In this document: positions 1 through 64,000 of the stretch, one piece after another | Layout: each line of letters begins with the position of its first letter | Numbering within the stretch: the stretch's first letter is position 1 | Assembly: GCA_027451365.1 (NCBI GenBank) | Contig: DAIDJN010000058.1 | Coordinates: 64,001 to 128,000, forward strand | Direction: 5' to 3' | DNA length: 64,000 bases | Origin: Phycisphaerales bacterium | GTDB lineage: Bacteria > Planctomycetota > Phycisphaerae > WQYP01 | The notes under the pieces: model-generated | Database searches by the model: none | The model's input: the letters and a program-made list of their open reading frames with translations, nothing else | What the model was told of the DNA's origin: nothing | Program-made: the position numbers and the translations under genes

Positions 1-701
1 GCCGGGGTGGTGTTCTGGGCTTCGTCCAGAATGACAATGGATTCATTGAGCGTGCGCCCTCGCATATAGGCCAGCGGGGCCAGTTCGATCATGTCATTGG
101 CCATAAAGCGACGGATCTGTTCAAAGGGCATGCGATCGTGCAGTGCGTCCAGCAATGGCCGCAGGTACGGATTCACCTTGGCTTGAATATCACCGGGCAG
201 AAAACCGAGCTTTTCGCCGGCTTCCACGGCGGGGCGCACCAGTACCAGCCGCCGGGCCTCGTTATCGCGCAACATCCCTACCGCCAGCGCCACCGCCAGG
301 AAGGTTTTTCCGGTGCCCGCCGGCCCGACACAGAACACCATATCATGTTTAAGAATAGCTTCCACATAGCGCTGCTGGCCTGGTGTTCGTGGTTCGACAC
401 CGCCACCCAGACTGGACCGCGCGATTCCACCATGGTCGCTGCCGCTTCGCTGGCTTACGCTGGCGACCACTGAGGCAATTTGGTCGGCGGAAATATGCTG
501 TCGCCGATGGGCTATTTTTTTCAGTTCAGCCAGAGCGGCTGCGCAATGCTCCACAGCGACCGGATCGCCGCTGATTCTTAACTCGTCATCGCGAGCGCTG
601 ATCTGCACATTCAAAAGCTGCCGCAACGTTTTAAGGTTTCTGTCCGCCATTCCGAACAGCGCCAGCCGTCGTTCGGATTCAATTTGCAGGGTAACAACCA
701 A
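1..701 (-). CDS. phoH: PhoH-family ATPase (3' end runs off the window)
   Basis: Not in the ORF track because it is truncated. The minus strand reads IELAPLAYMRGRTLNESIVILDEAQNTTP (PhoH signature). There is an in-frame TTG at 701 preceded by an AAAGGAG Shine-Dalgarno, and an N-terminal LFGMADRNLKTL motif. Confidence 0.92.
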   Translation of the reverse strand, partial: MVVTLQIESERRLALFGMADRNLKTLRQLLNVQISARDDELRISGDPVAVEHCAAALAELKKIAHRRQHISADQIASVVASVSQRSGSDHGGIARSSLGGGVEPRTPGQQRYVEAILKHDMVFCVGPAGTGKTFLAVALAVGMLRDNEARRLVLVRPAVEAGEKLGFLPGDIQAKVNPYLRPLLDALHDRMPFEQIRRFMANDMIELAPLAYMRGRTLNESIVILDEAQNTTP

Positions 702-1034
702 GCGATCTCCTTTAACCGGAACCTATTCTATGCCCTTGGCGGTCAGAATTCGAGGCCGCCAATGCGGGAAAGTCAGAGCAAGGAATTCGGATGCCGTTGG
801 TGAACGTCTTTCACGTGTGCTCACTTTTGGAATTTTTGCCTTTCACCTATTCGCCTGCGCCGACGCGGCGGGCACTCTGTCGGCCCGTATCAATCCTTTC
901 GGGCGGCGGGTTTGACCACCTTTTGATGCGCGATATTCGACAACGCTGAAAGGTTCTCCGGGTGGGGCGCTTTAACCAATCCGGATAATCGCGTATTATT
1001 CCGCAGTGAAATAGTTCTAAAAGGAACGTGCTGC

Positions 1035-4000
1035 ATGAAAAAACTTCTGGTTGCCAACCGCAGTGAAATTGCCATCCGTGTGTTGCGCGCCGCGACCGAG
1101 CTGGACCTGCAAACCGTGGCCATTTACAGCCACGAAGACCGTTATTCACTGCATCGTTTCAAGGCGGACGAGAGCTATCAGGTTGGCGGCCCGGATGCGC
1201 CGGTTAAAAATTATCTGAATATTCCAGCCATTATTTCCCTGGCGCGGGAACATCAGGTTGACGCCATTCACCCCGGTTACGGGTTTCTTTCTGAAAATGC
1301 GGATTTTGCCCAGGCATGTGCCGATGCGGGGATCACTTTCATCGGACCAACCGCGGACATGCTGCGAAGTTTTGGCGATAAAACGGCCGCCCGTTCGATC
1401 GCCCGCAAGGCTGGCGTGCCCATTCTGCCGGGGACTGAACATGGCGTCACGGATGCGGCAAAAATTAGGAAAATGGCGCGTGACATTGGCTTTCCACTCA
1501 TTATCAAGGCCAGTTTCGGCGGCGGCGGACGTGGGATGCGCATCGTCAAAGCCGCTGATGAACTCTCCAGTCGGCTGGAAGAGGCCCAGCGCGAAGCGGG
1601 GGGCGCTTTCGGCAAATCGGAAGTGTTTCTGGAACGTTATATTACCCAGGCCAAACATATTGAAGTGCAATTGCTGGGTGATACCCATGGCAATCTGGTG
1701 CATCTTTTCGAGCGAGACTGCTCCGTGCAGCGGCGGCATCAGAAGGTTGTGGAACTTGCCCCCAGCATCGGGCTGGATGCCGATCTGCGGAAAAAGATAT
1801 GCCAAAGCGCTGTCGATATCGGTCGGCAAGTCGGTTACCGCAATGCCGGCACGGTGGAATTTCTGGTGGATGTCCAGACCGGCGAGTTCTTCTTTATTGA
1901 GGTTAATCCGCGCATTCAAGTGGAACATACTGTCACGGAAATTATCACCGGAATTGATCTGGTCAAGGCTCAAATTCTGGTCGCGCAGGGGCATTCGCTT
2001 CATGCCGCGCCAATTCACATTCCCCAACAGGGTCAGCTTACCCATCGAGGAGTGGCGCTGCAGTGTCGAATCACCTCTGAAGATCCGGCCAACCAGTTTA
2101 TTCCCGATTACGGACGGATTACTTCCTACCGTTCCCCGGCGGGGTTTGGCGTGCGATTGGATGGTGGAACTGCCTACACCGGCGCGGTCATTACTCCCTA
2201 CTTTGATTCACTGCTGGTGAAGCTGACCTGCTTTTCCCCCACGCTGGAAGAAACGGTAGCCCGTACGCTGCGGGCACTTTCCGAATTCCGGGTGCGCGGG
2301 GTGAAAACCAACATTCCGTTTCTGGAAAATGTGGTTTGTCATCCATCGTTTTTATCCGGCGAAGCCACCACTACCTTTGTGGACAATACGCCGGCGCTTT
2401 ACCGCTTTTCGGCACGGCGCGACCGGGCTACGAAATTGCTCAGTTATCTTGGCGATGTGATTGTAAACGGGTCGCCGGAGGTCAAACGGACTCCGGATAT
2501 CTCCCTTATGACACCGGCGCCAGTTGTGGCCTGGCCCCGCGATATGCCGCTGCCCGAAGGTTCACGCGATCGTTTCAAAAAGCTTGGCGCTAAGGCATTC
2601 TGCCAGTCGCTGCTGTCGGACAAGGCGCTGCTGTTTACGGATACCACCATGCGTGATGCCCACCAGTCTCTGCTGGCCACGCGCATGCGTACCGTGGATC
2701 TGCTGGGGCCGGCGGATGCCTATGCCCATCTGCTGCCGAACCTGTTCAGCCTGGAAATGTGGGGCGGTGCCACATTTGATACCGCCATGCGGTTCTTGCA
2801 TGAAGATCCGTGGCGGCGGCTGGCCAAGTTGCGCCAGCGGATTCCCAATGTGCTTTTTCAGATGCTTTTGCGCGCCAGCAACGCCGTTGGCTATACCAAT
2901 TATCCGGACAATGTGGTACGGCATTTTGTGAAAACCGCCGCCGACAACGGGATGGATGTTTTCCGCGTATTTGATTCGCTGAATTGGACCCGCAACATGA
3001 CGGTGGCGATGGACGCGGTGCTTGACAGCGGCGCAATTCTGGAAGCTGCAGTCTGTTACACAGGCGATATTCTGAATCCGCGTCGGGAAAAATATTCCCT
3101 GAAATATTATGTCAAGATGGCCAGAGAACTGGAGAAAATGGGGACGCATATTCTGGGCATCAAGGATATGGCGGGGCTGTGCAAGCCATTCGCCGCGCAC
3201 AAGCTGGTCAAGGCGCTGCGCGATGAAATCAGCATTCCCATTCATTTTCACACGCATGATACGGCGGGCACGCAGTCGGCCGCGATTCTGCTGGCCGCCC
3301 AGGCGGGCGTGAGTATTGTGGATGCCGCCATCAGTTCCATGAGCGGCATGACCTCGCAGCCGAACATGAATTCTCTGGTGGCCGCGCTGGCCAACACCCC
3401 ACGCGACAGCGGGCTGAATTCCGAGGCGCTGGCCCGTCTGGCTGATTACTGGGAAGCCGTCCGCCGATATTACCAGCCGTTTGAAGAAGGCATGCTGGCG
3501 GGCACCGCTTCGGTCTATGAACATGAAATGCCGGGTGGGCAATATACCAATTTGCGTGTTCAAGCCCGCAGCCTCGGCCTGGCGGATCGCTGGAATGAAG
3601 TGGCACGCATGTATGCGCGTGTGAACGAACTTTTTGGCGATATTGTGAAGGTGACTCCCTCCAGCAAAGTCGTGGGGGATATGGCGCTGTTCATGGTCAC
3701 CAATAATCTTGAACCTGAACATGTGCTGGACGCTTCACGCCATATTGATTTCCCGAAAAGCGTAGTCGAAATGCTGCGCGGTGACCTTGGCCAACCACCC
3801 GGTGGATGGCCAAGGGAACTTCAGAAGATTGTATTAAAGGGAAAAAAGCCGCTCAATGGCCGCCCCGGAGCGCGGCTGGAATCCGTTGACTTGGCGGTGG
3901 CTGAAAAGGAATTGAGCGGCAAACTTCACCGCGACGTCAGTCAGCCGGATCTGGCCAGTTATCTGATGTATCCGGAGGTGTTTCTGGCGTTTGAACGTTT

Positions 4001-4472
4001 CCGCCGACAATACGACGATGTCAGTGTGATTCCGACGCCAGCCTTTTTCTACCCCATGCAGCCCTACGTTGAAGTTCCGATTGAACTCGAGCCGGGCAAA
4101 ACCATGCTGGTTAAATTTCTGACTGTGGGCGATCCGGATCCGGATGGCAATCGCACTGTATTTTTCGAACTGAATGGTCAGCCGCGCGAAGTAAAGGTGA
4201 CGGATAAATCGCTGACGGGCAAAGCCCGCGCCAGCCTGCCCAAGGCGGAACGGGACAACGCTTCGCAGGTCGGTGCGCCAATGCCCGGAAAAATTTCCGC
4301 GGTGTCGGTCAGTCTGGGGCAGTCGGTGGTGCGCGGCGATAAACTGCTGTCCATTGAGGCGATGAAAATGGAAACCGCGGTCTATAGCCCACGCGATGGC
4401 AAAATTTCCAAGATTAACGTTCAACCGGGTCTGCTGGTGGCCACGGGTGACCTCCTTATAGAATTTGAATAA
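1035..4472 (+). CDS. pyc: Pyruvate carboxylase
   Basis: 1145 aa with biotin carboxylase N-terminus (KLLVANRSEIA, HPGYGFLSEN, GGGGRGMR), carboxyltransferase domain (RDAHQSL, WGGATFD, HEMPGGQYTNL) and biotinyl motif EAMKME. Confidence 0.98.
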   Translation: MKKLLVANRSEIAIRVLRAATELDLQTVAIYSHEDRYSLHRFKADESYQVGGPDAPVKNYLNIPAIISLAREHQVDAIHPGYGFLSENADFAQACADAGITFIGPTADMLRSFGDKTAARSIARKAGVPILPGTEHGVTDAAKIRKMARDIGFPLIIKASFGGGGRGMRIVKAADELSSRLEEAQREAGGAFGKSEVFLERYITQAKHIEVQLLGDTHGNLVHLFERDCSVQRRHQKVVELAPSIGLDADLRKKICQSAVDIGRQVGYRNAGTVEFLVDVQTGEFFFIEVNPRIQVEHTVTEIITGIDLVKAQILVAQGHSLHAAPIHIPQQGQLTHRGVALQCRITSEDPANQFIPDYGRITSYRSPAGFGVRLDGGTAYTGAVITPYFDSLLVKLTCFSPTLEETVARTLRALSEFRVRGVKTNIPFLENVVCHPSFLSGEATTTFVDNTPALYRFSARRDRATKLLSYLGDVIVNGSPEVKRTPDISLMTPAPVVAWPRDMPLPEGSRDRFKKLGAKAFCQSLLSDKALLFTDTTMRDAHQSLLATRMRTVDLLGPADAYAHLLPNLFSLEMWGGATFDTAMRFLHEDPWRRLAKLRQRIPNVLFQMLLRASNAVGYTNYPDNVVRHFVKTAADNGMDVFRVFDSLNWTRNMTVAMDAVLDSGAILEAAVCYTGDILNPRREKYSLKYYVKMARELEKMGTHILGIKDMAGLCKPFAAHKLVKALRDEISIPIHFHTHDTAGTQSAAILLAAQAGVSIVDAAISSMSGMTSQPNMNSLVAALANTPRDSGLNSEALARLADYWEAVRRYYQPFEEGMLAGTASVYEHEMPGGQYTNLRVQARSLGLADRWNEVARMYARVNELFGDIVKVTPSSKVVGDMALFMVTNNLEPEHVLDASRHIDFPKSVVEMLRGDLGQPPGGWPRELQKIVLKGKKPLNGRPGARLESVDLAVAEKELSGKLHRDVSQPDLASYLMYPEVFLAFERFRRQYDDVSVIPTPAFFYPMQPYVEVPIELEPGKTMLVKFLTVGDPDPDGNRTVFFELNGQPREVKVTDKSLTGKARASLPKAERDNASQVGAPMPGKISAVSVSLGQSVVRGDKLLSIEAMKMETAVYSPRDGKISKINVQPGLLVATGDLLIEFE

Positions 4473-4855
4473 TAACATTGGCAGATTCCGGCAATAACAC
4501 GAATTGAAGCGCGTCTGGGAAGGTCATCCTGACTGGGATACGTTGGAGACATTTGCTGGCGCTTGCGGGATTTGAGAAGAGGCCTTTCCGTCAGCCCAAA
4601 AGGCCCGCTTTGGTGTTGTCTGTTTTTCACTTTCTAAAATCTTCCGTTCTTATTCTGGTAGCGCGTTCACTTGCGCGCTGGTGGTTGGGGCGTGCAGGGA
4701 GCGGCAATTGAATGCCCGGTCCCTGATGAATTGTTGAATGCGGCAGATCATGACTTTTCACGTAAGTTTGCCATGTAAAATTAGTTCAAAGACATTCGGA
4801 GAACGCGTCCGATAACACAAACAGTCGATTCCGCATCTTTCCGCACCCGCTCCGC

Positions 4856-5329
4856 GTGCATACCATCTTAATGATCTGGGAGAGAGTCGGCTCTCTTTTG
4901 GAGGCTTTTGTCATGTCTGGGAATATTACCAGTTATTTCTGGCTGGATTTCGTGAATCTGCTGCGTTTTCTCCGCTGGCGCTGCTTTTTTGCGGCTGTGG
5001 GCTGGATTCCGGTATTTTTTCTTTCCGTTCCACTTTCTCATGGCCCATGGATGATGTTGACCATGGTACTGGGCGCGGTGGCGGGGGCCTTCATTGGCTG
5101 GAATATTGCTGACGGTGCGGGCGACCAGGTCGCCTTCAGTGGGTTTTTCCTTATTTTTTTGCTGGTGCTGGCTTCCTGGGTCACGATATGGGGAGCCGAT
5201 TTTATACTGCAATCGCTCGCGCATCTGGCCTTTGGCTGGCAATTTAACTTTGGCCGTTGGATGACGCTGGCCAGCGCCACTTTTTTCAGCCTTATATCCG
5301 CCGCCAAAAGTGAATTGATGGACGACTGA
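4856..5329 (+). CDS. Hypothetical integral membrane protein (about 4 TM helices; start uncertain, possibly a downstream ATG)
   Basis: Hydrophobic 157-aa ORF filling the intergenic space; GGAGG lies before an internal ATG (MSGNITS). Confidence 0.55.
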   Translation: MHTILMIWERVGSLLEAFVMSGNITSYFWLDFVNLLRFLRWRCFFAAVGWIPVFFLSVPLSHGPWMMLTMVLGAVAGAFIGWNIADGAGDQVAFSGFFLIFLLVLASWVTIWGADFILQSLAHLAFGWQFNFGRWMTLASATFFSLISAAKSELMDD

Positions 5330-5680
5330 TAGAACCGTTGTCTGTGCCATGGCGTGCGCATGCCCGGTTTGGTGCAAAGAGTATCAGGTTGGCGGAGCGC
5401 CACTTTTACGGGTGCGCTGACTTGCCATTAAGCGAACGCCGACACCGGTGAAAAACAGCTCGGCAGTGGTCATAAGAGCGGTCGTTGCAATTTACAGGTA
5501 AATAAGAATCGCGCAAAAACGCGGTTTGGCTATGGATGGCGATAAATAATAGTGGTTGGGAATGGCGTTCAGTCCGCCCGCCGACCGGTTATACGCGGTT
5601 ATGCGTAGCGGCATCCGTGCAGTTCACCTGTGGGCCAGTTGGTTCGTAATTTTACGTATCGAATTATCTAAGTATTCTAT

Positions 5681-5709
5681 TTGACTTTCGCGCGGCCATA
5701 ATTTATTCT
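5681..5709 (+). promoter_or_regulatory. Candidate sigma70 promoter for the giant PEP-CTERM gene
   Basis: TTGACT-N17-TATTCT, about 410 nt upstream of the ATG at 6122. Confidence 0.4.
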
Positions 5710-6121
5710 TTGGCTCGACGACGGTCGAGTTCGTGACTGGTGCAGGCCCGGTCGCTTGCGGTCGTCCGCAAACAGATAGTTTTTCCGGGAATTGAGAGCA
5801 AGTTGCGATTTTCAATTCCCACCATTGCCACGGATCGGCTCGCATTCGTATGTGTAAATCAGTTTAGGAGGCAGGGTGCAACGTACCGCCGCGGATTCGG
5901 TGCCACACGGGAGCAGACGCATGTGTACATGCCTTATGTTTGACGCAGCGCACCGGGCGGAAGCTCAGGGCCATCTGCAGGCGCCGCACGGCCCATCGCC
6001 TTGCACGCCAGAAAATGTAAAGGCGGCTGTTGTCTATACGGCGCGTTGTGTTCCAACTTGAACATATATGATCAGTGCCTGTGCGGTTCTAAATTACCAG
6101 CCTACCCAAAGAGGTAAAAAA

Positions 6122-9100
6122 ATGAAAAGCAAAATGGTCAATCGGTTGATGGCGGCCGCTACGGCGGCGATGTTCGGGACATTCTTGGGGCACACGGCAC
6201 AGGCCAATTCGCCGACAGTCAACAATGTGGATTGGATATTGGCCGGATCCGGCAATTGGAATGCCGCTGGTACCAACTGGTCCGGAGGTATTATACCGAA
6301 TAATACCTCCACCAATGTGTACGATGTTTCCCTCGATCTGGCGGATGGCGGAATTTACAACGTGACGATTCCTTCCAATGCGTCGTACAATGTTGACGGT
6401 CTGACTTTAAGCAACGCGAACGCGGCTTTAACGATTGCCGCAAACGGCATACTGGATATTTCTCAGCCGGACAACAATGGCGCGTCGGGGACGCTATCGG
6501 TTCAGCAAGGCGACTTTACGCTAAATGGCACTTTAGCTAATTCAGTGTTATCTGTTGGTGTCGGCGGAACTTTTTCCTCAAATTCCGGTACATTTGAAAA
6601 TGTTGTTCTGGGCAGCAATCTTTCGGTTGGTTCTTATCAGGCGTTAAATGTTACCGATTCACTGAATAATTCCTACGGGTTAAACGCGGCTGGGGAATTA
6701 ATCACGTTGAATGTCGGCGCGGGGTTGGTTTTCACCGACACGTTTGACCCAAAATTCAACCGATTTGTGCCCAATATATTAAACGGCACAATGGATATGA
6801 CAGGTTACAACAATTACTTAACCGCACAAAATGGCCCGACGGAACTTGCCGGCACGGTGAATGTTCTGGCGGCAAATGGCACGGAATACATGAACGGCAA
6901 TGGGCTTTTATGGAACAATGGATACATTAACGTTGGATCAAATGGTACCATCGCCGATGCGGTTTCCGGCAGCACTTTATATATCAACGCGTCAGCGTTT
7001 AACAATACCGGTAACATAACGGTATTCAATTCATCCACGCTGAATGCCACAGCATTTACGAATTCAGGGACTGTCGCCACCGCCGCCAGCGCGGGTATTC
7101 AGACCGGGACCGGCTCGGCAATTATGGATTTTAAGGGTGACTGGTCGAATACCGGCACCATTGAAGCGGCTGCGGGCGATACAATTAATCTCGGCGGAGC
7201 GTTCAACCCGCAGGACATCGGCCTGTCCACAATGGCGGGTGTAACAAATGGGGCGTTTTCGCCCGATGGGGCGACCGTCAATATTTCCGGAACCATTAAC
7301 AACACCGGAAACAACCTGAATTTTGCGGCCGTCATCGGACCATGGAACCTAAATGGTGCCGTCATTACCGACGGGACGCTCACTGTGCAGAACGGCGCGG
7401 GCGCACAGGACATTAAAATCCTTAACGCCAGCGTCCAGAATACGAAACTTGGTTCCAATCTTATAATTCAAAACAATGGCTACAGCGGCGGACTGACCGT
7501 GAACAATACTGTGGCCAACCCGCTGGGGCTCGATTTTAATGGTTACAACATAACTCTTGCCGGAAGTTATGCCAGTCTCACATTCAACGCCACTTATGAT
7601 CGCGTCTTTGCGGCCTATGTTCCGGAGTCGGTAAATGGCATTATCAACCTTGCGGCGTATCAAAGCCAGTTGAATGGTAATCAGATTGCGATATTTAACA
7701 GTGCCATTAACAGCTATTCGACATCAGGTACCAATTACATCGGTGGCGGAACCATTACGAATGCCGGTGTTGTCCGTGTTGGATCGGACGGCACGCTGGG
7801 CAATACCGTTACCGGCGACACGCTGACCATTAACAGCAACAATTTTACAAATGCCGCCAGTGGAACCATCGCCGTTTACAATGGTGACATCTTGAATTTC
7901 AATTCCTATGGTGGCACCACCAACGCGGGGCTTATCACCACAGCCGGTGCGGCGACACTGCAATCCGGAACCGCTTCAGCCACTATCAATTTTAGTGATG
8001 GTTGGTCCAATACCGGAACTATCCGTGCAACGGCTGGCGATACAATTAATCTCGGCGGTACGTTTAATGCCGCGGATATTGGTATTGCCGGTGCAACCGG
8101 CCAGGGTGCGTTTACGCCCAACGGTGCGACGGTCAATCTTTCCGGCACCATGAATATCCAAGGCGGCGTAGCCACGTTTGACGCGGCCCACGGACTGATC
8201 AATTTGGGTGGGGGAACTTTTGAAAACGGCACGGTTGTTGCGCAGAACAATACGGGAACGCAATACCTGGCCATCAGTTCCGGAACCTTTCAGAATATCA
8301 CACTGGGAAGCAACCTTTCCGTCGCCGGCTCATTGTATCTGACCGGAACAACCGAAAATACGAATGAACTGAATTTTAACGGTTATGCCGTTACCCTTAC
8401 GGGTTCCGGCAGCGTTTTAAATCCTTATGACGTCTCGGTGAATGGCGTGTATGTGCCAGAGGTTCTTTCCGGCACAATTAACCTGGCGGGAAATAACTCT
8501 TCAGTCAACGCCTATCAGGGGCCGCTGACACTGGCGGGAACGCTTAACGCGCTGGCGCCTGGAAATTTTAATTTTATCGGCGGCTATTCCGGTCCGGTCA
8601 CCAACACCGGACTAATTTATGTGGGGTCCGCAGCCATCGGCGGCAATGCCATAAGCGGCGCGGCCCTTACGGTCCGCCCGACATTTATAAATGCCGGTAC
8701 GATGACCGCTTTTAATTCAGATTTTCTGAATCTGAATTCCAACACATGGTCCAACAGTGGCGTTATTCAAACCGGCGTTGCCGCAGGTTTGCAAGCTGGC
8801 CCAGGCTCCGCAACGCTGAATATCGGCGGGGCGGGTGGAAACTGGTCAAATAGCGGTCGCATTGTCGCCGCCGCCGGGGACACCATTAATCTTGGCGGCA
8901 CGTTTAACGCCGCGGATATTGGCATTGCCGGAACGGCGGGGGAGGGTACCTTTGCGCCCAATGGCGCAACCGTCAATTTAACAGGCACAATGAACATTCA
9001 GGGTGGCACGGCAACGTTTGACGCGGCACACGGGCAAATGACCCTTAGTTCCGCGACCATTGAAAATGGCACGCTGGTTTCCCAGGATTCTCGCGGCAAC

Positions 9101-12100
9101 AGCTATCTGAATTTTGGCAGTGCCACATTTCAGGGTGTCACGCTGGGCAGCAACCTGCTGGTGAATGGGAATAATTCCACCCTGACGATTAACGGCACAC
9201 TCGCGGTGCCGCAGGGCCTGAATATTGGCGGCTACGCGGTTACCACATCCGGCTCCGCCACCAATATTGTCGTTAACGATGCGGACCAATATCTGTCTAG
9301 CGGGCTTGTTTATTCGGCCCAAATGCTCAATGGCACAATCAATCTGGCCGGGGCCGCCGATACGCTGACGTCCCAAAATAGCCTTACCCTGGCTGGCACA
9401 ATCAACGCGCTGGCCGCTGATAGTTATGACACTATCAGCAACGTTGCTGGCATCTTAACCAATTCCGGCAGCCTGAATGGCGGCTCGGCGACGGTCAGCG
9501 GGACGGCTTTGAATATCGCGGGTTCAGCTTTTGTCAACAGCGGCACCATTACCCAATTCGCGGGCGACACGCTTTCGCTGGGATCAACCGTTTGGTCGAA
9601 TACTGGCACGATCACTGGTACTGGTGTCGGCGGAGGCGGAATCAATTTTGGCGGTCAATTCACTGCAGCCGATATTGGCATTGCCGGCACGGCGGGCGAA
9701 GGAACGTTCAATCCGAACGGTGCCAAAGACGTATTGAATGGTACCATGAATATTCAAGGCGGCACTGCGACATTTGACAGCGCGCATGGCGTATTCATAT
9801 TTACCGGAACAATCGAAAACGGCACGCTGGTAACGCAGGTCATCGGAGGAAACCAGTTACTCCAAATTAACGGCGGGACTTTTCAGAATGTCACGCTGGG
9901 CAGTAATCTGGCGTTGGGTGGTCCGAATGATCCAAATGCCATCACGCTGACAATTGCCAACACCGCGTCTGACGCCGCCGGCCTTGTGCTTAATGGCAAC
10001 ACGGTGAACTTATTGGGAAATAGCGCGACACTGAATTACGTCGATGCCAGCAATGGATCGGATGTGGCACAGTCCATTGATTCCGGTGTCACCAATCTAA
10101 GTGGTAAAGACGCAGCAATCAATACCAATGGAACCCTCACGCTGGAACAGGGCGCGGTTATTAACAGCCTTGCGGGCAACCATGGCGAAAATATCATAAA
10201 TGGCAATTCTTTTGTGAATCAGGGGCTTATCAATGTTGGTTCGCCAACTGTTACCGGTAACACACTGGAGATTCTTGCCGCCGGTTTCACCAACGCCACC
10301 ACCGGCGTTATCACTGTTTACAACGGCAACGATCTGAACATTTCTTCCGCCAATTGGATCAATGATGGCCTGATTCAAACCAGCGGGGCCGCGGGGCTTA
10401 GTTCCGCCGGAGGCGCCAGTCTGACTTTCAACGGTTCGTGGACCAATAATGGCCAGATTAAAGTCACCGCATTTGATGTGGTGAACTTTGGTGGATCGCA
10501 GCAGACAGGTACGGGCACCATCAGTGTCGCCGGGTATACACCGGTTCAGCTAACGAACACGGGTTCGATTGCCATCGGTTCGGCCACGCAAAACGTGTCG
10601 GCGTTCATCAACGCGGCCAATTTCACCAACAGTTCCACCGGCAAGCTCGAGGTGTTCACCGGCAGTGAGTTGCAAATTGGAGACATTTACACCAACAGCA
10701 ATTCCACCAACAGCGGATTGATCGAAACCAGCGCTGCGGCGGGCGATACTTCGGCTTCCGGAGCCACGCTTACGTTTGCCGGCAACTGGAGCAATACCGG
10801 CACAATTGCCGCAACCTATGGCGATACGGTTAATCTGACCGGCACTTTCTCCATGGCCAGTATTGGGTTAAATGGCGGCGGCACGCAGGGTACGTTTACG
10901 CCCGGCGGGGCCAACATCAATCTATACGGGAATATCGATCAGCAGGGCGGTTCCACGTTGAATCTCGGGCAGACGGGGAATCCGGCGCATATCGGCACGC
11001 TGACGATTGAAAAACATGGTGTGTATACGCTGGAAAACGGAGCCACGCTGGCCAATGCGGTTTTAAGTATCGCATCGGGCGGCGGTTCGAGCAGTTATAC
11101 CGGCACAGTAAGCGTCGCTGGCTACGCCAATGCCACATTCCAGAATGTGACAATCGGTTCATTGCCAACAGGTTCCGGCATCGGTCTGTCCAACACCGGG
11201 TCCACGCTTACGGTGGCCAATACCGTGGCAAATCCGATCGGTCTAAATTTGGGCGGGACGAATGTCTCGCTGGGCGGCCAAAACGATGCTTTGGCCTTCC
11301 GCGATGCCAGCAATGGCGGCAGTGATGTAGCCCAAACGCTTGACGACATGACCACGATTACCGGCGCGGGCGACACCATTACCACCAATGGCTTACTGAC
11401 CCTGGCCGGGACGGTAAACGTCATTATTCCTGTTGGAAATAATAAATCCGGCGAAGCCTTTCTTTCCGGTGCCACAATTGTGAACAGCGGCAACATAAAT
11501 GTCGGCTTTGATGGCACCACCTCCAATACCACGGCAAATAATATCCTGGTGATTAACCCCGTCTCATTCACCAATAACTCAACGGGTGTGATTACCGTTT
11601 ACAACTCCAACGTGCTGGATATTGCCGCGACGAACTGGTCCAACGCGGGAACCATTCAAACCGCCGCCGCAATTGGTGATACCCCGGCCGCAGGCTCGGG
11701 CGCGGTTCTGGAATTTAACGGCTCCTGGACCAACACAGGCACTATCCGTTTAACTTCGTTTGATGAAGTGGTTTTTGGTTCAAACCCCGGCGTCGGTTCC
11801 ACGGGAACTATTGGCACGGCAGGGCAAATAGTTCAGGCGTCAAATGCCGGTAAAATTGATGTTGGATCGGCCGGCACCACGGGACTCTATACTCTCATCA
11901 GTACGAATACTTTCACCAACAGTTCAACCGGAAAAATTGAAGTATTCAATGGCAATACCCTGCTGCTGGGTGATCCCTATGGTTATCCGACCACCTGGTC
12001 CAACGCCGGAACCATTGCCAGCGCCACCGCGGCGGGTGACCAAACTGGCGGCGGTGCAACCATTTATTTCTACGGCAATTGGAGCAATAGCGGCAGCATT

Positions 12101-15100
12101 GCGGCCTCGGCCAACGACAGCGTGATCCTTGGTGGAAATTTCACCACAAAGGATATTGGCATGGCCGCGGGGGGCGGCTCATTTACGCCCGGCGGCGCAG
12201 TTGTCACGCTTTCCGGCACCATGAGCCTGCAGGGTGGCGCGGTCAGTTTCGGCGCGGCGCTCGGAGCCATCAATTTGACCGGCACGTTAGAAAACGGGAC
12301 GCTTTCCAGCGGAACGGATACAAATGGCAACGAATATCTTTCGGTCGGAGCTTATTCCTCAGGCACTTTCCAGAATATTACTCTGGGAACAAATTACGCG
12401 CTGGTCAATAACGGTTCAACTTTAAATGTAAACAATTCGCTCGCCAATGGTGTCGGCCTGGACCTGGGTGGAAAAACGCTTACCTTAAGCGGCCAGAATA
12501 CCACGTTGCGGATCAACAATACCCTGACCAATCCCAATACCCTGCAAAACGGCACACTCACCCTCTCGGGTGCCGGCGCACAGCTATACGCGCAAAGCCA
12601 GATGACTTTGGGGGCCACGCTGACACTCAATTCCACTTCCACCGGCGGCAATGGAAATTTCATCAACGGCTTTGGCGTGGTCAACGCGGGCAATATGAAT
12701 GTGGGATATGACTCCAACTCCGGAACCACCGTAACCGGAAACGCCCTGGCTATTTACGCTGGCTTTACCAACGTGGGTACCGTAACGGTTTATGGTGGCA
12801 ACAACCTGTTCATTGGCGAACCAGCCAACCTCAACGGCGCTGGCAATTACGCCAGCACCTGGAGCAATTCGGCAACGATTCAATCCAATGACAGCTTCGG
12901 CGGCACATCTGGAATTACCCTGCAGGGCAATTGGTCCAACACCGGCACCATCGTCGCCAATCCTGGGGATCTGGTTACGCTGGCGGGCATTTTCCATCCA
13001 GCGGATGTCGCCATGGCCAACGATGGCAGCGCGAATGCAACTTTCAATATGAACGGCACAACGACAACCGCCGGCGCGGTGGTGAACATTACCGGTACGC
13101 TGGTGAATTCAGATGCCGGGGCGTCCAGCAGCTCCAATACACTTTATTTCGGTGCCGTCGGCAGCAGCAAATCGTCCACCGGGTCCGGCAACTACACAAG
13201 CAACGGTTCCTGGAACCTGGGTGCCTCCAATGGCAGTGGTGGATATCTGGCCGGAACCATTCAGGGCGGCACAATTTACCCGCAGGATTCCACCGGCGCT
13301 CAATATCTGAATATTATCAACGGAGTATTTCAGAATGTGACGCTTCAAAGCAATCTTAATCTGAATAATGCCAACAGTTCGCTGACCATTTCCAATGCGG
13401 GTTATGTTTCCGGTTCACCCAACAGCAGTACCGGCACGTATGATGGTTTGGTTTTCGCCGGAACGGGGAATTACAGCATTAATATTTCCGGACAGAACGC
13501 CTCTCTGATTTATAGCGACGCTACCTATTCCGGCGGCGGTTCGGTGCCGCAAACCATCGCCAGCGGCAAAATAAACGTCACCGGAACTACCGATACAATT
13601 TCCATTCACAACGGACCGGTGACATTGGCCGCCAATGCCAGCATCAATGTCTATGGCACCGGCACGTATGTGCCGTCCACCAGCGGAAGTGGCTACGACG
13701 GCTCCGGCAACTATAGCGGCTACTATATTCCGCCATCCGCAACCATTAACGGCAGTGGTAGCTTTTCCAATCTTGGAAATATCAATGTCGGTTCCGATGG
13801 TTCCGGCCATAATTATTCCGGCATCAAACTGACCATTGACCCGGCCAATTTCACCAACTTGGGCACCATTACCGTGTTCGGCGGCAGCGGCAACTACGGT
13901 GCCAATACTCTGCAAATCGGCAATGGCAACGATTCCACCACCTGGACCAACAAGGGCACAATTCAAACCAACGATGCGGATCACGGCGGAGCGTTCATCA
14001 CGCTTACCGATAACTGGTCCAACACCGGCTCGATTGTTCTTTCCGGTAGCGACAGAATTGAACTGGGCGGATTCTTCCACCCATCGGATGTAGCCATGGC
14101 CAACAATGGAAGCACCAATGCGACGTTCATCGCCAATGGAGCTGCGGTTAATATCACCGGCACGCTGATCAATTCGGATGGCAACGGCCCGAACACTTTG
14201 AATTTCAATGGGCCGGGAACCAGTGTTTCCGGAACCAGCACCAGCAATGGCACCTGGAATCTGTCTGGTGGAACCATTATTGGCGGCGTTATAAACATCA
14301 ATGCTGAATCAAACGGCAATCCCTATCTGACCATCGGAAGCGGCATGCTGGAAAATGCAACGGTCAACGGAAACCTTAAAGTCGGCGGAATGCTTACTTT
14401 GGCCAACGTCGCTTTAAATGGCAACATCGATCTGTTCGCCGCCGACAGTGGAATATCTATTTTCAACAGCATCGCCAATCCGCAGGGGCTGGTCTCCGCC
14501 AGTCCGTTCACTATTTCCACGGTTTATGGCGGGACCATCAATTTTAATGATGTGACGGACGCCAACGGTAATCCCATTGGCCAGACTCTGGCCAATGCGA
14601 CGATCAATCTGGCCGGACAGACATATTACAGTGCTTTTATTCGTGGCGGAAATGGCACGCTGACGATTGCCAGTTCCACCGTCATTAACGGAGAAGTTGC
14701 CGGGCAGGGCTATTATGGGAATATTACCTATGGCAATGTGGATATGCTTGGCAGCAGCATTGTGAACTATGGTGCCATCAATGCTGGTGTGGGCGTGAGT
14801 TATCAGGGGCTTACGGTCGGATCTTCAATATTTGTCAACCATGGCATTATGACTGTTGAGGGTGGCAACAATCAGTTGGCATTCACAGCCTACGGCCTTC
14901 CTATCAGCTTGATCAATGCCGCGGATGGAACCATTACCGCCAGCGGGTACGGATCAGATATTTTTATCGACGCGAACTGGAGCAACCTGGGCAAAATTGC
15001 ACTTGGTTCCGGCGATACCATTGAACTTGGCGGTACATTCCACCCGGCGGATGTCGGCCTGGCCACGGATCTTCCTTCCGGTACACCGCAGGGTACATTC

Positions 15101-18100
15101 ACGCCCGGCAATGGTACGGTCAATCTTACCGGCACTCTGGTGAACGCAGATGTCGGCGGTAACGGGCCGAATACCTTGGATCTCGTGACTGGCGGAACGC
15201 CCTGGTATTTTGATGGCGGCACCATCAAGGGGGGCATACTGATTGGCGAGGATGCCAGTGGCAATTCCTATCTTTCCCTCAAGCAATCCGGTCAGGGCAC
15301 CCTGCAGAATGTGACGCTGGGAAGCAACCTTAGCTTAGGTGGCAACTCCAGTACCTTGTATATAGCCAATTCGACCGGCGCGGGAAACCAGAATGGCATC
15401 ACCGGAACCGGTCAACAGGTTGTCATTAACGGCAGTTACGAATCCATCAGCTTTTCCGATGCCACAGATGGCGGCGGTAATGCCATTGGTCAGACACTGG
15501 CGGATCTGACCATAGACCTGGCGGGTCAGAATGCCGGTCTTTCTACCGGCACCAGCCTGACGGTCGCTTCCAATGCCACCATCGAAGGTACCGGCTACAA
15601 CTATTCCAACTACTATCAGAACACTATTTCCGGCGGCAGTCTGGCGAACCTGGGCAACATCAATGCCGGTTCGGCCTCTGCCACCGGCTATCTGATTGTT
15701 GAACCCAAAACGTTCACCAATCAGGTGGGCGGAACGATGATTGCATTTAATGGCTCAACCCTGCAAATCGGCAGCGGCGCTTTCGGCACAACCTGGTCCA
15801 ATGCCGGAACCATCACCACGGCCGTGACTGCGGGGTTGCAAACCGCGCCGGGTACAGCTGTTATCACACTTGATGACAACTGGTCGAACACAGGAACAAT
15901 TTCCGCCAGTGCCGGTGACACCATTAACTTTGGTGGAAAATTCCATCCCGCAGATGTCGGTCTTGCGACCGATCTTGGCACCGGGGCCACACAGGGAACG
16001 CTTTCGCCCAGTCAGGCCACGCTGAATCTCACCGGAACGCTGATTAATTCTGATACCGGTCCGACCGGTTCCAATACACTGAATTTCCCGGTTGGGGGAA
16101 ATATCTGGAATATGACCGGTGGCACTGTTCTGGGCGGATCGGTCATCGCGCAGGACAATTCGGGCAACCAATTCCTGAATATAGCGACCGGATCATTCCA
16201 GAATGTGTCGCTGCAAAGTAATCTGGCTCTGACTCCCAATTATTCCAGACTGACTATTCTTAACAGCGCTGGGACGGGTCTGCAAAATGGACTCGTTACC
16301 AGTGGCCAAACCATTACTCTTTCCGGCTATTTGTCTGAATTGGCATTTACCGACGCAACTGATTCACTGGGCAATCCGATTGGCCAGACGCTGGGCAATG
16401 TCACGATTGATTTTACCAATAGCACCACCAGCACCCTGGCCGTTGGCGGAAGTTTGACACTTTCGGGCAACACCGTGGTTAACGCCCTGGCCGGAACCGG
16501 CAACGCCAATGGTGGCGTGATTAACGGCACCACGTTGATCAATGATGGCAGCATGAATGCCGGTTCGGCTGGCGCTGCTGGTTCGTTGGAAATTGTTACA
16601 ACCAACTTCACCAATTCCCAGACCGGTACGCTTACAGCCTACCCCAATTCTGTCCTTCAAATTGAGCCGACTGCATGGTCCAACGCCGGTGTCATTACCG
16701 GTTCAACCGGATCCACCATTGACCTCGGCGGCACATTCCATCCCGCTGATATCGGCCTGGCGACCGACCTTGCCGGCGGAGCCGGCCAGGGAACCTTCAA
16801 TACCAATGGCGCGCAGGTGAATATTCTGGGTACGCTGGTCAATGCGGATGCAGGCGGTACCGGCGTCAATGATCTTGTATTCAATGCGGCCAGCGGTGTT
16901 TATAACTTGGACGGCGGCACCGTTCAGGGTGGTGCCATCAGTATGGCTACGCAGACTTCCGGCCCGGGCGCGGGCGATGGATACCTGGTCTTCAGCGGCG
17001 GTACTCTGCAGAATGTCACTTTGAACAGTGATCTGATCCTGAACAATGCCGGCCAGCCCGCAATTCAGAATATCAGTTCACTGAACATCAACAACACGCT
17101 GGCCAACCAGGTTGGTTTAAACACCAATGGTCACAATATCATTCTTTCCGGCACCAGTGCAGCGCTGACCTTTAATGATGTGGTGAATACCGGCACCTTC
17201 GCAATTGCAGCGCAGACTCTGGCCAATACCACGATCACCCTGTCTGGAGCCAATGCTACCATTACCGGGACACAGGAGCTGAATTTTGCGTCCACGGCAA
17301 TCGTTAATGCCGTGGCCGCGAATAGCGGTAATATTATCAACGGCGCCATTGTCGATACCGGCGCCCGGGTGAATGTCGGCTCGGCAACGCCTACCGCAAC
17401 CACTCTTTATCTGGATCCAACAACGCTGACCAACAGCGGTGTGATTACTGTGTTTAATGGCGACCAACTGGTGTTTGGCCTGTCCAACGGCACATCTGCC
17501 AATAAGACGGGCGGAATCATTCAAACCCAGACCGCCGTAGCCGGTTCCGGTGCAGGTTCGGCGATTCTCACATTCGTTGGTCCGCTGACCAACTCCGGTA
17601 CCATCACCGCGGCCACCGGAGATACCATCAATCTTGAAGGTTCATTTACCGCTGCGGATGTGGGGCTTGCCACCGCAGGCCCGCAGGGAACCTTTACGCC
17701 AAATGGTGCTACAGTGAATTTCACCGGGACGTTGGATAACACTGGCAATGCTCTTCTATTTGGTCCAACGACAGGCGCGTGGAATATGTCTGGCAATGCC
17801 ACGATTATGGGCGGTAGCCTCTCGGCCAATATGCAAAGCTCCGGCCCTGATGCGGGACAACCATTCCTTGTTATTACCGACGGTACTTTTCAGAACGTCA
17901 CAATCAACAGTGATCTGACTGTTTCCGGCAACCTTAGTTTCGCCAGCACTTCCGCCAACACCACCGGCGTGGTGGATAGCGGCCATACCATTAATATTGT
18001 GGCCGCCGGCGGCACGCTGACCTATGTTGAACCGCGTGATCCGTTTTCTGGCCTGGCACCGGCGCAAACCCTGAATTCCACCGTTAATTTGCTGGGTGCT

Positions 18101-18802
18101 GGATCTACCATAAGTGGTTCGGCTGGCACGGCCCTGACATTGGGAACGTCTGCTGTCATCAACGGTCTGGCTGCAAATTCCTCCAATACCTTTACCATGA
18201 CGGCGCTGACCAATAACGGCCAGATTAACGCCGGATCCGCAGCGGTTACGAACAACACCCTTACTGTGAATGTGGTGCAATTTGCCAACAACGGTTCCAT
18301 TACGGCCAATACCGGTTCTGCGGTTAACCTGGTGTTTGACCCGGCCGCATCGTGGACCAACATGGGCACACTTTCTGCGGATGTCGGCGGTACAATTAAT
18401 GTAAAGAACAACGATGGTTCACCCCTGAATCTGATTCTTGGTACCGGCAGTACCATTGATATACAGATTGGTTCAGGAGGTCAGAGTGGATTGATTGACG
18501 TGCTGAATGGTTCGCTCACCATTGATCCGAATGTCACGCTGAATTTAAGTCTGGCACCCGGTGCTGTCGTAAATGGGCCATACACTTTGTTTAATTTCAC
18601 AGGTTTGCTTGGCGATCATTTCGCTACGGTGAATTCCAGTTTTGGAACGGTGTCCTACAACGCCGATTCGATCACTATAAACGGAGCCAGCACGCCGGAA
18701 CCCGCGGCGCTGGCGCTGTTTGCCGGTGGCAGTGCCCTTTTGCTGATCGGTCGGGGCAAACGCCGCAATGCAAAACGCAACCACGTTCGCGTTGCATGTT
18801 AA
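6122..18802 (+). CDS. Giant repetitive PEP-CTERM-sorted surface protein (beta-strand/beta-helix-like adhesin or S-layer-like), ~4226 aa
   Basis: Signal peptide MKSKMVNRLMAAATAAMFGTFLGHTAQA after a GAGGT SD. G/N/T/S-rich body with about 12 repeats marked by WSNTGTI...GDTINLGGxF. C-terminal TPEP + hydrophobic helix + basic tail (RGKRRNAKR) matches a PEP-CTERM sorting signal. Confidence 0.9.
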   Translation: MKSKMVNRLMAAATAAMFGTFLGHTAQANSPTVNNVDWILAGSGNWNAAGTNWSGGIIPNNTSTNVYDVSLDLADGGIYNVTIPSNASYNVDGLTLSNANAALTIAANGILDISQPDNNGASGTLSVQQGDFTLNGTLANSVLSVGVGGTFSSNSGTFENVVLGSNLSVGSYQALNVTDSLNNSYGLNAAGELITLNVGAGLVFTDTFDPKFNRFVPNILNGTMDMTGYNNYLTAQNGPTELAGTVNVLAANGTEYMNGNGLLWNNGYINVGSNGTIADAVSGSTLYINASAFNNTGNITVFNSSTLNATAFTNSGTVATAASAGIQTGTGSAIMDFKGDWSNTGTIEAAAGDTINLGGAFNPQDIGLSTMAGVTNGAFSPDGATVNISGTINNTGNNLNFAAVIGPWNLNGAVITDGTLTVQNGAGAQDIKILNASVQNTKLGSNLIIQNNGYSGGLTVNNTVANPLGLDFNGYNITLAGSYASLTFNATYDRVFAAYVPESVNGIINLAAYQSQLNGNQIAIFNSAINSYSTSGTNYIGGGTITNAGVVRVGSDGTLGNTVTGDTLTINSNNFTNAASGTIAVYNGDILNFNSYGGTTNAGLITTAGAATLQSGTASATINFSDGWSNTGTIRATAGDTINLGGTFNAADIGIAGATGQGAFTPNGATVNLSGTMNIQGGVATFDAAHGLINLGGGTFENGTVVAQNNTGTQYLAISSGTFQNITLGSNLSVAGSLYLTGTTENTNELNFNGYAVTLTGSGSVLNPYDVSVNGVYVPEVLSGTINLAGNNSSVNAYQGPLTLAGTLNALAPGNFNFIGGYSGPVTNTGLIYVGSAAIGGNAISGAALTVRPTFINAGTMTAFNSDFLNLNSNTWSNSGVIQTGVAAGLQAGPGSATLNIGGAGGNWSNSGRIVAAAGDTINLGGTFNAADIGIAGTAGEGTFAPNGATVNLTGTMNIQGGTATFDAAHGQMTLSSATIENGTLVSQDSRGNSYLNFGSATFQGVTLGSNLLVNGNNSTLTINGTLAVPQGLNIGGYAVTTSGSATNIVVNDADQYLSSGLVYSAQMLNGTINLAGAADTLTSQNSLTLAGTINALAADSYDTISNVAGILTNSGSLNGGSATVSGTALNIAGSAFVNSGTITQFAGDTLSLGSTVWSNTGTITGTGVGGGGINFGGQFTAADIGIAGTAGEGTFNPNGAKDVLNGTMNIQGGTATFDSAHGVFIFTGTIENGTLVTQVIGGNQLLQINGGTFQNVTLGSNLALGGPNDPNAITLTIANTASDAAGLVLNGNTVNLLGNSATLNYVDASNGSDVAQSIDSGVTNLSGKDAAINTNGTLTLEQGAVINSLAGNHGENIINGNSFVNQGLINVGSPTVTGNTLEILAAGFTNATTGVITVYNGNDLNISSANWINDGLIQTSGAAGLSSAGGASLTFNGSWTNNGQIKVTAFDVVNFGGSQQTGTGTISVAGYTPVQLTNTGSIAIGSATQNVSAFINAANFTNSSTGKLEVFTGSELQIGDIYTNSNSTNSGLIETSAAAGDTSASGATLTFAGNWSNTGTIAATYGDTVNLTGTFSMASIGLNGGGTQGTFTPGGANINLYGNIDQQGGSTLNLGQTGNPAHIGTLTIEKHGVYTLENGATLANAVLSIASGGGSSSYTGTVSVAGYANATFQNVTIGSLPTGSGIGLSNTGSTLTVANTVANPIGLNLGGTNVSLGGQNDALAFRDASNGGSDVAQTLDDMTTITGAGDTITTNGLLTLAGTVNVIIPVGNNKSGEAFLSGATIVNSGNINVGFDGTTSNTTANNILVINPVSFTNNSTGVITVYNSNVLDIAATNWSNAGTIQTAAAIGDTPAAGSGAVLEFNGSWTNTGTIRLTSFDEVVFGSNPGVGSTGTIGTAGQIVQASNAGKIDVGSAGTTGLYTLISTNTFTNSSTGKIEVFNGNTLLLGDPYGYPTTWSNAGTIASATAAGDQTGGGATIYFYGNWSNSGSIAASANDSVILGGNFTTKDIGMAAGGGSFTPGGAVVTLSGTMSLQGGAVSFGAALGAINLTGTLENGTLSSGTDTNGNEYLSVGAYSSGTFQNITLGTNYALVNNGSTLNVNNSLANGVGLDLGGKTLTLSGQNTTLRINNTLTNPNTLQNGTLTLSGAGAQLYAQSQMTLGATLTLNSTSTGGNGNFINGFGVVNAGNMNVGYDSNSGTTVTGNALAIYAGFTNVGTVTVYGGNNLFIGEPANLNGAGNYASTWSNSATIQSNDSFGGTSGITLQGNWSNTGTIVANPGDLVTLAGIFHPADVAMANDGSANATFNMNGTTTTAGAVVNITGTLVNSDAGASSSSNTLYFGAVGSSKSSTGSGNYTSNGSWNLGASNGSGGYLAGTIQGGTIYPQDSTGAQYLNIINGVFQNVTLQSNLNLNNANSSLTISNAGYVSGSPNSSTGTYDGLVFAGTGNYSINISGQNASLIYSDATYSGGGSVPQTIASGKINVTGTTDTISIHNGPVTLAANASINVYGTGTYVPSTSGSGYDGSGNYSGYYIPPSATINGSGSFSNLGNINVGSDGSGHNYSGIKLTIDPANFTNLGTITVFGGSGNYGANTLQIGNGNDSTTWTNKGTIQTNDADHGGAFITLTDNWSNTGSIVLSGSDRIELGGFFHPSDVAMANNGSTNATFIANGAAVNITGTLINSDGNGPNTLNFNGPGTSVSGTSTSNGTWNLSGGTIIGGVININAESNGNPYLTIGSGMLENATVNGNLKVGGMLTLANVALNGNIDLFAADSGISIFNSIANPQGLVSASPFTISTVYGGTINFNDVTDANGNPIGQTLANATINLAGQTYYSAFIRGGNGTLTIASSTVINGEVAGQGYYGNITYGNVDMLGSSIVNYGAINAGVGVSYQGLTVGSSIFVNHGIMTVEGGNNQLAFTAYGLPISLINAADGTITASGYGSDIFIDANWSNLGKIALGSGDTIELGGTFHPADVGLATDLPSGTPQGTFTPGNGTVNLTGTLVNADVGGNGPNTLDLVTGGTPWYFDGGTIKGGILIGEDASGNSYLSLKQSGQGTLQNVTLGSNLSLGGNSSTLYIANSTGAGNQNGITGTGQQVVINGSYESISFSDATDGGGNAIGQTLADLTIDLAGQNAGLSTGTSLTVASNATIEGTGYNYSNYYQNTISGGSLANLGNINAGSASATGYLIVEPKTFTNQVGGTMIAFNGSTLQIGSGAFGTTWSNAGTITTAVTAGLQTAPGTAVITLDDNWSNTGTISASAGDTINFGGKFHPADVGLATDLGTGATQGTLSPSQATLNLTGTLINSDTGPTGSNTLNFPVGGNIWNMTGGTVLGGSVIAQDNSGNQFLNIATGSFQNVSLQSNLALTPNYSRLTILNSAGTGLQNGLVTSGQTITLSGYLSELAFTDATDSLGNPIGQTLGNVTIDFTNSTTSTLAVGGSLTLSGNTVVNALAGTGNANGGVINGTTLINDGSMNAGSAGAAGSLEIVTTNFTNSQTGTLTAYPNSVLQIEPTAWSNAGVITGSTGSTIDLGGTFHPADIGLATDLAGGAGQGTFNTNGAQVNILGTLVNADAGGTGVNDLVFNAASGVYNLDGGTVQGGAISMATQTSGPGAGDGYLVFSGGTLQNVTLNSDLILNNAGQPAIQNISSLNINNTLANQVGLNTNGHNIILSGTSAALTFNDVVNTGTFAIAAQTLANTTITLSGANATITGTQELNFASTAIVNAVAANSGNIINGAIVDTGARVNVGSATPTATTLYLDPTTLTNSGVITVFNGDQLVFGLSNGTSANKTGGIIQTQTAVAGSGAGSAILTFVGPLTNSGTITAATGDTINLEGSFTAADVGLATAGPQGTFTPNGATVNFTGTLDNTGNALLFGPTTGAWNMSGNATIMGGSLSANMQSSGPDAGQPFLVITDGTFQNVTINSDLTVSGNLSFASTSANTTGVVDSGHTINIVAAGGTLTYVEPRDPFSGLAPAQTLNSTVNLLGAGSTISGSAGTALTLGTSAVINGLAANSSNTFTMTALTNNGQINAGSAAVTNNTLTVNVVQFANNGSITANTGSAVNLVFDPAASWTNMGTLSADVGGTINVKNNDGSPLNLILGTGSTIDIQIGSGGQSGLIDVLNGSLTIDPNVTLNLSLAPGAVVNGPYTLFNFTGLLGDHFATVNSSFGTVSYNADSITINGASTPEPAALALFAGGSALLLIGRGKRRNAKRNHVRVAC

Positions 18803-19091
18803 ATGAAATTTGGGTTCGGCGGTGAATCAGCCAGAAGGGCCTGACCGCAGGCGGTCGTCCGGCCCGGTGGATAATCAATGGCACGGGCGTTCATTCTGCC
18901 AGCCTTCTGATATGCCGTTGCCAATAGCCACCATCTGAATCCGGATCGCAATTTTTTTTACCTGCCTCCACTGTCAATTCACTTCATTCGGCCCTACCAT
19001 ATAGACGAATCGCCCGGCTGAAATCCGCCTGGCATGAAAGGTATGGATATGCCGAGAAAGGGAATCGGCTGACTGGTTTCAGGGTGAACAG

Positions 19092-20252
19092 GTGATATTG
19101 GAAAATCCGCTGCAAAAATGTCATGAACAGGCGGAGGCTTCCTTTTTGCCTTATGGCCCGCTGATTCAGATCGTTGAAAGTTTTGGTCAGCCGGAAATTG
19201 AATATGCCGCAATCCGTAAGGGAACCGGCCTGATGGATTCCCCGCACCGGGGGGTGCTTGAGATAACCGGTAAAGATCGGCTCGCATTTTTGAACAATCT
19301 TTTGACCAATGATGTCAAGTCACTGGTTCCCGGTTGCGGCTGCTATGCGTTCCTGCTGAACACCAAGGGCCGGATTACCGCAGATATATATGTGCTTAAT
19401 TTGCCGGACCGCACGCTGCTGGAACTTGATGCCCGGTTGACCGATCAAATTTGCGCATTCCTGAATCAGTATCTGTTCGCGGAAGATGTTCAAATCCAAA
19501 ACCGTTCCGCCGTTTTCCGGCGATTAACACTCTGCGGGCCGGCCAGCGCCCTGCTGCTGGCCCGGCTGACGCCGCCGGGGGGATTGTCGCTTTCCGATGG
19601 CCTGTTTACCGTTCGCGAGGGATTGCTGACTGCCGAGGGCAAAACTTTTGGGGTAACTGCGTTCAAGAACGACCTCTGTGGCGAACCGCAGTGGGATTTA
19701 CTGGTTCCCAATGAAGCCGCCCCGGTGCTTTGGGATTCGCTTCTGGAATTTGCCCAGCGTACCGAAGACCGGCCCGGATCAGAATTTAATCTGCGAGCCA
19801 TCGGCTGGTCGGCATTTAATATTGCACGGATTGAAGCCGGCACGCCGCTATTGGGTATCGACATTGGCGATCAGGCGCTTCCCCTTGAAACCTCGCACTG
19901 GTATGCCCGCGCCGTACATCCGCAAAAAGGATGTTATCTTGGCCAGGAAGTAGTGGCCCGCATGCATGTGCGGAACCTGTGTGCCCGGCGAATTGTGGGA
20001 TTGAAAATCAGTGGCCACGCCGTCCCCGTGGCCGGTGCCGAATTGCGTATTCCGGATAAAACTGTCGGTATGGTCACCAGCAGTTGCATGTCGCCTCTGC
20101 TGGGTAACACGCCCATCGCACTGGCCTATATGGAAAGTGCGCACAGCGTTGCGGGCCGCGAATTTGAAGTATATACCAGCGGCGGTAAAACGACTGCCAT
20201 AGTTGCGGACCTGCCGTTCGTGCGTGGCCGAGCGGCGATTGGCTCTCCATAA
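19092..20252 (+). CDS. ygfZ: YgfZ/GcvT-like folate-binding protein
   Basis: GcvT-like N-terminus (GKDRLAFLNNLLTND) and the YgfZ signature KGCYLGQE. Confidence 0.88.
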   Translation: MILENPLQKCHEQAEASFLPYGPLIQIVESFGQPEIEYAAIRKGTGLMDSPHRGVLEITGKDRLAFLNNLLTNDVKSLVPGCGCYAFLLNTKGRITADIYVLNLPDRTLLELDARLTDQICAFLNQYLFAEDVQIQNRSAVFRRLTLCGPASALLLARLTPPGGLSLSDGLFTVREGLLTAEGKTFGVTAFKNDLCGEPQWDLLVPNEAAPVLWDSLLEFAQRTEDRPGSEFNLRAIGWSAFNIARIEAGTPLLGIDIGDQALPLETSHWYARAVHPQKGCYLGQEVVARMHVRNLCARRIVGLKISGHAVPVAGAELRIPDKTVGMVTSSCMSPLLGNTPIALAYMESAHSVAGREFEVYTSGGKTTAIVADLPFVRGRAAIGSP

Positions 20253-20274
20253 TTGACCCTGAAGGATTTCAACC

Positions 20275-20667
20275 ATGACTCAACCATTGCGCATTCTGGA
20301 TGTGGGCCAGTGCGGATTCGATCATTCCGCAATTGCTGATGTTGTGCACAAACAGACCGGCGCAATTGTCGAACAGGCTGGTTCCGCTGCGCAGGCCGTG
20401 GCAATTCTGGCTTGCCAATCCTACGACCTGGTGCTGATTAATCGCATTCTGGATGGCGACGGAACCTCAGGTGTCGATCTGATTGCCCAGTTAAAAACCA
20501 ATCCCAATTGCCCGCCGCTGATGATGGTCAGCAACTATCCGGACGCCCAGCGGGCGGCCGTAAAAGCCGGAGCGCTGGAAGGATTTGGAAAAAACGCCTT
20601 GTATCTTGCGAGCACCGCGAAAATTCTGCAGGCGGCTGTTGAACGAAAGACCGCATCCGGTGGTTGA
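20275..20667 (+). CDS. Single-domain, atypical response-regulator receiver
   Basis: Receiver fold pattern (YDLVLINRILDGDGTSGVDLI, MMVSNY, AVKAGA..FGK). The phosphoacceptor position appears to be Asn. Confidence 0.75.
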   Translation: MTQPLRILDVGQCGFDHSAIADVVHKQTGAIVEQAGSAAQAVAILACQSYDLVLINRILDGDGTSGVDLIAQLKTNPNCPPLMMVSNYPDAQRAAVKAGALEGFGKNALYLASTAKILQAAVERKTASGG

Positions 20668-20689
20668 TTCACAACCTGCCGCGATCGGG

Positions 20690-21358
20690 CTAGTCAGGTA
20701 GACCGAATTTATAACGAAGAAGCTGCACTAAAAACATTTGACGGCCGAAAGACAGCCCGGACCCGAAGCGGGTATTAGAAGGTCCTTCGATGATAATGTT
20801 CGCATTGTTACTGCCGGGATACTGGAAATGAATACCCGATGTATACACGCGCGATGCTCCGGTAATCGTGATTTTCTTTTCCCAGCCCAGTTTGCCCACT
20901 CCGGCAAAAATAGTCAGGTCTTCGCCGCGGGCGGTTAATTCCACTTTGCCCGCCACGCACAGGATTGCAAAGCTCCAGAACAATATGGAACCAAGTAAAA
21001 ATGGAATCCCGAAAAGCGACATGACCAGGTCGAATTTGCCCGCAATAATTTGGCTGCCGTAAATGCCGCCAAGTGAACCACCCGACCAGACGCACATGAA
21101 CGGTATAAGAAAAAACGCCACGGGTGAACGTGTGGTTGCGCCGGCTGTCCAGCCGTCCATTGTCTCCCGGTACCAGCACCCTTTGGGCGGGTTGGTGGTC
21201 GGATCAAACCTCGGGGGTGATTTGGTTGCGGGCACCGCGCCGACCAATTCACTAAGTTGATAGGCATGGCTGCAAGCGCGGCAAAAGGCCACATTGTTCG
21301 CCACGTTCACGTCGGTATCACCCAAGGGTGCCCCGCAATTGGGACAAACCAGTTGCAA
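20690..21358 (-). CDS. Hypothetical membrane protein with N-terminal zinc ribbon
   Basis: CPNC...CRAC motif, two hydrophobic segments, and a GGAG SD upstream of a TTG start. Confidence 0.7.
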   Translation of the reverse strand: MQLVCPNCGAPLGDTDVNVANNVAFCRACSHAYQLSELVGAVPATKSPPRFDPTTNPPKGCWYRETMDGWTAGATTRSPVAFFLIPFMCVWSGGSLGGIYGSQIIAGKFDLVMSLFGIPFLLGSILFWSFAILCVAGKVELTARGEDLTIFAGVGKLGWEKKITITGASRVYTSGIHFQYPGSNNANIIIEGPSNTRFGSGLSFGRQMFLVQLLRYKFGLPD

Positions 21359-21390
21359 ACAGCAAACTCCGAAGGAATCGAATAAAGGAA

Positions 21391-21431
21391 TGCCACACCC
21401 AACACAATGAGGCCGCTGGGGATCGAACCCA
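21391..21431. repeat. Left att site (duplicate of the tRNA-Lys 3' end plus 17 nt of downstream sequence)
   Basis: TGCCACACCCAACACAATGAGGCCGCTGGGGATCGAACCCA, identical to 30073-30113. Confidence 0.96.
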
Positions 21432-21598
21432 CCACTCCCATAGCCTTATCATCGGGAAATACGCAAGGTTCCAAAGTTAGTGAGCCATCTGTGATACCAT
21501 TTGACCCGGATTTAGACGCCATAATCAAGTCATGGCCGACCCTGCCTGAACCGATCAGGCTGGCCATTGCGGCATTGGCCGGGACTGGTGCGAAATGA
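21407..21598 (+). other. Stranded C-terminal segment of the integrase (IntC), in frame with the integrase across the att core
   Basis: Begins MRPLGIEP, the same peptide as integrase residues 436-443, at the same offset (16 nt) in the repeat. Continues for 55 aa to ...DPDLDAIIKSWPTLPEPIRLAIAALAGTGAK. Confidence 0.75.
21490..21501 (+). repeat. Candidate integrase arm-type site (TGTGATACCATT)
   Basis: Same 12-mer as the tandem pair at 29936-29959; lies about 60 bp inside the left att. Confidence 0.7.
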
Positions 21599-21792
21599 GC
21601 AATACCAATTTACAAATTCGCAATGCCGACGATTTACGAAAATACTTCGCAAATGCGGACCCGAAAGACGTGGCGGCACTTTGGGAGGTTATTCGGGCTT
21701 GGCCGGCAATGCCGCCAGGTGTTAAGAAAGCGATTTTGTCGATTACATTGATTGATTGGGAGGCCGCGCGCAAGCTGGCGGCTAAAAAATAG
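21595..21792 (+). CDS. Small protein resembling the IntC tail (W-P-x-[LM]-P helical motif)
   Basis: 65 aa; ATGA overlap with the IntC stop. ALWEVIRAWPAMPPGVKKAILSI aligns by eye to DLDAIIKSWPTLPEPIRLAIAAL. Confidence 0.7.
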   Translation: MSNTNLQIRNADDLRKYFANADPKDVAALWEVIRAWPAMPPGVKKAILSITLIDWEAARKLAAKK

Positions 21793-21853
21793 GATCAAAT
21801 ATCGCGTTGCCACCGGCGATAACAGGTGGCATATCCGTGTTGGAGTGTTTTTT

Positions 21854-22084
21854 ATGGTTGCCAATGTTGAAAACTTTCTGCGAGCGGTTAAGCGTAACGG
21901 CTTTATGCTTTCGCCCGTGGTGCCGGGGTTGGCCAGCTTATCGCCGGTTGGATGGAAATGTGAGCCAGGCGATTTTTGCGTCCCTTATGTGATGGTGCGG
22001 CCAGCCGACCTTAAAACGCCAGAAGCTGTCATTCGCAAAATCCAATCCCGTTTTGCGAATCGCGAGGCATTAACCGCCGCGTGA
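21854..22084 (+). CDS. Hypothetical protein (76 aa)
   Basis: GGAG SD upstream of the ATG at 21854; co-oriented with neighbours and followed by a terminator-like hairpin. Confidence 0.55.
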   Translation: MVANVENFLRAVKRNGFMLSPVVPGLASLSPVGWKCEPGDFCVPYVMVRPADLKTPEAVIRKIQSRFANREALTAA

Positions 22085-22106
22085 CATTACAAGGCCCATA
22101 GAAATG

Positions 22107-22156
22107 AAGCCTGGCGTTTTTTTTCTTCGCGTTGCGGAGGGGCGCCGGGCTTTTTT
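22107..22156 (+). terminator. Intrinsic terminator-like hairpin with a long loop
   Basis: AAGCCTGGCG...CGCCGGGCTT followed by a T-run. Confidence 0.5.
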
Positions 22157-22177
22157 CCTTCTATACAAGGCGTATCC

Positions 22178-23104
22178 GTGAAGATTATTGGTGTAACGAT
22201 TGGTACAGGCGGCCAGTTTCCGGCGATGGCGGAATTGGCCGCAAAGCGGTTTGAGGCCGCAACCGGCCTTGAATGCCGGCTCTTAAAACCATCCGACTAT
22301 TTCCCGCGGGCAGGAAAACTTGAATCAATGTTAGCTCGCTATAAGACGTTTGAAGCGTTTCCTGACGCGGATGCCGTGGTCTACTTTGACGCCGATCTGG
22401 CCTTTGTCCGCAAATGGAACCCTGTTGAATTGTTTGCCGCAGAAAGTCGGCTGATGATGGTTGTTGACGGACATTGGGACGGTCTTGAGGCTGAAGCAAG
22501 AAAACTTGGGATGCCCTTGACGGACTACCATAACGCGGGCTTTCACCTGGCCAACCGTGAACATCACGCGGAATTGTTCCACCGGTTTTTGAAATGGTTT
22601 AATGAAATTCCCCGAATGGAATACGGCGATCAATCCGCGTTTAATCTTTTCCTGCAAATGACGGGCACGCCAGTTGCAGATTTGCCGGCAACGTATAATT
22701 TTTTTGCCCATGAATGGCCGAACGCGAAAGAGCAAATTGACCCGATGGGGGTTATTGGATGGCATTGCGCGGCGAATGAAAAGCCTTTATTCCTTGAAAT
22801 CGCTTCTTTGGGTGTAAGAGAGTGTTTTAAGCCGGATCCGGTCCCGGACGGTCTATGCAATCGCCGTTTTTGGTACAACTACGGCGGCGCATCTGACCGC
22901 ATCATGGTATTAAGCCCTGACGGGCGAATTGTCCATGGATGGGGCGGCTACGAGATGTTTTGGTGGATGAAAAATGGTGATCTGTTATTCTCTAACCATA
23001 AACGAAAAACGTGCAGTTTCGTTCGAGTAGGCGATGGATGGGCGGGCCACTGGTTGGTGGATTCCCTCCCGGCGTGCACACTAAAACCAGTCTTGCTGCC
23101 ATAA
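22178..23104 (+). CDS. Glycosyltransferase, GT-A fold (GT8-like), cargo gene
   Basis: VVYFDADL (DxD), YHNAGF and DQSAFN motifs typical of GT8, plus an extra C-terminal aromatic-rich domain. Confidence 0.75.
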   Translation: MKIIGVTIGTGGQFPAMAELAAKRFEAATGLECRLLKPSDYFPRAGKLESMLARYKTFEAFPDADAVVYFDADLAFVRKWNPVELFAAESRLMMVVDGHWDGLEAEARKLGMPLTDYHNAGFHLANREHHAELFHRFLKWFNEIPRMEYGDQSAFNLFLQMTGTPVADLPATYNFFAHEWPNAKEQIDPMGVIGWHCAANEKPLFLEIASLGVRECFKPDPVPDGLCNRRFWYNYGGASDRIMVLSPDGRIVHGWGGYEMFWWMKNGDLLFSNHKRKTCSFVRVGDGWAGHWLVDSLPACTLKPVLLP

Positions 23105-23114
23105 GGTGGTGCGA

Positions 23115-23768
23115 CTACCTTGAAACTTCAACCGTGAGGAAACCTGAATCGTTGGCGAGATTGCCGGTGTAGTTATACATTTGCATTTTAAGCCTGCCGT
23201 CTTGGCTTGCCCGCAGGTGTGCGTAGTCGCCTATTTTGAAGGGTTTGCCGTTTCCGATCTTGCCCTCAAGGTAGCCGTGAAAAATATGGTTCACAGGATC
23301 ATTCAATCCATCTGGTCCGCAGGCATACCGCAGATGCTTTCCCCAGGTGCTCCAACGTCCGCTGGCGCTGATCGTCACTGATTCGCCTTTCCGCAGGGAA
23401 ATTGTGGTCTGCCAGTTTTTTGTAGCATAGATGCGAAACTTCAATCCGTGAGCGATTTGGGGTTGTACGGCCGCGATCCATTTCTGTATCAGTACTGCGT
23501 CTTTCAAATTTCCGCGTTGCATGACGTGTTTTTCCGCAATCTTGAGCCGCGCGACTTCCTGGCGACGGGCCGCTGCGACGGCATCCTGATATTTCTGGCG
23601 GGCCACGCGGATCGCGATCCGGGCACGATTGATCGCGGCTAAAGCCGTGATGGAATTTGGCAATGGAAGCGGTGGCGGATTAACGGGCGATGTCCAGGCA
23701 TTCAGTATGGACGACAGGCAAACAACCGTGGTGAGTGAAACAACAACAACAATTCGAGCAAACTTCAT
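23115..23768 (-). CDS. Exported protein with coiled segment and C-terminal LecA/PA-IL-like lectin domain
   Basis: AAGGAG SD and signal peptide. C-terminal pattern W..T.I.L.KGE.V.I.ASG.W...GPDG...G.L.GKIG.G.PF.IG...DG.L...N..G...V.V resembles PA-IL-like beta-sandwiches. Confidence 0.6.
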   Translation of the reverse strand: MKFARIVVVVSLTTVVCLSSILNAWTSPVNPPPLPLPNSITALAAINRARIAIRVARQKYQDAVAAARRQEVARLKIAEKHVMQRGNLKDAVLIQKWIAAVQPQIAHGLKFRIYATKNWQTTISLRKGESVTISASGRWSTWGKHLRYACGPDGLNDPVNHIFHGYLEGKIGNGKPFKIGDYAHLRASQDGRLKMQMYNYTGNLANDSGFLTVEVSR

Positions 23769-23885
23769 GACTGGTTCTCCTTGATTCGCAGAATTCGCAC
23801 TGGCTAAAACCAATCGTATCACGCGCGGGCGCCGCGTGCAAAAGCGTTAAGGGCCGTGCGAAGCTAATTTTTGCGATATATAGGT

Positions 23886-24098
23886 ATGGAAGACCGTGTC
23901 CGCATAATCCTGTCATGCCCGCGAAGCCAGGGGGCGTTTATTCCGATTGAACCGGCTGCGCCGGAGCCGCCAGAGACGCCAGATTATTCCGATGATGAAC
24001 TGGAAATTTTAAGGCTCTCAACTCAAAGGCGTGCCGACGCCGGCGAACCATCCGCAATAACCCGCCGCATGGCCGATCTGGCTTATGCCGGCCAGTAA
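23886..24098 (+). CDS. Hypothetical small protein
   Basis: Short ORF divergent from the lectin gene; no motif recognised. Confidence 0.3.
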   Translation: MEDRVRIILSCPRSQGAFIPIEPAAPEPPETPDYSDDELEILRLSTQRRADAGEPSAITRRMADLAYAGQ

Positions 24099-24213
24099 AA
24101 CCAAGTCTAAAAACGCGCATGCGCGATTCTGCGATTGAATAGCGATTAACCAATGTAAGCCAACGCACAGTGCCTTGAATCGGCACCGCTGGCTTGTTTT
24201 GGAGAATCGAACC

Positions 24214-24414
24214 ATGGAACGCGAGGAACAGCCCGAACTTCAAACGCTTCTGACCCTTGAGCAATCCGCACAGGTCTTGCAGGTAAGCCTGCGGACGATT
24301 TGGAAGCTGATCTCTACGGGCGAACTCCCCAAGCCGTTGCGGATCGGCCATAGCCGCCGATTCCGGCGTGCCGATCTGGAAAACTATATTGAGACCCTTA
24401 CCGCGGCGCGTTGA
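24214..24414 (+). CDS. Excisionase/AlpA-like winged-HTH protein
   Basis: LLTLEQSAQVLQVSLRTIWKLISTGELPKPLRIGHSRRFRRADLENYI; GGAG SD before ATG 24214. Confidence 0.85.
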   Translation: MEREEQPELQTLLTLEQSAQVLQVSLRTIWKLISTGELPKPLRIGHSRRFRRADLENYIETLTAAR

Positions 24415-24475
24415 TTATTCTAAAAAAATAGGCCGTTGGCATCCGACAAAAAACACCAACGGCCATAAAAATCCG

Positions 24476-24664
24476 GAGGCCGCGAAGTTATGCGGTATCG
24501 GCCGCACACTTTTTTTGGGCCTCGTTTCAAGCGGACGCGCACCGGCACCTATCCGGCTGGGCGGTAAACGCTGCGTCTGGCGAAAACAGGAGCTATCGGC
24601 CTGGGTGGCTGCCGGATGCCCGACGCGGGACGAGTTTAAAAAACTGCAAAGTCTGAAAAAGTGA
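24476..24664 (+). pseudogene. Second AlpA-family HTH, apparently lacking its N-terminus/start codon
   Basis: EAAKLCGIGRTLFLGLVSSGRAPAPIRLGGKRCVWRKQELSAWVAAGCP is AlpA-like. The only in-frame start is a GTG at 24368 inside the previous gene, and it would read through a hairpin region. Confidence 0.5.
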
Positions 24665-24725
24665 TATTAAAAAAAAGGCCGCCAAGTGGACTAAACCTGA
24701 CGGCCTGAAAATTTAGGATAAAGCA

Positions 24726-26783
24726 ATGATACACATTCCTAATGCCACACACAAGTTGAAGGAATCGCTTTGTCTGATTCCGACCGAACTCAAAGAAATT
24801 CAGCAATGGGTTATGTGGCGAATAGTTGACGGGCGAAAAATTCCGTTCACCACCACCGGGCGCTCCGCTTCCTCAACCAAACCTAAAACGTGGGCCAGTT
24901 TTGATGCCGCGATTGCCTCCTATCGGTCTGGCGGATTTGCGGGCATTGGCTTTGTCTTTGCAAAGGATGATCCGTACTGCGGTATCGACCTTGACCATTG
25001 TATAAAACCGGATGGCACACTTGAAGCGTGGGCCGCGAAGATCATTCAAGACTTCGCAAGTTATGCGGAGGTGTCACCAAGTGGTACCGGCGTAAAGATT
25101 TTTATTCGTGGTAAGAAGCCCAGTGCTAAATGCCGCTTCGAGATTAACAAGGCCACCGGCCAGCATATCGAGATTTACGACAGTGGCCGGTATTTCACGG
25201 TCACGGGAAATCGCTGGGCGGATTGCCCATTGGTTATTTCCGATCGGCAACCGAAGCTTAATACTCTGTTCGCAGAATACTTTTCAGGGCAAGCGCCGCC
25301 AGTAACAAAGCCAGAATTACCACCCCTTACTGAGCATGTGAAAAATAATGCTTCCACACATGAGCGGTGCCACAGGTACTTGGACACGATTCCGGGGGCC
25401 ATTTCCGGGCAAGGTGGCCACAACCGGACATTGGAGGCCGCGGCAACATGCTTTCGTTTTGGGCTGTCCGAAAGCGACGCATGGAATCTACTGACCGAAT
25501 TCAATGAACGATGCCAACCCCCATGGAATGAAAGGGAACTCCGCCACAAGTTGGCTGACGGCGAAAAGCTTGTACGGGGCGCCGGCGAATTTGGAAAATT
25601 GCTAGATGGGCGGTCCGAACCAGTAGCCGCGGCACCGAGGCCCACAACGGCGGCGCCCGCAGCGGTTCCGAAAGCTCCCGCGTTGAAGTTTCTGGACGTT
25701 GCGAATTGCCGAAATTATTCCAAACCACAGGCGTGGGCGTTCAAGGGATGGATCCCATCGGGCCTTGTCACGGTTCTGGGCGCCCATGGCGGCACGGGAA
25801 AAAGCATGTTCAGCCTGATCGCGGCTATTTGCTTGGCGGCTGGTCATGAATTCCTTGGCCAACAATGTGAGCCAATAAAGGCGTGCTACTTCTCCGCTGA
25901 AGATGGTCCGGATATTCTTTATCCAAGGATGGCCGCGATCTGCGACGCCCTGGATGAAGACCCCGCAACGCTGGCTGACCGCCTGACGGTCATTGACGCC
26001 GAAAGCAACCCAGTCCTATTTGAGGAAGTCACAACCGGCAAAAGCGCGATGATCACCACGCCGACCTATGCGGCTCTGCTGGAACACATTCAGCAAACCG
26101 GCTGCAAGTTTGTGATCATTGACGGCGCTTCCGACACTTATGATGGTGAGGAAAACGCACGCCGGCAGGTGCGGGCATACATGCGAAGCCTGCGGATTCT
26201 GGCACAGGCAACAAATGCTGCAATCGTCCTACTGGCACACGTCCCAAAGACCAACACACGCGGCCAAAGCACGGAAAGTTATTCCGGTTCAACCGCCTGG
26301 CACAACAGCGCCCGGTCAAGGCTGGCGCTGGTTGTGGATGAATTTGCGCCCGGGATAATTGAACTCCGGCACGAAAAATGCAACGTGGGAAAACTTCAAT
26401 CCGCATTTCAATTCAAGTTTTCAGATAGCGGCATTTTATTACCGGTTGGCCAGTCCGGCGAGGTTAATTCCAACGCCGACAAACAGGCGATATTAAGAAT
26501 AATCATGGAATTTAACGCCCGCGGAGAGACCCTTTACGCCTCGACCGCGTGTGCGCAGAACGCATTCAAGGCAATGGCTGGCGAGCCTGGATTTCCAAAG
26601 AAAATGCGCAAGCCAGCATTCGATAGCCTGATGCGGTCCATGGCGAGAGAGGGTCTTATTCAAATAGAACAAATTCAAACCAAACAGCGGCGATTTGTGG
26701 ACGGATGGCGAATCGCAGAACTGGGTATTGCCGCGATAAATGTAGACCTTGCCACCGGCGAAGTTTTGGAGTCGCAGCCATGA
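24726..26783 (+). CDS. Primase-polymerase (NrS-1-like PrimPol) fused to PriCT-like region and RecA-type/AAA_25 helicase
   Basis: QWVMW, GIGFVF...GIDLDHC, EVSPSGTG and IEIYDSGRYFTVTG in the PrimPol domain; CQPPW..REL; Walker A GAHGGTGKS; Walker B FVIIDG; LLAH and GSTAW motifs. Confidence 0.88.
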   Translation: MIHIPNATHKLKESLCLIPTELKEIQQWVMWRIVDGRKIPFTTTGRSASSTKPKTWASFDAAIASYRSGGFAGIGFVFAKDDPYCGIDLDHCIKPDGTLEAWAAKIIQDFASYAEVSPSGTGVKIFIRGKKPSAKCRFEINKATGQHIEIYDSGRYFTVTGNRWADCPLVISDRQPKLNTLFAEYFSGQAPPVTKPELPPLTEHVKNNASTHERCHRYLDTIPGAISGQGGHNRTLEAAATCFRFGLSESDAWNLLTEFNERCQPPWNERELRHKLADGEKLVRGAGEFGKLLDGRSEPVAAAPRPTTAAPAAVPKAPALKFLDVANCRNYSKPQAWAFKGWIPSGLVTVLGAHGGTGKSMFSLIAAICLAAGHEFLGQQCEPIKACYFSAEDGPDILYPRMAAICDALDEDPATLADRLTVIDAESNPVLFEEVTTGKSAMITTPTYAALLEHIQQTGCKFVIIDGASDTYDGEENARRQVRAYMRSLRILAQATNAAIVLLAHVPKTNTRGQSTESYSGSTAWHNSARSRLALVVDEFAPGIIELRHEKCNVGKLQSAFQFKFSDSGILLPVGQSGEVNSNADKQAILRIIMEFNARGETLYASTACAQNAFKAMAGEPGFPKKMRKPAFDSLMRSMAREGLIQIEQIQTKQRRFVDGWRIAELGIAAINVDLATGEVLESQP

Positions 26784-26808
26784 CCCATAACACCGATTTA
26801 CAGGGTTT

Positions 26809-26931
26809 TGCGCGGAGTGCGCGGACGTTGCGCGGACGCATGTTTGCACGGTCTGCACAAAAAGGTGTGGATGTGGTGTCCCGCTTCTGCGCGGACACAC
26901 ACAGCCTATGGGGTATGGGGGACGTCCGCGC
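26809..26931. repeat. Iteron-like repeats, candidate replication origin
   Basis: TGCGCGGA at 26809, 26818, 26829 and 26888, plus inverted GTCCGCGC at 26924, just downstream of the primase-helicase gene. Confidence 0.6.
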
Positions 26932-27048
26932 GGTCGAAAATCAGGCTTTGATCGGCGAGCTGTTTTGTGAGGAAAATAAGGCGACGCCACCGGCCTTAAA
27001 CATGTGGTATTTTTCAAACGCCGCTTAGGCGGCAGAATAGGAACTCAA

Positions 27049-27477
27049 ATGAGTGTTTCAGAGTTACTGGCGTCCAAACGCGAAGCCGCACAGAAGCCGG
27101 CACGCGGTCGATACTGGACCATGATCCGGAAGGTGGCCGGGAAGGCGGACGTAACCACGGCTGAAGCGGCCGCACTGGCCAACGCGGCCGGTGAAGCTGG
27201 TATTCCGGTTGACCGCATTGATGGCGACATTGCCCGCGCCCGGTCCGTGGCGGACGCGAAAGCTTTTATCGCGGCCAATGATAGCATTTCGCAAAAGCAG
27301 ATTGCCCATGGCGAAAAGCTTCTGGAAATGCAAAACACCGCGGAACAGGCACAGATTGCCTTGGAGAATTTCCGCATTCCGTGGTCACTGGAAAATCAGA
27401 GGCTGACGGCGATTGCCAACCGCCTGACCGAATTTGAAGGCATGATCGCCATGTTCGAAGCGGAAATAACCGCATAA
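27049..27477 (+). CDS. Hypothetical helical/coiled-coil protein (142 aa)
   Basis: AGGA SD before ATG 27049; Ala/Glu-rich helical sequence. Confidence 0.65.
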   Translation: MSVSELLASKREAAQKPARGRYWTMIRKVAGKADVTTAEAAALANAAGEAGIPVDRIDGDIARARSVADAKAFIAANDSISQKQIAHGEKLLEMQNTAEQAQIALENFRIPWSLENQRLTAIANRLTEFEGMIAMFEAEITA

Positions 27478-27490
27478 TTTTCTGGTGTCG

Positions 27491-27552
27491 CCGGCAGGTG
27501 GCAAAGGGTTCTGTTGCGGCTGATTCTGCAACGCCGCCTGCCGGTTTTTTTT
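27491..27552 (+). terminator. Long nested hairpin followed by T8
   Basis: CCGGCAGGTGGC...GCCGCCTGCCGG-TTTTTTTT with an inner stem GTTGCGG/CTGCAAC. Confidence 0.55.
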
Positions 27553-27566
27553 AAGGAAATGCAAAA

Positions 27567-27932
27567 ATGAATCTTGGATTTTTAGATTTTGTCGGGGAGC
27601 TACGCCGGTATGGCATTCAAATCCGGTGCCGTGGCACGAGTTTGCAATATCGGGCCGACCGACGCCGCCAACTGTGCCCCTTGGATATGCTGTACTCGCT
27701 TTTCTGGCGATCCCACGATATTCACGCGGAGATTAGCGGTAATGGGCAATTCTACCGGGAAAGCCCTGATCCGGATGGTTGGCATTCTGTTTCGCCTGAA
27801 AGGTGGCACCGGGAGCTAATTGAACGCGGCATAGGGTGCCTGGCGACATTGATAAACTCGGAACTTGGCCGCCGCAACGCCAGCCACGCTGGCCGCCAGA
27901 CTGGAGCAAGCGGGGCGTCCTGCAAAAGTTAG
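27567..27932 (+). CDS. Hypothetical protein, N-terminus resembling TubC-N docking-domain-like small phage proteins
   Basis: AAGGA SD; ELRRYGIQIRCRGTSLQYRA pattern. Confidence 0.45.
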   Translation: MNLGFLDFVGELRRYGIQIRCRGTSLQYRADRRRQLCPLDMLYSLFWRSHDIHAEISGNGQFYRESPDPDGWHSVSPERWHRELIERGIGCLATLINSELGRRNASHAGRQTGASGASCKS

Positions 27933-28021
27933 CCCCTTGGCCGACTACCCCGCCCAGGACGGTCAAACGGGCCTGTATGGGCGTCTAATAGCGTCATTTT
28001 TGAGTAAAAAGGGTGTAAACC

Positions 28022-28354
28022 ATGGGTAGACCGCAAAAACAGATTGACGCCAGGGCCGTTGGCGCATTGGCAATGGCGGGGCTGTCTAACAGGCAAATTT
28101 CCGAAATTTATGGCATTGGTGAAGCCACAATCCGCCGACGTTTTGGCGCGATTGTCAAAGAAAACAGGCTGGCAATGCGGATTAACCTGCGGCAAAAGCA
28201 AATCGAAACCGCCATGGCTGGCAATACGGCCATGCTGATATGGCTTGGCAAGCAATACCTTGGCCAAACCGATCGGCCTGCGGAAACATTCCCTGCAACG
28301 GTTCAGGTTGTGCACCCGGTCGGGTTTAACTTCAGGAAGGTTGGCCGCAAATGA
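28022..28354 (+). CDS. HTH protein, terminase small subunit-like
   Basis: MGRP start, HTH (GLSNRQISEIYGIGEATIRRRF) and AMLIWLGKQYLGQTD motif, seen in phage TerS-position genes. Confidence 0.65.
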   Translation: MGRPQKQIDARAVGALAMAGLSNRQISEIYGIGEATIRRRFGAIVKENRLAMRINLRQKQIETAMAGNTAMLIWLGKQYLGQTDRPAETFPATVQVVHPVGFNFRKVGRK

Positions 28355-28572
28355 TATTATTCCGGTGCACCAAATGCCGCCAACGATTGCATGATGCGGT
28401 CTGGTACTTTTGCCGGGACTGCCAACGGTCATTGTGTGGATGGTGTGCATACACGATTGACGGGCCGCGTGGTGAGACTGCATTTTGCGAAAACTGCTGC
28501 CGGCGATTGGTGGATAACCTGACCAGTGAATTAAACCGCCGCGAGGAACTTGACAAAGCGGCCGCAGTGTAG
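28351..28572 (+). CDS. Small Cys-rich zinc-finger protein
   Basis: Four CxxC pairs (CTKC, CRDC, CGWC, CENC); ATGA overlap with the upstream gene. Confidence 0.6.
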   Translation: MILFRCTKCRQRLHDAVWYFCRDCQRSLCGWCAYTIDGPRGETAFCENCCRRLVDNLTSELNRREELDKAAAV

Positions 28573-28578
28573 GATAAT
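28550..28578 (+). promoter_or_regulatory. Sigma70-type promoter for the HTH-integrase operon
   Basis: TTGACA-N17-GATAAT, with 7 nt between the -10 hexamer and the ATG at 28586. Confidence 0.6.
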
Positions 28579-28585
28579 AAACTAT

Positions 28586-28780
28586 ATGAAAAACATTGAA
28601 CAGGTTTTGAAGCAGGCAATAAAGGATACCGGCCTGACGCATTATGCCATTTCCAAAGCCACTGGCGTACAAGCCCGGTCACTGGATCGGTTCATGGATG
28701 GAACCCAAAGCCTGCGGCTGGATAAGGCCGCACTGCTGGCAATGCACCTGAATCTTGAACTTAAACGCAAAGGACGGTGA
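28586..28780 (+). CDS. XRE/Cro-like HTH regulator (64 aa)
   Basis: LKQAIKDTGLTHYAISKATGVQARSLDRFMDG...LRLDKAALLA. Confidence 0.8.
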   Translation: MKNIEQVLKQAIKDTGLTHYAISKATGVQARSLDRFMDGTQSLRLDKAALLAMHLNLELKRKGR

Positions 28781-28783
28781 ACC

Positions 28784-30151
28784 ATGCCAAACGTATTCAA
28801 AAGGCGTATCTGGATTGATGCCAATGGCGTCCAGTGTTCCAAAACAACACCGGGGGCCAAGGCTAAGATTTTACCTGACTGGTATTTCCGTGTGATGACT
28901 TCAACGGGCCGCAAACTTGTGCGAGGATATTCTGACAAGGGCGCGACTGTCGCCAAACTCAATGATATGGTCAAACGCGAGGCCCGTGGTGAACAGGGGC
29001 TTGTCAATCCATTTGAATCGCACAATAAAGCACCGCTGTTGGATCACGTCCGGCAGTATGTTGCCGAACTGGCCGCCACGGGCCATGACACGGCCAATAA
29101 CCGCATTGTGGAACTGCGGCTTAATAAAATGGTGTCCGCGTGCGGCTGGAACAGGTTGGTGGATGTTTCCGCGGCAACATTCAGTAAGTTTCGGGACACG
29201 GGCGACATGCTTAAAGCCGCGCCAAAGACCCGCAATGATTATCACCAGACAGCGCGTCAATTCTGCCGCTGGTGTGTTCGCAATGGCCGGATGGCTATTG
29301 ACCCGTTTCAAAGTCTGGCCACCGTCAAAAGCAATGGCGACGTTCGCCGGCAACGCCGGGCAATGACTGATCAGGAAGTCCAGCGACTGCTGACCGTGGC
29401 ACCAGAGCCGCGTAGAACCGTTTACCAAACCGCGCTGCTGACCGGCTTACGCCGTGCCGAACTTGGCCAGTTGCGGCTTGATGATATTCACCTTGACGCA
29501 CCAAAGCCGTTCCTGACAGCCAGAGCCAGCACCACCAAAAACGGCAAGGCTGCGGTTATCTTCCTCCGCGACGATCTTGTTTCAGCCTTGCGACGGTTGC
29601 CGGCACGGACAGATGGGCTGCTGTTCCGCGTTCCAAAAATTGAGACGTTCTATAACGATTTGCGGGCCGCTGGGATTGACCGGACAGACAGCAAGGGCCG
29701 GATACTTGATTTTCACTCCATTCGGCATACGCTTGCGACCAACCTTGGCCGGGCTGGCGTGTCCATCAGAACCGCAATGGAAGTGATGCGGCATTCCGAT
29801 GCCCGCCTGACCACTAAGACCTATACCGATGCCAGCCAGTTGCCCACCATAGACGCGATTGAGTCTTTGCCACGTTGGGAAGTCCATCAGCAGGTGCAGC
29901 AAGCCGTTGCCACCGGCACGGATGGCCAAAAAGTTTGTGATACCATTTGTGATACCATTTACCCCGCACAGTTAGGCGTTTGTACGCATTCAGACGCACG
30001 GTTGACAGTAAATGCCACTGATGACCAAACCACTGTAATACAAGGGGAAAACCTGCAAAACAAGCTGTTTCCTGCCACACCCAACACAATGAGGCCGCTG
30101 GGGATCGAACCCAGGACCCACAGATTAAAAGTCTGTTGCTCTACCAGCTGA
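28784..30151 (+). CDS. int: Tyrosine recombinase/integrase, reading through the att core and ending antisense inside tRNA-Lys
   Basis: Catalytic residues TGLRRAEL (R), TKNGK (K), FHSIRHT (HxxR), MRHSD (H) and KTYTD (Y). Confidence 0.95.
   Translation: MPNVFKRRIWIDANGVQCSKTTPGAKAKILPDWYFRVMTSTGRKLVRGYSDKGATVAKLNDMVKREARGEQGLVNPFESHNKAPLLDHVRQYVAELAATGHDTANNRIVELRLNKMVSACGWNRLVDVSAATFSKFRDTGDMLKAAPKTRNDYHQTARQFCRWCVRNGRMAIDPFQSLATVKSNGDVRRQRRAMTDQEVQRLLTVAPEPRRTVYQTALLTGLRRAELGQLRLDDIHLDAPKPFLTARASTTKNGKAAVIFLRDDLVSALRRLPARTDGLLFRVPKIETFYNDLRAAGIDRTDSKGRILDFHSIRHTLATNLGRAGVSIRTAMEVMRHSDARLTTKTYTDASQLPTIDAIESLPRWEVHQQVQQAVATGTDGQKVCDTICDTIYPAQLGVCTHSDARLTVNATDDQTTVIQGENLQNKLFPATPNTMRPLGIEPRTHRLKVCCSTS
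29936..29959 (+). repeat. Tandem candidate arm-type sites (TGTGATACCATT x2)
   Basis: Exact tandem 12-mer inside the integrase 3' region; a third copy lies at 21490. Confidence 0.7.
30073..30113. repeat. Right att site overlapping the tRNA-Lys 3' half
   Basis: 41-bp identity with 21391-21431. Confidence 0.96.
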
Positions 30152-30162
30152 GCTACGGCCTC
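30090..30162 (-). tRNA. tRNA-Lys (UUU), CCA not encoded
   Basis: GAGGCCG acceptor stem, anticodon arm ACAGA-CTTTTAA-TCTGT, T-loop GGTTCGATCC; 73 nt. Confidence 0.97.
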
Positions 30163-30205
30163 AGAGATTGGGGCACCCGATTGAATTCCCAATCGAGAGC
30201 AACGT

Positions 30206-30233
30206 ATTTTACGCTTTAAGCGGTGATTGGCAA
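30206..30233 (-). promoter_or_regulatory. Candidate tRNA-Lys promoter
   Basis: Minus strand TTGCCA-N16-TAAAAT upstream of the tRNA. Confidence 0.5.
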
Positions 30234-30413
30234 GACGGCGGCAAAAAAGCCAATTTTTCGACTCCATCCGGCGGCTAAAAGCTGCCCGCCGGTCCGGGCC
30301 GGGGATTGCCGGACTTGACGAACGGTTAATCTCCTACTATTCTTATCGGAATAGTTCCAAAGGGTTGGAGATGTGCCCAGCCCCTTGGACTGTCACCCGG
30401 CAGGAGCTACACT

Positions 30414-31373
30414 TTGCAGAATATGCAGGAATCATCCAAAACCGCCATTATCTCCGGTCGTGGCAAGAGTGACGCCCCCCTTACCCATTTGCGCGAACTG
30501 GAAGCCGAGAGTATTCATATCATTCGAGAAGTAGTTGCCGAATTCGCCAATCCGGTCATGCTGTTTTCCAGCGGCAAGGATTCCTCTGTCATGCTTCATC
30601 TGGCGCGGAAGGCTTTTTTCCCCGCCAAGGTTCCCTTTCCATTCCTGCACATTGACACCACCTGGGACTTTCAGGAAGTGTATCGGTTTCGGGATTCCCA
30701 GGTTGCGGAATTTGACCTGAAATTGCTGGTGAACACCAATTGGGACGCTATTAAAGCCGGAATCAATCCCTTTGATTCGGGCAGTGTGAAATACACCTAT
30801 AACATGAATCTGCAGGGGTTGCTGCAGGCTCTGCGGCAGCATCAGTTTGACGCGGCCTTCGGCGGCGCCCGCCGCGAAGAGGAAAAATCCCGCGCCAAGG
30901 AACGCATCTTCTCCTTCCGCGACCGGCATTATCAGTGGGATCCGAAAAATCAACGGCCTGAAATGTGGAATCTGTACAACGCCCGCATTAACAAAGGGGA
31001 TTCCATTCGGGTGTTTCCGCTTTCCAACTGGACAGAGCTGGATATATGGCAATATATTCATTTTGAAAAAATCCCCATTTGTCCGCTCTATTTTGCGGCT
31101 CCGCGGCCCGTCGTACGTCGCGATCCGCAGCTTATTTACGTAAATGACGACCGCTATCCTCTGCACGAAGGCGAAAAGCCGGAAATCAAAATGGTTCGCT
31201 TCCGTACCCTGGGCTGTTATCCACTGACCGGGGCGATTGAATCTCGGGCTGATACCCTGGAAAAAATAATTGAAGAAATGCTGTTGTTCCGCCAGTCGGA
31301 ACGCTCGGGCCGCGCCATCGACCATGACGAACAGGGGTCCATGGAGGCGAAAAAGCGTGAGGGATATTTCTAA
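30414..31373 (+). CDS. cysD: Sulfate adenylyltransferase subunit 2
   Basis: [35 protein letters not shown] and C-terminal KKREGYF. Confidence 0.97.
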
Positions 31374-31451
31374 GCCGTCCGAAGGCCTCACTTGCGGCGA
31401 CGGCAGCCGCCTGGTCCGACATTCGCATTGAACACAAGGAAAGCCCATACC

Positions 31452-33410
31452 ATGACCGCCATTGAACAGGCTCTGAACAACGAAGATATTCACAGTTATC
31501 TGGAGCGCAACCAGCGTAAGGAAATGCTGCGCTTTTTAACCTGCGGCAGCGTGGATGACGGAAAAAGCACGCTTATCGGGCGACTGTTGCATGACACCAA
31601 AATGATCTATGAAGACCAGCTTGCCGCCATCCGCCGTGACAGCGTGAAACACGGCACCACCGGCGGCACCGTGGACCTGGCCCTGCTTACCGACGGCCTT
31701 AAGGCCGAACGGGAACAGGGCATCACCATTGATGTCGCCTATCGCTATTTTTCTACCGACAAACGCAAATTCATAATCGCCGATACGCCCGGTCATGAGC
31801 AATATACCCGTAATATGGCAACCGGGGCTTCCACCTGTCAGTTGGCAATTATTCTAGTCGATGCTCGGCATGGCGTTCTTGCCCAAACGCGCCGCCACAG
31901 CTTTATTTGCTCGCTTCTGGGCATTTCACATCTGGTGGTGGCCATTAACAAAATGGACCTGATGAATTTTTCCGAATTGCGCTTTAATGAAATTAAGGCC
32001 CAGTATGCCGCCTTTGCCGAACGGCTGGAGATTCGCGATGTACATTTTATTCCCATTTCCGCCTTGAATGGCGACAACGTCGTGGAGCCGAGTTCCCGAA
32101 TGCCCTGGTACCAGGGGCCTGCCTTGCTGGGACATCTGGAAACCGTGCATATTGCGTCTGACCGAAACATGGAAAATTTCCGTTTTCCGGTGCAGATGGT
32201 GCTGCGCCCCAACCTGAATTTCCGTGGCTTTGCCGGTACGGTTGCCTCCGGCGTGGTGCGTCAGGGCGATCAGGTTATGGTGCTTCCTTCCGGCCGGCGC
32301 AGCCGAATAAAATCCATCGTCACACTGGATGGCCAACTGGAATCCGCCCAGTGCCCGATGGCCGTGACGCTTACGCTGGCCGATGAGGTGGATATCAGTC
32401 GCGGAGATATGCTGGTGCATCCACAGGATCCGCCGCATTTTGGCCAGGAATTTACCGCCCGTCTGGTCTGGCTGAATGAAAAGCCAATGGATCCGGCCGG
32501 CAGCTACCTGATCAAGCAGACCACTCGTACCACGCCTGCTGAAATAACCCTGCTCAACGGTATTGATGTCAACACACTCGAAGACCGTCCGTTGGAAACG
32601 CTGCAGTTGAATGAAGTCGGCCTGTGCGCTATTTCCACCACTCAGCCGATGGCATTTGATGCCTATCAGCGCAATCGCGGTACTGGCTCATTTATCGTCA
32701 TCGACCGCATGACCAGCAATACCGTGGCCTGCGGCATGATTCTGGAACGTGAACAATCCCATGGTGCCGCGGATCCATGGGGTGAGAGTTCCCGCATGGA
32801 ATTATCCGGAAATCAACCCGCTTCCCGGATTTCTCCGGCGCGCCGCCGTCAGCGGCTGAATCAGCATCCGGTAACCGTTTTACTGACTGGCTTAACTGGT
32901 TCCGGAAAAGCCACCCTGGCCTATGCCTTGGAAGAACGTTTGTTCAACGATGGGAGAATTGTCACCGTGCTGCACGGTCAGGAACTCCGCCGCGGCTTGA
33001 CCAGCGACCTTGGCTTTGGTGCCGACGACCGCTCGGAAAATCTCCGTCGCGTGGCCGGACTGGCCAGAATTCTTAACGATACCGGCCTGATTTGCATCTG
33101 TGCCCTGCTTTCGCCCCATGCGGCGGTGCGCGAAAAAGTCCGTCGGCTGATTGGACCGGAACGTTTTCTGGAAGTCTGGCTTTCCGCGCCGCTGGAAATA
33201 TGCAAGCAGAGAGACACTTCCGGCATTTATCGTTTGGCCGAGGCTGGCGAAGTAAAAAATCTGCCCGGTGTCAATGCCACTTATGAACCGCCCACAAAGG
33301 CCGATCTTGAAGTTCCCACGCATCTGCTTTCAGTGGAAGAAAGCGTGGAAAAAATTGTGCAACTGCTGCAAACCCGCGGCTATATCGGCGAACTGTACCC
33401 ACAAATTTAA
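31452..33410 (+). CDS. cysNC: Bifunctional sulfate adenylyltransferase subunit 1 / APS kinase
   Basis: [37 protein letters not shown] and NKMD; C-terminal CysC-like domain ([13 protein letters not shown]...RSENLRR, YEPP). Confidence 0.95.
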
Positions 33411-33593
33411 TTCCGCTTTTTTCATCGCCTGGCCTGCTTAATGCGGATGCTTTATCGATTCAGGTGGGGCGGTCGGGTCTGATGAAAAACTGGCCGCTTT
33501 GTGTGCTTGTCGCTTGCAGTAACATTATGAAGCTGTGGTGCCCGGATATCGCGGCAGTCTCATTTGCGGTTTGATGACCAATAACCCGCCGAA

Positions 33594-33699
33594 TCACGGA
33601 CGACACGGATGAAACGGATGGGGTACTTTACCGGCAGGCGGTTTTTACAACATATCCCCGTATCCGCGCTCTTACCGAGTATTTCGGCTTCATTCGTGG
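33594..33699. repeat. Degenerate REP-like element ((C)ACGGA(T) repeats with partial inverted copies)
   Basis: CACGGA-CGA-CACGGAT-GAA-ACGGAT ... ATCCGC/TTCATTCGTGG between convergent genes. Confidence 0.35.
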
Positions 33700-33853
33700 A
33701 GCTACAGTTTCCCCGGCGTACTGCGAGGCGGGCATACGCCGTTAAATACCATCTGAAGGCTGACAGCTGTCCCGCATGTCGTTCATGAATGAGCCGCGCA
33801 CCAAATGGGGTGAAACTGCCGCTGGTCTGTTCTTCAGGGCGGGGTCCGTCGCC

Positions 33854-34963
33854 TTAGGCTTTGTCAAACAGTGAATGTGGATTCAAATATCCGCAACTGG
33901 CGAAGAATTCCATAGCTTCATCCACGCTGCCAAACAGTCGTGTGGCGGTCTGCGTGACAAATGGGCTTGCACCTGTTTTTGGCCGCCAGACCACATACAC
34001 CTCGCGCGAGTGGTCATAGGCGTGTTGCAGTTCACGTTCCACGCCGCTGGAAAGCGCCGGTCGGCCATCGGACAATTCGGGAATGTAGGACACTATCATG
34101 TCGCTTTGCCGCACCATCATAAAATCGCGGGCATAAATCTGGCCGTTAATATCGCCAGCTATGGAAAGCACATCCTGGTTGCGAATCGTGACCGGTTCGC
34201 CATTGACCTCCAGCGAAAGATTATGCTGATTTTCCTGCATGGCAGACAGTGCCCGGTCGGCCAGGGCCTTTTCATCCACATCGCCTGGGTCAAATGTGAT
34301 AAATGCATCGGACATGCGGGTACGAAAGCGGTTAATTTCCGCAAGTACTTCCGGCATATCCATGACATGGCTCATGGGAAAGCTCGGATAAACCTTGCGT
34401 TGCTGCGGACGCAAAAGGAGCCGGAAAAGCGTTTTGGCTGTGCTGGCGGTCCGCCCGCGGGCCAACACATAAAACTGGCCGGGATGGGCCGGATTGGCCC
34501 GCGCCAGAATTTCCGTGGCCAGAATTTCCTCTTCGCGCCATACCATCAGGTCTTTGAGTGAATGATCGGTATTCCGATCGCGAATCAGCCGCTGATGAAC
34601 CGCCTCCACGTTGTCCAGCAGAGTGACATAAATATCCGCCCTGAATTGAGCCAACTGGTCAAAATCGAATGCGGCAAACAGGCCATGTTTCCAGCGAAAG
34701 GTGGCGTGCGAATTCACAATGACATTGGGGTGGTGCTGAGCTTCAGCCAGAATATCCCGGAACACCGCCCGCCGGAGCGAATTGAGCCGCGAAAGCGGCA
34801 GGTCCAGAATACGGCCGGGCCGGACATCCGGCGCTTCGCGGTACATCATGTCCCCGACATGGAAAATTTTCAGCCTTTCGCCGGCGGTATCCGCAATTGA
34901 CTGCACTTCATCCAGATAGGCCTTCCTGTCCAATCCGACCTGACCTGTTAACAGCATGCGCAT
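33854..34963 (-). CDS. Nucleotide-kinase-like (archaeal adenylate kinase-like) domain fused to nucleoside deoxyribosyltransferase-like domain
   Basis: GAGGAG SD. N-terminus LLTGQVGLDRK...IVNSHATF...WREEE; C-terminus VYPSFPMS...RDFMMVRQSDMIV...SSGVERELQHA...VYVVW. Confidence 0.6.
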   Translation of the reverse strand: MRMLLTGQVGLDRKAYLDEVQSIADTAGERLKIFHVGDMMYREAPDVRPGRILDLPLSRLNSLRRAVFRDILAEAQHHPNVIVNSHATFRWKHGLFAAFDFDQLAQFRADIYVTLLDNVEAVHQRLIRDRNTDHSLKDLMVWREEEILATEILARANPAHPGQFYVLARGRTASTAKTLFRLLLRPQQRKVYPSFPMSHVMDMPEVLAEINRFRTRMSDAFITFDPGDVDEKALADRALSAMQENQHNLSLEVNGEPVTIRNQDVLSIAGDINGQIYARDFMMVRQSDMIVSYIPELSDGRPALSSGVERELQHAYDHSREVYVVWRPKTGASPFVTQTATRLFGSVDEAMEFFASCGYLNPHSLFDKA

Positions 34964-35668
34964 GAATAACTCCTCACGGGCGGTCATTGTAAGTTGCATT
35001 TAGCCGGGAAACAAATAACCGGTTTGCAGGGCGTTATTCAGCGTGCGCGACACGCAATGCCGGTGGTATTGGTTGAATTCGAACGGTAGCTGATGGATGG
35101 GCGACCTGCGGACCGGCAGTCCGAGTATTTTGGCTTTTCAGGAGTTTGCCGCGGCGGGTTTAGGCGAGAACAGTTGCTACTTTCAAATGCACGATCGGCA
35201 ATAGGAAATTATCCGTGTGGCTGGACCAAGGGATGGCCGATTGGATACGGTGTGATCGAATCGGGAGTCAGGCGGCCCAATAAAAGAGTAAAAGGCACCG
35301 AGCCGTTCTGAAGCCGACGCGGCGGTGAGACCATTTTGGCTCTCCGTGCGCTGCGACTAAGCCAAGATGGCCGCAAGGATAATTGCCGCTTCATCAGAAA
35401 CTTAGATCTGCGGCATAATGTGTCACGCACCCGGAGGAAATAATGCCGGAAGAAACCGCTGTCCAGGAACCTGGTAAGTGACTATAAAAGGACGTTAATG
35501 ACTGGCCGGTTTTAACCCGCCCGGTGACAGTATTTACAGGGGGGCCTGCCATTCCTGGGGGAACTGCGGTCTAAGTCAGTTGCCCCGATCTTATGCCAAT
35601 TTGACGCAGTAACAAGGCCGCCCCTTAAGCAAATTGCGCCGCATACACGTGACGCGCCAAGCGGTCGC

Positions 35669-38600
35669 CTATTGTCCGGCCTGGGAAAGCTTTTTAAAGT
35701 ATGCCTTTACCGGATTGCGATAGCCGCTGGGTAACGTGCCGATCATGGAATCCGAAACTTTTCGCTTTAGCTTCTGGCTTTGCGTATTATCCGTTACCAG
35801 GCGGGCCTGGGCACCGGTCAGCAATTTGGCCGTTGCCAGGCTCTGCACCGCCATTTTTTGGTACAGCAATGCCGTTTTATACCGGTAGGCTTTCATGGCC
35901 TTTTGCGCATCCTGCATTAGCACGGCGGACTCTATCAGTTTGAAGTTGTTAAAGCCGGCCGCACGCATCGTCAGCCTAAGTCGATCTGTCTGATTCAAAA
36001 GCTGCGCCTGAAGCCCGGCCATGCGCTTGATGTCTTTCTGCATTCCCAGCGGAGCGGGTCCTTCCAGTCCTTCGCCGCTGTAGCCAGCCATTTTTCCGCC
36101 TCCGGTGGCGCCGCCGGGTGGCCGGCCAGATGTATCCTTCACCTGGCCGGAGTCAAATTGGTCACCGGTCAGGCGAGTGGGTGTGCGGCGTCCACTTTTG
36201 CGTGTATCGGTCGCGCCGACCATTTCACCGCTGGCGCGGCCTTCGCGCCCGGCTCCGCTGCGGCCTTGAATTTCGTCATTCTTGGGCATCTGATTTCCCG
36301 TTACACCCTGGGCGCTCATATCGCTGATGGGGCCATCCATGGCACCCCAGCCGACGCCTTTATTCATGGAATCATTCCATTTGCTTCCCAGACTTTCCAT
36401 GTTGTTGGTCATGTCCTCTTCATGTTCGAGAAGTTTACCGACCATATCGGTTAATTGTGAAGGCAGCGGGGGGGCGGGAACATCATTCTGGGTCACCGGC
36501 TCTTCCATTTCCCATTTCATTGTGTCGGGAGTCTGCATAAGCCACTGTTCAATGTGAGAGGTTAATTTTTTGGCGTTTTCCAGGCCTTCCTGCTCTAAGG
36601 GTGTGGCTATTTTAATAGCCTTGATTTTCAGTGCGTTCTTGGCCATGGCCATATCTATTTTCATTTGAGCAATATCGTCCTTCAGGGAGGCGTTGGCCTG
36701 GTCCTGTTCGGTCAGGTTGCTGGTATTGACCAGGGCCTGATTCAGGAATTTAGACCACTTGTCTTCTGTGGCTTTGGCTTCCTTAAGCATTTTTTTGTCG
36801 TTGGCGTCATATTGTGCAATCGGCTTCTGGGCCAATTTTGTGGTGGTGTTGATGACGGCTTTCTGCTGCTTTTCGAGTTTTTTCATCGCCAGCGCAAGTT
36901 GCTTCCACATTTCGCGCTGCCGATTGGGAATATTGCTGCCCTGGTGCGAAACCACCGCATCCACCGGCTGGGTATGCGTGCCCGCCAGGGCCAGCATGGC
37001 GCGCAGGCCATTGAGTACGTTCAGTTGTCGGCGATGAAGTTTCTTGGCCACAAACCCGACCGCAACCGAGTCGGATATGTGACAAAGGTCATCGGCGCGG
37101 GTAGTGGCCACCAGCGCATCGGTGCGCGCCAGCACGGTAAGCGCACTTTGAATTTTTGCCATCGACGCGGCAAATGGAAAATGTGCCGCCGTGTGGCTCA
37201 TGGTCTTTTCCAGATCGCTCTGTCCGGTATGCACAACCATTGCGATTTGCCGGGCCTGTGGCACGCTCAATATGCCTGTCAGGCCATTGGCCCGCACAAT
37301 CAGCCCTTGCTGCACCGCGATCATCCGCCGAATCCGTCGTTCCAGCCGTTCCCAAAGCCCGCGATTGGGCGACACCGTCGCCATGGTTTGAATGCGTATT
37401 TTATACATGTTTCCCGCGGCTGTTTGCGGCCCAAGCTGGGTCTGCCCGAAGCTGATATTACGATTGTCCGTTGCTGTGAACTGATAGTGCAGTACCTGCC
37501 CGGTCTTATATCTGGCCGCCGGAATCGGCAGCAGCATTTTTATGCTTGTGGACGTGGCGGGCAGTCCATTTTCCGCGTTGGGAATCTGCCATCGGCGAAT
37601 GGTGGTCATGTTGTGCTTGTTAATGCCAAGCCGCAAACGGACCATCGTCAGGCCGTAGTCGTCGGTGGCGCGGACTTCTATCGGAAGCTTTGTTCCCAAG
37701 GTCGCAAACACATTGTGGTGGGGAACAAGCACATGAACCACCGGCGGCTGATCGGCGATAATGCCCAGGCGGAAATGGCCGCCGCCACCATTGCTTTGGG
37801 CCGGAAACCGCTGCAGACTTTTGCCGCTGGCATCGTTAATCAGCCAATCATATTTCATCGGCTTTTGCGGGATCAGCGTAATGGAGAAATTCCGTCCATC
37901 GGTTGATTGTGTGGACAGCACCTTCCCATGGCTGGTTTCCAGCAGAGCTGTAGCACCAATTAACGCATGGTTAAGCGTCGCTGTGAGCTGCACCTTGCTG
38001 CCCAGCGGCACACTTAGTGATCCTGAATCCGCCGATATATTCTGGCCGGTAAGGGTCGTAACGCTATTGGGTTTGGCCGGATGGGTGTAGGCCGGTGGTG
38101 TAACAGTAATCTGATAGGCGGCCAAGGCCACTTTGGGCAGCACCGTAATGTGGAACCATTGGCTTTGGGTTCCCCCGACGGAAATCATGTACCGCAAATT
38201 TTCCGCCGCGCTTGCCAGCAGATATCGGTACGAACTGTTATTTCGGCCAAAAACCACCATGGAAAGTGTGCGTGTCTGTCCGCTTTTCAGATGCAAATGC
38301 AGCGTTGCTGGCAATAATTGGTCCTTTGGCACCGCAACTTTTACACTGAATTCAATGGGTGAACCTGCCAGAACAGTTTCCGTCCCCGGGCCGATATCAA
38401 TAATCCGGGCAATTCCCTGTCGCGGGATAAATTTTCCCGGTGCCGCCAGCACCGCAAGCCCATGCGCCAGCGAACCGGGAAATATGAGGAACAGCAGGGT
38501 TGCCACAAGCATTACCGCACCGACCTTCATCCATGGCCCCCGCTGACGTTTCCAGGGAACCACATCGCCAAGGTTGTGTGTGGAAAGTTCGCTGTTTATT

Positions 38601-39055
38601 TCCCGTAACACTTGTGGAATCAGCATGCGGCGCGGGTCGGCCAACGGACCAGTGGCGGGCGTGTTCCGCAATTCTTGCATTTCAACTGCCAGCAGTACGG
38701 CGTTAATCAGTCCGTTGTTCAGCGGTATTTCGCGCTCGCCGGATTCCAGTTCCACCCAGCGTGCGATCTGCCCATAGGCGGGCTTCTTCCAGATCAGGTC
38801 ATGCAGAAATTTCCAATAGCCAAAGCCTATTGCCGCAGGTACCAGTGCCAGCAGAAGCCAGTCCATGACATGGGGAAGGGGAAGGGTGCCGGCCAGAAAA
38901 ACCGCGCCGGCGGCCACAGGGACAACCAGCAGCAGAAATCGCGCCACGCCACCCAGAATATGCGCCAGTCTAAATTGATTGCCTGCGTCTTCCAGTTTGC
39001 CGGCAATGGAGCCAAATTCCGGTGGCCACTGACTGGAGGCATCGATGGTGGTCAT
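35669..39055 (-). CDS. Large membrane-anchored protein (DUF4175-like): 3 TM helices, Ig-like domains, coiled coil, Gly-rich tail
   Basis: DQPPVV...ATDDYGL, ATDN and terminal PSGYRNPVKAYFKKL motifs. Confidence 0.7.
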   Translation of the reverse strand: MTTIDASSQWPPEFGSIAGKLEDAGNQFRLAHILGGVARFLLLVVPVAAGAVFLAGTLPLPHVMDWLLLALVPAAIGFGYWKFLHDLIWKKPAYGQIARWVELESGEREIPLNNGLINAVLLAVEMQELRNTPATGPLADPRRMLIPQVLREINSELSTHNLGDVVPWKRQRGPWMKVGAVMLVATLLFLIFPGSLAHGLAVLAAPGKFIPRQGIARIIDIGPGTETVLAGSPIEFSVKVAVPKDQLLPATLHLHLKSGQTRTLSMVVFGRNNSSYRYLLASAAENLRYMISVGGTQSQWFHITVLPKVALAAYQITVTPPAYTHPAKPNSVTTLTGQNISADSGSLSVPLGSKVQLTATLNHALIGATALLETSHGKVLSTQSTDGRNFSITLIPQKPMKYDWLINDASGKSLQRFPAQSNGGGGHFRLGIIADQPPVVHVLVPHHNVFATLGTKLPIEVRATDDYGLTMVRLRLGINKHNMTTIRRWQIPNAENGLPATSTSIKMLLPIPAARYKTGQVLHYQFTATDNRNISFGQTQLGPQTAAGNMYKIRIQTMATVSPNRGLWERLERRIRRMIAVQQGLIVRANGLTGILSVPQARQIAMVVHTGQSDLEKTMSHTAAHFPFAASMAKIQSALTVLARTDALVATTRADDLCHISDSVAVGFVAKKLHRRQLNVLNGLRAMLALAGTHTQPVDAVVSHQGSNIPNRQREMWKQLALAMKKLEKQQKAVINTTTKLAQKPIAQYDANDKKMLKEAKATEDKWSKFLNQALVNTSNLTEQDQANASLKDDIAQMKIDMAMAKNALKIKAIKIATPLEQEGLENAKKLTSHIEQWLMQTPDTMKWEMEEPVTQNDVPAPPLPSQLTDMVGKLLEHEEDMTNNMESLGSKWNDSMNKGVGWGAMDGPISDMSAQGVTGNQMPKNDEIQGRSGAGREGRASGEMVGATDTRKSGRRTPTRLTGDQFDSGQVKDTSGRPPGGATGGGKMAGYSGEGLEGPAPLGMQKDIKRMAGLQAQLLNQTDRLRLTMRAAGFNNFKLIESAVLMQDAQKAMKAYRYKTALLYQKMAVQSLATAKLLTGAQARLVTDNTQSQKLKRKVSDSMIGTLPSGYRNPVKAYFKKLSQAGQ

Positions 39056-39372
39056 AATTCATACCCCGTTGAAGCGAACGTAGGGTCATTTAGCCGGGCC
39101 GCATCGCCGGACTCGATCATTATAACGACAAATGGAGGTAAATGTTGCTATTTCTTCATTTTCAAAATCATGTTATCGGAACATGTTTGGCGGTCATTTA
39201 TTGATGGGCTGGCGGCATACATGAACCCTGTTTCAATCCGTCGGATCAGGTAGTTTTGGTGGCCGTCATCCCAATTCCGGTGAAAAAATAGATCGGTCTG
39301 GCTACCCACTGCCCCTAATCACGTTGTACGGACGCCGGGTTGGCGTTCGGTACACCAATAAAGCCTTCTTCG

Positions 39373-42300
39373 TCAGTTCGTCCGGCTACTGGTTTCCGTG
39401 CCAGCCGCCGCGTCCGGAGCACTGGTGTTCAATCGTGTGTCATCCGACAGCATTCGCTGGAAGTCATCGGCGGGTACAGGGCGGCTGAAGTAATAGCCCT
39501 GAATCGAATGGCAGCCCAGCAGTTTTAGAAGTGTAATCTGTTCCATTTTCTCGACGCCTTCGGCCACTGTGCGAAGCTGCAAATTGTCCGCAAGGTCCAC
39601 AATGGTGTCCACCACAGCAAGGTCCTTGGGGTCGTCAATCATGTCGCGTACGAACGAGCGGTCAATTTTCAGCGTGTCAATGGGGAATCGTGTCAGGTAA
39701 CTTAGGCTGGAATAGCCGGTGCCAAAATCATCCAGCGAAAAGCGAATGCCCAGATTCTTAATTTCAATCATTCTGGCCCGCAACGTTTCGGTTTGTGCCA
39801 TCAATGTGCTTTCCGTAATTTCCAGTTCAAGAAGCGCCGGATTCAGGCCCGTTTCACGCAATACGCGCCGGACGGTATGTGCCAGGGTTACTTCACGGCA
39901 CTGCAGCGGAGAAAGATTGACTGATACCGGAACAACTGGCACGCCATCGCGTTGCCAGGCGCGCGTCTGCCGGCAGGCCTCCTCCAGAATCCAGGTGCCC
40001 AGCGGCAGAATTATTCCTTTTTCTTCCGCCAAAGCAATGAATTTGGTCGGGGGAACCAGCCCCCGCTGCGGATGCAGCCACCGTACCAGCGCCTCTGCTC
40101 CGATAATTTTTCCTGTCTGCAGGTCCACCTGAGGCTGATAATGCAAAAGGAACTGATTGCCCTTTAAAGCCTCACGCAGGTCGTTTTCCATGCGGACATA
40201 TTCCAGAGCCGCTGCGTGCATTTCCGGCGTGTGGAACGCGGCATGGTTGCGGCCTTCTTTTTTAACCTGATAAAGCGCCTCATCGGCGGTACGCATCAAC
40301 ACGCCGGAATCCTTTCCATCGCGCGGATATACGCTCATGCCAATGCTGCATGTAATGTGAAATGTATGGCCGGATATGATAAAGGGTACCGCCATGCTTT
40401 CTATTATTTTCGCCGCCACATATGCAACGTCCTGAGTGGTTTTCGGATCGCTTATCAGCACAATGAATTCATCGCCGCCAAGGCGTGCCACGGTGTCCTC
40501 GGACCGCAAAGCCGAGCGTATGCGCATGGCCGCGCCCTGCAGCAGTTCGTCGCCGAATTCATGGCCCAGAGTGTCGTTGACGGTTTTGAAATTATCCAGG
40601 TCAATAAAAATAACGCCCAGCATCGCGTTATGTCGATGCGCCTGCCGGATCGCCTGCTCCAGTCGGTCTATCAGAAGGGTGCGATTGGGCAGCCCGGTCA
40701 GCGAGTCGTGATAGGCCAGATAATGAATCCGCTCTTCCGCGGCTTTGCGCTCGGAAATATCCCGGAAAATCGCCAGCATCAGGCATTTACCCTGCAATTC
40801 CACCCGCGATTCCACAATATCCATCGGAAAAGTCCGCTGGTCCCGACGCATGGCCGTGGACGTGGAATCAATCCGTTCGCCGGTTTGCACCAGCCGGTCG
40901 TAGCGGGCCTTCACTTCCGCTTGAACCTCCGGCGGAAATAACTCGCTTCCGTGCATTCCCAATAGAGCATCGCGCGAATAGCCGAATTGTTCCACCGCGC
41001 GGCGGTTAACCTCCACAATTTTTCCGCTTTCCTCCATTAGAATAATTGCGTCGCCGGCGCCTTCCATCACCAGATGGTAGCGTTGCTCGGAATCCCGCAG
41101 GGCCTGCTCCGCGGCGCGCCGCAGATTTTCCCGATCAAGATCATCCAGCGCAAAGGAAATGCTGTTGGCAATTTCTGTCAGGAGAGTCCGGAATTGATCG
41201 TCAAAGGCGTCCTTGCGGGCACTGTATATGACCAGCGCGCCTACCGCCGTGCCGCGCCGCCGAACCGGAAATGCCGCGACCGCACGCAGGGAGAAAAATT
41301 CCAGACGCCCCAAAATGGATGGATTGTTGGATGATGCAAACAGATCATTAATAATAATCGGTTCGCCCGTTGCCACCGCTTCCAGCACCGGCAGGCTGTT
41401 GCCGGCCGAAAGGCGATCCTGAATTAAATTTGATTCAAGGATGTTTTCTTCGTCCACATGCGGAGCCGAAGCGCCACTGGTGGTCAATCCGGTCAGAAAG
41501 CCGACTGCTTTGCCGGCGCTTGCCGCCGTGCGCGGCATGTCGACCAGCTTGTCCTGAAAACCGATGAAAGCCAACTCGAAACGCCCCGCCTTCACCGTAT
41601 TTTCGCATATTTCCGTCAGCAGCGTATCCTGTGCGCGGCGCTGTGCGATAAGCGAATTAATCTGACTTAACGCCGCATACATATCCTTGACATAGCGCAG
41701 CCGCTTTTCTGTACTTAGCCGTTCCAGAATCGCTCCTGTAAGCGACCGGTACATTGCCACAAACAGAAATGCGGTTAACGCGGTGACAATCAGAATGATG
41801 CCCAGTTTATAAAACAGTTCCAGGCGCAGCGAATCAATGCGATCCTTGAATTGCTGCACCATGCTGGTAATACACCGGACCGCCAGCGTGGATGCCGCGT
41901 TGGACATGGCGTTGGCGTCTTTCATCAGGCGGGCTTGCTGTATGGCCCGAAACCGTGACGCAGGCGGTGGAACCTCCAGCATCCGAAGGATTGCGTTGGA
42001 AGATATTTGGATATTCTGAAGCGGCCGGGCGAAGTCATTGGTGAGCTTTGGTTGATCCGTAAATGTCTTGCCCGCGTCCTGCACGATTGCCGCTACGCTG
42101 CTCCAGCGAATTTGAGATGCAAGCTGCATCGCCTGCTGATAGTTTTCACGCCAGCCGGCATTTGCGGTGGATGGGTCGGAGAAGAGTTCACGCAATCGTG
42201 CCAGCCGGTGCAACAGTGTCGGCAAATCTATCCGCATAAGTTCAATTTCACTGCGCGTCGCCTGGTGTCGGTCCTGACTTAGGTGTGCATAATAGGACGC

Positions 42301-42774
42301 CTGCACCAGCAAATCCCATAGTCCCGTCCTAATGTGGGCATATGCGATTGCCGCATCGCGGGCATTTAACCCCGGTTCGCGGGCCAGCAACTCGTTCCAG
42401 TTCCGTTGTACCGTCGGCCAGAATGAATGAACATCCAGCGAACGACCCACGGTCTCATTAACCTTATTAAACTCCTTCATTTTCAGGTTAATTTTGTCGG
42501 TCAGAATCAGGAGTTTTGTGGCCGCGGCTGAATTTCCCGCAGCGGCTGACTTGTACAATAGATAGTGCCGTTCCACGAGGTTCAATAATGGAATTAAGGG
42601 CCTGGCGAAAACCGCCCAACGATGTTCCTGCGTGGCAACCTCAATACGTTGTGTCTGAGATTCAAAGAATCCAAATAGCGGTACGGCAATCGCCATCAGG
42701 ATGGCGCAGCCCACCAAAATGAATTTTGTGGGGTGCGCCAGCCTTCGCATAAAGGCTGTCAGCGGGTCTCGCAT
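39373..42774 (-). CDS. Membrane sensor-GAF-PAS-GGDEF-EAL diguanylate cyclase/phosphodiesterase
   Basis: Two TM helices flanking a helical sensor; DSLTGLPNR, RSED I-site, GGDEF; EAL, ELEITES, DDFGTGYSSL, KIDRSF, EGVE and QGY. Confidence 0.93.
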   Translation of the reverse strand: MRDPLTAFMRRLAHPTKFILVGCAILMAIAVPLFGFFESQTQRIEVATQEHRWAVFARPLIPLLNLVERHYLLYKSAAAGNSAAATKLLILTDKINLKMKEFNKVNETVGRSLDVHSFWPTVQRNWNELLAREPGLNARDAAIAYAHIRTGLWDLLVQASYYAHLSQDRHQATRSEIELMRIDLPTLLHRLARLRELFSDPSTANAGWRENYQQAMQLASQIRWSSVAAIVQDAGKTFTDQPKLTNDFARPLQNIQISSNAILRMLEVPPPASRFRAIQQARLMKDANAMSNAASTLAVRCITSMVQQFKDRIDSLRLELFYKLGIILIVTALTAFLFVAMYRSLTGAILERLSTEKRLRYVKDMYAALSQINSLIAQRRAQDTLLTEICENTVKAGRFELAFIGFQDKLVDMPRTAASAGKAVGFLTGLTTSGASAPHVDEENILESNLIQDRLSAGNSLPVLEAVATGEPIIINDLFASSNNPSILGRLEFFSLRAVAAFPVRRRGTAVGALVIYSARKDAFDDQFRTLLTEIANSISFALDDLDRENLRRAAEQALRDSEQRYHLVMEGAGDAIILMEESGKIVEVNRRAVEQFGYSRDALLGMHGSELFPPEVQAEVKARYDRLVQTGERIDSTSTAMRRDQRTFPMDIVESRVELQGKCLMLAIFRDISERKAAEERIHYLAYHDSLTGLPNRTLLIDRLEQAIRQAHRHNAMLGVIFIDLDNFKTVNDTLGHEFGDELLQGAAMRIRSALRSEDTVARLGGDEFIVLISDPKTTQDVAYVAAKIIESMAVPFIISGHTFHITCSIGMSVYPRDGKDSGVLMRTADEALYQVKKEGRNHAAFHTPEMHAAALEYVRMENDLREALKGNQFLLHYQPQVDLQTGKIIGAEALVRWLHPQRGLVPPTKFIALAEEKGIILPLGTWILEEACRQTRAWQRDGVPVVPVSVNLSPLQCREVTLAHTVRRVLRETGLNPALLELEITESTLMAQTETLRARMIEIKNLGIRFSLDDFGTGYSSLSYLTRFPIDTLKIDRSFVRDMIDDPKDLAVVDTIVDLADNLQLRTVAEGVEKMEQITLLKLLGCHSIQGYYFSRPVPADDFQRMLSDDTRLNTSAPDAAAGTETSSRTN

Positions 42775-43329
42775 TCGTCAACCATCCTTAATTAACCATG
42801 TTATCGGCATTTGTGACCGATTAACATAAAATTTGCGAAAAAGCGAAAATTCCCTTTTTCTATCGCGATTATACCGCAGCGAAGATATCTTTTTAGTATC
42901 TGCACATTTTTTTAATGGCGAATATTTCCTGGTGTTCCAGTCGCTTCACGGACCGATCACTTCCTGTGCCCTGGCCGTAAATCCGGTCCACGCTCGCGTC
43001 CAGCAAGTCTTGGTAATGTAACGTGCGACAACCGGCTAATTCTGTGACCGCTTCAAAGATTGCATTCGTCGGCGAGAATTGTCATAATGCATTCTGATGA
43101 GTCCCCGCAGGGGAAAAGAATCGGAGGTGTTCCGACATGCAGGGGTAGGCTTTCAAGCCATACCAGAAAACCGCGACGCTGGCGTCCAATACAATTTTTC
43201 ATAGCTCAAACTGCTATTTTTGCTTTTATCTTTCATTTCGAGCGGAAAAAAAATTGGGTTGCTGTATCGCGGTTTTTTTACGCGCACCGCCAGCATCAGA
43301 ACTCCACCAAGGCGAGCCAATAAGGTGTG

Positions 43330-43361
43330 AAAAAAAATGGGTTCCATTTCTGGAACCCATT
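43330..43361 (-). terminator. Intrinsic terminator of rplM-rpsI
   Basis: AATGGGTTCCA-TTTC-TGGAACCCATT perfect stem adjoining an A-run (T-run on the minus strand). Confidence 0.75.
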
Positions 43362-43450
43362 GTCAGTCGAAAATAAACATTGAAGCGGGCCTTTTCCGCC
43401 ATAATTGAATCGCCGGCGGCAATAGCCAGCCAAGGGCCGCGATAACTGTA

Positions 43451-43924
43451 TCAACGTTTGCTGAACTGGAAGGCCCTACGTGCACCGCGCAGACCATACT
43501 TTTTACGTTCCTTCATGCGGCTGTCGCGTGTAAGGAACCCGGAATCCTGAAGCGGCTTGTGAAGGGTTGCGTCAAAAAGTGTCAGTGCCCGGCCCAAACC
43601 CTGAACAATCGCGCCGGCCTGGCCGGAATAGCCGCCGCCCTGAACATTCACAAAAATATCCAGTTTGTCAGTTGCGTTTGCTGTCGCAAGGGGGGCCATT
43701 ACCGCGGAGCGGTCCTTGGCTTCACGAAAGAATTCATCCAGTTTGCGGTCGTTTACCAAAAAAGCGCCCTGTCCGGCAACGATTCTTACCCGTGCCACGG
43801 AACTCTTCCGGCGACCGGTCCCCAGAAAAAAGGTTTTGCCAGCGACCACCACGGTATGTCTGGCGCGGCGAGCTTCAGCTTCAATTGCAAATGCGGATTC
43901 TGGTTTTGGGGATGTTTCCGTCAT
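43451..43924 (-). CDS. rpsI: 30S ribosomal protein S9
   Basis: GTGRRKSSVARV, GGGYSGQAGA and KERKKYGLRGARRAFQFSKR; start uncertain. Confidence 0.96.
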   Translation of the reverse strand: MTETSPKPESAFAIEAEARRARHTVVVAGKTFFLGTGRRKSSVARVRIVAGQGAFLVNDRKLDEFFREAKDRSAVMAPLATANATDKLDIFVNVQGGGYSGQAGAIVQGLGRALTLFDATLHKPLQDSGFLTRDSRMKERKKYGLRGARRAFQFSKR

Positions 43925-44031
43925 GGTTTTAACCTTTTTCTTATCGGCCCATTGGCCAAAACGAACTTCCAATTTTAAATTATTCCCGAACTGTCGGCAG
44001 TCCGGATTCTTTCAGCCTGTCCTGTCATGTA

Positions 44032-44532
44032 TTAAAGTTTCAGGGTCAGGGCTTCCGGCTTCTGTGCTACATGCGGATGGTCGGCATCTTTGTAGCATTT
44101 AAGCTTGCGAAGCATCTGGCCGCCCATAGTGGTTTTTGGAAGCATCCGACGTACCGCCATCCGGAACATTGTGTTTGGATGCTTTTGCGTCATTTCCAGC
44201 ATGGTTTTGACGCGGCGCCCGCTTGTATAATAGGTGTAATAGTCGTATTCGCGTTGGACGAGCTTGCGACCGCTCACTTTAATTTTGCTGGTGTTGATGA
44301 CGACGATAAAATCGCCCACATCCACGGTTGGAGTATAAGTCGCTTTATGTTTCCCCATAAGCCGGGTCGCAATGGCGCTGGCCAGGCGGCCGAGTGTCTG
44401 GTCCGCGGCATCCACCACAAACCAGCGATTATCCGTATGGCCTACGCGAGCCAGCGTGGTGGTACCGGTTGTGGTTCTAATCCGCACGCTGGGGCGGGTG
44501 GACTTGGGTTTAGCTGTGGCAACAGTGCTCAT
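44032..44532 (-). CDS. rplM: 50S ribosomal protein L13
   Basis: WFVVDA..QTLGRLAS, GKHKATYTP.VDVGDFIVVIN and AVRRMLPK. Confidence 0.96.
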   Translation of the reverse strand: MSTVATAKPKSTRPSVRIRTTTGTTTLARVGHTDNRWFVVDAADQTLGRLASAIATRLMGKHKATYTPTVDVGDFIVVINTSKIKVSGRKLVQREYDYYTYYTSGRRVKTMLEMTQKHPNTMFRMAVRRMLPKTTMGGQMLRKLKCYKDADHPHVAQKPEALTLKL

Positions 44533-44776
44533 AGTATTGTTTCGCTCTTTAACGTACGCTTGTATCAACATTCCGCCAGCCCTTGCCCCGCAGGTTCGGT
44601 ACCTTTCCGGTTGCCGTCCATTAAGGTGAAGGGCTATTTCCAGCCAATCTGGAAAACTCTTCAATATACGAATTTTTGAAAATTTGTCAATGGCTGCCGA
44701 AGTCGTTTTTCGGGCATTTCGCCAGCGGGCCGGTCTGGGCACACGCCTGCCTGGCCAGGTCCCCGCCTTTATCTGG

Positions 44777-45565
44777 TTATGACCCGGTTTTCAGTGCCAT
44801 TCCGCCGGTTGCCGAATGTTTCAGCCAAGCTCGCCAAGGTCCGGGATGTTGGGGGAGGCTTTGGCCAGTGAGCCGGTGCAGAGAATCCCAAGCCGCCTGC
44901 ACTACCGCCACATTGCGGTTGTCCAAGGCTTCAATTAACGAACGCAACACCGGTTGGGCGTGATACAGTCCTAGGGCCTGCGCACAATACACGCGCACCT
45001 GAATGTCGCTGTCGGCGGCCAGACGGTCGCGCAGGGGGGCCACCGCCAAGGGATTTATCACATGAGTCAGCCCCATAGCCGCACACATGCGGACAAAGCT
45101 GGAAGGATCAGAAAGTCCGGTAATAAGCGTCGGCGCGACCGATGGATCGCCCGATGTTCCCAAAGCCATCAGCGCCTGACCGCGAACCATAGGATTAGGC
45201 GCAGTGGCCGCCAGTTGATACGCTTTCATATAAGCTTTGTCGTGGCCAAATTTCTGGGTGGAAATATACGCAATCGCCGCCCGCTGTGCATCCGGATCAT
45301 CGGAGTTAAACATTTGAGCGGCTTCATAGGTTAACGGCTTTTTGCCGTGGCCGGTTATTTTATCCAGCCAGCTTTGCATGGTGCCATTAAAACCTGTTGA
45401 TTTGCCATTGTCTGAATCTGAACTGCATCCCGCGGAAAAGCCGGCCACCACAAGGCCCAGCAACGCACAACGGATAATGCCGCCGGGGCGCAGGACTAAT
45501 TTCTTGTGCCCGGCGGCGCATTTGCGGCCGATGGTTGTGTTGTTGTGCTCGCCGGGATGTATCAT
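44777..45565 (-). CDS. HEAT-repeat lipoprotein
   Basis: Lipobox-like SAGC; repeated L.D....VR..A..ALG motifs. Confidence 0.75.
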   Translation of the reverse strand: MIHPGEHNNTTIGRKCAAGHKKLVLRPGGIIRCALLGLVVAGFSAGCSSDSDNGKSTGFNGTMQSWLDKITGHGKKPLTYEAAQMFNSDDPDAQRAAIAYISTQKFGHDKAYMKAYQLAATAPNPMVRGQALMALGTSGDPSVAPTLITGLSDPSSFVRMCAAMGLTHVINPLAVAPLRDRLAADSDIQVRVYCAQALGLYHAQPVLRSLIEALDNRNVAVVQAAWDSLHRLTGQSLPQHPGPWRAWLKHSATGGMALKTGS

Positions 45566-46464
45566 GATTGTCTTTCCATTTCCGGGTGTTCCGGATGTTC
45601 AAGGAGTTCCGGATCCACCCATATGGGGCTGCCGATTGCGCCACCTAGAAAACGGTTGGCCAGGCTTTCAAACCGTTGGCCCTGATCCGTCACGTAACAG
45701 GTCAGCGAACCTGACTGAATTACCGTTCCCGCGGCCGTTTCGGCCGCAGCCATTGTAGCCAGTCGCCGCTTAACTACCAAGGCCGTTTGATCAGCGGAAT
45801 CAATTAATTCGGTGTTGCTTCCCATGAATGCGGCCACCGCGTCTTCCAATATCGGATAATGGGTACAGCCCAATATTAAGGCCTGCGGGCGAAGGGCCTT
45901 TAGCGGTGCAAGGTAATCTTCCAGAACGGCCTTCACAATCAGGCTGTTCGCCGCCCGGCCTTCTTCAATCAGTGGCACCAGCAGCGGGCAGGCACGGCCA
46001 GCCACATGTATTCCGCGGTCCAGCCGGGCTATGGCCTGGGTATAGGCTTGGCTGGCAATTGTGGCTTCAGTTGCAATCAGACCGATGGCGCAATCCCCGG
46101 TTGGATGGTTGCGCCGTGCGGCTGCCACTGCCGCGTAGGCTCCGGGTTCAAGAACGCCAATCACCGGAACCGGAAAACATTCCGGTAGTGTGGCCATGGC
46201 GGTGGCGCTGACAGTATTGCACGCAACCACCAGCGCCTTGGGGCGAAACTGCATCAGAAATTGCAGGCATTGCCGGGCAAACAGCAGCACGGTTCGCGGA
46301 GATTTTGTTCCATAGGGCAGCCTCGCCGTGTCGCCAAAGTAAATGATGGATTCCTGAGGCAAATGCCGCCTAAGCGCCCGCACCACGGTAAGCCCGCCAA
46401 GGCCGGAATCAAATACGCCAATCGGGGCCAGGAAATCTGTTGGGCGGTCTTGGGGCATTGGCAT
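45562..46464 (-). CDS. murI: Glutamate racemase
   Basis: IGVFDSGLGGLTV, PYGTKS, ACNT and LGCTHYP. Confidence 0.96.
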   Translation of the reverse strand: MPMPQDRPTDFLAPIGVFDSGLGGLTVVRALRRHLPQESIIYFGDTARLPYGTKSPRTVLLFARQCLQFLMQFRPKALVVACNTVSATAMATLPECFPVPVIGVLEPGAYAAVAAARRNHPTGDCAIGLIATEATIASQAYTQAIARLDRGIHVAGRACPLLVPLIEEGRAANSLIVKAVLEDYLAPLKALRPQALILGCTHYPILEDAVAAFMGSNTELIDSADQTALVVKRRLATMAAAETAAGTVIQSGSLTCYVTDQGQRFESLANRFLGGAIGSPIWVDPELLEHPEHPEMERQS

Positions 46465-46661
46465 CCTGCGGTTGGAGTTCAGGTGACCGTTGGGCCGGCT
46501 TTAGCATGACCGGCGCAGCCACAATGGCCCGCATATTATCCGCCAGGCCCGATGCGTGAAAGCGATCGTTGACGGACTTTGAATTTTTTGGAAGCTGAAA
46601 GCCGCGATGAATCAGGCCGGGTGATAGCGAAATTTCCCCTGCCGTGTAAAATACCGGGTCT

Positions 46662-47825
46662 ATGGCAACGTTAACCTATCGTACCGCTGGTGAATCCCAT
46701 GGACCTGCCCTGATCAGCATTATTGAAGGGCTGCCGGCCGGCATGCCATTGGATGTTGATTTTATTAACAGCGAACTGCGCCGCCGGCAGGGGGGCTATG
46801 GCCGTGGCGGACGCCAGCGCATTGAAACAGACACGGTGACTTTTCTTTCCGGCGTGCGGCGGTCCAAGGCAATTGGTTCGCCGCTGGTGGTGCAAATTGC
46901 CAATAAGGACAGCCGCCTGGATGAAACCCCCGCGCTGGTCAAACCGCGTCCCGGTCATGCCGACCTGGCCGGCGCCACCAAATGGCTGACCACCGATTGT
47001 CGCGAAACACTGGAACGCGCCAGTGCGCGGGAAACAGCCAACCGGGTTGCCGTCGGGGCCATTGCCCGCTGCCTGCTGAATCAATTTCAAATTGATGTGG
47101 TTGGCTTTGTGGTGCGGATAGCCGGCGTTACCGCGGACGTTGCGGAAAACAGCAGCCCGCAAGACCTTCGCCAGGCGGCTCTGGAAAGTGAAGTGTACTG
47201 CCCGGATTCCGCCGCGTCGGCCCGTATGATTGAAGCCATAAAAAACGCTAAAATTGAAGGCGACACCCTTGGCGGAATTGTAGAAACCCGTGTGTACGGC
47301 TGCCCGATTGGCCTGGGCAGTTGTACCCACTGGGACTGGAAACTGGACAGCCGCATTGCCGCGGAAGTCATGGGTATTCAGGCCATCAAGGGTGTGGAAA
47401 TCGGCATGGGGTTCCGCACGGCCGAACTGCCCGGTTCGCAGGTGCATGATCCTATTCTTTTTGATTCCGCGTTGCGGGCCACCCCGTGCCTTGGTTTCAC
47501 GCGGCCCACCAACAATGCCGGCGGCCTGGAAGGCGGCATGACCAACGGCCAGCCCGTGGTGGTGCGAGCCGCCATGAAACCGATCAGCACGCTGCTGAAA
47601 AAAGTAATGCCCAGTGTGAATCTGAACACCAGGGAAGCGGGCAAAGCCGATTACGAACGTTCAGATGTATGCGCCGTTTCCGCCGCCGGGGTGGTGGTTG
47701 AAAATGTGGTAGCTTTTGAAATTGCCCGTGCGATGGTGGAAAAATTCGGTGGCGATTCATTGACCGAAATGCGCAACAACTACGACAACTTCCTCGCCGC
47801 CGCCCGCAAGCTCGGCGCGCCGTGA
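46662..47825 (+). CDS. aroC: Chorismate synthase
   Basis: TAGESHG, RPGHAD, ERASARET, GGLEGGMTNG, MKPISTL and ERSD. Confidence 0.97.
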   Translation: MATLTYRTAGESHGPALISIIEGLPAGMPLDVDFINSELRRRQGGYGRGGRQRIETDTVTFLSGVRRSKAIGSPLVVQIANKDSRLDETPALVKPRPGHADLAGATKWLTTDCRETLERASARETANRVAVGAIARCLLNQFQIDVVGFVVRIAGVTADVAENSSPQDLRQAALESEVYCPDSAASARMIEAIKNAKIEGDTLGGIVETRVYGCPIGLGSCTHWDWKLDSRIAAEVMGIQAIKGVEIGMGFRTAELPGSQVHDPILFDSALRATPCLGFTRPTNNAGGLEGGMTNGQPVVVRAAMKPISTLLKKVMPSVNLNTREAGKADYERSDVCAVSAAGVVVENVVAFEIARAMVEKFGGDSLTEMRNNYDNFLAAARKLGAP

Positions 47826-47893
47826 CCAGAGCAAGGGCGGGGGGGAAGGTGTTGGAGATTGGGTGCGGGTGGGAAACGAGAATTTTGTGCGCG

Positions 47894-48604
47894 TCAATCG
47901 CGCGAAAAACCAGCCCGTTTGCGATGGCTCGCCAGAAACGCCAAGGCTGGGCTAAAATCACGCGGCGGACGAAATTGCGTCTGGCCTGCAAGTATTGATG
48001 ATATCAGCGTGCTTTTTGCGGGTCGGCGCAAAATATTAAATCGATTATCCATCGCAAAATATCCATATTCAAACAGCGGATCGTGCACGCGACACATGCA
48101 GATGACATTGTGCAGATTCGCCCTGTTGGGAACATCGTCCGCCCATCTGGAAATATGGGCGGCTACCAGCATCCCCTCATCGCTTATGTCGCAAAACGCG
48201 CAGGAGTTTTCATAGTATTCCAGAGTCATTTCGCGAATCTTTTCCTGGCCCCGACGCTGGCGCTTAAGCTGCAGAACGTCGCTTGCGGCTATATCAGGCA
48301 TGGCGAGTTTGCCGTGCTCAATCGCCAACCGGAGGGCATTGTCCGGCAGGTCTTCGGCAGCAACATCAACTGGAGAATCCAAAAGCAAATATTGTCCCCG
48401 TTGCAGGAATTCAAGCACGTGCTGGTCGCGTAATTCCTGGAGTACGCGGCTGAAAGTTTGCTCTGGCGTTGCACCGCCGCCGTGACTGTCCGCAATAATT
48501 TGCCGCATCTCCCCTCGCCATAGTTCCTTGCGATAGAAAATACGACTTTTGTTTCGCAGGCAATATCGCCGCAGTGCTTGAAGAACCGCGCGCTTCCAGG
48601 TCAT
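47894..48604 (-). CDS. Winged-helix + HNH endonuclease, putative type IV restriction enzyme
   Basis: N-terminal TPEQTFSRVLQELRDQHVLEFLQRGQY (DpnI-wH-like); C-terminal RRGQ..R, CAFC, AAHI..W, NVICMCRVHDPLFE.G (HNH_2-like). Confidence 0.75.
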   Translation of the reverse strand: MTWKRAVLQALRRYCLRNKSRIFYRKELWRGEMRQIIADSHGGGATPEQTFSRVLQELRDQHVLEFLQRGQYLLLDSPVDVAAEDLPDNALRLAIEHGKLAMPDIAASDVLQLKRQRRGQEKIREMTLEYYENSCAFCDISDEGMLVAAHISRWADDVPNRANLHNVICMCRVHDPLFEYGYFAMDNRFNILRRPAKSTLISSILAGQTQFRPPRDFSPALAFLASHRKRAGFSRD

Positions 48605-49081
48605 CGTGTTCGTCCTGATAATTAAGACAATTCTCTGTTTGTGAGAATCAAGATTGGTTTTGATTTATTTTACCGCGTTGATTTCCGAAAAGGCGCTGCT
48701 TACGCATTCATTCGTCAGTTCTACACCGATCTTCATTTTCATCTGCTTGGGCCTTTCCGAAGGAGACCTCGTTGTTTGCATGCGATATGGCAGAAAAACA
48801 ACCAGGGGACGCCAATGTCGCCGCCGCCCAGCGAATTCTTGATACCGAACATTACCATAACAGGATAATCTGGTTTAAACAAGATTGGTAAAAATAAATG
48901 CTTGACGACCCAGTCGATTTAACGGCTTTACGATTCAGTCCTTGGCGTGATGAATGACTCTCGCAAGTTGGTAATTTCATTTCGCGCTGCGCCATTGATG
49001 GTTTCCGAAAGGACGAAAAGCTTAACCCCGGCGGGCTGTTTTACCTGTCGCCCGGAATACTGTAAAATAGCGCAACCCACA

Positions 49082-49154
49082 GGGGACGTAGCTCAATTGG
49101 GAGAGCACTGCCTTTGCAAGGCAGGGGTTGCCGGTTCGATCCCGGTCGTCTCCA
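49082..49154 (+). tRNA. tRNA-Ala (UGC), CCA not encoded
   Basis: GGGGACG/CGTCTCC stem with G3:U70, anticodon arm CTGCC-TTTGCAA-GGCAG, T-loop GGTTCGATCC. Confidence 0.97.
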
Positions 49155-49362
49155 GTTCGTTGGAAATAAGCGAGTTTTACCAGGTACCGCAGCCGCACTT
49201 GCCGAGGGCGCGGCGTTGATGCGGGCGAAAGACCCTTGATTTGCAACGAGTTTCCGATTGGTGAGCAGGGGGGCGATCCTGAAGAATCGACCAAGCCTGT
49301 TGTTCTAAAGTTTTTGTAGCATGATTTCAGAACAAGGGTGCAAAAATTGCTACAATAGCATT

Positions 49363-49941
49363 ATGGTTAGGAAAGAGCCGCCCATTATAGCTTTTCCCTC
49401 GGCTAAAAGCTGGGAGGAATGGCTGGCTAAAAATCACAATCTTTCGTCCGGCATATGGCTGCGGTTCTTCAAAAAAACTTCCGGAGTTACTTCTGTTTCC
49501 TACGGCGAGGCTTTAGACGCAGCGCTCTGCTATGGCTGGATCGATGGCCAGATCAAGAAATACGATGAAAAGTCCTGGTTGCATAAATTTACGCCTCGCC
49601 GCCCACGAAGCTTGTGGTCGAATCGCAATAGAGAACACGTGGAGCGGCTTATTGCATCGGGCAAGATGCAAACCGCCGGGCTAAGGAAGATCAACGAGGC
49701 CAAAGAAGATGGCCGCTGGGAAGCCGCCTATGACTCCCCCAGCAAAATGACTGTTCCACAGGACTTTTTAGAGGAACTCGGCAAAAACAAGCAGGCCAAG
49801 GCGTTCTTTGCTACGCTCAACAAGGCAAATGTGTACGCGATTGCCTGGCGGTTACAAACTGCAAAAAAGCCAGAAACGCGCCAGAGGCGTCTGAAAATGA
49901 TGCTTGAAATGTTGGCAAAAGGAGAAAAGCTTCATGGTTAA
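49363..49941 (+). CDS. YdeI/OmpD-associated family protein
   Basis: WEEWLAKNH, ALCYGWIDG, FTPRRPRSLWS..N and AKKPETRQRR. Confidence 0.88.
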   Translation: MVRKEPPIIAFPSAKSWEEWLAKNHNLSSGIWLRFFKKTSGVTSVSYGEALDAALCYGWIDGQIKKYDEKSWLHKFTPRRPRSLWSNRNREHVERLIASGKMQTAGLRKINEAKEDGRWEAAYDSPSKMTVPQDFLEELGKNKQAKAFFATLNKANVYAIAWRLQTAKKPETRQRRLKMMLEMLAKGEKLHG

Positions 49942-50769
49942 ATACGTCACCTTTCTAAGGGGTAACTGTTTTGTCAGCATATCTGGGGATATTTCAGCTT
50001 TTCCGCCCTCACCGCACCCTCGGACGGCGTGAGCCGAATGCCTCTACCCGGTGAGGGAGAGAGGGACGCTTTCGGACAAGGCTCAGCGCTCGAAAAACGA
50101 ATAAAACCTTTGCAGCACAAGGGTAAAATGGGAATGCTACACTTCCCCCCGGGGGGGAAGGGTGAGGGGAAGGCCGTCACCGGCTATTCCCAAGACGGAT
50201 TGTCCTTGAAAAAGTTCTTGAGAGCCGGCAACGGAGCGTCACTGGTTTGAATCTCAAGGTCTCCGCTCCATTTTAAAGTCAGCGTTTTCGCGCCCGCAAG
50301 TCGCAATCCGCATCGGTTCGATATGTCATAAGCCCGTTCGCCAGAATATTAACTGCGGCTTGATTAATGCTTTTGTTATGTGATCGCGCATAGTGGCGCA
50401 AGGCCTGATCAGTCCGCGCCGCTACGCCGCGAATGGTGTATTGTTTGCGGCCGTAAAAGGGCGTCCTTTTCCTGCCTGCATAAAAGCAAAATGTGCCCGC
50501 ATCGAAATGGGCGGGTAAACGTCATCAGGGTTGCAGGTAACTGACTTGCGGTGCTGCCTTTAAATCGCAATCGGTCATGTTTTTGCACACAATTGCTTTT
50601 GTCTCCACCATTGTCATAATATTGTTTATTATAGGTCGTGTATCATGGTGGCTACGCAGGGGAGTCAGGGGCGGGAAAAAGGTGGATAGAGTTTGACCGG
50701 TAACAAGCAGGGCGCTGCACAATCACGCCCGGATTGGTAAAGCGAGGGCCGCGAAGCAAGGATGCGGTT

Positions 50770-53700
50770 ATGAATTCAGATTCCGCTGATTTGTCACACT
50801 TGGCCGCCGCGGCCCGCGGCGCGGATGACCGCAAAATTCTGGATTTATGCGAGCTGCTTCTTTCCGCTGAAAATGAAACAGAAATGCTCCGCGGTCTGAT
50901 GCATATTCTGATAGAATCCTGGGGAGCGCAGATCGCCTGGGTTGGCCGTCCAGATGCTCACGGTAATTTGTATCCGGACGAATGCGCGGGTCCCGGTGCC
51001 GCAGAATATATGCGGTTGGCGAAGATTCGCGTCGTGGGCGATTCAGTACCCCAAGGCCCCGCCGCCCGCTGCTGGGAATCCAAAACGACAGTCATCGTGG
51101 CCGACTGGCTGCTTGAACCGGTGATGGAACCATGGCAAAAGCTCGGATTCGGATGGCGGTGTTCTGTTTCGGTTCCGCTGGTGGGCCTCCGGGGCATGGA
51201 GGGTGTCTTATCGCTTTACAGCCGCACGCCGGATTTTTTTTCCGGCATGCAGGATATGCTGGCCGCGCTGGGCCGGCTTTTGGGCAAAGCCCTCGAACAG
51301 ATCCGCACCCGTCAAGTGCGTACCGCTTACGAAAGTCTGCTTGACGCGCTGACACTGGCGCAGCAGGAAACAAATTCCGGCGCGGATGAAGAACAGATTG
51401 CCCGAACCTTCGCGGGGCGTTTTTTTTCGGTCGATTATTTTTCCGTTATTGATGTCGTGCGGGCCGAATCCGACGACGGCTTTCAGATTGTCGCCATCCA
51501 TTCCGTGCGGCCGGAATTGTCCGACCCGTTTGCCGGTCGCATTATTTCACAGCCCGCCGGTGATCGGCCTCCATTTCTGAATCGGGTGGTTTCATCTGGT
51601 CAGGCTGTTTTCAGTAATGATTATCTAAGCGAGCCGCATCTTGCCGCCCCGGAATTTTCCGCTTGGCGCACGCTGGCCGCGGAGTTGGGTGTTTGTCAGT
51701 TTGCGGCTATTCCCGTGCGGGTGGATGGTCAGATATGGGGCGCACTGTGTCTGGGAGCCAGCCGCGGACGTGTGGCATTTTCCTCCATGGTTGAATTATT
51801 CAACCGGCTGGGCGATGTACTGGGTGTGAAAATTGAGAAGCGCCGCCATGAAATGCGGCTGGAGGAAAGTCTTAAACGATTGCGCTTAACCGAACGGGTC
51901 TTTGAATCCGCTCAGGAAGGGATTCTGATTACTGATGCGGACGAACGGATTGTATACGCCAACGCGGCGCTGCTGCGTACTACCGGATATGCCGCCGAGG
52001 AACTTATTGGCCAGACTCCTCGTCTGTTCAGGTCTGGCCGGCATGACCGGCATTTTTATCAGAATATGTGGGCGGCGGTTCACCACTCCGGTCGCTGGCA
52101 AGGAGAAATGTGGAATCGGCGTAAAAATGGCGACCTGTTTCCGGTCATCATCAGCATAAGTTCCATCACGGACGAGGCCGGTCGAATCCGCCATTATGTC
52201 GGTGTGTCGACGGATATAACGGAACTCAAGGCCAAGGAATCGCACCTGCAGCAACTTGCGGCCAGCGATTTTTTGACCGGCCTTCCCAATCGATATGCGC
52301 TGGAACAACACCTGCAAACCGCTCTGCCCCGCGCAGCTCGCCACAAACGGGACATGGCGCTGGCAATTCTGGATCTGGACCTGTTCAAGCCCGTCAACGA
52401 TACCCATGGTCATTCCGCCGGCGACCAGATTCTGCGTGAGTTGGCCAGCCGGTTAAAAGTCTGCCTGCGCGATTCGGATTTTCTGGCGCGCCTGGGCGGC
52501 GACGAATTCGTGATGGTGCTTGAAGAGATCAGCGATCGTGGTGACCTGGACATCGTTCTGAACAGGATTCGCGAGGCCGTGGAAACACCTTTTTCCGTGG
52601 ATCAGGCCAAGGTGCAGATCAAGGCCAGTATAGGGGTGGCGCTTTATGCCGCAGGATCGCCAAGAAACAGCGATCTTCTGCGCGACGCGGATATGGCGCT
52701 TTACGCCGTCAAGCAGGATCGCCGCCGCACCGGCACGTTTTACGCGGTTTACGATTCTGCGGTGAATTCGCCCGTGACTGGCACTCGCAGCGGCGACGAT
52801 TTTTTTCCAAAGCTGATCTCTTCAGGTCTGCTGGTTTTTTATCAGCCGGTGCTCAATGTGCCTTCCGGAGAAATTCGCGAGGTTGAAGCGCTGGCAAGGT
52901 TGCGATCAGGCGACGATATCTACGCGCCGGGGCAGTTTTTGCCGCGGCTTTCACCGGCGGATATCAGGAGACTGAGTCTGGCGGTTCTGACCGAATCGCT
53001 GGCGCAGCTTCGCCAATGGGATCAGCTTGGTTATTCCGTGCGCGTCGCGGTGAATTTTGAATCCATGGATTTGCTCGACCCGGTTATGCCTGCGAATCTG
53101 CAGCGGATAATTCAGCAAAACGGCATTGCGCCGGAGCGCATTACTTTGGAAATACTTGAGGGCGGCGAAATTCTTTCCCATCGCGGAGCCAAGCAGGCAT
53201 TGGAACGGCTCAAGTCTCTTGGTGTGCAGATCGCTCTGGATGACCTGGGCAGTGCCTATGCCAGCCTGCTGCGTGTGCGCGAATTGCCGGTGGATGTCAT
53301 AAAGCTGGACCATATTTTCTGTGTCGGCCTGCAACGCCGCCCGAAGGATTTGCAGTTTCTTATGAGTGTGCTGGACCTTGCCCGGGGCTTAAAAGTCGAA
53401 TGCGTAATTGAAGGGGTTGAGAACAAGGATGTGTTCGCAGCCGTTCGCACGCTGGGTGCCCGTCGAGTTCAGGGATACGCCATCGCCCGGCCCGCGATGG
53501 CGGACAATATGCTGGAACTGATTAAATCTTCACCGCTGAAACTTGAACCGCCTGATGGTCCGCTGGCGGCCTATGCCGGACATTTAATCTGGTACCGGTC
53601 GGTCGTGGAAATCCTTTTGCGTACGCCAAGCATTTTTTCACCGATTACCGTCGGAGATATTTCGCTTTGTCCGCTGACGCGGCAGTTGGAACCATTTCCG

Positions 53701-53874
53701 GAGCTTGATTCCCTGCACAGGCTGTTGCACACCCAGATCGCGGAAATCGCCGCCGGGGCGATTCCGGTACGTGATGGCTTGCGACAGCTGCGCGATACCA
53801 GTCAGTCCCTTCGCGCGGGAATCGAAAAATTCATTGTAGACCCCGCCGCCTCCGATGTTGCGCGCCGCGCGTAG
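50770..53874 (+). CDS. GAF-GAF-PAS-GGDEF-EAL protein with CZB-like C-terminus
   Basis: PAS (GYAAEELIGQTP, WQGEMWNRRKNG), RDSD I-site, GGDEF, EALAR, DDLGSAYASL; C-terminal H..W...C....H...H. Confidence 0.9.
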   Translation: MNSDSADLSHLAAAARGADDRKILDLCELLLSAENETEMLRGLMHILIESWGAQIAWVGRPDAHGNLYPDECAGPGAAEYMRLAKIRVVGDSVPQGPAARCWESKTTVIVADWLLEPVMEPWQKLGFGWRCSVSVPLVGLRGMEGVLSLYSRTPDFFSGMQDMLAALGRLLGKALEQIRTRQVRTAYESLLDALTLAQQETNSGADEEQIARTFAGRFFSVDYFSVIDVVRAESDDGFQIVAIHSVRPELSDPFAGRIISQPAGDRPPFLNRVVSSGQAVFSNDYLSEPHLAAPEFSAWRTLAAELGVCQFAAIPVRVDGQIWGALCLGASRGRVAFSSMVELFNRLGDVLGVKIEKRRHEMRLEESLKRLRLTERVFESAQEGILITDADERIVYANAALLRTTGYAAEELIGQTPRLFRSGRHDRHFYQNMWAAVHHSGRWQGEMWNRRKNGDLFPVIISISSITDEAGRIRHYVGVSTDITELKAKESHLQQLAASDFLTGLPNRYALEQHLQTALPRAARHKRDMALAILDLDLFKPVNDTHGHSAGDQILRELASRLKVCLRDSDFLARLGGDEFVMVLEEISDRGDLDIVLNRIREAVETPFSVDQAKVQIKASIGVALYAAGSPRNSDLLRDADMALYAVKQDRRRTGTFYAVYDSAVNSPVTGTRSGDDFFPKLISSGLLVFYQPVLNVPSGEIREVEALARLRSGDDIYAPGQFLPRLSPADIRRLSLAVLTESLAQLRQWDQLGYSVRVAVNFESMDLLDPVMPANLQRIIQQNGIAPERITLEILEGGEILSHRGAKQALERLKSLGVQIALDDLGSAYASLLRVRELPVDVIKLDHIFCVGLQRRPKDLQFLMSVLDLARGLKVECVIEGVENKDVFAAVRTLGARRVQGYAIARPAMADNMLELIKSSPLKLEPPDGPLAAYAGHLIWYRSVVEILLRTPSIFSPITVGDISLCPLTRQLEPFPELDSLHRLLHTQIAEIAAGAIPVRDGLRQLRDTSQSLRAGIEKFIVDPAASDVARRA

Positions 53875-54187
53875 GCAGTCCGACCATGCTCCGCAGGCAA
53901 ACTGGCGGTTCACCGTGCGCCCAGTTTACTTGTCCTGGCGAACGTCGATTGGCTATCGCCGGGGAAGTTGGGAAATGGCTGGGTGTCGCTTGTAATGTAT
54001 TCGGGGGGAATATTCCGCACCCGGCGCTTTTCCGATAATCGCGGGAAAAAAATTAAGACCGCATTGATATTTACCGGCGGATGACGGTATTCTATTGCGT
54101 TCCAAATGTGTGTCGGATGTGGAAAATTGCCAATGCGAACTCCGCAGCGGGTGGCGTCCACAGAATGATGTTTCCGGAGCCGTTAAA

Positions 54188-57043
54188 ATGGTGCAGGTTT
54201 TCAAGCGCTACAGTCTGATGCTGGTCATGGTTGTTTTGTCGGTTGGTCTGACGGGTCAATTGTCCGCCGCCCCGCGCGACAAAACACTTCTTTCAGGCCC
54301 GTGGATGCTGCAAAAAGCTACTCTGACGCAACTGCAACACGCCGTTCCGATTACGCACTGGCAATGGCGGTATTCATCGCTGGGGACCGGTGAACCGCCG
54401 GCGCATTGGACTGCGAAGGCTGCCCGTGGAACGCTGCCATGGGTGGCAAATTACGCCATTGGCAAACAGGATCTTTTTCATGGCAAGCAGGGATATGCCT
54501 GGTTCAAAGCCACGTTGCCCCAACTGCCCGCCGGTCTGCATATGTTGGAATTTCAAGGTGTTTCAACGCGCGCAACGGTCTATCTGAACGGTACCATGCT
54601 GACCGACCATCGGGGCGGGGCGTTCTGGTTTCAGGTGCCACTGAACAGCGCCTGGAACAGCCACGGGACCAACACGCTGCGCATTCTGGTACACATGACC
54701 CATCCGGGTGACAAACAGGCCACGCTCAAACCCGTCGTCCTAGGCAACGCCGCCATTGCGGATTTTCCACCGGCGGCCTTCGCGGCGGTCGGTGCCGGGG
54801 GCAGTGCCCATTGGCAATCTGTTCTGGTCCCCAACGATTTTGTCGTAAACGGAAAATTCAACCGCCGCGCCAACGGCTCGCACGGCTACCTGCCTGTTTA
54901 CCCCGTCTGGTACAAACGCACGTTTACGGTTCCCGTATCAGACAAGAACCGTTCATTGGAATTGTATTTTGGTGGAGTGCTTAGCGATGCTGTGGTCTAT
55001 GTAAACGGTATTCAGGTGGGGGAGCATGCTGATGGCTATTCGCCGTTCCAATGCGATATCGCTTCCGCCGTGCATTTCGGCGCGGCCAATTCGCTGGTTG
55101 TTTATGTTGACCCACGCGCCACCGAAGGTTGGTGGTATGAAGGCGGCGGCATTTACCGCAATGTATGGCTGATGGCCAAACACCGCCTGCATATTGCCCA
55201 TTGGGGTGCATTTGTAATGGCCACTGTTCCGGGCAGGATTCGCTATGGCGGCAACGGCGATCGTGCCGATGCCGGACTGGTGATTCAAACCACACTGGTC
55301 AATCAGCACAAACAGCCGCGGTCAGTTGACCTTGTTTCAACAATAATCGCGCCAACCGGAAAAGTCGTCGCCACGGTTCGCACCCCGGAAACCATCGCTG
55401 GATTGTCCAGAGCGACGTTTAATCAGACCGCGACCGTGTATCGCGCCAAATTGTGGTCGCTGCATCATTGCAACCTGTATTCTCTGCATACCAGCCTAAA
55501 GGCAGGTGCCCATCTTGCGGATGCCAAAACCACGTCGTTTGGCATACGCACCATTCGCTACAGCGCCAGAAGCGGCTTTTATCTGAACGGTCGCCATGTG
55601 GAATTGGATGGCACCTGCAACCATCAGGATTTTCCCGCGGTGGGTGTAGGTGCTCCTGCGGATTTGTGGTGGTGGCGTGTGGCCCGCCTGAAGGCGATTG
55701 GTTCCAATGCCTACCGCTGTTCGCATAATGCCATGAACACCGCGCTTTACAAGGCTTGCGATCATCTGGGTATGCTGGTCATGGATGAAAACCGTGAAAT
55801 CGGCGATACCCGTGAAGGTGGAGACTATCGGAGTGCAAAATCATACGTGGGGGTGCCGTACGGCCAGAACCGGAATCTGCAGACTCTGATCCTCCGCGAC
55901 CGCAACCATCCATCGGTGATCATGTGGTCGTTGGCCAATGAGGAAATGTATATTCAGGCAACTCCCTTCGGGGCAAAACTGTTTCGGCACATGATGAAAA
56001 TTGTACGGAAACTTGACCCCACGCGCCCGATTACAAGTGCCATGAATGGCGGTTATCCCAAGGGCTTTGCCACTGTGGAAGATTTACTGGGCATTAATTA
56101 TGCTCCGGGCAATTACATAAAAATGCATCGGCAGTTTCCGCATTTTCCGATCTTCGGCAGCGAAGTTGGAAGTTCGGAATCTGACCGTGGCGTTATGAAA
56201 AATAACGCCAAAGCCGGCCTGGTTGGCCAGTACACCATGCACAGCCCATGGTCGCAGGTGCCGTGGAATACCTGGCCCCTGATAGGAACCCAGCCCTTTG
56301 TGGCCGGTGGTTTTGTCTGGACTGGTTTTGATTATCGCGGCGAACCGACGCCATACCAGTGGCCGGATACCAATTCTCATTTTGGCCTGCTGGATATTTG
56401 CGGCTTTCCCAAGCCAGACGCCTATTATTATAAGGCCTGCTGGACCCGCAAGCCGATGGTGTATATTCAGCCGCAATGGGATTTTCCGGACAAGCCGGTC
56501 GGCACACCCGTTACCGTGCGCTGTTTTTCCAACTGTTCGCGGGTGGAACTGTTCGTCAACGGCAAAAGCCTGGGCGCTAAAGATATGCCAAAGTTTAAAT
56601 ATGTTGATTGGAATGTGCCATGGCATCCTGGTCGCCTGACGGTAAAAGGGTATTCCGGAACCGCTGTTGTGGCAACCTTTCACGTGCAAACGCCGGGTGC
56701 TCCAGCCCGTATCAAATTGTTCAACGAATGGCCGCACATATTGGCCGACGGTCTGAGCATCGCGCCCATCGGCGTGGAAGTAATGGATGCCCACGGCCAT
56801 GTGGTGGATAGTTCCGCAGATCGCATAACGTTTGCCGTCAGTGGGCCGGCCGACATTGCGGGTACCTCCAACGGCGACCCCGCAAGCCAGATACCCAATG
56901 CGGCCGATTACAGCAACGCCTTTTACGGCAAGTGCATGGTGCTCGTGCGGGCAACAAACACCGCCGGAAGTGTGACGGTCACGGCCCGCAGTCCGGGGCT
57001 GCCCGCCGCGACACTGGAATTTCAAACACAGCCGGTCAAATAG
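54188..57043 (+). CDS. Secreted glycoside hydrolase family 2 (beta-galactosidase-like)
   Basis: Signal peptide; WWYEGGGIYRNV, RCSHN, RDRNHPSVIMWSLANE (acid/base), GSE (nucleophile), WTGFDYRGEP and FGLLD.CGFPK. Confidence 0.92.
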   Translation: MVQVFKRYSLMLVMVVLSVGLTGQLSAAPRDKTLLSGPWMLQKATLTQLQHAVPITHWQWRYSSLGTGEPPAHWTAKAARGTLPWVANYAIGKQDLFHGKQGYAWFKATLPQLPAGLHMLEFQGVSTRATVYLNGTMLTDHRGGAFWFQVPLNSAWNSHGTNTLRILVHMTHPGDKQATLKPVVLGNAAIADFPPAAFAAVGAGGSAHWQSVLVPNDFVVNGKFNRRANGSHGYLPVYPVWYKRTFTVPVSDKNRSLELYFGGVLSDAVVYVNGIQVGEHADGYSPFQCDIASAVHFGAANSLVVYVDPRATEGWWYEGGGIYRNVWLMAKHRLHIAHWGAFVMATVPGRIRYGGNGDRADAGLVIQTTLVNQHKQPRSVDLVSTIIAPTGKVVATVRTPETIAGLSRATFNQTATVYRAKLWSLHHCNLYSLHTSLKAGAHLADAKTTSFGIRTIRYSARSGFYLNGRHVELDGTCNHQDFPAVGVGAPADLWWWRVARLKAIGSNAYRCSHNAMNTALYKACDHLGMLVMDENREIGDTREGGDYRSAKSYVGVPYGQNRNLQTLILRDRNHPSVIMWSLANEEMYIQATPFGAKLFRHMMKIVRKLDPTRPITSAMNGGYPKGFATVEDLLGINYAPGNYIKMHRQFPHFPIFGSEVGSSESDRGVMKNNAKAGLVGQYTMHSPWSQVPWNTWPLIGTQPFVAGGFVWTGFDYRGEPTPYQWPDTNSHFGLLDICGFPKPDAYYYKACWTRKPMVYIQPQWDFPDKPVGTPVTVRCFSNCSRVELFVNGKSLGAKDMPKFKYVDWNVPWHPGRLTVKGYSGTAVVATFHVQTPGAPARIKLFNEWPHILADGLSIAPIGVEVMDAHGHVVDSSADRITFAVSGPADIAGTSNGDPASQIPNAADYSNAFYGKCMVLVRATNTAGSVTVTARSPGLPAATLEFQTQPVK

Positions 57044-57316
57044 CGGCGGCGGTAAGCCTTTGCACAATTGGCCGTTTATCAGTTGATCGCCAATACATTG
57101 GCGGAATAAATGGTGCCTACGCTGTCGAAAATCAGTGCAACCGGCTTCCACCGTAACTACGGGGACTGCAACCGCAAATTCGGCTGCCACGGCTTGGACC
57201 GCGGTGTAACCACAGTGGCTTGGGCCGCGTTATAAGATTGTCGCGTTTGCTGCGGGCAGAATTGGCGGCAACTTTTCGAATTATGTTTTCCAATGATTCG
57301 AGAATGGAGGTCACCC

Positions 57317-57598
57317 ATGGTGCGGCGGGCATTGGTGTGGATCGCGTTTTTCAGTCGACTTTGGCGAATTTCCGCGTTTATTCTGGGTATCGGGCTTATG
57401 GGGGCTGCTGGATGCACTTCGTCGCCATGGTATCAGAATAACAATCAATGTGGACCGGCTTATTACCATCGTGACCGAGACGACGGCGATGATGACCGCG
57501 ACGACGAAGACGATGATCGCAGTTCCGTCTACGACCGCGATGACTATTTCCATTATGCGACGCCCGGCCGTCCTGTTTCTTCGGGTTACGGATATTAG
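57317..57598 (+). CDS. Small putative lipoprotein with Asp/Arg-rich tail
   Basis: GGAGG SD, hydrophobic signal ending AAGC, mature part RDRDDGDDDRDDEDDDR. Confidence 0.6.
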   Translation: MVRRALVWIAFFSRLWRISAFILGIGLMGAAGCTSSPWYQNNNQCGPAYYHRDRDDGDDDRDDEDDDRSSVYDRDDYFHYATPGRPVSSGYGY

Positions 57599-57762
57599 GG
57601 CCAACTCCACAACTCTGTATGTAACCCCGGATTCCTGGAAAGAAAGAAATAAAGTGGAAACTGCCAATTCCCTGGCTACAATCAATTGGGGCCGCAAATA
57701 TTGTAACCGGTGTTTCAATCAGGGGCGGTATTTTTCCCATGGCGTCGTAAGTGGAGAATATT

Positions 57763-57972
57763 ATGGCCAGGAATGCAATTCGTTATTTTATCACCGGGTG
57801 CCGGGTGTGGTACCTTGCCGTATTTGTTCTCGCCCCTCTGTTGATCGGGACGGGTGGATGCGTCTGGCATGGGTGGGGCCGTGGTGACGACCGTGGACAC
57901 GACCAGTATTACCAGCGCGACGACGACCACCAGGACGACCACCATGATGGCGATCAATATGAGCACCATTGA
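57763..57972 (+). CDS. Small putative lipoprotein with Asp/His-rich tail
   Basis: GGAG SD, signal ending TGGC, mature part ...QRDDDHQDDHHDGDQYEHH. Confidence 0.6.
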   Translation: MARNAIRYFITGCRVWYLAVFVLAPLLIGTGGCVWHGWGRGDDRGHDQYYQRDDDHQDDHHDGDQYEHH

Positions 57973-58117
57973 TCGGGCATCCGATCGGGCGTCACGGCGA
58001 CTATTCCACGAACAATTCCGTGACGTTCACCGCAGATTCCCTGTCCGCAAGGGCTTGGGCCGTCGGCGAACTTGTCGGCCAGCCTTTTCGTCGGTGGCTC
58101 TTTATTAAATGTGAAGC

Positions 58118-59752
58118 TCAGGCGATGGACTGTTTTGCCGAAGCGGGCAGCAATGACTTTCCAGTCATTTCCGACGGCTGAGGCAGACCCATCATCATCA
58201 GCATAGTCGGGGCGACATCTGCCAAACAGCCGCCTGAACGAAGTTTCACTCCGCGATAGCGGTCGTCGACGACAATCAGCGGAACATCAAATGTGGTATG
58301 GCTGGTGTGCGGACAATTGTTAATCGGGTCCCACATCTGCTCGCAATTGCCGTGGTCGGCGGTGACAATCAATGCGCCGCCCATCTTTTTCACCTTGTCT
58401 ACCAGCTTTCCTACGCAGGCATCCACGGTTTCCACGGCCTTAATGGCGGCCTGTAAATTGCCGGTGTGGCCTACCATGTCGCCATTGGCAAAGTTCACCA
58501 CATACAGATCGTTTTCACCGGAATTCAGGTTTTCAAGTACAATATCCGTCACTTCGGCAGCGCTCATTTCCGGCTGCTGGTCATAGGTTGAAACTTTCGG
58601 ACTTGGTGCCATTTGGCGGCTTTCCCGCGGGAAAGGCGACTCGCGATAGTCATTGAAAAAGAACGTGACATGCGGAAATTTCTCCGTTTCCGCCGATCGG
58701 AACTGCTTCAGGCCAAGCTCGGCCATATACATGCCCAGAATGTCGTGCATTTTTTCCGGCTTGGGAAAGACCACCTCCACGGGAAGGCCCTCCTCATAGG
58801 CGGTCATGGTAACAAACAGCAGGTCTTTCGGTCGCGATGACCGCCTGAAGCCGCCATTTTTCTCAGCGGAAAACCGGGCATCGTCATAGACGAATGCTTT
58901 AGTAATTTCGCGCGGCCGATCACCACGGTAATTAAAAAAGATAACCGAGTCATGGTCATGAATCGCCGCATCTACGCCGTTTGGAAGGTCAATCACACTG
59001 GGCACCACAAATTCATCACCCGCCCGTGAGGGTTCGGAAGCATGGGTGTAATAATCTTCCAGTGCGGCTTGCGCCGTCGGGAAATGTTTGCCTGCCCGCC
59101 GGGTCAGCAGGTTAAAGGCGTTTTCCACACGGTCCCAGCGGTTGTCGCGGTCCATCGCGTAGTACCGCCCGACCACACTGGCGATGCGGCCGATTCCCAG
59201 TTCCCTGGTTTTGGCCTCCAGGCTGGCTAAATATTTTCGTGCCCCCTGCGGCGCGGTATCGCGGCCATCGGTTATCGCGTGAATAAACACGCGGTCCGAT
59301 GGAAAATTGACTCGGTGGGCCAGTTCCAGAATCGCATAGGCGTGCTCAAGGTCTGAATGCACCCGGCCATCCGAACAAAGGCCCAGAATATGCACGCGAC
59401 TGTTCATATCCAGCGCCCGGCTGAACGCCTTGTTCAAAGCCGCGTTTTGAAAAAAACTACCCTCGCGAATGCGTCGCGTGATGCGCATCGTTTCCTGGTC
59501 CACAATGCGGCCGGCACCAATGTTCTGGTGCCCTACTTCGCTGTTGCCCATCACACCATCGGGCAACCCAACCCATTCGCCGCTGGTATGCACCAGCACA
59601 CTTGGATATTCGGCCATCAGGTGGTCATCCACCGGATGCCGGGCAATTTTAACGGCATTGTAAGCATCCATTTCTGAATGCGGATTGCAGCCCCAGCCAT
59701 CGCGGACAATAAGCATCATGGGGCGTTTGGCGGAATTTGGGGAGGAAGGCAT
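58118..59752 (-). CDS. gpmI: 2,3-bisphosphoglycerate-independent phosphoglycerate mutase
   Basis: DGWG, GNSEVGH, TDGRDT, GRYYAMDRDNRW, AETEK, DMVGHTG and ADHGN. Confidence 0.97.
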   Translation of the reverse strand: MPSSPNSAKRPMMLIVRDGWGCNPHSEMDAYNAVKIARHPVDDHLMAEYPSVLVHTSGEWVGLPDGVMGNSEVGHQNIGAGRIVDQETMRITRRIREGSFFQNAALNKAFSRALDMNSRVHILGLCSDGRVHSDLEHAYAILELAHRVNFPSDRVFIHAITDGRDTAPQGARKYLASLEAKTRELGIGRIASVVGRYYAMDRDNRWDRVENAFNLLTRRAGKHFPTAQAALEDYYTHASEPSRAGDEFVVPSVIDLPNGVDAAIHDHDSVIFFNYRGDRPREITKAFVYDDARFSAEKNGGFRRSSRPKDLLFVTMTAYEEGLPVEVVFPKPEKMHDILGMYMAELGLKQFRSAETEKFPHVTFFFNDYRESPFPRESRQMAPSPKVSTYDQQPEMSAAEVTDIVLENLNSGENDLYVVNFANGDMVGHTGNLQAAIKAVETVDACVGKLVDKVKKMGGALIVTADHGNCEQMWDPINNCPHTSHTTFDVPLIVVDDRYRGVKLRSGGCLADVAPTMLMMMGLPQPSEMTGKSLLPASAKQSIA

Positions 59753-59868
59753 TTAAAACTCCATACAGAGCAACGCAAATATTTTTCACACGGACCAGCC
59801 ACGTTCATGGCGCACCGGTCATGCAAATGGTATCGCCAAGTGCCGCGGGAAAAAAGTGTCGGTGCCGC

Positions 59869-61176
59869 TTAATGAACAAACTGGAAATAACCCACCGCCA
59901 ACGCTGTCGTGACAAGCGTAAGCGGAACGCCGACTTTAAGATATTCGGTAAATGCCAGGCGGATGGAGAACGGCTCGGCTTGCTCGGCAACAATCAGATT
60001 GGCAATCGACCCCAGCAGAGTCAGGTTACCCGCAAACGTGCTGGTCACCGCCAGCAGGTACCAGGTGGAAGTGGCGGACATCGGAATGGCTGGTTTAATC
60101 AGCAGCACCGCCGGTACGTTGCTCACCAGATTGGAAAGCACGAGGGTCGTTGAAGCCAAAGGAATATGAGATTGCAGCGAAATGCCGGCATGGGCAATCG
60201 CGTGCATGGCCGGTGCCAGCAGGGCATGACGCTGGGCGTCACCAATGACAATAAACAGTCCCACAAACAATAGAATCAGATTCCAATCTACCAGCGCAAA
60301 CAGATCCCGCGGGCGGGTTTTGCGGGAAATCATCAGCAGGCCGGCTGCGGCGAGCGCGGCGACAGGCCGCGACAGGTCGATACCTTCGCCAATAATCATG
60401 GCCAGCAGCAGCAGCCCCATGATGAAAAGTGTCTTATGTATCATCGACCACCGGGTAACAGCCTCCCTGGCAGCCGGGTGGTCGCCGGGGACATCCATTT
60501 TTTCAGAAACGATATCAGACAACCGCCGCCGATACACAACCGTGACCGTTACGAACGCCAGCACAACGCAAACAATTACCAGCGGCAGCACTGTCAGGCT
60601 GAAAGCGGCGAAAGAAAGATTGCCCGCCTGCCCGATCAGCATGTTCTGGGGGTTGCCAATCACGGTGGCTGCTGAACCGATATTGGCTGAAACGGCCAGC
60701 GCCATCAAATATGGAATTGGATCACGTCCGGCACGGCGCATGGCTACGCACAGCACCGGTGTAAAAATAAGGCATATCACATCATTGGCAAAAAGGGCGG
60801 AAAGAACCGATGCGGCCAGCATAATCAACGCGAGCAGGACCCGCGGACTTTTGGCAACGCTGACGATTCGTCGTACCACCCAATCGTAATAACCCGCCAG
60901 CCGAAGCTGGGCCGAAATGATCATCATGCTGATCAGCAACGCGAGTGTCGGAAAGTTAATTTCGTTAATCGCCTGCCCGAAGGACAGCCTGTGCAGCACC
61001 AGCACGGCCACCGCACCCAGCGTGGCAATGGAAGTTCGGTCCAGCCGTGTACCCGGCAGGCCGCCCAAGGCCAAGCCCAGGTAAGTGGTCAGGAAAATCG
61101 CCAAGTCCAGCCATTGGCCGTGGTGCGATGCCCAGGAAGTGACAGCCGTCGCAAACGCAACGATGTCAGGCGTCAT
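59869..61176 (-). CDS. Anion transporter, ArsB/NhaD/SLC13 permease family
   Basis: LDRT.IA.LGA, SALFAND, ANIGSAATVIGNPQN and STFAGNLTLLGSIANLIV. Confidence 0.88.
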   Translation of the reverse strand: MTPDIVAFATAVTSWASHHGQWLDLAIFLTTYLGLALGGLPGTRLDRTSIATLGAVAVLVLHRLSFGQAINEINFPTLALLISMMIISAQLRLAGYYDWVVRRIVSVAKSPRVLLALIMLAASVLSALFANDVICLIFTPVLCVAMRRAGRDPIPYLMALAVSANIGSAATVIGNPQNMLIGQAGNLSFAAFSLTVLPLVIVCVVLAFVTVTVVYRRRLSDIVSEKMDVPGDHPAAREAVTRWSMIHKTLFIMGLLLLAMIIGEGIDLSRPVAALAAAGLLMISRKTRPRDLFALVDWNLILLFVGLFIVIGDAQRHALLAPAMHAIAHAGISLQSHIPLASTTLVLSNLVSNVPAVLLIKPAIPMSATSTWYLLAVTSTFAGNLTLLGSIANLIVAEQAEPFSIRLAFTEYLKVGVPLTLVTTALAVGYFQFVH

Positions 61177-62051
61177 TTAGCCGCTCCGCTGGCGTTTGTG
61201 GCTGGCGATTGGCCGGGAATCAGATTCCCAAACGCCTTAAACGTATTCTGCACGCCATTGCCTAGCGATTTTCCAAGATTACTGGTGCCATTCAGCAAGT
61301 CGCCGGCTCCAGCACCAAGTATGCCGCCCGCAGCCTGCAGTGAATTCCGGAAAGCGGCGGGAATCTGCGGACTTTTAGCCGCTTGAATAGCAATAGCGCT
61401 TAATACCTGACCGAAAAGGTCGGCTATCCGCAGCGGACGGCCATCCGGATTGGTTGGCTGATCAATAACCAGCTTCTTAATGGGAATGGTAATGGGCAAT
61501 CCCTTTTGGCCCGGTATAAGCGAAGGCCGGAAAATGACGGTCAAATGCGTGAGGATCACCTGATTGATCGCAAGTGCTTTGCCGCCAGAAGCAGTTTGCT
61601 GCGTTTTGGATGCCGCCGGCGTAGAAGTTCCGGCGTTGCCCGCCGGCGCTGTATTTTTTTTGATATTGTTCAGGATATCCTGAATGTTGGAATTCAAGCC
61701 GTTTTGATCGAGCGTAACGGTCAGGCCGTCAATGGCAATCGTGGTAATTTGCACCGTTTGGCCCAGAAGCGAGCCAATTTTCACGGTCACTTTGCACGAT
61801 TTCATATCTAACAGGCTCGGATCGCTGAAACCGGCCGGGTTGGCAATATTTAATCCCTTCAACGCCAACGACCCGCCGAGAATATTTAACGCCACCTGAC
61901 TAAGCGTGGCTTTGACGCCCAAAGCCGCAGTGGCGCGGGAATCTACTTGTTCACGGATAATTGCATTTATGGAAAACCAGAGCGCCAGCACAAGAACCAG
62001 AAAAAGCAAAACCACGATGGTAAGTATTTGGCGAAGTCTCTTTTTTTTCAT
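61173..62051 (-). CDS. AsmA-like membrane-anchored protein
   Basis: N-terminal TM helix, then LGV.ATL..V.LNILGG.L.L.GLNIANPAGF motif. Confidence 0.65.
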   Translation of the reverse strand: MKKKRLRQILTIVVLLFLVLVLALWFSINAIIREQVDSRATAALGVKATLSQVALNILGGSLALKGLNIANPAGFSDPSLLDMKSCKVTVKIGSLLGQTVQITTIAIDGLTVTLDQNGLNSNIQDILNNIKKNTAPAGNAGTSTPAASKTQQTASGGKALAINQVILTHLTVIFRPSLIPGQKGLPITIPIKKLVIDQPTNPDGRPLRIADLFGQVLSAIAIQAAKSPQIPAAFRNSLQAAGGILGAGAGDLLNGTSNLGKSLGNGVQNTFKAFGNLIPGQSPATNASGAAK

Positions 62052-62462
62052 GGGGCCGTCTCCTGTGACTTTGGCGAATACGAAAATTCAGCCTCTTCAT
62101 ATAATAACAGCACTTTTCAGGAAATGCATGGTGCTGTTTGGCAGGATTTGCGACCACGTGCGGCAAGTCGCCGGTTGCGGCCTGGTAAACGCAGGCCAGC
62201 AGTTGCCTACAGTAACCCAAAAATAGTTTCGCGAGCCACACAAAAGCGACTCTTGCGGCAGTCCCCGGCACGCTGGGGCATTGATGAGAAAGGTTTCGTC
62301 ATATGCCCATGGCCGGCAATTTTGAGTTTAACCTTGGCCGCGAATCCTGGCCGGAGGGGCTTATATCTGCCGCAGGCTCATGAAACCGGTCATCCCAGAT
62401 CGCTCATTTCTCAAGTTTCGATCACGGGGATATCCGCCCGCAAAGGCACCGTACCGCGTGCG

Positions 62463-64000
62463 TCACCGTTTGCCGGTTAATTCCGGCGGGGTGCGTGGGT
62501 TGGTGTGCGGAACGTGTTCGATAATCGCTGGTTCCAAGGCGTCTTCTTCCTCGGTCTGGACTGTCGCGTGATCAAATGCCTTGACGGCTGCTGTTTCATG
62601 TTTGGCTTGAAACACGGCCCAGGCCAAAGCCAGAACGCAGCCCGCCACCACCAGCCATGCGATCCACGGGTGCGGGGAAAGGGGCGTGATGATGGCTCCA
62701 GGCACGCGCGTTTTAAGCAGATTCTGGAAATGCCGGTCAAATGGCAGCAGAAGTGGAACCACCAGCAGGGCCACCATGTTCATCACCTTCAGGAGCGGAT
62801 TGATGGCTGGGCCGGCGGTATCTTTCAACGGGTCGCCAATGGTATCGCCGGTGACGCTGGCCTTGTGTCGTTCCGAGCCTTTGCCGGTATTTCTGAGCAG
62901 ATCACGCGGTTCGTCTTCGATGACCTTTTTGGCGTTGTCCCACGCGCCGCCGCTGTTGGCCATAAAAACCGCAAGAATCTGGCCAGTCAGAATGGCGCCG
63001 GCAAGGAAGCCGGCCAGAGCCTGCACGCCAATTAAAAAGCCGACCAGTACGGGTGCCAGGACCGCCAGAAGGCCTGGGCCAATAAGTTCGCGCTGCGCTT
63101 CAAGCGTGCAAATGCTGACAACGCGACCGTAATCGGGCTTTTTCACACGTGTCCAGATCGCCTTATCGTGAAATTGGAGGCGGCATTCCTGGACAATCAG
63201 GTAAGCCGCCCGTCCGACAGCGCGAATGGCCATGGAACTGAAGAGAAACGGTACCGCGCCGCCAATCAGTAAGCCGACAAAAAGTCGCGGATCGGCCACA
63301 TTCAGAAGGCCGGAAACGGCATTATAAATATTTATATTCAGATGTGATTGATCAGATCCGCCGCCACTGCCCACAATGATAATGAAAGAGGCGAAAAGGC
63401 TCAGGGCGGCCACCACGGCGCTGCCAATGGCGATGCCTTTGGTAATGGCTTTGGTGGTGTTGCCGGTGGCATCAAGATCCGCAAGTACCTGGCGGGCCTG
63501 CCGGTAGTTGGTTTCGCCCATTTCATCGGGGTCAAAACCCATTTCGCCAATGCCGTTGGCATTGTCGGCGACCGGACCAAAGACATCCATGCTCAGTGTA
63601 TTGCCGGTAAGGGTAAGCATTCCGATTCCGCACATCGCCACGCCGTAGGCGACGAAAATGGGATTTGTGCCCGCGAAAATCAGCACGCTGGAAATCACTG
63701 CGCCGGCGATAATAAGGGCTGCCCAGACACTGCTTTCCATGCCCACGGCCAGGCCTTGGATAATATTGGTCGCGTGCCCTGTATCGCAGGCCCGGACAAG
63801 CGTTTTAACCGGCGGATGCTGTGTACCGGTAAAATATTCCGTACACCAGTTGAGCACCAGCGCCAGCATAATACCGCACAAGGTGGCTTCCGCGGGCCGC
63901 CAATCCAGTCCGGCGATTCCAAAGTTCGCCCACCATGGGGCGTGAGCCTCTACCTTCGCAAGGACCGAATTAGCCTGCAAGGCCGCAGGTGAAAGCCGGA
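62463..64000 (-). CDS. hppA: Membrane-bound H+-translocating pyrophosphatase (5' end outside the window), probably K+-independent
   Basis: DVFGPVADNANGIGEM, LDATGNTTKAITKG, NSGGAWDNAKK and GDTIGDPLKDTAGPAIN. GNxxK is the K+-independent signature. Confidence 0.95.
   Translation of the reverse strand, partial: RLSPAALQANSVLAKVEAHAPWWANFGIAGLDWRPAEATLCGIMLALVLNWCTEYFTGTQHPPVKTLVRACDTGHATNIIQGLAVGMESSVWAALIIAGAVISSVLIFAGTNPIFVAYGVAMCGIGMLTLTGNTLSMDVFGPVADNANGIGEMGFDPDEMGETNYRQARQVLADLDATGNTTKAITKGIAIGSAVVAALSLFASFIIIVGSGGGSDQSHLNINIYNAVSGLLNVADPRLFVGLLIGGAVPFLFSSMAIRAVGRAAYLIVQECRLQFHDKAIWTRVKKPDYGRVVSICTLEAQRELIGPGLLAVLAPVLVGFLIGVQALAGFLAGAILTGQILAVFMANSGGAWDNAKKVIEDEPRDLLRNTGKGSERHKASVTGDTIGDPLKDTAGPAINPLLKVMNMVALLVVPLLLPFDRHFQNLLKTRVPGAIITPLSPHPWIAWLVVAGCVLALAWAVFQAKHETAAVKAFDHATVQTEEEDALEPAIIEHVPHTNPRTPPELTGKR

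Follow-up and report, generated by a model that had tools for sequence, protein, structure and literature searches.

The integrase gene of an 8.7-kb satellite-like element, housed in a tRNA-Lys(TTT) gene within the window (the 64,000-nucleotide stretch of Phycisphaerales DNA analysed here), is split by its own attachment site in such a way that recombination exchanges the C terminus of the encoded protein in frame. As read from the DNA, the chromosome encodes an integrase devoid of a C-terminal helical hairpin, and the full protein is encoded only by the excised circle or by the internal junction of a tandem array. By sequence comparison this layout is family-wide, being shared by many elements of planctomycetes and verrucomicrobia, and the match of reading frames across elements lies far beyond chance. 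We consider it fairly probable that the arrangement works as a recombination-state switch, in which the hairpin is present on the circle only, the circle form of the integrase is the more active one and downstream genes are coupled to it.

The element is bounded by an exact 41-bp direct repeat, which ranks first among the repeat families found between 18 and 33 kb and is composed of the final 25 nt of tRNA-Lys followed by 16 nt downstream. The distal copy (21391..21431) is thus a 3′ fragment of the tRNA gene plus 16 nt, and the other copy (30073..30113) lies at the end of the intact tRNA-Lys(TTT) gene (30089..30163, minus strand), the sole TTT copy in the assembly according to ARAGORN. In its chromosomal form the tyrosine integrase (28784..30151, plus strand; PF00589, phrog_1) has 455 residues, and its 12-residue end, RTHRLKVCCSTS, and stop codon come from the antisense strand of tRNA-Lys. 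Joining the repeats to rebuild attP keeps the frame and gives, as the original prediction held, an integrase of 498 residues, made of 443 common and 55 new ones, with the junction peptide GIEPTTPIAL. The 55-codon segment that joins the int frame on the circle (21431..21598, plus strand) consists of a linker and then the hairpin (~21512–21583), and scores 48 bits against the tail profile. The expectation that the R-K-HxxR-H-Y residues precede the junction was also borne out: R223, K252, H311, R314, H337 and Y347 are invariant across 75 homologues and all lie upstream of residue 443. The catalytic domain ends at about residue 363, after which the linker runs over the P arm and the core. An arm-like repeat of sequence TGTGATACCAT lies on the P′ side immediately 5′ of the hairpin (21490..21503, plus strand), and repeat comparison places tandem arm-like repeats on the P side within the int ORF (29936..29961, plus strand). 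TGTGATACCAT occurs three times in the whole window, every time inside the rebuilt attP, and these repeats around the att core are putative integrase arm sites. Repeats of at least 10 nt are common to the two arms in 23 of 30 elements, against a mean of 7 after shuffling.

Related elements measure 2.5–18 kb and carry int, an AlpA/Xis-like HTH gene, a primase-helicase or rolling-circle Rep, and cargo; the integrase family is found at 26 tRNA isoacceptors. Conservation of frame across attP, which the original prediction had made decisive, is pronounced: the hairpin is in frame with the recombinase in 31 of the 32 elements having both ends and a recombinase that reaches att, a set drawn from 20 tRNA isoacceptors and two distant clades of integrases, with each of the three phases represented. 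This count derives from 40 tail–repeat pairings, seven of which were removed because no recombinase frame (250 aa or 30 bits) extended to the repeat (L358, L291 twice, L362, L315, L298 and L352) and an eighth as the second pairing of L276; of the 100 stretches selected by tail, most, among them contig ends, larger elements and remnants, could not be paired. A frame match by chance is a 1-in-3 event for a single element. Among the 29 antisense cases (14, 9 and 6 in the three phases) 28 are in frame, a number as high as this being reached in 0 of 200,000 permutations (permutation mean 10.7); the permutation overstates independence because the elements are related, six clade-2 elements being in one phase, and about 16 independent groups were delimited by eye from the tree. 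In two pairs of near relatives at the same tRNA, L320/L359 and L039/L199, the phase has moved on both sides together. When elements were chosen by integrase and repeat alone, the hairpin occurred solely in the integrase register in 16 of 19 distinct elements. Integrase ORFs are open as far as the tRNA in 79 of 88 cases and stop short of it in 9, versus 16 of 176 control frames that stay open. The hairpin is out of frame in L367, stops fall within the repeat in L090 and L362, and L212 has an insertion; in the distant relatives L126, L128, L142 and L079, translation would run on past att, but the tail so added is a different one that does not match.

Naturally fused forms show that actual DNA encodes the longer protein. 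L075, a circular contig of 8.8 kb, encodes a fused integrase, as the proposal of a longer integrase on the circular form would have it, and L276 is a tandem array with both integrase forms. Further fused forms occur in L118 and L277, as well as in 7 of 120 homologues and in P0271.

The whole 55-residue tail had been taken for a folded-looking helical domain, a view that holds for its last ~30 residues, which are conserved and folded as a helical hairpin (about the last 25–30), and fails for the first 25, which form a near-neutral linker over the arm-like DNA repeat. Over 13 pairs, dN/dS is 0.11 for the integrase core, 0.80–0.86 for the linkers and 0.25 for the hairpin. In the hairpin codons third positions are the most variable and every synonymous codon is present, so amino acids are conserved and not bases. 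On these statistical grounds, both the reading frame and the hairpin amino acids are under selection, in line with the purifying selection proposed for tail homologues. The hairpin carries an invariant Trp, and ten of its columns have large hydrophobic residues at 80% or more. Its profile matches 13,368 protein clusters and 82 of the 121 genomes of the host's class, with occurrences mainly in PVC genomes; an ESM Atlas search returned unnamed clusters only, Planctomycetota being the commonest. Other proteins contain tandem hairpin repeats, and among candidate long proteins 1 of 132 has the canonical hairpin. Searches of Pfam with 65 hairpins, of PHROGs with three, of PDB sequences and with Foldseek gave no significant match to the hairpin, and one hairpin searched by tblastn gave no phage match and two plasmid matches, both weak and unrelated. 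A search of 60 further genomes from the phylum given in the record of L075 did not detect the hairpin, so that this assignment, like the actinobacterial one of L053, may reflect faulty binning.

The predicted structure of the fused protein of the relative L118 shows three lambda-like domains (closest Foldseek match lambda Int, E value of 1e-11), disorder from residue 404 to 492 and two helices (495–506 and 509–521). VIA-align, whose results were set against the small C-terminal oligomerisation hairpins of TP901-1 CI, CapH and CFAP410, gave a top Z score of 4.2 for the hairpin and none of 5 or above (6fxa, Z score of 3.6, r.m.s.d. 1.7 over 30). A modelled hairpin homodimer scored 0.25, against a mark of 0.42, a value that speaks neither for nor against a dimer. 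Full-text literature, mostly openly accessible and without supplements, yielded no paper on this integrase family or hairpin domain. We tentatively regard the ~25-residue hairpin as a previously undescribed domain and, jointly with this and at the same slightly less than even confidence, as a portable ‘circle-only' module in thousands of PVC element lineages and two tyrosine-integrase clades, which recombination adds or removes while coupling a replication operon to integrase translation.

The core genes of the window element, all on the plus strand, include an excisionase-like HTH protein (24175..24414; PF12728, E value of 5e-13; phrog_66), an AlpA/excisionase-like HTH protein (24368..24664) and a primase-polymerase/AAA_25 helicase replication protein (24726..26783), the latter two with Pfam and PHROG matches. 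Glycosyltransferase family 8 cargo (22178..23104, plus strand; PF01501, E value of 2.8e-9) lies nearer the distal end. An HTH protein with weak HTH matches only (28022..28354, plus strand) may resemble a terminase small subunit in its motif. A small repressor-like HTH gene with Pfam and PHROG matches (28586..28780, plus strand) ends 3 nt before int, and a candidate sigma-70-like promoter lies upstream of this HTH-int pair (28550..28578, plus strand; TTGACA-17-GATAAT), a consensus match at 11 of 12 positions and the top site in the region.

As the sequence shows, the int ORF of this small integrative replicon covers the whole attP in the order catalytic domain, predicted unstructured linker of ~120 residues (P arm, core and P′ arm) and, directly after the last putative arm site, hairpin, and insertion into the tRNA leaves the hairpin at the opposite end of the element from int. 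In the mechanism we propose, the hairpin, on this long tether, may be a small hydrophobic module for protein interactions, which probably docks on a partner or oligomerises and so makes the circle-encoded integrase more active, by analogy with the Mx8 integrase, whose extra C terminus reportedly raises activity. If the circle form is more active, integration would be a stable state and excision one that reinforces itself. A further consequence of excision is that the distal genes, in some elements a Rep gene, come to follow int, the stop codon of which overlaps the next start.

The converse, that the hairpin restrains the circle integrase through auto-inhibition or by binding an excisionase or host factor, so that replication or packaging precedes re-integration, appears not very likely. 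The ~120-residue tether, predicted to be disordered, could reach anywhere in the intasome, and unattached copies of the hairpin, as expected of a competitor, come after the tail in L374 and in the window, where a 65-aa ORF (21595..21792, plus strand), its ATG overlapping the tail's TGA, holds a weak second copy of the motif (19.4 bits); a host partner would also fit a hairpin common to two distant integrase clades and centred on PVC genomes. However, a circle that enters a cell depends on integrase activity, and in the sole described bacterial tyrosine precedent the effect is opposite, the shorter form being less active in the part of the report available (PMC4701971).

The hairpin stop lies in ATGA or GTGA in 23 of 32 elements versus 346 of 2,018 among the long ORFs genome-wide, a background that is imperfect because TGA use rises with GC. 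A rolling-circle Rep-like ORF starts at the overlap in L053, L228, L363 and L368 and is the first or second ORF in L203, L227, L232, L244 and L224, a total of 9 of 30 elements in which most matches are near or under the Pfam cut-off. The layout for downstream coupling is apparent in these ORFs, and expression would presumably follow it, although the overlapped ORFs have at least 40 aa in only 30 of 57 cases and do not form a single family. That coupling is the very purpose, ribosomes gaining access to the overlapping start codon of the following gene only on the circle and the hairpin being incidental, is nevertheless unlikely: the invariant Trp and the low dN/dS of the hairpin would be superfluous, 27 of the 57 overlapped ORFs are shorter than 40 aa, and the replication gene of the window element is 3 kb beyond the hairpin tail, with an opposite-strand gene in between.

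We find it very unlikely that one integrase end is a degradation tag in a proteolysis switch. Mycobacteriophage BPs provides a precedent for att-dependent removal of a C-terminal tag (PMC4557955, as far as its accessible text goes), and the chromosomal integrase has a long unstructured tail; against this, 0 of 31 circle forms end in AA whereas the host tmRNA tag ends in LAA, and chromosomal ends differ by tRNA and phase, but an adaptor might even so bind the folded hairpin. An accidental fusion of an independent mini-gene at element ends, or of a DNA motif, is barely credible and already largely refuted, for although an in-frame ATG at 21407 within the distal repeat opens a 63-aa ORF (which retrieved no candidate in a word-based search) and database hairpins are mostly short stand-alone gene calls, such calls are what integrated ends would yield, many include antisense-tRNA peptides, 14 of 30 elements lack an upstream in-frame ATG at the integrated end, and neither the frame match over three phases nor conservation at the amino-acid level fits.

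Within this large family the layout is normal rather than exceptional, and a single conserved domain without annotation goes with it. The layout explains a large group of planctomycete ‘hypothetical proteins' encoded next to tRNA fragments, and the hairpin makes the distal end of these islands recognisable at the protein level. Databases contain these integrases in truncated form, and for use as integration tools in PVC bacteria the form on rebuilt attP is the one to take. Many natural variants and the invariant Trp lend themselves to testing what Mx8's swapped end left open. If the hairpin is indeed a portable ‘circle-only' module, gene topology would build a switch of directionality and replication, with free hairpin copies as modulators, and no other control of integrases would be as common in Phycisphaerae-like bacteria.

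Integrases that are changed by the recombination they carry out are described as rare, being attributed to ‘very few integrative elements' in the available text of PMC4701971. The window element resembles PICIs in its int, alpA-like regulator, primase-helicase and small size, but its core genes run in one direction, and it is a putative satellite. Lambda-like features are the R-K-H-R-H-Y set, the N-terminal arm-binding fold predicted for L118 and the candidate arm-type repeats flanking the core. In BPs, recombination alters the C terminus of the repressor and with it the state of that protein, by way of an ssrA-like tag (PMC4557955, in part), whereas here the altered protein is the integrase and has no ssrA-like ending. 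The archaeal suicidal integrases of SSV1, pTN3 and pT26-2 likewise have att inside int and tRNA targets; however, the SSV1 parallel drawn originally does not carry over, since there, in the portion of PMC8371274 at hand, att precedes the catalytic part and splits Int(N) from Int(C) into inactive halves, whereas the window family keeps arm-binding, core-binding and catalytic domains together upstream. For the serine integrases of Dehalococcoides DsiB and the streptococcal rumA ICE, the 3′ end overlaps att and the authors suggest that the gene is possibly complete only on the circle; the accessible parts of these reports describe no conserved terminal domain (PMC3146451, PMC4701971). The closest precedent is Mx8, whose attP lies within int (excerpt of PMC6070905) and whose integrase exchanges a 112-aa end for 13 aa on integration and becomes less active (PMC4701971, in part). 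The GenBank Mx8 integrase has the same geometry as the window protein, upholding the parallel proposed originally: both are tyrosine integrases with an antisense tRNA target, an att core inside the ORF past all catalytic residues (exchanging 55 aa for 12 aa in the window) and a short host-derived end after integration. The Mx8 tail is unrelated to the hairpin (−0.6 bits against its profile), and the Mx8 integrase scores 2.5 bits against the profile of this family and sits on a long branch in the tree. Mx8 is one phage, whereas the window family combines 26 tRNA isoacceptors with one conserved terminal module.

The window element lies between two copies of an exact 41-bp direct repeat (21391–21431 and 30073–30113), of which the right one overlaps an intact minus-strand tRNA-Lys(TTT) and the left one consists of the last 25 nt of tRNA-Lys plus 16 nt. 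The first stop codon of its 455-aa tyrosine integrase (28784–30151; PF00589) is reached only within the tRNA-Lys. Joining the repeats in silico yields a 498-aa integrase of 443 shared and 55 new residues, the latter forming a tail encoded at 21431–21598, and joining the flanks restores the tRNA-Lys. All six catalytic residues are found at positions 223–347. The original prediction was correct in all that it said of the sequence, including the 41-bp repeats, the change from 455 to 498 aa and the upstream location of the catalytic residues. The 8,682-bp inter-repeat span holds an excisionase-like HTH, an AlpA-like HTH, a primase-helicase and cargo such as a GT8 glycosyltransferase. A small repressor-like HTH immediately precedes int, and a near-consensus sigma-70 site (11/12 match) lies upstream of the pair. 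We infer that the element is a satellite-type small integrative replicon. Titles of homologues and the taxa of Atlas matches point to a planctomycete host. One 11-mer occurs three times in the whole window, in tandem at 29936 and 29948 inside the int ORF and again at 21490, directly preceding the conserved part of the tail. These copies look like arm-type sites, so that the int ORF would overlie the whole attP. A short ATGT(D) peptide motif, also present in homologues (alignment A5), is located at about 29905–29925, ~15 residues past the catalytic domain and upstream of the first arm-like repeat. Elsewhere in the window, a repetitive secreted protein of 4,244 aa (6068–18802) ends in what we take to be a PEP-CTERM-like motif.

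The last ~25 residues of the tail carry the motif L-x2-V-x3-W-P-x-L-P-x3-R/K-x-A-I-L-x-M/L-V, with an invariant Trp, and are predicted by AlphaFold to form a two-helix hairpin (pLDDT 88), in which 10 of 24 columns are strongly hydrophobic. Pfam and PHROG contain no family for this hairpin. Its profile matches 13,368 protein clusters (50% identity clusters; E up to 0.001). In the host's class it has matches in 82 of 121 genomes, and a weaker seed profile matches 34/151 genomes of the host's phylum; the hairpin is also present in 7 of 61 genomes from the phylum of a Verrucomicrobiota-labelled record and in 1 of 61 from another phylum. Strict BLAST against 256 tRNAs places a tRNA-like match within 300 nt upstream of 56 of 104 hairpin copies, against 0/104 control stretches. 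The hairpin is conserved at the protein level, with entropies of 1.26, 0.85 and 1.68 at the three codon positions and every synonymous codon in use, in copies chosen by protein profile, a choice that itself favours this result. Two proteins, P0123 and P0252 (223 and 286 aa), have a signal-peptide-like start and carry three to four hairpin copies in tandem at the end, which may reflect domestication of the motif.

Among elements picked by integrase and direct repeat alone, the hairpin lies in the integrase register, and is absent from the other two, in 16 of 19 distinct elements; the exceptions are L090, whose repeat contains a stop, L212, which has an insertion, and L277, which is already fused and whose repeat is an arm repeat. 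In a pooled set, requiring a hairpin, a tRNA-overlapping repeat and a recombinase frame reaching the repeat in any register, the hairpin is in frame with the recombinase in 31 of 32 elements. Together these cover 20 isoacceptors and either orientation of the tRNA, and each of the three phases with respect to the T-loop is represented (14, 9 and 6). None of 200,000 permutations reached 28/29 (mean 10.7, maximum 22), related elements not being independent. Within two pairs of close relatives at the same tRNA (L320/L359 and L039/L199), the phase has shifted on both sides together. A second integrase clade, set apart by a branch of 2.87 changes per site, accounts for six of the elements. Over 13 close pairs, dN/dS is 0.11 in the core and 0.25 in the hairpin, compared with 0.80–0.86 for linkers and core repeat: the linkers are held open without conservation at the protein level. 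Frame conservation across attP and purifying selection on tail homologues, the two computational checks proposed with the original prediction, both came out in its favour. Repeats of at least 10 nt common to both arms occur in 23/30 elements (shuffled mean, 7).

An antisense-tRNA-type terminal peptide (loose pattern) is present in 105 of 119 integrase homologues. At fetched loci with a tRNA 200–560 nt past the catalytic His, covering 26 isoacceptors, the integrase ORF is open as far as the tRNA in 79 of 88 distinct ORFs, compared with 16/176 control frames. More distant integrases (L126, L128, L142 and L079) likewise read through a tRNA-like att core; their tails differ, are possibly helical and do not match the hairpin profile. 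Different elements are stacked in tandem at one tRNA in L224 (10000–17693), L291 and L279, the integrase of one abutting the hairpin end of the next, and the L224 junction is out of frame. L362 is likely decayed: its integrase ORF terminates where the catalytic Tyr would be expected, and its att core has a TGA in the hairpin frame.

Long integrases also exist naturally. L075 (8.8 kb) is an assembled circle, as its terminal repeat of 129 bp shows, and its 532-aa integrase ends in the hairpin. In the 7.6-kb tandem array L276, the inner copy reads via attP into the hairpin and the outer copy ends in tRNA-Gln. Further fused integrases are those of L118 and L277, 7/120 homologues and the protein P0271. 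L118 sits in a viral contig of 49 kb that has terminase- and portal-like genes and an internal duplication; its predicted structure comprises three lambda-like domains, a disordered stretch (404–492) and then the hairpin. The 7.3-kb unit bearing this intact attP-form integrase is flanked by a 2.3-kb duplication (4381–6668 and 11706–13993) and represents either an element residing in a phage or a repeat created by assembly.

The same genome holds a second element of this design (L006; contig C60, 3042–9282) at tRNA-Ala(CGC), with a different integrase, an 86-bp repeat and a 22-bp repeat common to both arms. Its tail is of the same type and also in frame, extending the integrase from 498 to 560 aa. 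The element carries a primase-like AAA_25 gene and, immediately upstream of int, what resembles a RelE/HTH toxin–antitoxin pair. A remnant at tRNA-Gly(CCC) (L007; contig C57, 8558–13300) retains a tRNA fragment and the hairpin, with no integrase match, and includes an apparent AbiE-type gene pair. At L002 (contig C18, 2712–2846), where no tRNA fragment was noted, a weak hairpin-like match precedes a 473-aa ORF that begins in an ATGA overlap. Short tRNA-like matches without an ARAGORN call cluster on contig C73 (24979–25378), which may be a degenerate tRNA array.

As judged from these sequences, recombination state evidently decides whether the integrase bears the hairpin, and the reading frame as well as the hairpin itself are kept by selection; a selected state switch is very probable. 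The hairpin would be a self-contained interaction module, given its ten hydrophobic columns, its tandem repetition in other proteins and its presence in distant integrases. If Mx8 is a guide, the hairpin would make the circle-encoded integrase more active, leaving a damped enzyme in the chromosome, and we consider such an activating interaction somewhat probable. The hairpin might instead inhibit the circle-encoded integrase, the reverse of the Mx8 analogy. Another rival, pure translational coupling to the next gene, draws on a 65-aa ORF (21595–21792) whose ATG overlaps the TGA of the tail and which encodes a weak second hairpin copy. ATGA or GTGA is found at the hairpin stop in 23/32 elements, compared with 346/2,018 long ORFs of the genome, and in 4/30 elements the overlapping start belongs to a rolling-circle Rep-like gene, such a gene being first or second in 5 more (77 ORFs scanned, a subset of those listed). 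Against coupling, 27 of 57 overlapped ORFs are shorter than 40 aa. A stop-overlapping ORF in L374 (18844–19236, minus strand) is built of two to three hairpin copies; this ORF and the 65-aa one are possible free modulators. A degron at the integrase end is a further rival, of which the ssrA-like type is excluded (0/31 ends).

The att-within-int layout with a hairpin is real, selected and widespread, and full-text literature searches returned no description of this integrase family or hairpin domain. BPs att removes a degron from its repressor (PMC4557955), excised elements often replicate (PMC5704250), and for DsiB, which overlaps attL, it has been proposed that only the circle encodes the complete protein (PMC3146451). 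SSV1-type integrases are split upstream of the catalytic domain (PMC8371274, PMC5861418), whereas the catalytic residues of the window integrase (223–347) precede its junction, after residue 443. Mx8 and SSV are named as exceptions in the Islander paper (PMC4383910). In Mx8, attP lies inside int and 112 residues are swapped for 13, giving a less active enzyme (PMC4701971, PMC6070905); its tail is unrelated to the hairpin. The window integrase operates like that of Mx8 but represents a family apart, with an unannotated domain of its own.

Follow-up and report, generated by a model that had tools for sequence, protein, structure and literature searches.

Introduction

Integrase genes that extend across their own attachment site attP are known from Mx8 and SSV (PMC4383910). 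In Mx8, integration replaces 112 residues of the protein by 13 and leaves a less active product, and serine integrases of some streptococcal ICEs behave likewise (PMC4701971). In archaeal elements with suicidal integrases, such as SSV1, pTN3 and pT26-2, the att site is also located inside int and integration splits the gene into the parts IntN and IntC (PMC8371274), upon which the catalytic half of the enzyme is lost (PMC8371274, PMC5861418). In the mycobacteriophage BPs, it is the repressor gene rep that contains attP, and the piece removed from its product is a degradation tag (PMC3694055). Finally, SinI provides an example of a small free protein that has conserved residues in common with the region through which a larger one, SinR, oligomerises. 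Each of the two contributes a pair of helices, which hook together as a four-helix bundle, and SinR is inactivated (PMC3163267).

Here, we have analysed a mobile element contained in a window of 64,000 nucleotides from the genome of a Phycisphaerales bacterium, where an integrase with a swapped C-terminus is accompanied by a small protein carrying a diverged copy of the same segment. The original prediction had not recognised this pairing as a described system, and our own search of the mostly open-access literature agrees in that it found no description of either the tail family or of free copies of the tail.

Results

An integrase with an attP-dependent C-terminus

The element spans 8.7 kb in a tRNA-Lys gene and is bounded by 50-nt direct repeats at both ends (repeat D1, 21391-21440 and 30073-30122, + strand), which are 92% identical and do not differ in their first 41 nt. 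Its left att junction constitutes a displaced 3' fragment of tRNA-Lys(TTT), and the right junction lies within the integrase gene, where it overlaps the intact tRNA-Lys(TTT) on the minus strand (30089-30163, identified by ARAGORN), which is the target of integration. The integrase of the integrated form (28784-30151, +) comprises 455 residues and is assigned as a tyrosine (phage) integrase by its match to PF00589 (E 1.1e-18; 68.1 bits at a cut-off of 27.1) and by the presence of the residues R...H-x-x-R...H/W...Y. The catalytic motifs are found between residues 221 and 347 and all precede the att core, which begins at residue 430 of 455, and the final 20 residues are read from the antisense strand of the tRNA gene. 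Upon joining at the core, a tail of 63 codons encoded at the opposite end of the element (21407-21598, +) connects in frame at residue 435, which results in a protein of 498 residues in the excised form compared to 455 in the integrated form. Both lengths had been proposed in the original prediction and proved right, with a frame that is continuous over the core. As this core is part of the integrase gene, the tail-bearing enzyme is, with near certainty, encoded by the excised circle only. In a structure model, the tail consists of a disordered linker followed by two helices (tail residues 34-45 and 48-58), which make up a motif at residues 34-58 (about 21506-21580, +). Within the linker, a repeat (D12, 21485-21508, +) has an 11-nt core that the integrase gene contains twice more, at 29936 and 29948, and, judged from the sequence, it is a candidate arm-type integrase site. 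The complete relatives mostly have a second repeat of 17-26 nt that resembles this candidate (25 of the 30).

No head or tail genes were recognised in the element, a small satellite-like island. Behind the tail follow ORF65, which is discussed below, an open reading frame of 110 codons (21752-22084, +) without match in scans of Pfam, NCBIfam and PHROGs, and a cargo gene for a family 8 glycosyltransferase (22178-23104, +; PF01501, E 2.8e-09). Beside the latter, a cargo gene on the opposite strand (23115-23822, -; 235 residues) shows a weak PA-IL-like lectin match, which at E 0.0063 is under the cut-off. Two Xis/AlpA-like HTH genes (24175-24414 and 24368-24664, +; PF12728 with E 5.4e-13 and 1.1e-04, PF05930 with E 0.0038) are candidates for ordinary directionality factors, and the presence of a primase-helicase (24726-26783, +; PF13481, E 8.5e-33; PHROGs primase, E 3e-47) implies that the excised circle replicates. 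Directly 5' of the integrase, we find a small XRE-like HTH gene (28586-28780, +; PF20317, E 1.5e-04, under the curated cut-off) and, upstream of both, a sigma-70-like promoter (28550-28578, +) called solely from its 11/12 consensus match. A scan of the + strand between 21200 and 22300 for such consensus matches detected none like the site at 28550. With a promoter at this position and none found ahead of the tail, transcription would run from the HTH and integrase genes through attP into the tail and ORF65, so that latter two would be made together, and from the circle only.

Elsewhere in the window, positions 6068-18802 (+) encode a Gly/Asn/Thr-rich repeat protein of 4,244 residues, whose C-terminus we take to resemble a PEP-CTERM sorting signal, and a second tRNA gene, for Ala (TGC), is located at 49082-49154 (+).

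A conserved helical tail in Planctomycetota

Searches with the tail of the window as query returned matches in 22 of 41 related genomes. Of 251 genomes of the class, 180 had matches to an alignment of 23 motif rows, as had 10,862 representatives of clusters at 50% identity (E up to 0.001). Among the matches listed for one query, 50 of the 53 labelled loci belong to Planctomycetota, two to Verrucomicrobiota and one to Gemmatimonadaceae, and in the ESM Atlas a family member leads to unnamed clusters only, which are mostly from Planctomycetota. Viral contigs contained a single tail-motif locus, and a tblastn search of 50,697 phage records with the family member P0007 gave no match. The tail is equally without match in Pfam, NCBIfam and PHROGs. 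When 23 motif copies were compared to Pfam, matches were weak and scattered (at best 2 of the 23 to PF13940, at E 0.063), and among PDB sequences the best E of 1.7 does not qualify as a match. Fold searches, with no Foldseek match and a best VIA Z-score of 2.3, are uninformative for a helical pair of such short length.

The genomic surroundings of the motif were analysed in 140 of the listed top matches and in six earlier loci. An exact antisense T-loop pattern is located 107-293 nt 5' of the motif in 65 of the 140 loci with sufficient upstream DNA, compared to 8 of 240 control windows. Since this pattern occurs in all three frames (28, 27 and 10 cases), the peptide read from the att core is not conserved. 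The fetched DNA of 34 loci includes an integrase on the same strand (35 frames). The att core resides inside the integrase in 30 of these frames and in all 30 of them it is in frame with the tail with no intervening stop; four others lack the repeat, and in the remaining one it is located past the gene and not in frame. Among proteins of at least 166 residues, 178 of 8,000 scored candidates match the motif, and the 120 long matches listed include 52 PF00589 integrases in which 0-23 residues separate the motif from the C-terminus. Such fusions in sequence databases indicate that the attP form is present in natural assemblies.

The conservation is manifested in the protein. For the first, second and third codon positions of 145 tails, we obtain entropies of 1.10, 0.76 and 1.57, a result that selection by a protein profile favours, and all four proline and six leucine codons are in use at conserved sites. 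On account of this synonymous codon spread across the 145 tails, we reject a role of the motif as DNA-level signal. Hydrophobic residues account for 97-100% at motif positions -7, -4, -3, 0, +3, +7, +11, +14 and +15, and the hairpin is found on two deeply separated integrase clades with many tRNA targets. The attP-dependent tail that had been proposed for the window, where it is in frame, has thus become recognisable as a conserved two-helix module, whose frame is restored in each of the 30 relatives.

As the many fixed hydrophobic positions have only two helices to bury them, their pattern points to pairing. We thus envisage the tail as a flexible linker ending in an amphipathic helix-turn-helix hairpin, which is present on the integrase in the excised circle only and would act as a self-association hook, in that two hairpins combine into a four-helix bundle and strengthen the integrative complex. 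Integration would strip the hook and turn the integrase into a weaker enzyme that depends on Xis, comparable to phage Mx8. Instead of pairing with itself, the hairpin might dock on a host factor, the integrase body or Xis, and a free copy might compete for this partner or promote assembly. We consider this quite unlikely. Its retention on both integrase clades irrespective of the tRNA target speaks in its favour, and its near confinement to Planctomycetota among the labelled loci of the matches listed would fit a host-specific partner. A helper also has a precedent in SNJ2, whose Orf2 and Orf3 are co-transcribed with the integrase and raise integration (PMC8371274). What stands against it is the near-symmetric hydrophobic pattern of the two helices, which, to extrapolate from SinR and SinI, is typical of self-pairing hooks.

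Even less probable, to an extent that we regard it as very remote, is a role of the tail as degradation tag of the attP-form integrase, with ORF65 as decoy of the protease. The idea draws on the tags of Rep and Int in BPs, where attP lies inside rep and integration removes a C-terminal tag (PMC3694055), and on the location of the motif at the C-terminus. Conservation, however, sits in the internal hairpin and not in the terminal residues, and the motif is internal or N-terminal in ORF65 and in the HTH fusions described below. Tags of the ssrA type have conserved small hydrophobic residues at their terminus and end in -AA. Among 144 tails, a single one ends in AA and none in LAA, VAA or AAA, with K, R or E at the end of 63, and a tag of this type can thus be dismissed.

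We also reject that orphan tails are translated alone from an in-frame ATG, as 59 of 142 loci contain such a codon compared to 65 and 32 in the other frames. At the stop, ATGA is generally enriched and is found in 37 of 131 tails, corresponding to 37 of the 83 TGA stops compared to 14.8% A at third positions, and the partner genes beginning there are unrelated. The ATGA coupling is thus not special to the pair of tail and ORF65; it is a sign of an operon running from the integrase through attP and generic among tails. The first genes coupled to tails in the loci L063-L202 fall into several small unrelated groups, some of which presumably resemble HNH nucleases or terminase small subunits. In three host-type database proteins (P0158, P0163 and P0176), which by their Pfam accessions comprise a histidine kinase, a sigma-54 ATPase and a substrate-binding protein, the motif is at most 40 residues away from the C-terminal end. 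Such proteins probably result where the frame of a host gene continues across an att junction into an orphan tail.

The source genome contains four tails in all. A second complete element of the same design (C60:3042-9400) has a tRNA-Ala as target and an 86-nt repeat about 6.1 kb apart; its integrase, which is close to one in the genome G019, reads into the core and its tail is located at the far end. Two further motif-bearing tails (C18:2664-2942 and C57:8504-8968), for which no integrase was found nearby and the second of which is preceded by a tRNA-antisense-like stretch, are probably junction remnants. Near-identical weak matches of 29 codons and 13 bits (C63:133022-133108 and C68:27090-27176) are part of a duplicated stretch with no att context and likely due to chance.

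ORF65, a free copy of the tail motif

ORF65 (21595-21792, +) encodes a free protein of 65 residues, whose start overlaps the stop of the tail on the same strand (ATGA, 21595-21598) and which contains a diverged copy of the motif at residues 27-50. The original prediction had named both peptides and the overlap, which are found as described, and had proposed the motif copy, which is weak but above chance. While 7 of 24 residues are identical to the motif of its own tail, ORF65 and the tail align with a Smith-Waterman score of 47, which 8 of 10,000 shuffled versions of ORF65 attain as well. A profile was constructed from 20 tails and two free copies of G027, in total 22 motif copies and all of them from genomes other than that of the window; its seeds were found using the tail of the window, but no sequence of the window is contained in it. 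This profile assigns 55 bits to the tail of the window and 17.7 bits to ORF65, which is placed fifth among 112,138 frames of the six-frame translated genome, behind the four att tails, at E 0.017. With a second profile from 147 database representatives, ORF65 obtains 16.7 bits, and none of 20,000 shuffles reaches its score (best 14.2 bits). It is thus highly likely that the motifs of ORF65 and the tail are homologous. The copy retains the hydrophobic pattern of the tail, with a Met where 143 of 145 tails have a Leu and a Ser where 128 of 145 have an Ala.

We then considered whether this copy is a relic without function, left from an old duplication of the tail or from a tail captured from another element. 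Such debris does exist: frameshifted, partial or start-less duplicates are found near tails (L102, L120, L158, L168, L204 and L210), tandem motifs are present in the database proteins P0005, P0006, P0016, P0017 and P0094, and the broken or start-less copies in L102, L120, L168 and L210 demonstrate that tail duplication occurs without function. The orphan nature of ORF65 detailed below and the change of two near-invariant positions would be in line with decay. Conversely, in simulations of neutral decay to the identity of ORF65, which assume its own tail as donor, none of 5,000 runs reached 15 bits. The frame of 65 codons is intact and has a gene-like codon score of 0.062, compared to values between -0.04 and -0.68 for the five alternative frames, no tRNA fragment is found upstream, and counterparts with ribosome binding sites exist in the genomes G007 and G024. 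We also reject a recent copy of its own tail, with which the DNA is identical at 33 of 72 positions and thus no closer than with other tails (median 35; 42 of 72 for the closest of 145). In light of these properties the copy looks selected, we hold with good confidence that ORF65 is a real protein, and a relic appears improbable.

Despite its gene-like features, ORF65 is an orphan as far as the databases reveal, for which no full-length relatives were found. Among 41 related genomes there are no orthologues but three weak matches, each with a stop; a word-indexed protein search returned a single candidate, ORF65 itself; of 322 pattern matches in metagenome contigs none was confirmed; and neither Pfam, NCBIfam and PHROGs nor the ESM Atlas (best 0.77) provided a match or lead. 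A fold search, in which the best VIA Z-score was 4.3 and viral matches under E 2.5 were absent, is uninformative for a short helical protein. In the closest element, whose integrase is 68% identical over 349 residues, the tail is present and followed by a different first gene, with no ORF65. The absence of matches to families in Pfam, NCBIfam and PHROGs has led us to reject a Xis-like winged-helix or HTH factor, and with two Xis/AlpA-like HTH genes and arm-like repeats, the element does not require ORF65 as directionality factor.

A model of ORF65, built with relatives of the tail, shows three helices, with extra helices before and after the motif. The predicted complex between tail residues 30-63 (alignment of 104) and ORF65 (alignment of 55) scored 0.30 against a mark of 0.32, with controls left unfolded, and argues neither for binding nor against it. 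We rate binding of ORF65 to the tail at slightly below an even chance, and a net inhibitory effect of the protein as possible but doubtful.

Recurrence of free motif copies

Downstream DNA was available for 131 top-scoring tails, 84 of which are followed by a first open reading frame, and one of these 84 frames carries the motif. This gene, in G027, overlaps the stop of the tail by ATGA and encodes a protein of 131 residues with three motif copies in a row, for which a search of 401 genomes of the phylum, run without positive control, found no match at E 1e-6. No intact free copy was found in 54 further tail loci. From the full match lists of 96 genomes of three families (295 matches at thresholds of E 0.05-0.3), pairs on the same strand and within 600 nt were picked by eye, which resulted in six pairs of tail and motif, composed of four intact free proteins and two defective copies, a partial one of 23 codons in G011 and a frameshifted one in G132. 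The intact copies, in 4 of the 96 genomes, include besides ORF65 and the protein of G027 the product of the first gene behind the tail in G024 (66 residues, GGAGG site) and of the second gene in G007 (64 residues, GAGGTG site). Of the 24 motif residues, they share 4-5 among one another, and each has 3-7 in common with its own tail. Outside the motif, they are mutually unrelated, and those of G027, G024 and G007 are not recent copies of their own tails. The proposed pairing of tail and free copy has thus held in that free copies recur, but not as a fixed system. The free copy behind the tail is an optional accessory, recurrent but uncommon, which several elements would have gained separately.

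Free motifs also occur away from tails. A protein of 133 residues with an N-terminal motif and a weak HTH match is encoded mid-element in 3 of 301 genomes, and one more mid-element free motif protein is found in G194. The motif-plus-HTH genes (L069:6878-7276, L076:3067-3465, L258 and L260) are located 3' of replication genes and show ribosome-site-like words. In a quick tree of 43 integrases, which leaves out that of G007, the five elements with stand-alone copies sit at five separate places; shuffling of the five labelled rows likewise gives about five changes, and the tree thus shows scatter and not a dated history.

These observations bear on a further explanation, in which ORF65 is real but its hairpin serves as its own self-association module in a task unrelated to the integrase, as is probably the case in the motif-plus-HTH proteins. 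Their fusion and mid-element position away from att, the free copy of G194, the low similarity of free copies to each other and to their tails, and the extra helices on either side of the motif in ORF65 are all consistent with such domain reuse. It is opposed by the position of the four free copies as first or second gene behind the tail, where they would be co-transcribed with the tail-bearing integrase, and by the fact that three of the four contain little beyond the motif, with one of these three consisting of three motifs in a row. On balance, we regard domain reuse as unlikely, though less so than docking on a third partner.

Discussion

The reading that we tentatively prefer, drawn by analogy to SinI and SinR, is that of an oligomerisation hook present in the attP form only, which becomes titrated as the circle produces a free, SinI-like copy; we view it as plausible but short of probable. 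ORF65 would pair with the tail and cap the hook, and the capping would damp re-integration and give the circle time to replicate. Alternatively, ORF65 might damp tail-bearing integrases that belong to rival elements within one cell. Several observations count against a decoy, including the rarity of the pairing (4 of 96 genomes, 1 of 84 first frames), the absence of full-length relatives of ORF65 and of the gene itself in the closest element, its Met and Ser at two nearly fixed positions of the motif, and the motif at the head of a mid-element HTH-like protein, where it is used without need of an integrase. In its most general form, the proposal would extend to a phylum-wide helical hook capped by separately evolved free copies, either single, triple or fused to a DNA-binding domain, as a dominant-negative control of directionality that is based on mimicry, coupled to the state of the element and perhaps exerted across rival elements. 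This generalisation we consider rather unlikely.

The tail family by itself is a defined module of 25 residues, of which thousands of natural variants exist and which 180 of the 251 genomes from the class contain. It accounts for many short 'hypothetical proteins' in the annotation of Planctomycetota as orphaned integrase tails. Should the free copies bind the tail, they would be natural peptide inhibitors of a tyrosine integrase and control its directionality by mimicry. Otherwise, what remains is the tail family as an unannotated domain, with the free copy reduced to a side note. Tail swapping itself is already known from Mx8, and it is the tail family and its free copies for which we found no description in the mostly open-access literature.

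In comparison with described systems, the element has the location of att inside int in common with archaeal suicidal integrases. There, the catalytic domain belongs to IntC and neither half is thought to be active, whereas here the catalytic motifs are all N-terminal of the core and the equivalent of IntC is a short accessory tail. As the displaced part contains no catalytic domain, we have rejected an assignment to this type. With BPs, the element has in common that integration rewrites the C-terminus of a protein since attP lies in a gene; in BPs, this concerns a repressor and its tag, and here an integrase whose tail ends are not tag-like. The likeness to SinI is found in a small protein, ORF65, that has a two-helix motif in common with a larger one, whose oligomerisation by the tail would be the counterpart of that in SinR. 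It extends to the logic alone, with a recombinase as putative target, and searches for homology to SinI or SinR gave no match in Pfam or PDB sequences and none in fold searches (best Z-scores of 2.3 for the tail and 4.3 for ORF65). Judged by two features apparent in the DNA, a core within int and a longer in-frame C-terminus upon excision, the element is of the Mx8-type layout. Both have attP in the 3' portion of int and exchange the C-terminus upon integration into a tRNA gene, with the catalytic domain kept whole; 112 residues are replaced by 13 in Mx8 and 63 by 20 here. The element differs from Mx8 in being a small satellite-like island and in its tail, which ends in a conserved hairpin common to thousands of elements of Planctomycetota. 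Finally, whereas the passages on Mx8 cited here mention no free copy of the tail, such a copy is present here.
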